DNA of 32,000 bases from Dickeya solani IPO 2222 (lineage in GTDB: Bacteria; Pseudomonadota; Gammaproteobacteria; Enterobacterales; Enterobacteriaceae), in contig NZ_CP015137.1 in the NCBI RefSeq assembly GCF_001644705.1, positions 4,770,001 through 4,802,000 on the forward strand. Direction: 5' to 3'. Of the stretch, positions 1 to 32,000 are shown piece after piece. Numbering within the stretch: position 1 is the first letter of the stretch; every line of letters starts with the position of its first letter. The position numbers and the translations under genes are program-made. The notes under the pieces were generated by a model, which saw only the letters and a program-made list of their open reading frames with translations, ran no database searches and was not told the origin of the DNA.

Positions 1-146
1 AAAACATCAATCAGCCTGACCTATCGCAAAGGACCGTATGCCCAGAGGCGATGCAACCAAACCAGCTTTGCCACGTCTTGCCAAAATATCGTGGCATCCA
101 TGCGCATTTCCGCTGCTTAACAGAGGTCAGTTGCATCACAGTGATA

Positions 147-2318
147 TCACTGGACCAGTGGCGCATCCTCTAAACCCAGCAATTTTTCGAACTCCTCTGC
201 CGGCATCGGCCGGCCAAACAGATAGCCTTGCGCCTGCTCACATCCTTTGTTGAGCAGTCTTTCACACTGCTCCTGTGTTTCCACCCCTTCGGCAATCACA
301 TCCAGACCGAAGCTTTTTCCCAGATAGAGAATCGCGCGGACAATCGCCGCATCCGGAGCTGACTCACACATAGCGCGCACAAAGGTTTGATCGATCTTAA
401 GCCGCGTGACCGGGTAATGCTTCAGCATGCTGAGTGACGCATAACCTGTGCCATAGTCGTCAAAAGCAATGCCGACGCCGCTGTTACGCAACTCATTGAG
501 AGGTTTCATCATATTCTCGTCATGCCGCAATATGATGTTCTCCGTGATTTCCAGCTCCAGCGCGCCGGGTTTAAGACCAGTTTGCGTCAGGACTTCCTTG
601 ATTTTCTGCGCCAGCATGCCGGAACGGAACTGGGCCGCGAACAGGTTGATACTGATACGAAAATTCCCCGCTCCGGACCGGCACCAGTCAGATGCCTGCT
701 GACACGCGGACCGCACGACCCAGTCGCCAATGCGCTCCGCCCAAGGGCCACGCTCCAGCGCAGACATAAACGCAGCCGGCCCCAGCAGCCCTTTATAAGG
801 ATGACGCCAGCGCAGCAACGCCTCAGCACCCACCACCTTACTGTTAACCAGGCTGACCTGAGGCTGATAAAACACCTCGAACTCCTCCTGTTCATACGCC
901 CGGATGAATTCCAGCTGGAAAGCATGTCGAGCCTGAAACACTTCTCTCAGTTCGCGGGTAAAGAAGCGATAGCAATTACGCCCATCCGCCTTCGCCTGAT
1001 ATAACGCCAGATCGGCGCTGGTGAGCAGATCCTGCACGGTTGTTCCATGCGCCGGATACATGACCAGCCCGATGCTGGCGCTGGTGTTGATTTGTTTGTC
1101 ATCCACCGGCACAGCTTGCGAAATATCATAAATGATTTTTTCCGCCAGTGTTGCCACCTGTGACTCGTCATTCTGCTTCGGCAACAGAATCGCGAACTCG
1201 TCGCCCCCCATGCGGGCCACCAGATCGCCGGAACAAACATTATCCAGTAATCGTTTGGCGACGCTGGACAGAATCTCGTCGCCGCTGGCATGGCCGAGAC
1301 TGTCGTTGATATCCTTGAAGCCATCCAGGTCGATAATCATGATGGCGGTCGGCTCACCGTTTTTCAGCACCTGCTCCAGCGTGGAGGTAAGTAGTGTCCG
1401 GTTGGCCAGCCCGGTCAGCGGATCGCGGTGCGCCTGCAGAAACAATCGTTCTTCGTAACGTTGCCTTTCGGTGATATCACGCAGAATGATGCCGTAACGC
1501 GTCTGGTTGTTGTCATGCCACATTGATACCGTTAGTTCGGTTGGAATCAGGGTGCCGGGCAAGGCACGCGTTTCCAGTTCGATCGAGCTACCTTTGCATA
1601 TCGCAGTTTTGTCCGTCGCCAGATGATGCAATTGCACCACGAACATATCCGGCACGATAATGCTGATGTGTTCGCCAACAATCTGGTCACGACTGTATTC
1701 CAGCATTTTTTCTGCCGACTCGTTCCAGAAGGTAATCGTGCCCCTGTCGTTGACACAGAGGATGGCATCCGGCGAGGATTCGGCGATGCTCTCAAAGCGA
1801 GCCTGGCTGGCACGACGCGCCAGATCCAAACGCCGCATCTCTAGCTTGTCCATCACCAGCGCGGCAAAATCCTGCAAATTGTGCGCATCGCGGGCGCTAA
1901 GAGAAGATCGGGGCTTGTTATCAATAATGCATAACACACCGATAGGAAAGCCGCTCGGCGTCCGCAATGGGATACCGGCGTAAAAACGGATGTGCGGCTC
2001 GCCGGTTACCAATGGATTATCCTGGAAACGGGGGTCTTTGCGCGTATCGGGGATCACCATGATCCGTTTCTTGAGAATCGCATGCGCACAGAACGATTCG
2101 TCCCTTGACGTTTCACACACCGGCATGCCGACGCTGGCGGCAAACAACTGCCGTTCTTCCTCTACCAGCGAAATCAATACGATAGGGACGTTGAAAACGT
2201 TAGCCGCCAGATGGATCAAATTGTCAAAACCAGGATCAGACAGTGGTTTACTGATGCCGTACTCTCTCAATGCCTCAAGTCGGCTTTTCTCATCTTTATT
2301 TGCTGGGGCTCGACTCAT
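147..2318 (-). CDS. GAF-PAS-GGDEF-EAL signalling protein (c-di-GMP synthesis/hydrolysis; both signature motifs intact)
   Basis: The ORF spans 147..2405. The translation shows a GAF-like N-terminus and a PAS-like segment (SPDAILCVNDRGTITFWNESAEKML). It also has RMGGDEFAILL and the EAL-domain motifs EALLRW, ELEITEN, DDYGTGYASL, KIDQTFV, EGVETQEQ and QGYLFGRP. Start placed at ATG 2318 (MSRAPAN...) because GAGGGG lies ~7 nt upstream. The ORF-track start at 2405 has no obvious SD. Confidence 0.9.
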   Translation of the reverse strand: MSRAPANKDEKSRLEALREYGISKPLSDPGFDNLIHLAANVFNVPIVLISLVEEERQLFAASVGMPVCETSRDESFCAHAILKKRIMVIPDTRKDPRFQDNPLVTGEPHIRFYAGIPLRTPSGFPIGVLCIIDNKPRSSLSARDAHNLQDFAALVMDKLEMRRLDLARRASQARFESIAESSPDAILCVNDRGTITFWNESAEKMLEYSRDQIVGEHISIIVPDMFVVQLHHLATDKTAICKGSSIELETRALPGTLIPTELTVSMWHDNNQTRYGIILRDITERQRYEERLFLQAHRDPLTGLANRTLLTSTLEQVLKNGEPTAIMIIDLDGFKDINDSLGHASGDEILSSVAKRLLDNVCSGDLVARMGGDEFAILLPKQNDESQVATLAEKIIYDISQAVPVDDKQINTSASIGLVMYPAHGTTVQDLLTSADLALYQAKADGRNCYRFFTRELREVFQARHAFQLEFIRAYEQEEFEVFYQPQVSLVNSKVVGAEALLRWRHPYKGLLGPAAFMSALERGPWAERIGDWVVRSACQQASDWCRSGAGNFRISINLFAAQFRSGMLAQKIKEVLTQTGLKPGALELEITENIILRHDENMMKPLNELRNSGVGIAFDDYGTGYASLSMLKHYPVTRLKIDQTFVRAMCESAPDAAIVRAILYLGKSFGLDVIAEGVETQEQCERLLNKGCEQAQGYLFGRPMPAEEFEKLLGLEDAPLVQ

Positions 2319-2713
2319 GGGGGTTCCCCTCACATTATCCATTGTTTTTTCTTTCAGAAAAAATTGTAGCCTGTTGTCGTGACGGTGCTTACCGTAACTT
2401 TTCACGCAAAAAAAATCATCGATGAATAAAATCCATCGATCTCTTTCGATTAAATTTAAAACGATAACTGGCTACTATCCCTCTTTGCTCAGTTTCTTCC
2501 CCACATTAGGGTTCGCCTCTTTCATGCAAATTATCGGGCAGCATCAACAGAATAGCAAAATGCAGACGAGGAGGAAGACCTGTCGCCAAGATTTTCTAAG
2601 ATTCCTGGATTTCCATAAAAAATAGGGGAAATCGCAAGTGGTTAATTATCTTAATAGATCGTTATTCCCAATCGTCAATGCAAAGTTGATAACTTATTAC
2701 TATAAAAATGTTC

Positions 2714-2959
2714 TTATTTACGACCTCTCATAACTGATAGATCAGCGGATACGTTTTCCTGATTGGTTAAATACCGATAAAAGACTTTCTCTTTAAGACA
2801 ATTGGCGCGTAAAACCGAAATAACAATTACACCTACCGGCGTTAATTCGATGCCAAATTCATTCTGACCCGACGCAGAAATGCGCAGAAAAACAGGCTGC
2901 TGTTCGTTCACTCGCTTTATGTCGGACAACATCGGACTGTTCGCACGGAGCAAATGCAT
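2714..2959 (-). CDS. doubtful small hypothetical ORF in AT-rich spacer
   Basis: Part of the 122-codon ORF 2714..3082. The 3082 start lies inside the icd terminator stem, so an internal ATG (2959 or 2932) would be needed. There is no SD before either ATG, no recognisable family, and the composition is atypically AT-rich. Listed only because an annotator might call it. Confidence 0.15.
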   Translation of the reverse strand: MHLLRANSPMLSDIKRVNEQQPVFLRISASGQNEFGIELTPVGVIVISVLRANCLKEKVFYRYLTNQENVSADLSVMRGRK

Positions 2960-3076
2960 TAAAAAAGAGAAGAGAAAGTAAAGTGATAGTACAAAAATGC
3001 GGAACAGCAAGCCTAAAGACTCACAATTAATGCGGAATAGTACGTCAGAAAAACGGCAAACGCCGCCAGAGAACAA

Positions 3077-3104
3077 CCTCACGGAAGCCAGGGCCGCCGT
3101 GAGG
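3077..3104 (-). terminator. candidate rho-independent terminator of icd
   Basis: Stem CCTCACGG (3077-3084) pairs with CCGTGAGG (3097-3104) around a 12-nt loop, 17 nt after the icd stop. On the minus strand it is followed by TTGTTCTCT, a weak U-tract. Confidence 0.45.
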
Positions 3105-3121
3105 TTTGCTGCAATCGTCGA

Positions 3122-4375
3122 TTACATATTGCTGATGATGTCTTGGGCAAACTCGCTACATTTACGCAGCGTGGCGCCTTCCATCAGCCGCTCAAAGTCA
3201 TAGGTGACGGTCTTGTTCTTGATCGCGCCTTCCACACCTTTCACGATCAGGTCGGCAGCTTCAAACCACTGCAGATGACGCAGCATCATTTCAGCGGACA
3301 GGATCACGGAACCCGGGTTCACTTTATCCTGGCCGGCATACTTCGGCGCCGTGCCGTGAGTGGCTTCGAATAGCGCACATTCGTCACCGATGTTGGCGCC
3401 CGGCGCGATACCGATCCCGCCTACCTGCGCCGCCAGCGCATCGGAAATATAGTCACCGTTCAGGTTCATACAGGCGATGACATCGTACTCTGCCGGACGC
3501 AGCAGAATCTGCTGCAGGAAGGCGTCGGCAATCACATCTTTAACGATGATGTCTTTGCCGGTTTTCGGGTTCTTGATTTTCACCCACGGCCCGCCATCAA
3601 TCAGCTCACCGCCGAACTCCTCGCGAGCCAACTGGTAACCCCAGTCTTTGAACGCGCCTTCGGTGAATTTCATGATGTTGCCTTTGTGCACCAGCGTCAA
3701 AGAATCGCGATCATTGGTGATGGCGTATTCGATCGCAGCACGAACCAGACGCTTGGTCCCTTCTTCAGAACAGGGCTTCACACCGATACCGCACTGCTGC
3801 GGGAAACGGATTTTCTTCACGCCCATTTCATCTTGCAGGAACTTGATTACTTTGTCCGCCTCCGGCGTACCGGCTTTCCACTCAATACCGGCATAAATGT
3901 CTTCGGCGTTTTCGCGGAAAATGACCATGTCGGTCAGTTCGGGATGTTTAACCGGGCTTGGCGTACCTTCGTAATAGCGAACCGGACGCAGACAAACGTA
4001 CAGATCCAGTTGCTGGCGCAACGCCACGTTCAGGGAACGGATACCGCCACCTACCGGCGTGGTCAGCGGCCCTTTAATGGCGACACGGTATTCGCGGATC
4101 AGATCCAGCGTTTCATCCGGCAACCACACATCTTGACCATACACCTGAGTGGATTTCTCACCGGTGTAAATTTCCATCCAGGAAATTTTGCGCTTGCCCT
4201 GGTAAGCTTTGTTTACCGCGGCATCGACAACGTTAATCATGGCTGGCGTCACATCGACACCGATACCGTCGCCTTCGATAAACGGAATGATCGGATTAGC
4301 CGGCACGACCAGTTTACCCTGAGCGTCAACCGTGATTTTCTGCCCTTCTGCCGGTACAACTACTTTACTTTCCAT
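3122..4375 (-). CDS. icd: isocitrate dehydrogenase (NADP-dependent)
   Basis: 417 aa, near-collinear with E. coli Icd as recalled ([13 protein letters not shown]..., [65 protein letters not shown], ending SEF...II.NM). Confidence 0.98.
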
Positions 4376-4476
4376 TAACCTCTCCTTCGAGCGCCATTTT
4401 GTTAATGACTTGTAAGATGCGTGTCAATACTACTTGAATATTTAGCCTGAGCCAATCACAAACCATTTCGAGTATA

Positions 4477-5133
4477 ATGTTTTTGCCATCCACAGCCAGT
4501 AATAAGATGAATAAATTCCCTGTTAAAAATCACCGACTTAAACGATTCAGCTCTCGACCGGCAAAAAATGAATCCACCGCCGTAACGAAAACGCGCATCG
4601 TGTTGTTCAATAAGCCTTTCGATGTGCTTTCCCAGTTTACCGATGAGGGCGACCGCGCCACGCTGAAGGACTATGTCCTGTTGCGGGATGTCTATTCTGC
4701 AGGTCGGCTGGACCGGGACAGCGAAGGTCTGATGATACTGACCAACGACGGCAAGCTGCAGGCGCGGCTAACCCAACCCGGCAAGAAAACGCCCAAAATC
4801 TACTACGCCCAGGTAGAAGGCGTTCCCGACGAAGAGGCTTTACACGCTTTTCGCACCGGTCTGATACTGAGTGACGGTCCGACCCTGCCCGCCGGCGCAG
4901 AGCTGGTTGAGGAACCGGCCTGGTTGTGGCCGCGCCAGCCGCCGATCCGCGAACGTAAAAGTATCCCGGTCAGCTGGCTGAAAATCACGCTGTACGAAGG
5001 GCGCAACCGTCAGGTAAGACGGATGACGGCGCATATCGGCTATCCAACGCTACGTTTGATTCGCTACAGTATGGCTAATCAGACTCTTGATGGATTGCAC
5101 CCCGGTGAATGGAGGGAGATAGACCATGTTTAA
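4477..5133 (+). CDS. rluE: 23S rRNA pseudouridine(2457) synthase RluE
   Basis: 218 aa. Motifs match E. coli RluE: [62 protein letters not shown]. An alternative start at ATG 4507 is possible. TATAAT at 4473-4478 overlaps the first ATG. Confidence 0.9.
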
Positions 5134-5584
5134 ACCGCATGTGACCGTGGCCTGTATCGTACAGGCAGAAGGCCATTTTCTGGTTGTTGAAGAAGAAATT
5201 AACCACCGGCGTCTGTGGAACCAGCCTGCCGGTCATCTGGAAGCGGACGAAACCCTGATTCAGGCGGCGCAGCGGGAACTGTTTGAGGAAACCGGTATCA
5301 GCGCCACGCCGCAAAGCTTCCTGCAACTGCATCAGTGGATCGCGCCGGACAAAACGCCCTTTCTACGTTTTAGTTTCACCCTCGACCTGCCTGAGCGGCT
5401 ACCCACCACCCCGCACGACAGCGATATCGACTGCTGCCACTGGCTAAAACCGGAAGTCATTCTCCAGGCCGATTGCCTGCGCTCCCCGCTGGTGGCCGCC
5501 AGCCTGGTATGCTATCAGCGCGGCCAGCGCTACCCGTTAAGTATACTGGAAGCCTTCAACTGGCCGTTTCCTGACCCGGTATAA
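5126..5584 (+). CDS. nudJ: Nudix phosphatase NudJ
   Basis: 152 aa. [12 protein letters not shown]... and the Nudix box [22 protein letters not shown] match E. coli NudJ. It overlaps the rluE stop by 8 nt, and GGAGGGAG at 5111-5118 serves as SD. Confidence 0.93.
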
Positions 5585-5763
5585 CCCCGGCAAACGTCAT
5601 CCGAGTCACGACAAATCATATCCGGTACGGCGTCCGGCGTACCGGAACAGCTTATCGCTGCGCGGGCATCAACCGTGCTTCCACGGGGCGAATGTGTTAT
5701 TCTACTACGCCTGTTTTTCGCCTTAACTGGGTATCACCACATCATTGAGTTCGCGAGACGTCC

Positions 5764-6876
5764 ATGTCAGATAACAGCCAGAAAAAAGTCATTGTCGGTA
5801 TGTCCGGCGGTGTTGACTCATCGGTATCCGCCTACCTGCTGCAACAACAGGGGTATCAGGTAGAAGGCCTGTTCATGAAGAACTGGGAAGAAGATGACGA
5901 TACGGAGTATTGCTCCGCCGCCACCGATTTGGCCGATGCGCAGGCTGTCTGCGACAAACTGGGCATTGAGCTGCACACCGTCAATTTCGCCGCCGAATAC
6001 TGGGACAACGTGTTTGAGCACTTTCTGGCGGAATACCGCGCCGGCCGCACGCCCAATCCCGATATTTTGTGCAACAAGGAAATCAAGTTTAAAGCCTTCC
6101 TGGAGTTTGCCGCCGAGGATTTGGGGGCGGATTACATCGCCACCGGCCATTATGTGCGCCGTAAGGACGTGGACGGCAAAAGCCGCCTGCTGCGCGGTCT
6201 GGACGGCAACAAGGACCAGAGTTATTTCCTTTATACCCTGAGCCACCAGCAACTGGCGCAGAGTCTGTTCCCGGTTGGCGAGTTGGAAAAACCGCAGGTA
6301 CGTGAAATCGCGGAACAACTGGATCTGGCTACCGCCCGGAAAAAAGACTCCACCGGCATCTGTTTCATCGGCGAGCGCAAATTCCGCGACTTTCTGGCGC
6401 GTTACCTGCCCGCACAGCCCGGCCCGATTCTGTCTGTCGACGATGGCAAGGTCATGGGTGAACATCAGGGGCTGATGTACCACACGCTGGGGCAGCGCAA
6501 AGGGCTTGGCATTGGCGGCGTTAAAGAAGGCGGCGACGATCCGTGGTACGTGGTCGACAAAGATGTCGCCAGCAACGTGCTGTATGTCGCCCAGGGCCAT
6601 GAACATCCGCGGCTGATGTCTGTCGGCCTGATTGCCCAACAATTGCACTGGGTTGATCGCGAGCCGCTGACTCAACCGCTACGTTGCGCGGTAAAAACCC
6701 GCTACCGTCAGGCCGATATCCCCTGCCTTCTGACGCCGCTCGACGCAGACCGCATCGAAGTCCGTTTTGACGAGCCGGTTGCCGCAGTTACGCCGGGTCA
6801 ATCCGCGGTATTTTATCAGGGCGAAGTCTGCCTTGGCGGCGGCATCATCGAAGAGCGTCTGCGCGCGGCGCCATAA
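5764..6876 (+). CDS. mnmA: tRNA 2-thiouridine(34) synthase MnmA
   Basis: 370 aa. The PP-loop [18 protein letters not shown], then [19 protein letters not shown] and [13 protein letters not shown], are collinear with E. coli MnmA. Confidence 0.97.
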
Positions 6877-6893
6877 TCCACCGCCGCACCCGC

Positions 6894-6927
6894 CAAAGGG
6901 AACCGCACCGGTTCCCTTTGCGTTTCT
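6894..6927 (+). terminator. rho-independent terminator after mnmA
   Basis: Perfect 12-bp stem CAAAGGGAACCG (6894-6905) / CGGTTCCCTTTG (6909-6920) with a 3-nt loop, followed by CGTTTCT. Confidence 0.65.
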
Positions 6928-7069
6928 GGCATCCCCACAAAAAATCAATCACACCAGTGCGCTGTGTCAAATAAAACACGACGCGGGCACCTTTTCCGTT
7001 TTCATGACACTAAACTTGAATTGCCGGACGATCGGGTCTGCCGATTTTCAGCCTGAACAAGGTTTTACC

Positions 7070-7091
7070 GGGTTCATACTGGGTTCATCCT
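7070..7091. repeat. 11-bp tandem duplication GGGTTCATACT / GGGTTCATCCT
   Basis: Read directly in the mnmA-hflD spacer. The TTCATNCTG core recurs in the phoP-phoQ 19-bp array. Confidence 0.6.
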
Positions 7092-7250
7092 GATTTTTAT
7101 GGCATGATCAGCGCCCTTTTAGGCTGTGTGAGTGAAAAAGCCGGGGCATGTTCGCCGGCGTTTACTTTTCCTCTGGACCAAACCGGAAACACAGACAGTA
7201 CAGATATTCCGGACTCGCACGCCGGCCAGATGATGTTGACAGGAGCAATT

Positions 7251-7883
7251 GTGGCTAAAAACTATCATGACATTACGCTGGCAATGGCAGGTATCTGCCA
7301 GTCTGCTCATTTGGTGCAGCAATTGGCTCATCAGGGCAGTTGTGATATGGACGCGTTAAAAGCGTCACTGGAAAGCATCATGAACATCAATCCACCCAGC
7401 ACGCTGGATGTTTTTGGCAACACCGAACGTAATCTAAAGATCGGGCTGGAAACCCTGCTGGGTATTCTCAATTCGTCACGCGAAGGGCTGGGCGCGGAGC
7501 TGTCGCGCTATACTTTCAGCCTGATGGTGCTGGAACGCCGCCTGCACAATAACCGTGAAGCGATGGACGAGCTGGGCAACCGCATCAGCCAGTTGGACCG
7601 ACAACTGGAGCACTACGACCTGCTGTCGGATACCTTCATTAATGTGCTGGCAGGCATTTACGTGGACGTGATCAGCAAGCTTGGCCCGCGCATTCAGGTG
7701 ACCGGCGCGCAGGAAGTGCTGAAGAACCCGCAGATTCAGGCGAAGGTCCGGGCGGCGCTGCTGGCCGGGATCCGCGCCGCCGTGCTCTGGCAACAGGTGG
7801 GCGGCAGTCGGCTGCAATTGATGTTCTCCCGCAGCAAGCTGGTGCGCCACGCGCAGGAGATCCTGGCCCGCTGCCACGACTGA
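7251..7883 (+). CDS. hflD: high-frequency-of-lysogenization protein HflD
   Basis: From GTG 7251 the product begins (M)[28 protein letters not shown]. This matches the E. coli HflD N-terminus MAKNYYDITLALAGICQ. AGGAG at 7241-7245 is the SD. The ORF-track start at 7104 would add 49 unconserved residues. Confidence 0.9.
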
Positions 7884-7943
7884 CCGGAACCCGAGTGCAT
7901 CAGTGCATTGACGCCGGCCGCTTATTCCGGTTCAGCCGCCGCC

Positions 7944-8066
7944 ATGAGATACTATTTGCTATGAGAGACTATTGGCTATGAGAGACTATCTGCTGCCATG
8001 AAATGCTATCGATCATGAAATGCTATCGGCCATGAAATGCTATTCGTCATGCGATAGGATGACGAC
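7944..8066. repeat. degenerate 17-bp tandem array (~7 units) in the hflD-purB spacer
   Basis: Units: ATGAGATACTATTTGCT, ATGAGAGACTATTGGCT, ATGAGAGACTATCTGCTGCC, ATGAAATGCTATCGATC, ATGAAATGCTATCGGCC, ATGAAATGCTATTCGTC, ATGCGATAGG, ATGACGAC. There are two sub-families, ATGAGAGACTAT and ATGAAATGCTAT. Confidence 0.9.
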
Positions 8067-8086
8067 AACCGCTATTCTTTATTTGA

Positions 8087-9478
<1,392 letters not shown>

Positions 9479-9485
9479 CCCAGCT

Positions 9486-9511
9486 CCGGGCGGCATTCTC
9501 CCGCCGCCCGG
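9486..9511 (+). terminator. candidate terminator after purB
   Basis: Stem CCGGGCGGC (9486-9494) / GCCGCCCGG (9503-9511) with an 8-nt loop. The downstream CTCATTTCC is only a weak T-tract. Confidence 0.45.
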
Positions 9512-9601
9512 CTCATTTCCTGCCTCCCTGTTTAGCCTCAGTTGAGCACAACTGTGGATAATGCTGACGAACCCGCCAACAATGGCGTATTTCTACCTAT
9601 T

Positions 9602-9645
9602 ACTATCCTGGGTTGGACTATCCTGGGTTGGACTATCCCAAATTG
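9602..9645. repeat. 15-bp tandem repeat x ~3 (ACTATCCTGGGTTGG)
   Basis: Two perfect units (9602-9616, 9617-9631) plus a diverged third, ACTATCCCAAATTG (9632-9645). Confidence 0.9.
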
Positions 9646-9687
9646 CGGAAAACGTGCTGGCGCGTGTCGCAAGGTCTGTACAACACG

Positions 9688-9740
9688 TTGATAGTTAACT
9701 AAGTTTATGTTGATAGCTCACTGAGTTTGGATAGCTCCCA
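9688..9740. repeat. ~21-bp direct repeat x ~2.5 in the phoP promoter region, carrying GTTTA/GTTTG PhoP-box-like half-sites
   Basis: Units are TTGATAGTTAACTAAGTTTATG (9688-9709), TTGATAGCTCACTGAGTTTG (9710-9729) and GATAGCTCCCA (9730-9740). AGTTTA and AGTTTG lie 21 bp apart. This is not the canonical 11-bp PhoP box spacing, so a regulatory role is speculative. Confidence 0.5.
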
Positions 9741-9766
9741 TCAGGAAAATGACCGAGGAAAACGTC

Positions 9767-10435
9767 ATGCGCATTCTTGTCGTTGAAGATAATGTTCTGT
9801 TACGCCATCACCTGAATGTCCAGTTGAATGAAATGGGGCATCAGGTTGATGCGGCGGCGGACGCGAAAGAAGCGGATTATTTCCTTCAGGAACATGCGCC
9901 GGACATCGCCATTGTCGACCTGGGTCTGCCGGTGGAAGACGGCACCAGTTTGATCCGCCGCTGGCGCGCGCATCAGGTCAAATTACCGATTCTGGTTCTC
10001 ACCGCACGGGAAAGCTGGCAGGAAAAAGTGGCGGTGCTGGAAGCCGGCGCCGACGATTACGTCACCAAACCGTTTCACATCGAGGAAGTGGTGGCGCGCA
10101 TGCAGGCGCTGATGCGTCGCAACAGCGGTCTGGCCTCTCAAATCATCAGCATGCCGCCCTTTGAGGTAGACCTGTCGCGCCGGGAATTGCTGGTGCATGG
10201 CGACCCGATCAAGCTGACGGCGTTTGAATACACCATCATCGAAACCCTGATCCGCAACAATGGTAAAGTGGTCAGCAAGGAGTCACTGATGCTGCAACTG
10301 TATCCAGACGCCGAATTGCGGGAAAGCCATACCATTGACGTGCTGATGGGCCGACTGCGCAAAAAACTGCAGTCCGCCAATTCCCACGATGTCATCACCA
10401 CCGTTCGCGGGCAGGGTTACCGCTTCGATATTTAA
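9767..10435 (+). CDS. phoP: response regulator PhoP (OmpR family)
   Basis: From ATG 9767 the product begins [16 protein letters not shown] and is collinear with E. coli PhoP to ...[17 protein letters not shown] at 9755-9760 is the SD. The ORF-track start at 9749 adds 6 residues. Confidence 0.96.
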
Positions 10436-10492
10436 TCATTCTGGACGGCCTATTTCATTCTGGACGACATATTTCATTCTGGAAGACATATT
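10436..10492. repeat. 19-bp tandem repeat x3 filling the phoP-phoQ junction
   Basis: TCATTCTGGACGGCCTATT (10436-10454), TCATTCTGGACGACATATT (10455-10473), TCATTCTGGAAGACATATT (10474-10492). It begins at the nucleotide after the phoP stop and ends inside the proposed phoQ TTG start. Confidence 0.92.
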
Positions 10493-11942
10493 GAAAAAAT
10501 CTCCTTTTTCGCTGCGTTTTCGCTTTCTGATCGCGACTGCCGCGGTGGTGCTGGCGCTGACGCTCTCCTACGGCATCGTCGCCGTGGTGGGCTACAGCGT
10601 CAGTTTCGATAAAACCTCATTCCGCCTGCTGCGTGGCGAAAGCAACCTGTTCTACAGCCTGGCGCAATGGCGCGACAATCAACTGACCATCGCCACGCCG
10701 CCTGAAATCGATATCAATTACCCGACGCTGGTGTTTATCTACGACAAGCACGGCAAACTGCTGTGGCGGGAACGCGCCGTCCCGGAGCTGGAATCGCAAA
10801 TCAAACCGGAATGGCTGGAAAAAACCGACTATCACGAGCTGGACGCCGACACCAACACCAGTAATGCGGTATTGCAAGGCAGCAACCCGCAGATGCTGGA
10901 CAAACTGCGCGCTTACAGTTCAGAAGACAAAACGCCGTTCACCCATTCTATCGCCGTTAATGTTTACCCGGCGTCCGAGCGCCTGCCCAAAATGGTGATT
11001 GTGGTAGTGGACCGGGTGCCGCAGGAACTGCAACAGGCGGATGTGGTCTGGGAGTGGTTCCGCTACGTGTTTATCGCCCATTTGGTGCTGGTACTGCCGC
11101 TGCTGTGGCTGGCGGCGCACTGGAGCCTGCGGCCGATCAAACACCTGGTGCATCAGATCAGCGAGCTGGAACACGGCTCCCGCGAGCATCTGGACGAAAA
11201 TCCGCCGCGGGAACTGAACAGTCTGGTCCGCAACCTGAATACGTTGCTGAGTAATGAGCGCCAGCGCTATCACAAATACCGCACCACCCTCACCGACCTG
11301 ACCCACAGCCTGAAAACGCCGCTGGCCGTGCTACAAACCACGCTGCGTTCGTTGCGTACCGGTAAAGAACTGACCATTGAGCAGGCCGAACCGATCATGC
11401 TGACGCAAATCAGCCGCATCTCGCAGCAAATCGGCTATTACCTGCACCGCGCTAGCGTACGAACGGAACATCTGGCCATCACGCGGGAAGTGCACTCCGT
11501 TCCGGCGCAACTGGACGCGCTCTGCTCTGCGCTGAACAAAGTGTACCAACGTAAAGGCGTGGTGCTGACGATGGACATCGCCCCGGAGCTGACCTTCATC
11601 GGCGAGAAAAACGATTTTATGGAGGTAATGGGCAATATTCTCGACAACGCCTGTAAATACTGTCTGGAGTTTGTGGAAATCAGCGCCCGTTATTCCGGCC
11701 AGAAACTGCATCTGGTCATTGAGGACGACGGCCCCGGCATTCCCGACAGCAAACGGGAACTGATTTTCCAGCGTGGACAGCGGGCGGACACATTGCGCCC
11801 CGGTCAGGGCATCGGGCTGTCGGTCGCGGCGGAAATCATCGAACAGTATCAGGGGGAAATTCTGATCGGCGCCAGTGGGCTTGGCGGCGCCAAGGTGGAA
11901 GCCATTTTCGGCCGCCAGCATCTTGGTCAGAATGAGAGTTGA
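10491..11942 (+). CDS. phoQ: sensor histidine kinase PhoQ
   Basis: Homology to E. coli PhoQ begins at [22 protein letters not shown]. It continues through [18 protein letters not shown], the H-box [15 protein letters not shown], and the DNACKYC and GQGIGL boxes. The only in-frame start near that point is TTG 10491, with GGAAGA 4 nt upstream, giving 483 aa. The alternative ATG 10389 would overlap phoP by 47 nt and add 34 unconserved residues. Confidence 0.9.
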
Positions 11943-12046
11943 GACTGTCTGGCGTTAACCGTCTACAATACAGGGAAAACCACCGTCTGCCGGTCGATGC
12001 GGCTCAGGGCCTTTCAACCCTGTCGCCTCGCCTGTGAATTAAGGAC

Positions 12047-12076
12047 GGGACACCATCACGGCGACGTCGTTATAAT
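12047..12076 (+). promoter_or_regulatory. candidate sigma70 promoter for roxA
   Basis: GGGACA (12047-12052), 18 bp, then a perfect TATAAT (12071-12076), 33 nt upstream of the roxA ATG. Confidence 0.35.
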
Positions 12077-12108
12077 CGCTGATAGCTCCCTGTTACTGGA
12101 AATGCGTT

Positions 12109-13230
12109 ATGGACTACCAACTTAATCTCGACTGGCAGGATTTCCTGGCCCACCACTGGCAAAAAAAACCGGTAATCATCAAAGGTGGTTTCCGCCATTT
12201 CATCGATCCCATTACCCCGGACGAACTGGCCGGGCTCGCCATGGAAAACGAGGTGGACAGCCGGCTGGTCAGCCATCAGGACGGCCGCTGGGATGTCAGC
12301 CACGGTCCGTTCGAAAGCTACGATCATCTGGGAGAAAGCAACTGGTCTCTGCTGGTGCAGGCGGTCGATCACTGGCATGAGCCTTCCGCCGCGCTGATGC
12401 GCCCTTTCCGTCAGTTGCCCGACTGGCGCATTGACGACCTGATGATTTCCTTCTCGGTGCCGGGCGGCGGCGTCGGCCCGCATCTGGATCAGTACGACGT
12501 GTTTATCATTCAGGGCACCGGCCGCCGTCGCTGGCGCGTGGGCGACAAAGTGCCGATGAAGCAGCACTGCCCGCATCCTGACCTGCTGCAGGTTGACCCG
12601 TTCGACGCCATTATCGATGAGGAACTGGAACCCGGCGACATTCTCTATATTCCACCCAGTTTCCCGCATGAAGGCTATTCGCTGGAAAACTCGCTCAACT
12701 ACTCGGTAGGCTTCCGCGCCCCCAGCTCCCGTGAACTGGTCAGCGGTTTTGCCGACTATGTGCTGTCTCGTGAACTGGGCGGCCAGCGCTACAGCGACCC
12801 GGACATTCCCGCGCGAGCTCACCCGGCGGACATCCTGCCGCAGGAGCTGGATAAACTACAGCATATGATGCTGGATCTGGTGCAGCATAAAGACGCCTTC
12901 CGCCAGTGGTTCGGCGAATTTGTCTCCCAGTCGCGTCATGAACTGGATTTGGCGCCGCCAGAGCCGCCTTATCAACCGGGCGAGATGTACGACCTGCTGC
13001 AACAGGGCGAAGCGCTGCGCCGCCTTGGCGGATTGCGGGTGGTGCGTATCGGCGAGGACTGCTTCGTCAACGGCGAGTGTCTGGACAGCCGCCAGTCGCA
13101 GGCGATTATCGCACTGGCGCAATACGACGTATTGGATGCCAAACGCCTTGGCGATGCGCTGGACGATCCGTCGTTCCTTGCCCAGTTGACCGCACTGGTC
13201 AACAGCGGTTATTGGTATTTTGTTGACTGA
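12109..13230 (+). CDS. roxA: ribosomal protein uL16 arginine hydroxylase (JmjC/cupin oxygenase; formerly YcfD)
   Basis: 373 aa. Collinear with E. coli YcfD/RoxA as recalled (HWQKKPV, NWSLLVQAVDHWHEP, GGGVGPHLDQYDVFIIQGTGRRRWRVG, ILYIPPSFPHEGY, ending LVNSGYWYF). Confidence 0.93.
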   Translation: MDYQLNLDWQDFLAHHWQKKPVIIKGGFRHFIDPITPDELAGLAMENEVDSRLVSHQDGRWDVSHGPFESYDHLGESNWSLLVQAVDHWHEPSAALMRPFRQLPDWRIDDLMISFSVPGGGVGPHLDQYDVFIIQGTGRRRWRVGDKVPMKQHCPHPDLLQVDPFDAIIDEELEPGDILYIPPSFPHEGYSLENSLNYSVGFRAPSSRELVSGFADYVLSRELGGQRYSDPDIPARAHPADILPQELDKLQHMMLDLVQHKDAFRQWFGEFVSQSRHELDLAPPEPPYQPGEMYDLLQQGEALRRLGGLRVVRIGEDCFVNGECLDSRQSQAIIALAQYDVLDAKRLGDALDDPSFLAQLTALVNSGYWYFVD

Positions 13231-13256
13231 TTACCGACACCGGTCACCTAAAACAC

Positions 13257-13286
13257 AAGAGACGCCATGCGGCGTCTCTTTTTTTC
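13257..13286 (+). terminator. rho-independent terminator between convergent roxA and pepT (possibly bidirectional)
   Basis: Perfect 10-bp stem AAGAGACGCC / GGCGTCTCTT with loop ATGC, followed by a run of 7 T. On the other strand the hairpin is followed by GTGTTTT. Confidence 0.85.
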
Positions 13287-13302
13287 CCCAAACCGGCACC
13301 TG

Positions 13303-14571
13303 TCAGGCTTTAACCGACACGCTCTCGCTGCTGGTGTGCCGGGTTTTAGCCCGTAACGCGGTCAGTTCGGCGATACGCATAATCACCGCCACCGCGCTTT
13401 CCATCCCTTCCAGCGTGACAAACTCGTGCTTGCCGTGGGCATTGTAGCCGCCGGTGAACAAATTCGGGCACGGTAGGCCCCGGAAAGAAAGCTGCGCGCC
13501 ATCGGTGCCGCCGCGAATCGGCCGCATCAGCGGCGTAATGTCGCAATCGCGCATCGCCTGCTGCGCCAGCGCGATGATATGCGGGTACTGTTCCACCTGC
13601 TCGCGCATGTTGTAGTAGCTGTCGGTAATCGTGACCTCGATATAACAATCCGGGTGCAACCCTTTACCCACCGTTTCAGCAATCTCCAGCAGAGTTTTCT
13701 TGCGCCGTTCGAAACCGTCGCGCTCAAAATCCCGGATGCTGTAGTGCAGTTCGGCTCGCTCCACCGTCCCTTTCGCGCTGTTCAGATGATAGAACCCCTG
13801 ATAGCCTTCGGTCTGCTCCGGGACTTCCTCAGCCGGCACCAGGTGGTGGAAACGCGTCGCCAGCGACAGCGCATTAACCATCACCCCTTTGGCCCAGCCA
13901 GGATGCACATTGTTGCCGACAATCTTCACGACTGCCGACGCGGCATTGAAATTTTCATACTCCAGCTCACCCACGCCGCCGCCGTCCACCGTGTAAGCCC
14001 ACTCGGCCCGGAACGCCTCGACATCGAAATGCTGCGCGCCCTTACCCACTTCCTCATCCGGCGTAAAGGCGACGCGAATATCGCCATGTGGGACCTGCCG
14101 TTTCTTCAGCCGCACCAGCGCGGTGATGATCTCCGCGATCCCCGCCTTGTCATCCGCGCCCAACAGCGTTTTGCCGTCGGTCGTAATCAGTGTTTGCCCC
14201 AGCAGGTGATGCAACACCGGGAACATCACCGGCGACAGCACCTCATCGCCCACGCCCAGCGCGATATCACCGCCGCGGTAATTCTCCACAATCTGCGGAT
14301 TGACGTGCTTGCCGCTGAAATCCGGCGAGGTATCCATATGAGCGATAAATCCCACCGCCGGCACCGGCCAGGCCACATTACCCGGCAACGTCGCCATCAC
14401 ACAGCCGTGCTTGCTGAGGGATACCTGCTCAAACCCCAGTTCGGTCAATTCCTGTTGCAGCGCCTGCGCCAGTTTTAATTGCCCTTCGGTACTCGGCACC
14501 TGCCGTACACCCAGTTTGGACTGGGTGTCAAACACGACATAATTTAAAAAACGATCAAGTAATTTTTCCAT
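13303..14571 (-). CDS. pepT: peptidase T (tripeptide aminopeptidase, M20 family)
   Basis: From ATG 14571 the product begins [12 protein letters not shown] (E. coli MDKLLERFLNYV) and is collinear throughout ([32 protein letters not shown]). GGAGGGGG lies upstream. The ORF-track GTG at 14577 adds 2 residues. Confidence 0.96.
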
Positions 14572-14843
14572 CACCACCCCCTCCGATGGATTACGTGTTT
14601 CATTATGTAGAGGGTGTCAGCGTCAGATATTGCGTCAGGTCAGTTTTTATTGGTTTTCCCCCTGACGCCACCGCTCAGGACGCCCGAGCGACAGGGCGGC
14701 GAACACGCCGACATGCCCGCCGCGTCCATCAGGCTCAGCAATTAATTAACAATTCATCAACATACAGAGACTGGCGAGGCGAGTCGCCGCAAAGCAAGGC
14801 AGGAATAGGGGCCGACGGCTTGACGCCCGCCGGCCTGCGAAGG

Positions 14844-15068
14844 TTACAACCACTCGTAATACTGGCCCAGGCTTTTATCGCAGCCGCAACAGCTACCGCA
14901 TTTTGGCGCAGCCTCGCCACTGTGAAAGCGGATTTTGCCTTTCTGCACCCACACCGCCAGCATCCCTTCCACCACACCGGGATCTGTCTGAAACGCGGTG
15001 CTGATGTCTTGCAGCGACACCTTTTTTCTTTCGCGGACAAAATCCCGCAATTCCAGTAGCGTCATCAT
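14844..15068 (-). CDS. feoC: FeoC-type ferrous iron transport protein (winged-helix, Cys-rich C-terminus)
   Basis: 74 aa, immediately downstream of feoB. Starts MMTLLELRDFVRERKKVSLQDIS, then a Cys cluster CGSCCGC, as in FeoC/YhgG. GGAGAG is the SD. Confidence 0.85.
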   Translation of the reverse strand: MMTLLELRDFVRERKKVSLQDISTAFQTDPGVVEGMLAVWVQKGKIRFHSGEAAPKCGSCCGCDKSLGQYYEWL

Positions 15069-15103
15069 GTTCTCTCCGGCGGGCGGCAGGCCCGCCCGAC
15101 TGG

Positions 15104-17425
15104 TTACTTCGCTTCACCCACCGCCATACGCTGGCGTTGCAAGCCATTACGGCGCAGCATCATCACCGTGACGCACAGCATCGCCGCCACTCCCAGTAAC
15201 GCACACAACGAGTACAGCGGATGCTGGGCAAAACGCCCGATCTGATACACCACCACCGCGGTGCTATACCCGACCTGGATGGTCCACCCGGCGCAGAACA
15301 GCGTCCAGGCGGTTCCCACTTCGCGCCAGATGGCCGACACCGCCGCCACGCAAGGGATATACAGCAGCACCATCAGCAAATAGCTGAATGCGCCCAACCG
15401 GCCATCAAACAACTGGCTAATCACGGTCAGCGAGGTCACGGAAAACTTGTTGTCTTTAGCGATGGTGTCGGTATCGGTCAAATCACCGACGTTGATCCCC
15501 ATCGGGTTAAGCAGTGCATCGCCCAGCTTGCCCAGGTTTTCCGGAATGGTCGCCAACGCGTCGTGAATACCGCCGCTCAGGCTGAAGGTTTTTACCTCCT
15601 TCGCGCCGCCGCTCTGCGAGGCCGCCATCGCGCCATACAGCGAATCCAGCGTACCGACGACTGCCTCTTTGGCGAAGATCCCGGTGAATACCCCCACCGC
15701 CGCCGGCCAGTTCTCTTCCCGAATCCCCATTGGTTTGAATACCGGCACGATGGCTTGCCCGACGGCCGACAACACCGATTTCTGGGTATTCTGGTTACCA
15801 AAGGAACCGTCCGTCCCCATCGAGTTCAGGAAACCTAACACCGTCACCACCACCACAATCAGCCGGCCGGCGCGCAACAGGAACCCTTTCAGGCGCTCCC
15901 AGGTACGGATCAACACGCTGCGCAGACTGGGCAGATGGTAAGGAGGAATCTCCATGACAAACGCGGAAGCATCGCCTTTCAGCGCGGTGTTTTTCAGCAG
16001 AAAGCCGGTAGCAATGGCGGCGGCAATCCCGACCAGATACAGCCCGAACACCATATTCTGCCCGCCTTCGACAAACAGCGCCGAGGCAAACAACACGTAT
16101 ACCGGCAACCGCGCGCCGCAGGACATAAACGGTGCCATCATTACCGTGACCACGCGGTCGCTGTGACGCTCCATGGTGCGGGTCGCCATCACGGCGGGTA
16201 CGTTGCAGCCAAAACCGACAATCAACGGCACAAATGCCTTACCCGGCAAACCGATGCTGCGCATGAATCGGTCCATCACAAACGCCGCCCGCGCCATGTA
16301 ACCGGAGTCTTCCAGCCATGACAGGAACAGATACAGACAACCGATCACCGGAATAAAGGTGGACACGGTCTGAATACCGCCGCCCACGCCATCCGCCAGC
16401 AAGGTTTTCAACCATTCCGGGGTGTGCAGCGCCAGCAGCAGTTCGCCGAACCCTTCCACCAGCAACGTGCCGAACAGCTTGTCGAAGAAGTCGATAAACG
16501 CGCTGCCGACATTGATGGTGAACACAAACATCAGGTACATCACCAGCAGGAAGATCGGAATACCGAAAAAACGGTGCAGCACAATGCGGTCGATCTTGTC
16601 GGTCACAGTGGCCGAAACTTCGCCGCGCCGGGTAATCACCTCGCGGGCCACCGCCCCCACAAACTGATAGCGCGCGTCCGCCAGGAAGATATCCAGTTCA
16701 TCTTCGTATTCCGCCACCAGCCGGGTCACCTGCGCATCGGCAAACACCAGCGCGTCAGCGGGCACCCGGTTACGCACGGTAACATCGCCTTCCAGTAACT
16801 GAATCGCCAGCCAATGCGGATTGCGAATGGCACTCTGGCCCTGCAACCGTTCCGCAATCGCCTGCGCAGCCTGATTCAGCGGCGCATCGTAAGGAATCGA
16901 TACCGGGGGAATGACCGGTTGCGCCAGTGCCGCCTGACACACCTCGTGCAGCATCTCGATACCTTTTTTCTGGCTGGCGGTAATCGGGATGACCGGACAT
17001 CCCAATCGCTGCTGCAGACCGGCGATATCAATATCCAGTTTGCGGCCGGTGGCGATATCCATCATGTTGACGGCCACCACCATCGGCACCTGCATATCCA
17101 GCAACTGCGCGGTGAGATACAGATTACGCTCCAGGTTGGAGGCATCGACGATGTTCAGCACCAGGTTGGCTTCGCCAGACAGAATGTAATCGCGCGCCAC
17201 CCGTTCATCTTCCGAACTCTCGGAAGACGGGTTCAGCGAGTAAACCCCCGGCAGATCCACCAGCGTCACCTGTTGCTGCTGATAACGGTAGCTGCCGACC
17301 TTCTTTTCCACCGTCACGCCCGGCCAGTTGCCGACAGTTTGCTTACCGCCGGTCAGGACGTTGAATAACGTCGTTTTGCCACAGTTCGGGTTACCCACCA
17401 CGCAAATTACGGGTTGCGTACTCAT
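15104..17425 (-). CDS. feoB: ferrous iron transporter FeoB (G-protein-coupled permease)
   Basis: 773 aa. N-terminal G-domain VVGNPNCGKTTLFNVLTG...VTLVDLPGVYSL, followed by a polytopic membrane domain. Collinear with E. coli FeoB. Confidence 0.97.
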   Translation of the reverse strand: MSTQPVICVVGNPNCGKTTLFNVLTGGKQTVGNWPGVTVEKKVGSYRYQQQQVTLVDLPGVYSLNPSSESSEDERVARDYILSGEANLVLNIVDASNLERNLYLTAQLLDMQVPMVVAVNMMDIATGRKLDIDIAGLQQRLGCPVIPITASQKKGIEMLHEVCQAALAQPVIPPVSIPYDAPLNQAAQAIAERLQGQSAIRNPHWLAIQLLEGDVTVRNRVPADALVFADAQVTRLVAEYEDELDIFLADARYQFVGAVAREVITRRGEVSATVTDKIDRIVLHRFFGIPIFLLVMYLMFVFTINVGSAFIDFFDKLFGTLLVEGFGELLLALHTPEWLKTLLADGVGGGIQTVSTFIPVIGCLYLFLSWLEDSGYMARAAFVMDRFMRSIGLPGKAFVPLIVGFGCNVPAVMATRTMERHSDRVVTVMMAPFMSCGARLPVYVLFASALFVEGGQNMVFGLYLVGIAAAIATGFLLKNTALKGDASAFVMEIPPYHLPSLRSVLIRTWERLKGFLLRAGRLIVVVVTVLGFLNSMGTDGSFGNQNTQKSVLSAVGQAIVPVFKPMGIREENWPAAVGVFTGIFAKEAVVGTLDSLYGAMAASQSGGAKEVKTFSLSGGIHDALATIPENLGKLGDALLNPMGINVGDLTDTDTIAKDNKFSVTSLTVISQLFDGRLGAFSYLLMVLLYIPCVAAVSAIWREVGTAWTLFCAGWTIQVGYSTAVVVYQIGRFAQHPLYSLCALLGVAAMLCVTVMMLRRNGLQRQRMAVGEAK

Positions 17426-17447
17426 AAAAAATCCTTACCTGCCCGGA

Positions 17448-17675
17448 TTAACATTTTTCCAGAATCAAAATCTGCGCTTCGCCTTTGCGCACGCTGATCG
17501 CCGCGCCGCGCAGACGCAGCTCAATCGGGTCGCCCAACGGCGCCACGCGCGACACCGAAAACTCCACCCCCGGCGTAACCCCCAGCGCCAGCAGGCGCTT
17601 GCGGTAATCCGCCGATCCTTTCTGAAACCCCAGCACACGCCACTGTGTGCCCACCGCCAATGCTTCCAGTGTCAT
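17448..17675 (-). CDS. feoA: ferrous iron transport protein FeoA
   Basis: 75 aa. [30 protein letters not shown] matches E. coli FeoA ([30 protein letters not shown]). It ends 22 nt upstream of feoB. Confidence 0.93.
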   Translation of the reverse strand: [75 protein letters not shown]

Positions 17676-17716
17676 CGCTGTGTTGACCTCATACCCATTG
17701 TTGCGTCAGAGGAACG

Positions 17717-17850
17717 ACCGTTGTTATAAATCGATAGTTATAAATCGATAGTTATAAATCGATAGTTATAAATCGATAGTTATAAATCGATAGTTATAAA
17801 CCGATGGTTATAACCCTGTGGTTATAAACCGATTGTTATGCTGATTATTG
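17717..17850. repeat. 14-bp tandem array (TCGATAGTTATAAA; 5 perfect plus ~4 degenerate units) between the two feoA genes
   Basis: Perfect units at 17731-17744, 17745-17758, 17759-17772, 17773-17786 and 17787-17800. They are flanked by ACCGTTGTTATAAA, CCGATGGTTATAA, CCCTGTGGTTATAAA, CCGATTGTTATG and CTGATTATTG. The array occupies ~125 of the 169 intergenic bp. Confidence 0.95.
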
Positions 17851-18084
17851 CTGCGGCGACACCCACACCTGTTTGCCCATCTCCCAGTTGATCGCCACCC
17901 GGCTGTCGCCGGAGGCCAGCATCAACGGCTGATTGGCGTCGCGCTGAATCACGCGCACCTGCCCACCGACGCGGATGCCAAGCTCGGTCAGCCGCTGCTG
18001 GTATTCGCCCGTCGAACGAATTCGCGCCACCACGGCATTCACGTTAAGGGGAAGATCAAGCAGCGTTTGAAGACTCAGGGCCAT
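17845..18084 (-). CDS. FeoA-domain protein (second, upstream paralogue)
   Basis: From ATG 18084 the 79-aa product is MALSLQTLLDLPLNVNAVVARIRSTGEYQQRLTELGIRVGGQVRVIQRDANQPLMLASGDSRVAINWEMGKQVWV. It shows the FeoA SH3-like pattern (L..L..G....V..I......RL.ELGI..G..V.V). AAGGAA lies 7 nt upstream. The ORF-track start at 18129 has no SD. Confidence 0.75.
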   Translation of the reverse strand: MALSLQTLLDLPLNVNAVVARIRSTGEYQQRLTELGIRVGGQVRVIQRDANQPLMLASGDSRVAINWEMGKQVWVSPQQ

Positions 18085-18153
18085 ACAACATTCCTTCCAC
18101 TGACTGTGCGCAGCACACCGCCAACCCACTGACAGTCATGCAGCAAAGCAAGT

Positions 18154-18172
18154 AATAACGATTATCAATCAT
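18154..18172 (-). promoter_or_regulatory. candidate Fur box of the feo operon
   Basis: The minus strand reads ATGATTGATAATCGTTATT, 13/19 to the consensus GATAATGATAATCATTATC. It overlaps a TATGAT -10 candidate (minus strand, 18173..18168), 70-88 nt upstream of the first feoA-like start. Confidence 0.55.
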
Positions 18173-18191
18173 ATTCCTGTTGACAAGCCGT

Positions 18192-18211
18192 CCCTTGACG
18201 CACGTCAAGGG
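18192..18211 (-). promoter_or_regulatory. perfect 20-bp palindrome with an FNR/CRP-family core TTGAC-N4-GTCAA
   Basis: CCCTTGACG CA CGTCAAGGG. The core at 18195-18208 keeps the TTGA-N6-TCAA of the FNR consensus TTGAT-N4-ATCAA. The palindrome centre lies 28.5 bp upstream of the TATGAT hexamer, so about -40.5/-41.5, which is class II geometry. E. coli feo is known to be FNR-activated and Fur-repressed. Confidence 0.5.
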
Positions 18212-18242
18212 AGGTGAAGATTGGGGGGAGTGGTGGGAAGGT

Positions 18243-18431
18243 ATGGGGTTTATAAGTACAGAGGAGAACGATGCTATCGGTTATGCCCCTGATGGAATGG
18301 AGAACACATTGCTGCCGCAGCTCACGTTCAAGGTTTGCTGGCTGGAAGACTTCGGTTTTACCTCTGACCAGTCGGTTATCGTTACCGCTGAGCGAGGTGA
18401 GTTGGTGATTGAGGTGGAACTCAAGTTCTGA
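18243..18431 (+). CDS. SymE-like (AbrB/SpoVT-fold) type I toxin-family small protein
   Basis: AIGYAPDGMENTLLPQLTFKVCWLEDFGFTSDQSVIVTAERGELVIE aligns by pattern with E. coli SymE [45 protein letters not shown]. Start uncertain: ATG 18243 follows a G-rich SD-like stretch. In-frame TTG codons at 18180 and 18195 are alternatives. Confidence 0.6.
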   Translation: MGFISTEENDAIGYAPDGMENTLLPQLTFKVCWLEDFGFTSDQSVIVTAERGELVIEVELKF

Positions 18432-18433
18432 CC

Positions 18434-18468
18434 GGTAAAAACAACAATCCCGGCGCGAGGGCCGGGAT
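18434..18468 (-). terminator. rho-independent terminator of the cdi operon (between convergent cdiI and the symE-like gene)
   Basis: Stem ATCCCGGC (18447-18454) / GCCGGGAT (18461-18468) with loop GCGAGG. On the minus strand it is followed by TGTTGTTTTTACC, 10 nt after the cdiI stop. Confidence 0.7.
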
Positions 18469-18477
18469 CACAGTTGA

Positions 18478-18768
18478 TTATTTATAAAATAAACTATTTG
18501 AGTCTATTATTTTACATACTTCATTTTTTATTGTATCTATCCGTTGCTCACCATATAAGCCTCGTTCAACCATCATTCTAAAATCATCCATGATATAATT
18601 ATATAAATTTGGAAAGCCATTACGCTGTTTGCCCTCAAGTATTCTTAAAGACTTAAGGATCCCTTTACAACACAAGTCACTACCTTCTTCTTCAACAACA
18701 TATTCAATGACCTTATTTAACAGATTTACAAGCCTTGATATATCCTGCACATCATTTTCTGTTAACAT
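18478..18768 (-). CDS. cdiI: putative CdiI immunity protein (no recognisable family)
   Basis: 96-aa ORF starting 4 nt after the cdiA stop (minus strand ...AAAGGTGATTAGATG, with the SD AAGGTGA inside the cdiA 3' end). This is the canonical position for the cognate immunity gene. The DNA is very AT-rich (hand count 9/60 G+C for 18481-18540). The sequence looks helical and acidic. Confidence 0.7.
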   Translation of the reverse strand: MLTENDVQDISRLVNLLNKVIEYVVEEEGSDLCCKGILKSLRILEGKQRNGFPNLYNYIMDDFRMMVERGLYGEQRIDTIKNEVCKIIDSNSLFYK

Positions 18769-18772
18769 CTAA

Positions 18773-21700
18773 TCACCTTTTATTTGTTACTTGTTCAGGA
18801 AACGATTTTCTAAATTCATCATAGGTATAGACTTTACCGGTCTTACCGTCACGCACCGATTTTATCCATTCTGATGAATAATTCCGCGGCATCAAAATTT
18901 GATCAGCCCCACCATCATATTTGGGCTTTTCACTACCCGGTTTCTGTTCACCAACTATGCCTATATTAATTTTTGTATTTTCTGGAATTTCAATCTGTGC
19001 TTCAAACTGTGAGGTACTCCATTTCTTATATACAGCAGTTTCATTGCGTCCCGCATTTTGTTCAGTTGTAGCATACCCACCATCAAGTTTCGCTTGATCT
19101 GAGCTACCACCAAACTTCCTGTAAACTAAAACGGGTTCATTGGTAATTACCGTCTGATAGTTACCATCTTTAAAAGATTTTTTAATATCCCCCGGTAAAC
19201 TATCTTGCTGAGTTAATGTTACTTTACTGTCTATCTTCGTACCGGCAGTAGCAGGTGCACCTTGCTCCACTTTTTTAGCTACATTACCAGCAACCGATAA
19301 TTCGCCAGCTTCTGCCGCAACACCTTTAAACCCGGCCAGCGTACTCACAATCCCATGTAGTTGCATCGCCGTATCATACTGCGACGCCACTTCATCCCAG
19401 CCTTTTCCGGTTGATTTGGCTATGGCGGTAATGGCTGCATCGCGTGTGATGCTGCCTTCATCCAGCCCTTTCAGGATGGCGCTTGCATTAGCCGCGTCCT
19501 GCGGGTACAGGTCTTTGTAGATCAGACGGTAGCTCGCCGCACTCTCGCCATAACTATTCAGCGCCTGCTGCGCCTTTGCCACCAGTGCCGAGCAGGCCCC
19601 GCCTGATTTGTTGCCCTGCGTACAAATATCGTGGATGGCCTGATCGCGATCTTTGTCCAGTTTGCGGGTATCCGCCAGCTCTTTGGCTTCGTCCGCCGTC
19701 AGTGTTCCGGCTTTCTCCTTACGCTCCAGATCGGCCTTCGTCTGAGCTTCTGTGGCGCTGAGATAGTTATTCTCCACCGCATTACGCCCGGTTTGCGCGC
19801 CTGTCGCCGCACCGGCGGTGTTACCCGACGCAATCCCCGACGCCAGACCGGCCGCCAGTGACGCCAGCGCGCTTACCGACTGTTTTTCCGCTTCCGTCAG
19901 GTCGCTGGTGTCCCGCCCTGAGTACAGCTCCTTCATGATCAGCAGCCGCGCCGTCAGTTCACCGCCAGCCGCGCCCACCGCTCCCGCCACCGCATCCTTA
20001 CCGGACAGTTGCGCCACCACCGCGCCCATCAGCGCATGCCCCATCGCGTTGGCCGCGATGTCCGATGCCGTGGCTTTACTCTCGTCCGCCGGCATCGTCA
20101 CGCCTTTCACCAACTGCGCCAGATACGGCGCCGATGCACCGGCCAGCGCCTGCTGCAGGTTGCCGCCGCCCGCCAGCGCCTGAATCGCCGCCGTCGCCGC
20201 CTGTGTCGCCCGTTGCAGATCGCTGCCCGTGCCGTAAGACTGCATCACCGCCTTGTAAGCCGGCGTTTCCGTCAGGTCTTTCTTATATTTATCCCAGTCT
20301 TTTTCGGATGCGTTATCCGGCGGCCGTTTCACATCGCCTTTGGCTTCCGCCGCCCGCACCGCGCGGATTTCGCCTTCGGTACGGACAACGTCCATCACCT
20401 GCGCGCCCAGCTCACCGACCATCTGCGCCGTCTGCAGGCGTTTCTGCTCTTTCTCCTTGTCAAAGATCGAGCTCAGTGCATTATTGGCGTGCTCCACATC
20501 CCGGCTCAGGCCGGCAATATCCTGCTGCTGACCGGCCTGATTACGGATAATCAGCGCCCCGTCGCTCACCGCCGCGTAGGTGGTGCTGCCGGCATTGCCG
20601 CCCCGACCCATCGACATCAGTGCCGAAGGCGCGGTCAGCGCGGCCGATTTCAGCATATCCGACATACTCAGCGACGGACTGGCGCTCAGTCCGATACCGC
20701 TGTGCGACACCGAAAACTCGGCCCGGTTGTCGATATTGCTGAAGCCCAGCGTGCCGGTATCCAGCCGGTTTTTATCCGCGCTGGCGGTCGAACCAATCAC
20801 CGCGCCGTCCAGCTGCGTGTGGTTGCCGACGTTGATGTCGTAACCGCCCTTGCCGGCAAACAGCCCGGTCTGCTGCTGCACGCTGTCAAAACTGCTGTGC
20901 ATTTTGTCCTGGCTGGCGCTGAGATAGCCGCTGCCGGTCATGCTGCCAAAGGTAAAGCTACCGCCCGCCGACACGCTGGTCTGCTTCGAGTCATAGCGGT
21001 TACTGTCCTGCTGGCTTTTCAGCAGCAGGTCGCCGCCTACGTTTGCCACAATGCGCTCGCCGCTGACCTGCGCCCCGGTCAGGCGCGTGTCGCCGCCGCT
21101 GGTCAGGACAATCTGCTGCCCGGCATCCACCGTGGTTTCCGACCAGCTGTTGCCGTTGCCGAGTTCACGGCCTTTGGCCGCGTTGACGTTGGCGAAGACG
21201 CTGAATCCGGCACCGCTATTGCTCAGGCCGAAACTGACGCCAATATTCCCGCCGCTGCTGCTGTTGCTGCCGGTCATCGACTCGGTGTTGCGTGCCGATA
21301 GCAGATTAATCGCCCGGGACGCATTCAGCTCCACATTGTTGGCCGCTTTCAGCTGGCTGCCGACGGCGGTGATATCGCCCTGACGCGCCACCACGCTAAT
21401 ATCATGGCCCGCATTTAGCGTCGAGGCAAAACTCTGCGACTGTTCGCTGGTCTGGCTGCTGCTGGAGCGCTGCGCCCCCAGCGACACGCTGATGCCGACA
21501 AACGACGACGCCCCCTGATTGTTGGTATCAATCTGGGTGCCCTGATAAGCCTGATACCCCGACAGCGCCGCCTTCATCCCCTGCAGCGCCTGCAGACGAC
21601 TGTCGCTCTGTTCCCGCACCGCCTGAACCGCCTGCACCGCACTATTCAGCGCCGATCCCACCACACCCGATAGCGTTACCGTCAATCCGGCGGTTTTTTG

Positions 21701-24700
21701 CTCCATCTGGCGCGACTGTTTACGGGTATCGTAGCCCGGATCAATCGTCACGCTGTTGCCCGTCACCTGAATGTCCCGGGCCGCAATCACATCGGTAGCC
21801 GCCATCGACACCGCCTGCCCGGCATTCAGGCGCACCGACCCACTGGTGGTGCCCAGCGTGCTCACGCTCTGGCTCTGGGTAGTCGCCTTATCGTCCTGTT
21901 TCTGGCTCATCGACGTACTGCCGATAGTAAACCCGATGCCGCCCCCGCTGAACACCCCGCTCTTCTTGCGGCTGTGCTCCTCGTAGTTACGGTAGGTCTC
22001 CACGCTCGCCGCGGTAGTGATGTCATGCCCCGCCGTCAGCGTCACCTCCCCGTCCGCCGCCACCGCCGAGCCCTGCACCCCGAGGTCATGCCCCGCCGTC
22101 AGCGCCACGCTGTCCCCCGACAGCAGCGTCCCCTTCTCCGTCGTCTGCTGCGTGTCACGCAGCGTGTGCGTGGTGGTCTTCGACAGGAACCCCTTCTTCA
22201 CCGTGGTTTCTTCAAAAAAATCATGCCGGCTTTCCGTCGCCGACAGCAGGCTCAGGTCGCGCCCCGCCTGCGCCGTCAGCGCGCCGCGCGTCTCCGCCTG
22301 CGCCCCCTGCAGCGTCAGGTCCTGACCCGCCCGCAGGCTCAGCCCCTCCCCGGCGTTCAGCACCGTCCCCTGCTGACTCACCGTCTGCTGCCAGTCCAGA
22401 TGCCGTTTCCACGCGTTCGAACTGAACTGATCCTCACCGGCCGACAGCAGGCTCAGGTCACGCCCCGCCGACAGTCCCAGCGTCCCCGCCGCGCTCAGTT
22501 GCGCCGCCGTGCTGCTCAGGTCGCGACCGGCGCTCAGGCTCAGGTCGCCCCCGCTGGCCACCGTGCTCTGCACCAGCCCCTGACTGCGCCGCTCGCTGGC
22601 GCCGCCATCCTGACGCACCGTGTCCGTCACCGTGGTCAGCGCACTCAGCCGGATGTCGTTGCCCGCCGCCAACTGCAGCGGCCCGCCCGCGCTCAGTTGT
22701 GCCCCGTTCAGCGCGATATCGTACCCCGCCTGCAGCGTCAGCCCGCCTTGCGCCGTTATCAGCCCGGCCTGCCCGATATCGGTGCGCGTCAGCGACCCGC
22801 TGCCCCGCCCGTCCTGCGCCGCCGTCTGCCACTGGTTACGGGTGGTGGTGTTGGTGATGTCGCCGCTGACGCTCGCCAGCGTCACCGTGTTGCCCTGAAT
22901 GGTGGCGCTGCGGTTGGTCAGGTTGCCCAGCGCCACCAGATTCAGCGCGCCGCCCGCGTTCAACAGCCCGCCCTCACTGTTGGTCAGGTTACCTCCGCTG
23001 GCGACAGCAAGGGCGTCCTGCGCCGTCACCGTGCTACCGCGGTTGTCGATGTCCCCGCCCGCGCTCAGGCTCACGCTGTTCGCCACGATGCGGCTGCCCT
23101 GCAGGTTGCTCCTGTCCGCCTGCGCCAGATACAGCTTCGGCGCCAGCACCGTCTGCCCGCCGACGCTAATGTTCTCCCACCACACCAGGCTGTGGCTCAG
23201 CCCCGCCACCTGCGCCGACGTCAGGCTCATCCCCAGTTGCAGACCCAGCCGGCTTTTCTCCGCCGCCGCGTTGTCCATCAGCTGCTGCATCTGCGCCAGG
23301 TCCGACCCCACGCCGTTCAGGTAGCGCTGCCCGGTCTGGCTCAGCACCGCGTTGCTGATATAGCGGGTGTCAAACGCCGCGTCCCCCAGAAAGCGGTAGT
23401 CGTGCTCCGCGTCCAGATTCAGCTTGCCCAGCAGGTAGGACGACCCCAGCACCTGCGTCGGGTCGGTCAGCGTCGGGCGGGTTTCCACCGGCACCGTGGT
23501 GCCCGGCGTCTGCCCCAGCAGGCCGCGCAGGTCGTCGAACAGGCGGTTGTCCACCTGACCAAGCTGGCTCAGCGTCGGGTTGGTGCGTATCAGGTAGCGG
23601 CTGTCGCCGGCGGTATCCGCCACGAACAGCCCGTTCTGGCTGGTCGGCAGCGGGTAGTCGGTCAGCGACGGGCTGCCCAGTTGCTGCAGCCCCTGGGTCA
23701 GTGCCGCCTGCAACTGGCCGAAGGACAGCGCTGCCAGCGGTGTCAGCGCGGTAGCCGTCACCGGCGAGGCGCCGGGCGCCGTCGCCTGAAGATGCCCGCC
23801 CGCCAGGCCGTCAGGCAGGCTGAGCACGGTGGCTGTTACCGGTGTTCCCCCCGCTATCGCCCCGGCCGTCAGCGCGGTGTCGGCCATCCCGGCGACCGGG
23901 GTGCCGCCGGCAGGCAGGTCGCCGGTGCGCGTCACCGTGGTGTAACCACCGGCCAGACCGCCGGCCTGCCCGGCCAGCGCCACGTTGCCGCTGCCGTCCG
24001 GTAGGGAGGTGGGGCTGACGCTGCCCGCCGCACCATTCAGCCCGCGGTCAGCCTGTGCGTCCACCGGGGTGAGTGCATTCACGCCAGCCATTGTCGGCGT
24101 CGCTATCACCGGGATAAAGCCGCCGCTGCCCGGCTGTAAATTGGTGTTGCTGATATTCTGGGAGAAGCTGGCGGTTATCGAGCCGCCCGCCTGAATGGTC
24201 GCGGCGTAGGTTTGGCCGGGGGTGGATATGATTTGTCGGTCTTTTAATACATATCTAAGCCTATCTCTATCAAACCGACTTCTATCGCGAAAATATATCT
24301 TATATTCGCCAAGATGCTCCGAATACTCGTAATCATTCCACCTGTTATCTCTTTTAGCTTTTTCTTGTAGCCACCCTATAGGTGCCATACCTAGCAATAA
24401 TTCATCATCGCCAACTTCGTATTCATATACTAATGACTCAGATATAGAGCCCACCTGATAGGAAGCATTTTTCAAAACGTTTCCTGTCATAGAAATATTT
24501 TTTTTAGACGATATTACGGATGCATCATTAATTAATAAAGCGGATGCAATATTAATATTGCCTGATGATAGAATATTAGCCCCTCCCCCATTAGCAGTTA
24601 TTTTTATATCTTTAGATGCATATGAAAATATTGCTGTAGATTTTTCTTTACTAACAGGAAATGGGAAAAAATATATTTCATCAAGGTTTGGACCATCTTC

Positions 24701-27700
24701 TCTACTTGGATTAGAGTTAGCCTCATAAGTTGCAAGCTCACCATCTTTAAACCAATCAATAGGAATATAGATCGTCGTCCCGCCCGCCCATGAGGGCACC
24801 TCCGCCGCCGTACTGCTGCTCTCGGTGACCGTCAGCCCCTCCCGCTGGTTGGTCAGCGTCCCGGTGCGTACCGTGATATCCCCCCGCTGCGTCTCGATGG
24901 TGCCCGAACTGTTCAGCACGCTGCTGCTGGCATTGCCTGCCGCGTCACGCTGTATCCACAGGCTGTCTCCCGCCAGGATATTCCCGAACCGGTTCACCAG
25001 CGCCGCCGACAGCAGCTGCAGGTCGCCCCCGCCGTACAGCAGGCCGCCGTTCTCTATCAGCCCGCCCGCCTGCACCAGCAGGTCGCCCGCCGTCCCCACA
25101 AAACCCCGGTTGACGATGTTGCCGGTCGCCAGCAGGCGCAGCGGCCCGCCGCCCTGGATACTGCCGCTCTCCGCCTGGCTGATAGCCGCCGCCGACAGCG
25201 TGCTGTTGCCGCCGCCCGCCACGATGCGACCCTGCTGCGTCAGCGTGCCGGTGCTCGTCACCGTCACCCCGTTGCCCTGCAGCGTCCCCGCCTGCACCAG
25301 GTCCCCGGTCACGGCCAGCGTCAGCTGGCCCCCCGCCGCCAGCGCGCGCGTCAGGGTGAACGGGCCGCCAATGTCCGCCCGCAGGTCGCCCAGCGCCGCC
25401 AGCTGGCCGTCCTGCGTCAGTTGCCCGGTGCGCAGCTGCAGCCCGCCCGCGCTGTACAGCCGCGCCCCGTCCGCGTTGTTGAGGCTGGCCGCCTGCAGCG
25501 CCAGCCGCGTCAGCCCCAGCAGCGTGCCCCGGTTGTCCAGCGCGCCGTCGGTGGTGATGTCCAGCTGCCCCGCCTGCACCGTGCCGTGGTTGGTCCACTG
25601 CGGCAGGTGCAGCGTCAGCCCGTTCTGCGCCTGCAGCGTGCCGCTGTTGTCCAGCTGCGCGGTGGTCAGCGTCAGGTCCTGCCCCTGCACCCAGCCGGCG
25701 TTGGTCAGTTGTGTCGCGCCCAGCGTCAGTTGTCCGCCCGACAGCAGCTGCCCGCCGCTCTGGTTGTCCAGCAGGGTGCCGCCCTGCACCGTCAGCCCGC
25801 TGCGGCCCTGTATCTGCCCGCCGTTGCTGACCGTCGCGCCGCCCAGCGACACCGTCCCGCCGAGCAGCGTCGCCCCGGCGGTGTTCTCCAGTTGCTCATC
25901 CAGCGTGACGTTCAGCTGCCCGGCGCCGGTAATGCCGCCCTGATTGCGCAGGCGCGCGGCACGCAGCGTCACGTCCTGCGCCTGCAGGTGTCCGGCCTGG
26001 TCTATCGTCGCCGCACTCAGGCTGAACGCGCCGTTGCCCCCCACCTGGCTGCCCGCCTCGCCCACATAGGTGCCGGTCAGTTGGATGTTGCCGTCGTCCA
26101 GCCCCAGCAGCGTGCCCAGGTTGCGCAGCCGGTCCGCGGTCAGCGTCAGCCGGCCCGACTGCCACAGCCCCTGGTTCAGCAGCGTGCCGGTGGCGAGACT
26201 GCCGGCGCCGCCGCTCAGCAGCCGTCCGCCGGCCTGATTGGTGACAGCGTCACTGAACTGCGCGTCAAAGCCGCCCAGCGCGGTCAGCGTCCCGCCGTTG
26301 TCGAACTGCCGCCCGCGCAGCGTCGCCATGCCCTGCGTGGTCAGTTGCCCCAGGTTGGTCAGGCTGGCGGCCTCCAGTTGCAGCCCGCGCTGCCCCAGCA
26401 GCGTGCCGTGGTTGGTCAATGACGTACCGCTCACGTTCAGCACGCCGGCCTGCCACAGCCCGGCGTTGTCGGCGTTATCGATGGCCAGCGTCGCTGTGCC
26501 GCCGCTCAGCAGTTGGCTGTCGGCATTGCCGGTATAGCGGGACACCCCGTTCAGCGTCAGCGCTGACGTGCCCTGCATTCTGCCTGCGTTGGTGACCGTG
26601 TCCGCCCGCAGCGTCAGCGTATCTGCCTGCACGCTGCCCGCGTTATCCAGCTGTTGCGCCGTCACGCCGGCCGTGCCGTTGCCCAGCAGCGACCCGCCGG
26701 CGGTGTTGGTCAGTTGCCCCCGGCTGGTCACGTCCAGCTGCGACAGCCCCACCAGCCGCCCGCCGTTGGTCAGCGTGCCGGTGGTCAGTTGCAGCCGGTC
26801 GCCGCCGATGTCGCCCTGCTGCGTCACCGTGTCCGCCGTCAGCGTCACCGCGCCGCTGCCCAGCACCTGACTGCCCGCCCCGCCGGTATAGCCCTGCGTC
26901 AGGGTCAGCGTGATGCCGTCCGTGCCCAGCAGCGCGCCGCCGTTGTCCAGCGACGCCGCGCTCAGCAGCAGGTTTTTCCCCTGCCACTGTCCCCGGCTGT
27001 TCACCGACCCGGCCTGCACCTGCCAGTCGCCGTTGCTCAGCAGACGCCCGTCCGCGCCCACACGCAGCCCGCCGCCCAGTGTCAGCACGCCGCCCTGCTC
27101 CGCCAGCAGCGTGCCGCGGTTGTCCAGACTGTCGCCGGTCAGCAGCAGGGTGCGGCTGTCCAGCCGGCCCGCGTTGGTCATGTCGCCGGCCGCCAGCGAC
27201 AGCGCGCCGCTGGCCGCCAGCGTGCCCTGATTATCCAGCCGGCGACCGGTTATCCGGCTGTCACCGCCGGCGGTCAGCGTACCGGTGTTGGTCAGACTGC
27301 CCGGACTGGCTGCCTGTACATCCTGCGCCAGTTGCTGTACCGCCCGCAGCATGGCGCGCAGCGGGTCACTGCCGGTGGCCGGCAGTGTGACCGCCAGGTC
27401 GCCGTCACTGTGTATCTGCCCGCCGTTGCGCAGGCTGTCGGCGGTCAGCTGCAGGGTGCCGGCCTGCCACTCACCGTCATTCTCTGCCGTCGCCGCGTTC
27501 AGCACCGCCGCCCCCTGCGTCAGCAGTTTGCCGGTGGCGGTGTTGGTCAGCGCGCCGCCGGCCGTCAGCGTCAGCGCCGACAGCCCCAGCAGTTGCCCGG
27601 CGTTGTGGACCGTGCCGGCCGTGGCGTGAAGACGGTCACCCTGCCAGCGGCCCTGGTTGTCCAGCGCAGCGGCCGTCAGGCGGCTTTCACCGTTGCTCAG

Positions 27701-30700
27701 CCACTGCCCGGATGTCTGATTGCGTGCCGTACCGGCTATCGCCAGCGTCAGCGCGTCCATTCCCAGCAGCGTGCCGCCGTTGTCCAGCGTCTCCGCCGTC
27801 AGGCTCAGTGTCTGCCCTTCCAGCCGCCCGTGGTTGGTCAGGGTACCGGGTAAGGTCACCGTCAGCCCCTCGCGTCCGCTCAGCAGCCCGCCATTGTCCA
27901 GCGCGGCGGCGCGGGCCATCAGCGTCTGCCCCGCAAGCGTGCCCGTGTTGCCCAGCGCTCCGCGCAGCTCCAGCGTCAGCGCCTCAGCGGCGCTCAGCCG
28001 GCCGCCGTTGCTCAGCGTGTCGCCGGTGATCGTCACCGTCTTCCCCTGCCAGCGACCGCCGTCACCCACCACGCCGTTGCCGCTCAGCGTCAGCGCCCCG
28101 TCGCTGTACAGACTGCCGCCGCCCGCGTAGTCCCCCGTCAGCGTCAGCGCCCCGCCCGACGCCAGCTGTCCCTCGTTGTGCAGGTCTGCCCCGGCAACCG
28201 TCAGGTTGCCCAGTCCCGACACCGTGCCCCGGTTGTCCAGCCCGCCCAGCGTCAGCGTGGTGTCGCCGTTCGCCGCCAGCGTGCCGCTGTTGGTCAGCGT
28301 CCCCGCCGCAGAGAGCGTCGCCGTCAGCGCGCCGTCGCTCTGTATCCGCCCGCCGTTGCGCAGGCTGCCCGCCGTCAGCAACAGGTTGCCGGCCTGCCAC
28401 TCGCCGTCATTCTCTGCCGTCGCCGCGTTCAGCACCGCCGCCCCCTGCGTCAGCAGTTTGCCGGTGGCGGTGTTGGTCAGGGTGCCGCCGGCCGTCAGCG
28501 TCAACGCCGACAGCCCCAGCAGTTGCCCGGCGTTGCGGACCGTGCCGGCCGTGGCCTCAAGGCGCGCGCCCTGCCACTGACCCTGGTTGTCCAGCTCAGC
28601 GGCCGTCAGGCGGCTTTCGCCGTTGCTCAGCCACTGCCCCGACGCCTGATTGCGTGCCGTCCCGGCTATCGCCAGCGTCAGCGCGTCCATTCCCAGCAGC
28701 GTGCCGCCGTTGTCCAGCATGTCCGCCGTCAGGCTCAGCGTGCGGCTCTCCAGCCGGCCGTGGCTGGTCAGCGCGCCGGTCGTCGTCACCGTCAGCGAAT
28801 CCAGCCCGGTGACCGTACCGCTGTTGGTCAGTTGCCCGCCGCCAATAGCGACCGTGTGACCCTGCCAGCGCCCGCCGTCGTTGGCGAGGGTCGCGCCGCG
28901 CAGCGTCAGCGCCGCATCGCTGTACAGGCTGCCCGCGCCGGCGTAATGGCCGGTCAGCGTCAGCGCGCCCTGCGCCGCCAGTTGCCCGGCGTTGTCCAGG
29001 TCCGTTCCGGTGACCGTCAGGTCGCCCCGCACCGACACCGCCCCCCGGTTATCCAGCCCGCCCAGCGTCAGCGTGGTGTCGCCGTTCGCCGCCAGCGTGC
29101 CGGTGTTGGTCAGTACGCCCGCCGGGGACAGCGCCACATCAAGCGCGCCGTCGCTCTGTATCCGCCCGCCGTTGCGCAGGCCGTCCGCCGTCAGCCGCAG
29201 GCGGCCGCTCTGCCACTCGCCGTCGTTGTCCACCGTCGCCGCCGTCAGCACCGCCGCCCCCTGCGTCAGCAGTGTGCCGGTGGCGGTGTTGGCCAGCGCG
29301 CCGTGCGCCGTCAGCGTCAGCGCCGACAGCCCCAGCAGTTGCCCGGCGTTGCGGATGCGGGCCGCCGTGGCGGTCAGGCTGTCGCCCTGCCACTGCCCCT
29401 GGTTGTCCAGCGTGCCGGCCGTCAGGCGGCTCACGCCCTGACTCAGCCACCGGCCCGACGCCTGATTGCGCGCCGTCCCGGCTATCGCCAGCGTCAGCGC
29501 GTCCATCCCCAGCAGCGTGCCGCCGTTGTCCAGACTGTCCGCCGTCAGGCTCAACGTCTTCCCTTCCAGCCGCCCGCGGTTGGTCAGGGTGCCGGGTAAG
29601 GTCACCGTCAGCGAATCCAGACCAGTGATATTGCCGGTGTTGGCCAGTTGCTGACCGATGAGCGCGATACGCCCGCCGACCAGCGTGCCCTGATTGTCAA
29701 GCTGCTGCCCGGTGATATCTATTGTACTGCCCTGCCAGCGCCCGCCGGCGTTGGCGATATCGGCGCCGCGCAGCGTCAGCGCCGCCTCACTGTACAGACT
29801 GCCGCCGCCCGCGTAGTCCCCCGTCAGCGTCAGCGCGCCGCGCGACGCCAGCTGCCCGGCGTTGCCCAGCGTCGTGCCCTGCACCGTCAGCCCGCCCAGC
29901 GCCGACACCGCGCCCCGGTTGTCCAGCCCGCCCAGCGTCAGCGTGGTGTCGCCGTTCGCCGCCAGCGTGCCGCGGTTGGTCAGCATCCCTGTCGCAGAGA
30001 GTGCCGCCGTCAGCGCGCCGTCACTCTGTATCCGCCCGCCGTTGCGCAGGCTGTCCGCCGTCAGCAGCAGATTGCCGGCCTGCCATTCACCGTCATTCTC
30101 TGCCGCCGCCGCGTTCAGCACCGCCGCCCCCTGCGTCAGCAGTTTTCCGGTGGCGGTGTTGGTCAGCGCGCCGTCGGCCGTCAGTGTCACCGCCTGCCGC
30201 CCCTGCAGCGTGCCGCTGTTGTCCAGCCCGTCCGCCGTCACGCTCAGCGTGTCGCCCGCCATCACTCCCCGGTTGGCCGTCTGCCCCGCCTGTACCGTCA
30301 GCGCGCCCCCGGCCAGCAGCGACCCGCTATTGTCCAGTTGCGTCTGCGCCTGCACCGTCAGCGTCCCGTCCGCCGACAGCGTGCCGCCGTTGCTCAGCGT
30401 GTCCGCCGTCAGCGTCACCTGCCGCCCGCTCACCGTGCCCCGGTTGTCCAGCTCAGCGGCCGTCAGGCGGCTTTCACCGTTGCTCAGCCACTGCCCCGAC
30501 GCCTGATTGCGCGCCGTCCCGGCTATCGCCAGCGTCAGCGCGTCCATTCCCAGCAGCGTGCCGCCATTGTCCAGCGTGTCCGCCGTCAGACCGAGCGCCC
30601 GTCCTTCCAGCCGCCCGCCGTTGCTCAGCGCCCCGGCCAGCGTCACCGTCAGCCCGTCGCGCCCGCTCAGCAGCCCGCCGTTGTCCAGCGACGCCGCCCG

Positions 30701-32000
30701 TACCGTGGCGGTCTGCCCCGCCAGCGTCCCCGTATTGCCCAGCGCTCCGCGCAGCTCAAGCGTCAGCGCCTCAGCGGCGTTCAGCTGGCCGCCGTTGCTC
30801 AGCGTGCCGCCGGTGACCGTCACCGTCTTCCCCTGCCAGCGGCCGCCCTCGCCCACCACGCCGTTGCCGCGCAGCGTCAGCGCCCCGTCGCTGTAAACAC
30901 GACCCGCCCCCGCGTAGTCCCCGCTCAGCGTCAGCGCGTCGCCCCCCGCCAGTTGCCCGCCGTTGTCCAGCGTCGCGCCCTGCACCGTCAGCCGGCCCAG
31001 CGCCGACACCGTGCCCCGGTTATCCAGCCCGCCCAGCGTCAGTACCGTGTCGCCGTTCGCCGCCAGCGTGCCGCTGTTGCTCAGCCCGCCCGCCAGCATC
31101 ACCGCCAGCGACCCGTCACTCTGTATCTGACCGCCGTTGCGCAGGCTGGCCGCCCCCACCGTCAGCCCGCCGCCCGCCAGCAGCGCGCCGTCCCACTCCA
31201 CCGTCTCCCGCCCGTCCAGCGTCAGGTCGCCCGTCGCCTGCCAGCGCCCCGCGCCGCTCACACGCCCGCCGCTGACCGTCACCGTCTGCGCCCCCGCCGC
31301 CCCGTCCAGCGTCAGCTGCCCCCCGGTCAGCGTCAGCGCGCTCCCCGCCTGCCAGGCTCCGCCCGACGCCTGGCTCACCGCCCCCGACGCCGTCAGGCTC
31401 ACCCGGTCGCCCGCCAGCTGCGCCTGGCCCAGCATCAGCTCCGCCCCGGTCAGCGTCAGACCGTACCCCGGCTGGATAACCCCGTCGTCGCGCACCCCGG
31501 CGCTCAGCTGTCCGCCCTGCGCCGTGATGCGCCCGGCGCTGTCCAGCGTCAGGTCCCGCCCCGCCCGCGTCCGGCTCTCCGTCAGCGTGATGCCCTGCTC
31601 ACCCCGCAGCCTGACCGTGCCCTGCGCCTGCTGGTTACCCTGCAGCGCCAGCGTCACGCCCTGCGCCGTCAGGTCGCCCTGCGCGATGGCGCTCCCCACC
31701 TGCAGCCGCCCGTTCGCCGACAGCTGAATGTCCCCCTGCCGCGCGCTCAGCCCGGCGGTGTTTACCCCCACTCCCTGCTCCGTCGACACCAGACTGATGC
31801 GGTTGGCGTACATCCCCCCCAGCGCCCCGGTGTCCAGCGCCAGCGCCGGCGACGGCCCCGCTCCCGCCTGCGCCGTCACCCGTCCGTCCGTGCCCACCCG
31901 GTTGGCCCCCAGCACCACCCGCACGTCCCGCGCGCTCAGCCCCGCCTGCAGGCTCGCCGTGCGCGCTATCAGCGCAAAATAGTCGCTCCCGCCGGCGTCC
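18773..32000 (-). CDS. cdiA: CdiA contact-dependent inhibition toxin/filamentous exoprotein, 5'-truncated by the window edge
   Basis: The reading frame is open from the window edge (no stop between 31924 and 31999), leaving 4408 codons visible. The order is the established CdiA one. FHA-1-type ~20-aa beta-helix repeats (..LTLTA..LDNGG.L..) come first. Next is a non-repetitive block at the RBD position, then a YP-type region (DYPLPTSQNGLFV, SRYLIRTNPTL, RFLGDAAFDTRYI). FHA-2-type repeats follow, then the pretoxin region ending GRNAVENN, then a 330-aa CT. The signal peptide, TPS domain and cdiB must lie beyond 32000. Confidence 0.95.
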   Translation of the reverse strand, partial: DAGGSDYFALIARTASLQAGLSARDVRVVLGANRVGTDGRVTAQAGAGPSPALALDTGALGGMYANRISLVSTEQGVGVNTAGLSARQGDIQLSANGRLQVGSAIAQGDLTAQGVTLALQGNQQAQGTVRLRGEQGITLTESRTRAGRDLTLDSAGRITAQGGQLSAGVRDDGVIQPGYGLTLTGAELMLGQAQLAGDRVSLTASGAVSQASGGAWQAGSALTLTGGQLTLDGAAGAQTVTVSGGRVSGAGRWQATGDLTLDGRETVEWDGALLAGGGLTVGAASLRNGGQIQSDGSLAVMLAGGLSNSGTLAANGDTVLTLGGLDNRGTVSALGRLTVQGATLDNGGQLAGGDALTLSGDYAGAGRVYSDGALTLRGNGVVGEGGRWQGKTVTVTGGTLSNGGQLNAAEALTLELRGALGNTGTLAGQTATVRAASLDNGGLLSGRDGLTVTLAGALSNGGRLEGRALGLTADTLDNGGTLLGMDALTLAIAGTARNQASGQWLSNGESRLTAAELDNRGTVSGRQVTLTADTLSNGGTLSADGTLTVQAQTQLDNSGSLLAGGALTVQAGQTANRGVMAGDTLSVTADGLDNSGTLQGRQAVTLTADGALTNTATGKLLTQGAAVLNAAAAENDGEWQAGNLLLTADSLRNGGRIQSDGALTAALSATGMLTNRGTLAANGDTTLTLGGLDNRGAVSALGGLTVQGTTLGNAGQLASRGALTLTGDYAGGGSLYSEAALTLRGADIANAGGRWQGSTIDITGQQLDNQGTLVGGRIALIGQQLANTGNITGLDSLTVTLPGTLTNRGRLEGKTLSLTADSLDNGGTLLGMDALTLAIAGTARNQASGRWLSQGVSRLTAGTLDNQGQWQGDSLTATAARIRNAGQLLGLSALTLTAHGALANTATGTLLTQGAAVLTAATVDNDGEWQSGRLRLTADGLRNGGRIQSDGALDVALSPAGVLTNTGTLAANGDTTLTLGGLDNRGAVSVRGDLTVTGTDLDNAGQLAAQGALTLTGHYAGAGSLYSDAALTLRGATLANDGGRWQGHTVAIGGGQLTNSGTVTGLDSLTVTTTGALTSHGRLESRTLSLTADMLDNGGTLLGMDALTLAIAGTARNQASGQWLSNGESRLTAAELDNQGQWQGARLEATAGTVRNAGQLLGLSALTLTAGGTLTNTATGKLLTQGAAVLNAATAENDGEWQAGNLLLTAGSLRNGGRIQSDGALTATLSAAGTLTNSGTLAANGDTTLTLGGLDNRGTVSGLGNLTVAGADLHNEGQLASGGALTLTGDYAGGGSLYSDGALTLSGNGVVGDGGRWQGKTVTITGDTLSNGGRLSAAEALTLELRGALGNTGTLAGQTLMARAAALDNGGLLSGREGLTVTLPGTLTNHGRLEGQTLSLTAETLDNGGTLLGMDALTLAIAGTARNQTSGQWLSNGESRLTAAALDNQGRWQGDRLHATAGTVHNAGQLLGLSALTLTAGGALTNTATGKLLTQGAAVLNAATAENDGEWQAGTLQLTADSLRNGGQIHSDGDLAVTLPATGSDPLRAMLRAVQQLAQDVQAASPGSLTNTGTLTAGGDSRITGRRLDNQGTLAASGALSLAAGDMTNAGRLDSRTLLLTGDSLDNRGTLLAEQGGVLTLGGGLRVGADGRLLSNGDWQVQAGSVNSRGQWQGKNLLLSAASLDNGGALLGTDGITLTLTQGYTGGAGSQVLGSGAVTLTADTVTQQGDIGGDRLQLTTGTLTNGGRLVGLSQLDVTSRGQLTNTAGGSLLGNGTAGVTAQQLDNAGSVQADTLTLRADTVTNAGRMQGTSALTLNGVSRYTGNADSQLLSGGTATLAIDNADNAGLWQAGVLNVSGTSLTNHGTLLGQRGLQLEAASLTNLGQLTTQGMATLRGRQFDNGGTLTALGGFDAQFSDAVTNQAGGRLLSGGAGSLATGTLLNQGLWQSGRLTLTADRLRNLGTLLGLDDGNIQLTGTYVGEAGSQVGGNGAFSLSAATIDQAGHLQAQDVTLRAARLRNQGGITGAGQLNVTLDEQLENTAGATLLGGTVSLGGATVSNGGQIQGRSGLTVQGGTLLDNQSGGQLLSGGQLTLGATQLTNAGWVQGQDLTLTTAQLDNSGTLQAQNGLTLHLPQWTNHGTVQAGQLDITTDGALDNRGTLLGLTRLALQAASLNNADGARLYSAGGLQLRTGQLTQDGQLAALGDLRADIGGPFTLTRALAAGGQLTLAVTGDLVQAGTLQGNGVTVTSTGTLTQQGRIVAGGGNSTLSAAAISQAESGSIQGGGPLRLLATGNIVNRGFVGTAGDLLVQAGGLIENGGLLYGGGDLQLLSAALVNRFGNILAGDSLWIQRDAAGNASSSVLNSSGTIETQRGDITVRTGTLTNQREGLTVTESSSTAAEVPSWAGGTTIYIPIDWFKDGELATYEANSNPSREDGPNLDEIYFFPFPVSKEKSTAIFSYASKDIKITANGGGANILSSGNINIASALLINDASVISSKKNISMTGNVLKNASYQVGSISESLVYEYEVGDDELLLGMAPIGWLQEKAKRDNRWNDYEYSEHLGEYKIYFRDRSRFDRDRLRYVLKDRQIISTPGQTYAATIQAGGSITASFSQNISNTNLQPGSGGFIPVIATPTMAGVNALTPVDAQADRGLNGAAGSVSPTSLPDGSGNVALAGQAGGLAGGYTTVTRTGDLPAGGTPVAGMADTALTAGAIAGGTPVTATVLSLPDGLAGGHLQATAPGASPVTATALTPLAALSFGQLQAALTQGLQQLGSPSLTDYPLPTSQNGLFVADTAGDSRYLIRTNPTLSQLGQVDNRLFDDLRGLLGQTPGTTVPVETRPTLTDPTQVLGSSYLLGKLNLDAEHDYRFLGDAAFDTRYISNAVLSQTGQRYLNGVGSDLAQMQQLMDNAAAEKSRLGLQLGMSLTSAQVAGLSHSLVWWENISVGGQTVLAPKLYLAQADRSNLQGSRIVANSVSLSAGGDIDNRGSTVTAQDALAVASGGNLTNSEGGLLNAGGALNLVALGNLTNRSATIQGNTVTLASVSGDITNTTTRNQWQTAAQDGRGSGSLTRTDIGQAGLITAQGGLTLQAGYDIALNGAQLSAGGPLQLAAGNDIRLSALTTVTDTVRQDGGASERRSQGLVQSTVASGGDLSLSAGRDLSSTAAQLSAAGTLGLSAGRDLSLLSAGEDQFSSNAWKRHLDWQQTVSQQGTVLNAGEGLSLRAGQDLTLQGAQAETRGALTAQAGRDLSLLSATESRHDFFEETTVKKGFLSKTTTHTLRDTQQTTEKGTLLSGDSVALTAGHDLGVQGSAVAADGEVTLTAGHDITTAASVETYRNYEEHSRKKSGVFSGGGIGFTIGSTSMSQKQDDKATTQSQSVSTLGTTSGSVRLNAGQAVSMAATDVIAARDIQVTGNSVTIDPGYDTRKQSRQMEQKTAGLTVTLSGVVGSALNSAVQAVQAVREQSDSRLQALQGMKAALSGYQAYQGTQIDTNNQGASSFVGISVSLGAQRSSSSQTSEQSQSFASTLNAGHDISVVARQGDITAVGSQLKAANNVELNASRAINLLSARNTESMTGSNSSSGGNIGVSFGLSNSGAGFSVFANVNAAKGRELGNGNSWSETTVDAGQQIVLTSGGDTRLTGAQVSGERIVANVGGDLLLKSQQDSNRYDSKQTSVSAGGSFTFGSMTGSGYLSASQDKMHSSFDSVQQQTGLFAGKGGYDINVGNHTQLDGAVIGSTASADKNRLDTGTLGFSNIDNRAEFSVSHSGIGLSASPSLSMSDMLKSAALTAPSALMSMGRGGNAGSTTYAAVSDGALIIRNQAGQQQDIAGLSRDVEHANNALSSIFDKEKEQKRLQTAQMVGELGAQVMDVVRTEGEIRAVRAAEAKGDVKRPPDNASEKDWDKYKKDLTETPAYKAVMQSYGTGSDLQRATQAATAAIQALAGGGNLQQALAGASAPYLAQLVKGVTMPADESKATASDIAANAMGHALMGAVVAQLSGKDAVAGAVGAAGGELTARLLIMKELYSGRDTSDLTEAEKQSVSALASLAAGLASGIASGNTAGAATGAQTGRNAVENNYLSATEAQTKADLERKEKAGTLTADEAKELADTRKLDKDRDQAIHDICTQGNKSGGACSALVAKAQQALNSYGESAASYRLIYKDLYPQDAANASAILKGLDEGSITRDAAITAIAKSTGKGWDEVASQYDTAMQLHGIVSTLAGFKGVAAEAGELSVAGNVAKKVEQGAPATAGTKIDSKVTLTQQDSLPGDIKKSFKDGNYQTVITNEPVLVYRKFGGSSDQAKLDGGYATTEQNAGRNETAVYKKWSTSQFEAQIEIPENTKINIGIVGEQKPGSEKPKYDGGADQILMPRNYSSEWIKSVRDGKTGKVYTYDEFRKSFPEQVTNKR
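18776..19240 (-). other. CdiA-CT C-terminal toxin domain (155 aa, unassigned family)
   Basis: TKIDSKVTLTQQDSLPGD...VLVYRKFGGSSDQAKLDGGYATTEQNAGRNETAV...IEIPENTKINIGIVGEQKPGSEKPKYDGGADQILMPRNY...FPEQVTNKR. It contains no His and no Cys. GC drops to ~32% (19/60 for 18961-19020). Confidence 0.7.
19241..19765 (-). other. CdiA-CT N-terminal (cytoplasm-entry/translocation) domain, 175 aa
   Basis: Lies directly after VENN: YLSATEAQTKADLERKEKAG...DICTQGNKSGGACSALVAKAQQ...MQLHGIVSTLAGFKG. It has a helical character and a single Cys pair (C-x9-C). The position matches the entry domain of the two-domain CdiA-CT model. Confidence 0.55.
19766..19777 (-). other. VENN motif (pretoxin/CT boundary)
   Basis: The plus strand GTTATTCTCCAC is the reverse complement of GTG GAG AAT AAC. 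Context is TGAQTGRNAVENNYLSATE. Confidence 0.95.
24225..24775 (-). other. low-GC cassette inside cdiA at the receptor-binding-domain position
   Basis: ~550 bp at ~25% GC (15/60 for 24481-24540) within a ~70% GC gene (44/60 for 25021-25080). It encodes IYIPIDWFKDGELATYEANSNPSREDG...NISMTGNVLKNASYQVGSISESLVYEYEVGDDELLLGMAPIGWLQEKAKRDNRWNDYEYSEHLGEYKIYFRDRSRFDRDRLRYVLKDRQIIS. Boundaries are approximate. Confidence 0.6.
27400..31150. repeat. four tandem higher-order repeats (periods 930, 816, 1041 bp) within the cdiA FHA-1 region
   Basis: The near-identical anchor ccggctatcgccagcgtcagcgcgtccat(t/c)cccagcagcgtgccgcc recurs four times. The antisense ORF peptide MRAVPAIASVSASIPSSVPPLS starts at 27720, 28650, 29466 and 30507. 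In the CdiA frame, LDNGGTLLGMDALTLAIAGTARNQ occurs 4 times. Outer boundaries are approximate. Confidence 0.9.

Follow-up and report, generated by a model that had tools for sequence, protein, structure and literature searches.

A CdiA-CT/CdiI module of Dickeya solani with a C-terminal toxin domain predicted to adopt an ADP-ribosyltransferase/TNT-type NADase fold

Introduction

Toxins that deplete NAD+ are being recognised as a recurring means of competition between bacteria. Separate characterisations exist for the five T6SS-linked families Tne1 to Tne5, for TNT and TelB, and for the CD38-like cyclases. The immunity proteins of other NADases insert a basic residue into the active site. Transferase toxins that hit specific targets include Tre1, TreTu, Tre23, RhsP2, and Bxa.

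Tne2 from the T6SS of Pseudomonas protegens (PDB 6B12) and Tse6, the Tne1 of P. aeruginosa (4ZV0 and 4ZV4), are compact, beta-rich ADP-ribosyltransferase (ART)-type palm domains located at the C-terminus of polymorphic toxins. They are delivered by PAAR/T6SS and are neutralised by small proteins encoded directly downstream, Tni2 and Tsi6, respectively. Tne3 and Tne4 are represented by Rhs1-CT of Serratia marcescens Db10 (6XTD) and of SJC1036, both with Rhs/T6SS as the carrier. The SJC1036 protein belongs to the Pfam family TNT and matches PF14021 with the E-value 3e-34. Rhs1-CT is an enterobacterial polymorphic toxin and a proven NAD(P)+ glycohydrolase, for which the aromatic F1386, R1418, and the strictly conserved Q1452 are essential (PMC10539506). 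Tne5 was recently defined from Rhs-CT of Pluralibacter gergoviae (JBC 2026, PMC13285283) as an ART-fold NAD(P) glycohydrolase family; it is an alpha/beta protein with five helices and a pocket centred on Lys1392. TNT of Mycobacterium tuberculosis CpnT and the LXG NADase TelB of Streptococcus intermedius depend on His (H661 in TelB), and TelB also requires Arg (R626).

Here, the C-terminal toxin of a CdiA protein from Dickeya solani IPO 2222 is described. It is regarded as a new offshoot of an established type of weapon, not as a new type, and proof of its activity would overturn no concept.

Structure of the cdi locus

The analysed window is the whole stretch of 32,000 nucleotides between positions 4,770,001 and 4,802,000 of contig NZ_CP015137.1. 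An open reading frame on its minus strand, which spans 18773 up to the window end and codes for at least 4383 aa, is a CdiA. The following features are recognized.

18773..32000, minus strand: cdiA, the CDI exoprotein gene; its 5' end lies past the window, and the longest reading frame inside the window starts from 31924
19757..19906, minus strand: PT-VENN pre-toxin domain (Pfam PF04829, E-value 1.8e-20)
19250..19765, minus strand: N-terminal half of CdiA-CT, placed where the cytoplasm-entry (translocation) domain is expected
18776..19249, minus strand: toxin domain of 158 aa (TAGTKIDS...TNKR) with a predicted ART/TNT-type NADase fold and low G+C
18478..18768, minus strand: cdiI, encoding a candidate immunity protein of 96 aa; its ATG is at 18768, 4 nt past the cdiA stop
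18444..18471, minus strand: terminator-like hairpin (11-bp stem, 6 G-C pairs) followed by a T-run, closing the cdi operon

The syntenic cdiA genes of other Dickeya loci, which encode 4066-4483 aa with TPS, Fil_haemagg_2, PT-VENN, and DUF6862 domains, are 95-98.5% identical to the cdiA in the window at the nucleotide level. The VENN motif at 19766-19777 is the start of the variable CdiA-CT and is followed by 330 residues, as an earlier sequence-only reading had placed it. The N-terminal half of the CdiA-CT includes DUF6862 at 19547-19750 (Pfam PF21726, E-values 1.5e-9 and 2.5e-9) and two Cys residues. By analogy with the general CdiA-CT architecture (PMC9424206), this half may function in entry; no counterpart of it was found in E. 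coli. The same earlier reading had noted the absence of His and Cys from the last 155 aa of CdiA (18776-19240). The count of both is zero, and the scarcity is family-wide: no column of the 142 aligned homologues contains more than 10% His or Cys.

The stop codon of cdiA is TGA at 18773-18775, and the 96-aa frame lies downstream of it exactly as proposed earlier. With the ribosome-binding site AAGGTGA and the 4-nt gap, the translation of cdiI is probably coupled to that of cdiA. The G+C content is 0.60-0.68 in the upstream part of cdiA, near this at 0.55-0.60 in the N-terminal half of CdiA-CT, 0.37-0.39 in the toxin domain, and 0.32 in cdiI; the drop falls exactly on the toxin domain and cdiI. 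The segment 18478-19249 is read as a horizontally acquired, low-G+C toxin/immunity cassette, probably added to the end of a Dickeya cdiA by recombination. The VENN motif, the PT-VENN and DUF6862 domains, the FHA repeats, the small reading frame 4 nt downstream, the terminator, and the G+C drop support the annotation of the locus as a CdiA-CT/CdiI module.

The toxin domain represents a widespread sequence family

The toxin domain showed no match with a meaningful E-value in Pfam, NCBIfam, or PDB sequences, and neither did the 96-aa CdiI, in agreement with the earlier statement that neither can be placed in a known family. A profile search against 1.84 billion representatives revealed 354 matches to the toxin domain at E-values of 1e-3 or below, including 54 at 1e-30 or below; these members are cluster representatives at 50% identity. 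The domain is C-terminal (within 10 aa from the protein end) in 154 of 156 proteins. Its carriers are CdiA/PT-VENN/TPS, LXG, PT-TG, RHS, PT-HINT, and eCIS-core proteins, and on plasmids of the Bacillus cereus group it is fused to PT-TG/WXG100 proteins. In Proteobacteria, Bacillota, and other phyla, the family is carried by proteins of type V, VI, and VII secretion and of contractile injection. The RefSeq names of these carriers are derived only from their N-terminal domains. The family is widespread and has no name, and it is uncharacterised as far as found in the literature.

By sequence comparison, the family is separate from the Tne families. The family HMM matched no PDB sequence at E-values up to 10, including the founders of Tne1, Tne2, and Tne3 (4ZV0, 6B12, and 6XTD), and phmmer with the Dickeya CT against PDB sequences returned nothing; it is therefore distinct from Tne1-3. 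The absence of PF14021 matches, at E-values up to 10 for the Dickeya CT and up to 1 for 59 family members, separates it from Tne4 and TNT, and likewise from TelB. For Tne5, the sequence was taken from the genome of P. gergoviae ATCC 33028 via the published primer, and hhalign of the family alignment against residues 1330-1503 of Rhs-Pg gave a probability of 0.1% over 8 aligned columns, so membership in Tne5 was rejected.

The suggestion of a new toxin-immunity family in the sequence-only reading holds in part. An unnamed sequence family does exist, while its novelty should be toned down, because the class of ART-fold NAD+-consuming toxins is known (Tne1-Tne5, TNT, and TelB), and the family is large, is spread over several secretion systems, and is no peculiarity of Dickeya.

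Predicted fold and its closest solved structures

The AlphaFold2 model of the toxin domain, built with the 59-sequence alignment, has a pLDDT of 96.4 and a pTM of 0.90 and is mostly beta. In the Foldseek search against PDB, ranks 1 to 8 are all TNT-type NAD(P)+ glycohydrolases, with probabilities of 0.69-1.00 and the best E-value 9.3e-4, and the probability falls to 0.11 after rank 8. The best match is Tne2 (6b12_A, E-value 9.3e-4, probability 1.00), with a TM score of 0.49 when normalised by the query and 0.64 when normalised by Tne2. It is followed by Tse6 (4zv4_C) and Serratia Rhs1-CT (6xtd_A), both with the probability 0.99, and by the NADases of Aspergillus (AfNADase) and Fusarium (0.69-0.85). 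The same NADases top the list for a poorer model built with 8 sequences. The likeness is moderate, as the query-normalised TM score of 0.49 and the 10-16% identity in the structural alignments indicate.

These eight ranks support an ART/TNT-like NADase, and the toxin domain is predicted to have the palm-domain fold of the TNT-type NADase class. The sequence-only reading had pointed in this direction from a TNT/ART NAD+ glycohydrolase-like layout of the strings VLVYRKFGG, GGYATT, FEAQIEIPENTKINIGIVGEQ, and DGGADQILMP. All of them are present, and the lead proved to be the right one, given the eight folds and sub-threshold matches to ADPrib_exo_Tox in 7 of 59 family members.

Compared with Tne2 and Tse6, to which no sequence relationship is detectable at E-values up to 10, the Dickeya domain has about 35 extra residues at the N-terminus, and the enterobacterial branch of the family has an extra C-terminal helix. 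The carrier also differs, being CdiA/T5SS instead of PAAR/T6SS. Rhs1-CT of Db10 likewise matches in fold and not in sequence. Tne5 resembles the Dickeya family in its carriers (T6SS PAAR/Rhs, CDI, and T7SS LXG) and in having no Pfam model; its alpha/beta structure and Lys-centred pocket contrast with the mostly beta domain and the invariant Arg of the Dickeya family. Fungal NADases resembling TNT appear in the list of 50 fold matches, which does not include TNT itself (4QLP).

Conserved residues

Conservation was counted in the 142 aligned homologues. The invariant or near-invariant positions are R44, G47, [ST]61-[ST]62, E83, Q102, and D116-Q117, and the main segments are as follows.

19118..19120, minus strand: Arg44, in a beta-strand with the YRxFG motif; 142/142 sequences
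19064..19075, minus strand: Tyr59-Ala-Thr61-Thr62, pattern G-x-[FY]-x-[ST]-[ST]; F/Y59 in 141/142, [ST]61 in 138/142, and [ST]62 in 139/142
18995..19003, minus strand: Glu83-Ala-Gln85; E83 in 125/142 (88%), with E at position 85 in 61/142 (43%) and Q here
18899..18904, minus strand: Asp116-Gln117, in a beta-strand with the GGxDQ[IV]L[LM]P motif; D116 in 133/142 and Q117 in 139/142

The [ST]61-[ST]62 pair is located in the strand next after that of Arg44, and Glu83 opens a beta-hairpin. Arg44 is a candidate NAD+-binding Arg at the position of the "R" in ART motifs, and the segment from Tyr59 to Thr62 may correspond to the ART "STS"/aromatic segment that binds ribose. TNT-type NADases have a strictly conserved Gln in the active site, plus an aromatic residue and an Arg lining the cleft (PMC10539506). 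Going by the sequence pattern, Gln117 is a candidate counterpart of this Gln, and the family also conserves an aromatic residue (F/Y59) and Arg (R44 and R/K68) that may correspond to those of Rhs1-CT. In comparison with the layout of TNT, the family has the counterparts R-x-F-G, G-x-Y-x-[ST], and GG-x-x-Q. Judged from the alignment, the pattern of conserved polar residues, with its near-invariant Gln, is compatible with an ART-type site that binds NAD+. Some members of the family are fused to LXG, the carrier type of TelB. The family has no conserved His, on which TNT and TelB depend. The combination of R44, E83, Q102, and D116-Q117 with no His is absent from characterised families.

Proposed mechanism

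The preferred reading is a CDI-delivered, NAD+-consuming toxin that a small immunity protein binds and thereby blocks. Its probability is roughly 0.6, a joint figure which also covers the horizontal acquisition of the cassette. The surface-exposed CdiA would touch a neighbour cell and deliver the part after VENN. DUF6862 and the segment after it, together the first ~175 CT residues, presumably take the toxin across the inner membrane of the target. The last ~155 residues, an ART-superfamily "palm" of the TNT/Tse6/Tne2 type, would then consume NAD(P)+ in the target cytoplasm. The most likely activity is that of an NADase, converting NAD(P)+ to nicotinamide and ADP-ribose, by which redox metabolism would collapse and growth would stop. 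The candidate active site consists of Arg44, G-x-[FY]59-x-[ST]61-[ST]62, Glu83, Gln102, and Asp116-Gln117. CdiI of the producer would bind and block the toxin, possibly with its invariant Arg64 pushed into the active site.

If the activity were shown, the catalogue of NADase/ART toxins would gain a family, and this toxin would be one of few CDI-delivered NAD+-targeting toxins with an experimental study. Annotation would become available for hundreds of toxin and immunity genes now called "hypothetical", among them genes of Dickeya and Pectobacterium, which are potato pathogens. It would also test whether the rule of a basic residue in the active site, known for NADase immunity, reaches a new immunity fold.

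Alternative activities

The R/[ST][ST]/E layout recalls true R-S-E ADP-ribosyltransferases, whose catalytic triad comprises Arg in beta1, Ser-Thr-Ser in beta2, and [QE]-x-Glu in beta5. As a less likely activity, the toxin could use NAD+ to ADP-ribosylate a specific essential target in the recipient, for example FtsZ, EF-Tu, or an RNA, with CdiI blocking it by binding. The C3/VIP2/iota transferases of PF03496 (ADPrib_exo_Tox) show the same motif order, a strand Arg, [ST][ST], and a beta-hairpin Glu followed by h-h-h-P-x-G; the Dickeya domain is about half their size and lacks the helical parts. The PF03496 matches in 7 of the 59 members, with the best E-value 8.9e-5, are all under the gathering score (13.8 bits against 23.4 in the one alignment inspected), and the Dickeya CT itself shows no match to this family. 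In that one alignment, the E83 region corresponds to profile positions 156-180 of 196, the ExE/beta5-beta6 part. A full E-x-E is present in 61 of the 142 homologues; however, this second Glu, which is catalytic in the canonical enzymes, is not kept in the family as a whole and is Gln in the Dickeya protein. The eight nearest solved structures are all hydrolases, and no transferase structure (C3, VIP2, iota, Tre1, or other) is among the 50 PDB matches listed. Genes for ADP-ribosylhydrolase-type immunity often adjoin transferase toxins (PMC11699363). They are essentially absent here: no ARH-type hydrolase was found downstream of the toxin in 80 metagenomic loci, and a macro-domain protein (ThsA-macro) was found in one, beside a degenerate fragment. 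A transferase is rather unlikely.

Another chemistry on an ART-like fold, such as the formation of cyclic or isomeric ADP-ribose, the modification of a nucleotide or cofactor, or toxicity by binding alone, is improbable. The ART scaffold has taken on new functions time and again; Tne5, for example, is ART-like without the canonical active site (PMC13285283). ADP-ribosyl cyclase toxins are also described (PMC12356396 and PMC12605009), and the residue set of the family is not found together in characterised families. Nothing observed points to such a chemistry, and the fold neighbours are most simply read as indicating NAD(P)+ hydrolysis. Nuclease is the commonest CdiA-CT activity (compare PMC3150448 and PMC3585180). 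PD-(D/E)xK nucleases have a metal site of conserved acidic residues and a Lys on an alpha-beta-beta-beta-alpha-beta core. A metal-dependent nuclease of this type cutting target DNA or RNA, the second motif reading proposed earlier (IPE-x12-EQK), fails and is extremely improbable, because the residues of the string, noted in the Dickeya sequence, are not conserved in the homologues (E90 in 10/142, E101 in 41/142, and K103 in 5/142), the fold is not that of a restriction endonuclease, no nuclease fold is among the 50 PDB matches listed, and no nuclease family was matched in Pfam or NCBIfam.

CdiI and its linkage to the toxin

In the preferred reading of an NAD+-consuming toxin, CdiI is the partner that protects the producer, as the small downstream proteins do for Tne2 and Tse6; for Dickeya, it is a candidate. 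The immunity proteins of the known systems differ from it: Tni2 and Tsi6 have no detectable sequence relation to CdiI, whose profile missed their chains in 6B12 and 4ZV0 at E-values up to 10, RhsI1 of SJC1036 is longer at 124 aa, and the RhsI1 from Db10 adopts a fold of its own.

The toxin family, on CdiA, LXG, PT-TG, and Rhs carriers, appears to be paired throughout with one very divergent immunity superfamily of ~90 aa, with an R-x-x-x-D motif whose Arg might plug the toxin active site. The Dickeya toxin might found a CDI-borne sixth, uncharacterised family of ART-fold NAD+-utilising toxins that shares this superfamily; its own active site would be made up of R44, [ST][ST]61-62, E83, Q102, and D116-Q117 with no His. 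In the most far-reaching form of this proposal, its enzyme would be other than a plain NADase and could ADP-ribosylate a new target in the cell or make a non-canonical NAD+-derived product. This broader proposal is unlikely.

Homologues of CdiI form 15 clusters from Dickeya, Pectobacterium, and Pantoea, with 67-99% identity and always a length of 96 aa, and Arg64 in the DFRMM motif is invariant. Because it is conserved in these clusters and co-varies with the toxin, the 96-aa frame is a genuine gene and not a chance frame. Among the 80 metagenomic toxin loci, 67 have a downstream reading frame; 55 of those code for 84-107 aa, and nearly all of the latter begin within ~20 nt of the toxin stop. 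In Dickeya and Pectobacterium, cdiI directly follows a CdiA with the same CT, and it is also found in an orphan module of Photorhabdus. The toxin and CdiI identities are 100% and 99% in Dickeya, 87% and 85% after a full-length CdiA of Pectobacterium brasiliense, and 68% and 47% in the Photorhabdus module.

Organization and composition of the cdiA-cdiI end

On the minus strand, the cdiA ORF extends from 18773 as far as the end of the window, encodes at least 4383 aa and matches PT-VENN (E 1.8e-20) and DUF6862 (E 2.5e-9) in Pfam. The cdiA loci of several Dickeya genomes are 95-98.5% identical to the window, and the full-length genes at the matching Dickeya loci encode 4066-4483 aa, with TPS and Fil_haemagg_2 domains also present. 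Of the CdiA C-termini of D. solani, the genome paper records only a difference from their D. dadantii counterparts (PMC4028081). As described in the sequence-only reading, VENN at 19766-19777 is followed in the translation by 330 residues (CdiA-CT), the last 155 of these include no His and no Cys, and the ATG of a 96-aa ORF lies 4 nt past the cdiA stop. The features at this end are as follows.

18776-19249, minus strand: toxin domain, the last 158 aa of CdiA-CT
18773-18775, minus strand: cdiA stop codon TGA
Before the 96-aa ORF, minus strand: ribosome-binding site AAGGTGA
18478-18768, minus strand: 96-aa ORF (cdiI)
18444-18471, after the 96-aa ORF: terminator-like hairpin
18180-18431, plus strand: SymE-like ORF, convergent to cdiI (Pfam SymE_toxin, E 8.5e-10)

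A feoA-feoA-feoB-feoC operon is also located downstream of cdiI. The G+C content is 0.60-0.68 in cdiA versus 0.32-0.39 over 18350-19250 (18350-19300 at the widest), and the low-G+C span coincides exactly with the terminal toxin domain and the 96-aa ORF. Since the drop is limited to these two, the cassette looks horizontally acquired, with the composition break at the domain boundary. The VENN-proximal half of CdiA-CT keeps a G+C content of 0.55-0.60, near the upstream cdiA value, so the recombination junction seems to lie inside CdiA-CT at about 19250-19300, not at VENN. Neither megablast of the cassette nor blastn of the putative CT entry-domain region matched E. coli genomes, so E. coli CdiA-CTs offer no import class for it.

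The FHA-repeat region (20000-31900) encodes several long near-identical protein blocks of CdiA. The block '...LDNGGTLLGMDALTLAIAGTARNQASGQWLSNGESRLTAAELDN...' is present about four times, with a spacing of roughly 330 aa. With a maximum period of 500, Tandem Repeats Finder called a single repeat, of 114 nt, at 30603-30884.

Homologues and predicted fold of the toxin domain

The sequence-only reading could place neither protein in a characterised family, which is correct as far as Pfam, NCBIfam and PDB sequence families are concerned. Pfam and NCBIfam gave nothing for the last ~160 residues of CdiA-CT, DUF6862 being confined to its N-terminal part, and nothing usable for the 96-aa ORF. PDB sequence searches with both were empty or returned chance matches only.

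The word-indexed homologue search revealed 8 toxin relatives in Pectobacterium, Photorhabdus and Xenorhabdus, most of them fragmentary, and 13 with a family profile, too few for judging the family. An exhaustive search was performed, in which the profile from the 8 relatives was scored against 1.84 billion cluster representatives. The number of matching proteins was 354 at a cut-off of E<=1e-3, falling to 220 at E<=1e-10 and 54 at E<=1e-30. With the family HMM, PDB sequences yielded only a chance match to CFAP182B (E 0.11).

AlphaFold2 with 8 sequences produced a poor model (pLDDT 67) whose fold matches were suggestive only, the Foldseek list already being headed by NAD+ glycohydrolases (NADases). 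It was replaced by a model from a 59-sequence alignment (pLDDT 96.4, pTM 0.90), which is a mostly beta domain with short helices and strands at 26-36, 40-46, 59-61, 82-88, 93-99, 116-119 and 129-134 (numbering on the 158-aa segment). Ranks 1-8 of its Foldseek search against PDB are exclusively TNT-type NAD(P)+ glycohydrolases, the same NADases as before, and the next match has a probability of 0.11. The search of viral predicted structures (BFVD) had no significant match.

Foldseek matches of the 59-sequence model in PDB
Tne2 (6b12_A): E 9.3e-4, probability 1.00, TM 0.49/0.64
Tse6 (4zv4_C, 4zv4_D, 4zv0_A): probability 0.99, 0.80, 0.85
Serratia Rhs1-CT (6xtd_A), a NADase reported by Hagan et al. 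(PMC10539506): probability 0.99
Aspergillus fumigatus NADase (8pmr_C, 6yge_A): probability 0.85, 0.69
Fusarium NADase (8r15_A): probability 0.77

Sub-threshold matches to Pfam ADPrib_exo_Tox (PF03496) were observed in 7 of the 59 members (best E 8.9e-5). In the one inspected, the hairpin E-A-E-I-x-[IV]-P-x-G-x-x-L-N-I-G is aligned with profile positions 156-180 of 196, the ExE / beta5-beta6 part. From these and the Foldseek matches, the toxin family is, by predicted fold, a member of the ADP-ribosyltransferase (ART) superfamily whose nearest solved relatives are NADase toxins. The TNT/ART NAD+ glycohydrolase-like layout noticed from the sequence was thus a good call.

Conserved residues and probable activity

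Conservation was counted in 142 aligned toxin domains, numbered on the 158-aa Dickeya segment. His or Cys does not exceed 10% in any alignment column, and the whole family is thus His/Cys-free in character.

Conserved positions in the toxin family
R44 (in Y-R-x-F-G): 142/142
G47: 142/142
G57: 139/142
F/Y59: 141/142
[ST]61: 138/142
[ST]62: 139/142
R/K68: 140/142
W/F77: 141/142
E83: 125/142
P89: 137/142
G97: 141/142
Q102: 129/142
G113: 140/142
D116: 133/142
Q117: 139/142
W128: 137/142

The best-supported reading is a CDI-delivered ART-fold toxin that consumes NAD(P)+, most probably as a glycohydrolase, and is neutralised by a small binding protein (probability about 0.6). CDI would deliver the toxin to the target cell, with the DUF6862-containing half of CdiA-CT as the presumed import route, the ART-fold domain would consume NAD(P)+ there, and CdiI would bind the toxin and neutralise its toxicity. 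A true ADP-ribosyltransferase is a less likely activity, about one chance in four: the family keeps the R / [ST][ST] / E layout and the weak PF03496 similarity, but the nearest structures are all hydrolases, conservation does not extend to the second Glu that is catalytic in canonical enzymes (Q85 in the Dickeya protein), and hydrolase-type immunity is essentially absent. Some different NAD+-derived chemistry is improbable. A PD-(D/E)xK nuclease, read earlier from IPE-x12-EQK, is rejected because E90, E101 and K103 are conserved in only 10, 41 and 5 of the 142 domains.

Relationship to named toxin families

Searched against PDB sequences with an E<=10 cut-off, the family HMM did not find Tse6, Tne2 or Rhs1-CT (Tne3). 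Pfam TNT (PF14021) has no match at E<=1 in 59 members, whereas Tne4 (Rhs1-CT of SJC1036) itself matches it at 3e-34 (PMC10539506). TelB and TNT need a His for function (H661 in TelB), unlike the present toxin family, which has no conserved His. The literature searched included no characterised family member, which is not proof that none has been published, above all with regard to the Tne2 family, reportedly delimited by Tang et al. 2018.

Two further candidates were rejected. Tne5, described in 2026, was suspected because its carriers are likewise Rhs, PAAR, CDI and LXG proteins (PMC13285283), an identical distribution. Its gene was recovered from the genome of P. gergoviae ATCC 33028 via a mutagenesis primer in the paper's supplement, and hhalign of the family alignment against residues 1330-1503 gave a probability of 0.1%. 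The Bacteroides MuF ADP-ribosyltransferase Bxa was considered because some members appear Bacteroidota-derived; the members have neither a MuF domain nor a PF03496-level match.

The toxin family thus has no name but is widespread, and it falls into a class already known, the ART/TNT-fold NAD+-targeting polymorphic toxins; its small immunity partner is equally unnamed. The suggestion of a new toxin-immunity family is too strong: both sequence families are unnamed, yet the system is not of a new kind.

Immunity genes

Homologues of the 96-aa protein form 15 clusters in Dickeya, Pectobacterium and Pantoea, all 96 aa long. A Ku_PK_bind similarity (best E 0.012) was weak and was put down to helical-composition noise. 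In Dickeya and Pectobacterium brasiliense, cdiI follows a full-length CdiA with the toxin domain at the same 4-nt spacing, with toxin/immunity identities to the window of 100/99% and 87/85%, respectively. In an orphan module of Photorhabdus aegyptia, the toxin has 68% identity and its partner, a 95-aa protein, 47%. In Pantoea, the cdiI homologue is found within long orphan immunity gene arrays (Imm35, Imm42, Imm45, CdiI_ImmP) with toxin stubs, and at some loci it is preceded by a short remnant of the toxin gene's 3' end. Orphan arrays were examined at L013, L014 (Pantoea genomes) and L015 (a JGI metagenome contig). L015 has a 75-aa remnant of the toxin C-terminus (P0152, annotated 'filamentous hemagglutinin') before the cdiI homologue, and its stretch matching window 18462-18948 has 88.5% nucleotide identity.

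A metagenome scan with a 9-sequence alignment subset and the seed GGADQIL[LM]P yielded 80 loci. A downstream ORF is present at 67 of them, with a length of 84-107 aa in 55 of the 67, and nearly all of these ORFs start at a distance of up to about 20 nt from the toxin stop. The downstream ORFs form two BLAST clusters: the CdiI family with more distant members found by jackhmmer, and typical ...R-x-Y-x-D-x-x-S-D-Y... proteins from LXG and PT-TG loci. Between them, hhalign gave a probability of only 26-31% over most of the length and superposed the conserved Arg-x-x-x-Asp of both (DFRMMxD in CdiI), which is only suggestive of homology. Against the CdiI alignment, a single Firmicute immunity candidate reached a probability of 0.3%.

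Known NADase immunity proteins are mutually unrelated, yet each occupies the active site with a basic residue (PMC10539506). R64 is invariant in CdiI, and by analogy we infer only that it may enter the toxin active site as such a basic residue.

Enzymatic (ARH/macro) immunity is represented among the 80 loci by one ThsA-macro protein. This 276-aa membrane-anchored ThsA_Macro-domain protein (E 1.1e-44) is encoded in JAEEGL010702378.1 directly after a short, degenerate toxin domain copy at 1691-1951. Other exceptions are flavin-reductase-like and SseB-like proteins. One subset of toxin homologues (L071, L073, L075) has a ~65-aa extension past the domain, followed by a flavin-reductase-like protein (PF01613); in another (L052, L053) a ~299-aa SseB-like protein is next downstream.

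Carriers and genomic settings

In 154 of the 156 family sequences examined, no more than 10 residues separate the end of the toxin domain from the C-terminus. Judged by domain matches, the N-terminal parts are classic polymorphic-toxin carriers: PT-TG (9/69 proteins), LXG (8/69), PT-VENN/DUF637/TPS (CdiA), RHS repeats, PT-HINT and the eCIS core domain. The last is seen in P0065 (1398 aa), a cargo of an extracellular contractile injection system. One protein, P0073 (2004 aa), has annexin repeats as an unusual carrier.

For carriers on Bacillus cereus-group plasmids, the annotation goes no further than 'pre-toxin TG domain-containing protein' or 'WXG100 family type VII secretion target', and a 100-aa hypothetical gene is located 25 nt downstream. 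In the B. cereus plasmid pBCA2 (NZ_CP015728.1), the PT-TG toxin with the family domain and its 100-aa partner occupy 22827-24525. The plasmid is phage-like, and the pair lies between a Y-family polymerase/YolD pair and a block of endolysin, holin and tail-spike genes; therefore mobile, phage-related elements help the cassette spread in Bacillus.

In L016, an ENA metagenome contig with a T7SS locus (3643-5510 and 5535-7759), an LXG gene (453 aa) and the toxin domain (169 aa) were called as separate genes with a 4-nt overlap, and the toxin is probably frameshifted or split. An 85-aa candidate immunity gene is present in two nearly identical copies (5535-5792 and 7502-7759), and the second gene downstream of the toxin domain encodes SseB. 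The P. aegyptia contig JFGV01000113.1 is an orphan-module array with, in order, an Ntox17-domain fragment with a 71-aa ORF, a 124-aa ORF, a 210-aa toxin homologue and a 95-aa immunity gene; the stop of the 124-aa ORF overlaps the start of the toxin homologue.

In Dickeya, Pectobacterium and Pantoea, similar SymE-like ORFs are a recurrent feature: they lie on the opposite strand, directly past cdiI or separating orphan cdiA-CT/cdiI modules. Besides the window, they were found in the comparison loci L009 (5188-5433 and 9696-9833), L011 (5344-5469), L013 (1379-1573 and 6877-7026) and L014 (9584-9784), as a type I toxin-like gene punctuating CDI arrays.

Follow-up and report, generated by a model that had tools for sequence, protein, structure and literature searches.

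An AT-rich, hypervariable block at the receptor-binding position of a Dickeya solani CdiA protein

Background

Does a block of about 550 AT-rich nucleotides, lying inside the otherwise GC-rich cdiA gene of Dickeya solani IPO 2222, specify which cells this protein recognizes, and was it imported from elsewhere? The locus was analysed in a window of 32,000 nucleotides (NZ_CP015137.1, positions 4,770,001 to 4,802,000). An initial annotation had placed the block at the receptor-binding domain (RBD) position and had proposed that target recognition and toxin were acquired as separate foreign modules.

Layout of the cdiA gene

The gene was recognized as a cdiA because its ORF (Table 1) matches the Pfam families Fil_haemagg, Fil_haemagg_2, PT-VENN and DUF6862; all 17 hits of a word-indexed search (17/17) came from Dickeya, including a 100% identical D. 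solani fragment. The ORF is open past the window edge, an in-frame stop being absent upstream of 31924, and residue numbers therefore refer to its visible part only; the window does not reach the CdiA N-terminus, cdiB or any cdiC. No family match was found for the toxin region following DUF6862 or for the candidate immunity gene.

Table 1. Features of the cdiA locus, in window coordinates and residues of the visible ORF
Feature	Position	Strand	Residues	Remarks
cdiA ORF	18773..32000	-	4383 aa visible	Single ORF; N-terminus lost at window end
FHA-1 beta-helix repeat region	24944..32000	-	1 to ~2327	GC 0.73, GC3 0.91
Four long direct repeats in FHA-1 region	27384-31165	-		
Region equivalent to E. 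coli receptor-binding region	23654..24943	-	~2328-2757	Just past LWIQRD to Tyr of DYPLP; boundary-motif match
Conserved N-terminal flank of the putative RBD	24779..24943	-	2328-2382	...NSSGTIETQRGDITVRTGTLTNQREGLTVTESSSTAAEVPSWAGG; GC-rich
Variable AT-rich block (probable RBD core)	24227..24778	-	2383-2566	GC 0.34, GC3 0.23; from composition, allele variability, DNA/dS break, E. coli homology
Variable insert 1	24620..24778	-	2383-2435	Aromatic and acidic; from alignments
Central beta-helix rungs (predicted)	24425..24619	-	2436-2500	Invariant N, S, G, N, Y, G, Y
Variable insert 2	24227..24424	-	2501-2566	66 residues: 10 aromatic, 13 Lys/Arg, 15 Asp/Glu; predicted partly helical
Conserved C-terminal flank of the putative RBD	24065..24226	-	2567-2620	STPGQTYAATIQAGGSITASFSQNISNTNLQPGSGGF...
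Gly/Ala/Thr/Pro/Leu low-complexity linker	23675..24064	-	2621-2750	GC-rich
YPLP motif, YP domain start	23645..23656	-		Corresponds to EC93 Tyr1636/Pro1637
Best Fil_haemagg_2 (FHA-2) match	20975..21481	-	3482-3650	
PT-VENN pretoxin domain	19757..19906	-	4007-4056	
CdiA-CT	18776..19756	-	4057-4383	DUF6862, then toxin region; GC 0.47 down to ~0.35 at tip
Candidate cdiI immunity gene	18478..18768	-	96 aa	AT-rich; assigned by position only

Composition of the block

The mean GC content of the block is 34.1% (24225-24775) and not the ~25% first reported, values of 22-28% being reached only in local 60-nt windows, although the two counts given with that figure (15/60 G+C in 24481-24540 and 44/60 in 25021-25080) are exact. 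Its edges are indeed sharp, the largest GC steps within 23500-25500 falling at 24226 and 24773. On the coding (minus) strand GC1/2/3 of the block are 0.42/0.37/0.23; the sequence immediately upstream has 0.67/0.54/0.89 and FHA-1 has 0.71/0.56/0.91. The surroundings as a whole have 70-73% GC with a GC3 of 0.9, and neighbouring chromosomal genes a GC of 0.54-0.59 with a GC3 of 0.63-0.74. The only other equally AT-rich 552-nt stretch in the window, 18481-19032, spans the tip of the toxin together with the putative cdiI.

The residue bias described for the block was found again: compared with the rest of the protein, Tyr makes up 6.5% vs 1.0%, Lys 6.5 vs 1.2, Ile 9.8 vs 2.2, Glu 7.1 vs 2.2, Asp 7.6 vs 5.5 and Arg 5.4 vs 4.6. 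Calling these residues non-repetitive is correct for part of them, but the central 65 look like beta-helix rungs and bear a weak resemblance to FHA repeats. The Gly/Ala/Thr/Pro-rich tract noticed beside the block was also confirmed (A26 G24 L17 T16 P9 of 130 residues); this linker has 75% GC, is a second tract variable between species and is far longer than in E. coli.

Homology to E. coli receptor-binding regions

The experimentally defined receptor-binding region of EC93 CdiA extends from Ser1347 to Tyr1636 (Ruhe 2017, PMC5371414), and the junctions of EC93/EC536 chimeras lie in the motifs LWVQKD/S and SSY/PLPSGNN, the slash marking the junction (PMC5371414). The same boundary motifs are present in the window protein, where they read LWIQRD (aa 2322) and DYPLP (aa 2757), with the block in between. 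The position assigned to the block in the CdiA domain order is thus borne out, and homology to the mapped E. coli regions can be added to it. The block columns of 13 Dickeya alleles, with the flanks left out, were used to build an HMM, which matched E. coli class II (EC536-type; sequence L010, which the primer-encoded EC536 junctions fit) with 70.3 bits at aa 1422-1550 (HMM positions 3-121), class I (EC93-type; sequence L006, which six published EC93 residues fit at a constant +18 offset) with 46.3 bits at aa 1459-1530, and a third E. coli class with 46.4 bits at aa 1443-1527. These matches all fall inside receptor-binding regions, while FHA repeats scored at most 12.5 bits and class IV gave no match to the HMM (7 bits).

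By BLASTP the block is 24.8% identical to class II over 125 aa (E 2e-7) and 25.8% to class I over 89 aa. The identity of ~25% to these classes concerns the conserved scaffold only; the homology spans insert 1 and the rungs, and insert 2 is unalignable. Insert 2 is positionally equivalent to the class I RBD insert to which W1519 maps, a BamA-affinity residue and the one E. coli receptor-affinity residue that has been published (PMC13625785).

Within the block, conservation both among alleles and with E. coli classes I-III is confined to the central rungs. In the AF2 model, calculated from a shallow alignment of 26 sequences (pLDDT 80, pTM 0.66), the region is a beta-helix in which the rungs have high confidence (pLDDT 89-98) and the inserts lower, partly low in insert 1; the N-terminal flank reaches pLDDT 79-97. 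Insert 1 of the window allele is without the Cys pair found in many other alleles. In the reading favoured here, two to three conserved rungs would carry on the FHA-1 filament and bear two hypervariable excursions, insert 1 and the Tyr-, Arg-, Lys- and Asp-rich insert 2. We infer that these inserts may form the binding face, and either could touch the receptor; a Foldseek search of the model against the PDB gave no resembling structure (best E-values 0.15 and 1.5), so that this idea stands without a structural anchor.

Variation among alleles

In 12 other Dickeya alleles, some of which may derive from a second, paralogous cdi locus and not from the orthologous one, both flanks are near-invariant, whereas the block is only 22-55% identical (22-46% in a block-only alignment). 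The N-terminal flank is present also in E. coli classes I-III and the C-terminal flank is likewise conserved with E. coli. The closest allele, from D. undicola (2B12), is 55% identical in the block with saturated synonymous sites, followed by D. dianthicola (47%) and D. zeae (WP_258570083.1, 39%), the other Dickeya alleles being at 22-30%. The initial annotation had suggested comparing related alleles for a homology break, and this was found exactly at the block: DNA identity drops from 85-95% in the flanks to 20-68% within ~24270-24770.

Synonymous sites were compared in two pairs only, with block dS near saturation: against D. undicola dS rises from 0.21 in the flank to 1.33 in the block, and against D. 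oryzae from 0.36 to 2.44, so that it is about 6-fold higher in the block. The dN/dS of the block is 0.24-0.34, and the block is under purifying selection. Because identity is 22-55% between near-invariant flanks, with this ~6-fold dS and this dN/dS, sequence comparison indicates that the block has its own, older history than its flanks. The core would belong to a large set of allelic lineages that diverged deeply, and since the flanks around them are near-identical, it could be swapped by ordinary homologous recombination.

Origin of the low GC content

The same GC dip was found in other soft-rot bacteria, namely D. undicola, D. oryzae (0.40 vs 0.69), Brenneria (0.37 vs 0.57) and Pectobacterium (0.34 vs 0.63), and a mild one in the E. 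coli receptor-binding regions of class II and of the third class (0.50-0.51 vs 0.58-0.59). A profile search run exhaustively over 1.84 billion (1.84e9) representative proteins returned only 91 related clusters, with the matched stretch located centrally in proteins 2000-5000 aa long. Of these clusters 20 were looked up; each came from Enterobacterales, and 18 of them were named giant hemagglutinin-repeat (CdiA-like) proteins. Since all divergent alleles examined in Dickeya, Brenneria and Pectobacterium are equally AT-rich and these relatives are CdiA-like proteins of Enterobacterales, low GC is a property of the RBD-core family, common to every Pectobacteriaceae allele examined, and not a sign of recent import.

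As to the cause of the AT bias, one tentative explanation, possible but short of probable, is that it was made in place. On the idea that AT-biased mutation is opposed by biased gene conversion, cores too diverged to recombine with each other would escape GC-biased conversion and approach the AT-rich equilibrium set by mutation, while repeat-rich flanks, homogenised by frequent conversion, would be pushed above genomic GC. Consistently, block and flanks depart from the genomic GC3 in opposite directions, block GC3 is alike in four genera (0.23-0.37) with flanks varying from 0.67 to 0.91, low flank dS beside saturated block dS fits flank homogenisation, the long internal FHA-1 repeats could act as conversion substrates, and CT and cdiI, the other hypervariable part of cdiA, are AT-rich as well. 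However, the linker is also variable between species and yet GC-rich, the class I region of E. coli has no dip and the other two classes only the mild one, and circulation of cassettes in a shared pool would yield the same pattern. This explanation deals with the origin of the composition alone and does not conflict with a receptor-binding function.

A one-off horizontal import, in which the GC-rich gene recently received a foreign AT-rich segment of a low-GC donor as a new targeting module, is considerably less credible and we regard it as unlikely, although the GC3 of the block far below both flanks and chromosomal neighbours, its sharp edges, its raised synonymous divergence and the AT-rich toxin/immunity end of cdiA would all agree with it. 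The same dip at the same position in all divergent alleles examined (three other Dickeya species, Brenneria and Pectobacterium) contradicts it, the nearest relative, itself a Dickeya cdiA, shares only 55% identity, none of the 20 clusters looked up leads outside CdiA-like proteins of Enterobacterales, the homology of the block is with the resident E. coli-type scaffold and not with an unrelated domain, and no boundary repeats or mobile-element signatures were found at the block. The proposal of separately acquired foreign modules is therefore only partly supported: the separate history of the block stands, but its acquisition as a foreign module, as worded, is not supported.

Function of the block

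We consider it very probable, from sequence comparisons, that the block is the specificity-determining RBD core of the Dickeya (solani-type) CDI system. It is a new allele of an already known domain type. Receptor binding by the block is suggested by its homology to E. coli at ~25% identity. By analogy with E. coli CdiA, the tip would bind an outer-membrane receptor of a neighbour cell, which would release the secretion arrest of the YP domain; FHA-2 would next insert into the outer membrane of the target, and delivery of the toxin delimited by VENN would follow.

That the block is instead a structural or regulatory insert (a filament-tip spacer, a part of the secretion arrest, or an AT-rich DNA element such as an H-NS target or internal promoter) could be argued from its AT-richness, AT-rich tracts being typical H-NS targets, and from the long linker after it, by which the local architecture differs from E. 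coli, but this is very improbable, given protein-level constraint (the dN/dS above), invariant residues and high-confidence rungs within the block, homology specifically to E. coli segments that bind BamA or redirect binding to OmpC, no promoter-like (expected 1.2) or terminator-like sites (expected 1.1) in 23800-25200, and an E. coli secretion arrest that maps downstream, to the YP domain.

Comparison with known CdiA classes

Class IV (CdiA-STEC4, Val1328-Pro1589) binds LPS core and is CdiC-lipidated. It occupies the same slot in the domain order, and the basic, Tyr-rich patch published for it around Lys1467 is loosely reminiscent of insert 2 in composition, but its FHA-1 lineage differs from that of the window protein and it is without sequence similarity to the block. 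In the D. oryzae homologue the cdiB-cdiA gap has no room for a cdiC gene, and a true class IV RBD has been reported in another Dickeya protein, ACZ78808.1 of D. zeae Ech586.

Class I (CdiA-EC93, minimal construct Arg1358-Gly1573), which binds BamA loops 4/6, shares scaffold and position with the window allele; the central rungs are homologous and neither insert is alignable. Unlike the window allele, its gene has no GC dip (0.59 vs 0.58).

Class II (CdiA-EC536, Ala1345-Trp1668), an OmpC/OmpF binder, has the best profile score, the same position and boundary motifs, and the same succession of insert 1, central rungs and insert 2. Both proteins carry the N-flank NSSGxIETxxGDIxxRTGxLxNQREG and the C-flank GxTYxxxIQAGG... 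The class II insert 1 has a Cys pair (TPCNGHGACN) that the window allele lacks, the GC dip of the class II region is only mild (0.51 vs 0.58), and the ~130-aa G/A/T/P linker before YPLP in the Dickeya protein is absent from E. coli. Sequence identity is only ~25%, insert 2 is unalignable, and the receptor identity cannot be transferred from class II to the window allele.

The RBD cores of other Pectobacteriaceae CdiA proteins (Dickeya, Brenneria and Pectobacterium) have the same flanks, AT-rich composition and architecture as the window allele, and those of D. undicola, D. dianthicola and D. zeae share with it the sub-type motifs ISESL[VI]YEYE ... DR[LF]xYVLKDRQ.

The AT-rich block as a predicted receptor-binding core

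The AT-rich block in cdiA of D. solani IPO 2222 is very probably the specificity-determining core of a receptor-binding domain (RBD) of the class I-III type, a prediction based on its position, on homology and on the pattern of variation among alleles. The host gene itself has the architecture of CdiA. Its visible protein matches the Pfam families Fil_haemagg (FHA-1) in six stretches (E 7.7e-16) and Fil_haemagg_2 (FHA-2; E 1.4e-52), together with PT-VENN at aa 4007-4056 (E 2.6e-19). It has the sequence AVENNYL, after which come DUF6862 and a C-terminus belonging to no family; both the FHA-1/FHA-2 repeats and the VENN pretoxin domain with a variable C-terminal toxin are found. The frame is open to the end of the window (translation ...DAGGSDYFALIARTASLQAGLSARD) and the GTG at 31924 is only an apparent ORF start; the window does not reach the true start, the TPS domain or cdiB. 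In the homologous locus of Brenneria (L016) a ShlB/POTRA gene is found upstream and the TPS domain is present, and in that of D. oryzae (L002) a 561-aa ORF lies directly upstream of cdiA, with only 67 nt between them, too little for a cdiC acyltransferase gene as found with class IV RBDs.

In E. coli the receptor-binding region was mapped to Ser1347-Tyr1636 of EC93 by Ruhe et al. 2017 (PMC5371414), whose chimera primers encode the junctions SLWVQKD/S and SSY/PLPSGNN. In the CdiA studied here the corresponding motifs are LWIQRD (aa 2322) and DYPLP (aa 2757), and the block (aa 2383-2566) lies between them. The location from FHA-1 to YP proposed in the initial annotation was therefore confirmed, and it falls within the LW(V/I)Q(K/R)D ... 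(Y/W)PLP motifs.

A megablast search of window positions 23500-25500 against complete E. coli genomes gave no match, and E. coli cdiA loci were retrieved through the published primer sequences and a flank-plus-region query. Four loci with truncated or disrupted cdiA (L008, L011, L013 and L014) were left out. L006 is of the EC93 type (class I, binding BamA), since six published residues (S1347, R1358, W1519, G1573, Y1636 and F1646) match at a constant offset of +18; L010 is of the EC536 type (class II, binding OmpC/OmpF), with the primer-encoded junctions ASGGAN and ISDDWPLPSGN; L012, whose flanks are related, represents a third class, probably III; and L015 is class IV, with a lysine-acyltransferase gene adjacent and the YYYRIRKKGKDKQG site present.

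An HMM built from the block columns of the Dickeya alleles alone was then scored on the E. coli CdiA proteins. It gave 70 bits for class II (aa 1422-1550), 46 bits for class I (aa 1459-1530) and 46 bits for the third class, all inside the receptor-binding regions, and at most 12.5 bits for the FHA repeats of the same proteins. The E. coli and Dickeya proteins share one layout, consisting of a conserved N-flank, a variable insert 1, two to three conserved beta-helix rungs, a variable insert 2 and a conserved C-flank. Position and motifs, homology to the mapped regions and a variable core between conserved flanks, as expected of RBDs of the class I-III type, were all observed.

The AF2 model, based on 26 sequences, is a beta-helix (pLDDT 80, pTM 0.66) whose rungs reach pLDDT 89-98, with insert 2 partly helical and less confident. 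A sequence search of the PDB gave no match, and Foldseek with both AF2 models against the PDB found nothing with E < 0.1, the best beta-helix match being the HpmA TPS domain (E 0.9-1.5). No Pfam or NCBIfam model covers aa 2300-2800.

Composition of the block and features of the locus

The sliding GC profile has a trough at 24230-24780 in surrounding DNA of 65-80% GC, and its steepest steps, at 24226 and 24773, bear out the sharp edges reported initially. The two counts of G+C first given, 15/60 in the block and 44/60 in the repeats, were exact on recount; the figure of ~25% GC for the whole block has to be corrected to a mean of 34%. GC3 is 0.23 in the block, 0.91 in the FHA-1 region and 0.63-0.74 in seven neighbouring chromosomal genes, so that the block lies below and its flanks above the genomic level. 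Tyr, Lys, Ile, Glu, Phe and Asn are over-represented in the encoded residues. Neither direct nor inverted repeats of the kind suggesting site-specific recombination were found at the block edges, nor any promoter-like or terminator-like sites in or around the block. Two antisense ORFs that cross the GC-rich parts of cdiA and end at the block edges were rejected as genes, being composition artefacts.

The Gly/Ala/Thr/Pro-rich tract said to follow the block is present. This linker, also rich in Leu, is a second tract that varies between species (DNA identity 37-63% vs 85-95% in the flanks); it keeps 75% GC and is ~100 aa longer than its E. coli counterpart. In the FHA-1 part there are four long direct repeats, large internal duplications of the filament that are possible substrates of gene conversion. 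At the other end of the gene, the CdiA-CT and the candidate cdiI may form an uncharacterised toxin/immunity pair.

Downstream of the candidate cdiI the gene order is feoA/feoB, phoQ, purB, mnmA and icd, which places the locus on the chromosome. Two separate FeoA-domain ORFs, upstream of feoB, adjoin the cdi locus, and an AT-rich islet containing a small ORF separates icd from a GAF-PAS-GGDEF-EAL gene.

Features of the cdiA locus and its neighbours, in window positions
Feature	Position	Strand	Remarks
GAF-PAS-GGDEF-EAL gene	147-2405	-	
AT-rich islet	2400-3000		GC 0.37-0.39
122-aa ORF in islet	2714-3082	-	no Pfam match
icd	3122-4375	-	
feoB	15104-17425	-	
FeoA-domain ORF	17448-17675	-	
FeoA-domain ORF	17845-18129	-	
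Candidate cdiI	18478-18768	-	96-aa AT-rich ORF; begins 5 nt past cdiA stop; no family match
Giant cdiA ORF	18773 to beyond 32000	-	4383 residues visible; no in-frame stop upstream; N-terminus cut at window edge
CdiA-CT	18776-19756		~260 C-terminal residues after DUF6862; no Pfam, NCBIfam or PDB match
Antisense ORF	21698-24004	+	768 aa
Linker	23675-24064		aa 2621-2750
AT-rich block (predicted RBD core)	24227-24778	-	insert 1, aa 2383-2435; rungs, aa 2436-2500; insert 2, aa 2501-2566
Antisense ORF	24825-25943	+	372 aa
FHA-1 direct repeats	27384-31165		four copies; start-to-start spacing 816-1101 nt; 72-90% identity

Alleles in Dickeya and related genera

With aa 2360-2620 as query, a word-indexed protein search gave hits in Dickeya alone, one of them a D. 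solani fragment of 100% identity. In the aligned Dickeya alleles the flanks are near-invariant, with ...LTNQREGLxVTESGSTAAxxPSWAGG on one side and GQTYAATIQAGGAITASFSQNISNT... on the other, and the limits of the hypervariable segment between them coincide with those of the low-GC block. When the block alone is aligned, the window allele is 46% identical to that of D. dianthicola and 22-30% to the other alleles, and of nine invariant columns all but two are in the central segment. The homology break anticipated at these coordinates was evident at the DNA level, where identity to D. undicola and D. oryzae drops from 85-95% in the flanks to 20-68% across ~24270-24770. Judged by its sequence the block is a new, deeply diverged allele, its closest relative being that of D. 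undicola, 55% identical. The comparison shows at least a dozen deeply diverged putative RBD alleles in Dickeya alone.

When 1.84 billion representative proteins were searched exhaustively with a profile, only 91 related clusters came up (44 with E <= 1e-10), and the match was always central in proteins of 2000-5000 residues. The 20 clusters that were looked up belong to Brenneria, Dickeya, Pectobacterium, Erwinia, Sodalis, Serratia, Kosakonia, Yersinia, Enterobacter/Cedecea, Enterobacillus and Morganella/Providencia; among the clusters (20 of the 91 looked up) there was no near-identical donor.

A Cys pair in insert 1 (e.g. TPCNGHGACN), which suggests a disulfide-stapled loop, occurs in E. coli class II and in many alleles of Dickeya, Erwinia, Enterobacter and Kosakonia. 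The window allele lacks Cys in this insert, as do its relatives in D. dianthicola and D. zeae.

Public draft assemblies of Dickeya typically have the RBD block by itself on a contig of ~0.8-1.3 kb (entries P0001, P0003-P0011 and P0013), under the name 'hemolysin BL-binding protein, partial' or 'filamentous hemagglutinin, partial'. Assembly from short reads apparently breaks off in the GC-rich repeats that border the block. Since the block is usually on an orphan contig of ~1 kb in these assemblies, the diversity of RBDs is invisible in most draft genomes.

Origin of the block and of its AT-richness

Nei-Gojobori dS against D. undicola and D. oryzae is 0.21 and 0.36 in the flanks and 1.33 and 2.44 in the block, where dN/dS in the same comparisons is 0.24-0.34. 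These values point to an older lineage under purifying selection and not to a recent, fast-evolving patch. D. undicola, D. oryzae (GC 0.40 vs 0.69), Brenneria (0.37 vs 0.57) and Pectobacterium (0.34 vs 0.63) have divergent alleles with the same AT-rich trough. The E. coli genes show a mild dip in class II and the third class (0.50-0.51 vs 0.58-0.59) and none in class I.

The initial annotation considered the block a foreign module acquired at the RBD position. Of this view, a history separate from that of the flanks stands; however, the AT-richness is common to the Pectobacteriaceae cassette family and no outside donor is evident among the clusters looked up.

It is possible, although we consider it rather unlikely as a joint claim, that the RBD cores of Pectobacteriaceae CdiA are old trans-species, AT-rich specificity cassettes (GC3 ~0.25-0.35, with the rest of the gene driven above genomic GC) and that the D. 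solani-type allele recognizes a receptor other than BamA, OmpC/OmpF, Tsx and LPS core. In this allele type insert 2 is rich in Tyr, Arg, Lys and Asp and predicted to be partly helical, and identity with D. undicola, D. dianthicola and D. zeae is 39-55%. Concerning the composition, allelic cores that do not recombine may be exempt from GC-biased gene conversion, with the repeat flanks pushed towards high GC, or the cassettes may circulate in a shared pool. Exchange of the cores by homologous recombination is plausible, because the flanks are conserved. A diversity-generating retroelement or shufflon was rejected, given the large indels and saturated synonymous change, with no reverse transcriptase, invertase or silent cassette visible in the window. 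If the joint claim were true, AT-rich RBD cassettes would be a natural read-out for sequence barred from homologous gene conversion; the AT bias seen throughout this family of cores poses a modest but clean puzzle for the evolution of genome composition.

Comparison with the characterized receptor-binding classes

The receptor specificity of CdiA determines which neighbours a strain kills or adheres to. To our knowledge, receptors are known for four E. coli classes only and for none of the plant pathogens such as Dickeya and Pectobacterium. In a comparison of D. solani with D. dadantii, the CdiA proteins were reported to be similar except at the toxin end (PMC4028081). We found no description of the Dickeya allele, of allelic diversity in Dickeya or of the family-wide AT bias in the literature searched.

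The high identity to a characterized class that would have argued against a new one was not observed, as the block is ~25% identical to classes I and II and shows no sequence similarity to class IV. With class II (EC536) the window allele shares 24.8% identity over 125 aa only, insert 2 being unaligned and the Cys pair absent, so that close identity across both inserts is lacking. This likeness, ~25% and confined to the scaffold, is in sequence terms no predictor of OmpC/OmpF binding. With class I (EC93) identity is 25.8% over 89 aa, in the central rungs only, and does not extend to the region of W1519, which maps to insert 2 and whose mutation in EC93 reduces BamA affinity (PMC13625785). For class IV (STEC4 Val1328-Pro1589, LPS core, acylation site YYYRIRKKGK) the best HMM score was 7.3 bits and repeat-like, and BLASTP gave no match with E < 0.1. 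The kind of domain, its position and its modularity were already established for E. coli (PMC5371414, PMC8510554); the predicted specificity core now has fixed coordinates, as do its conserved scaffold and both variable inserts. From this map, together with the diversity of alleles, chimeras and receptor hunts can be designed with precise junctions.
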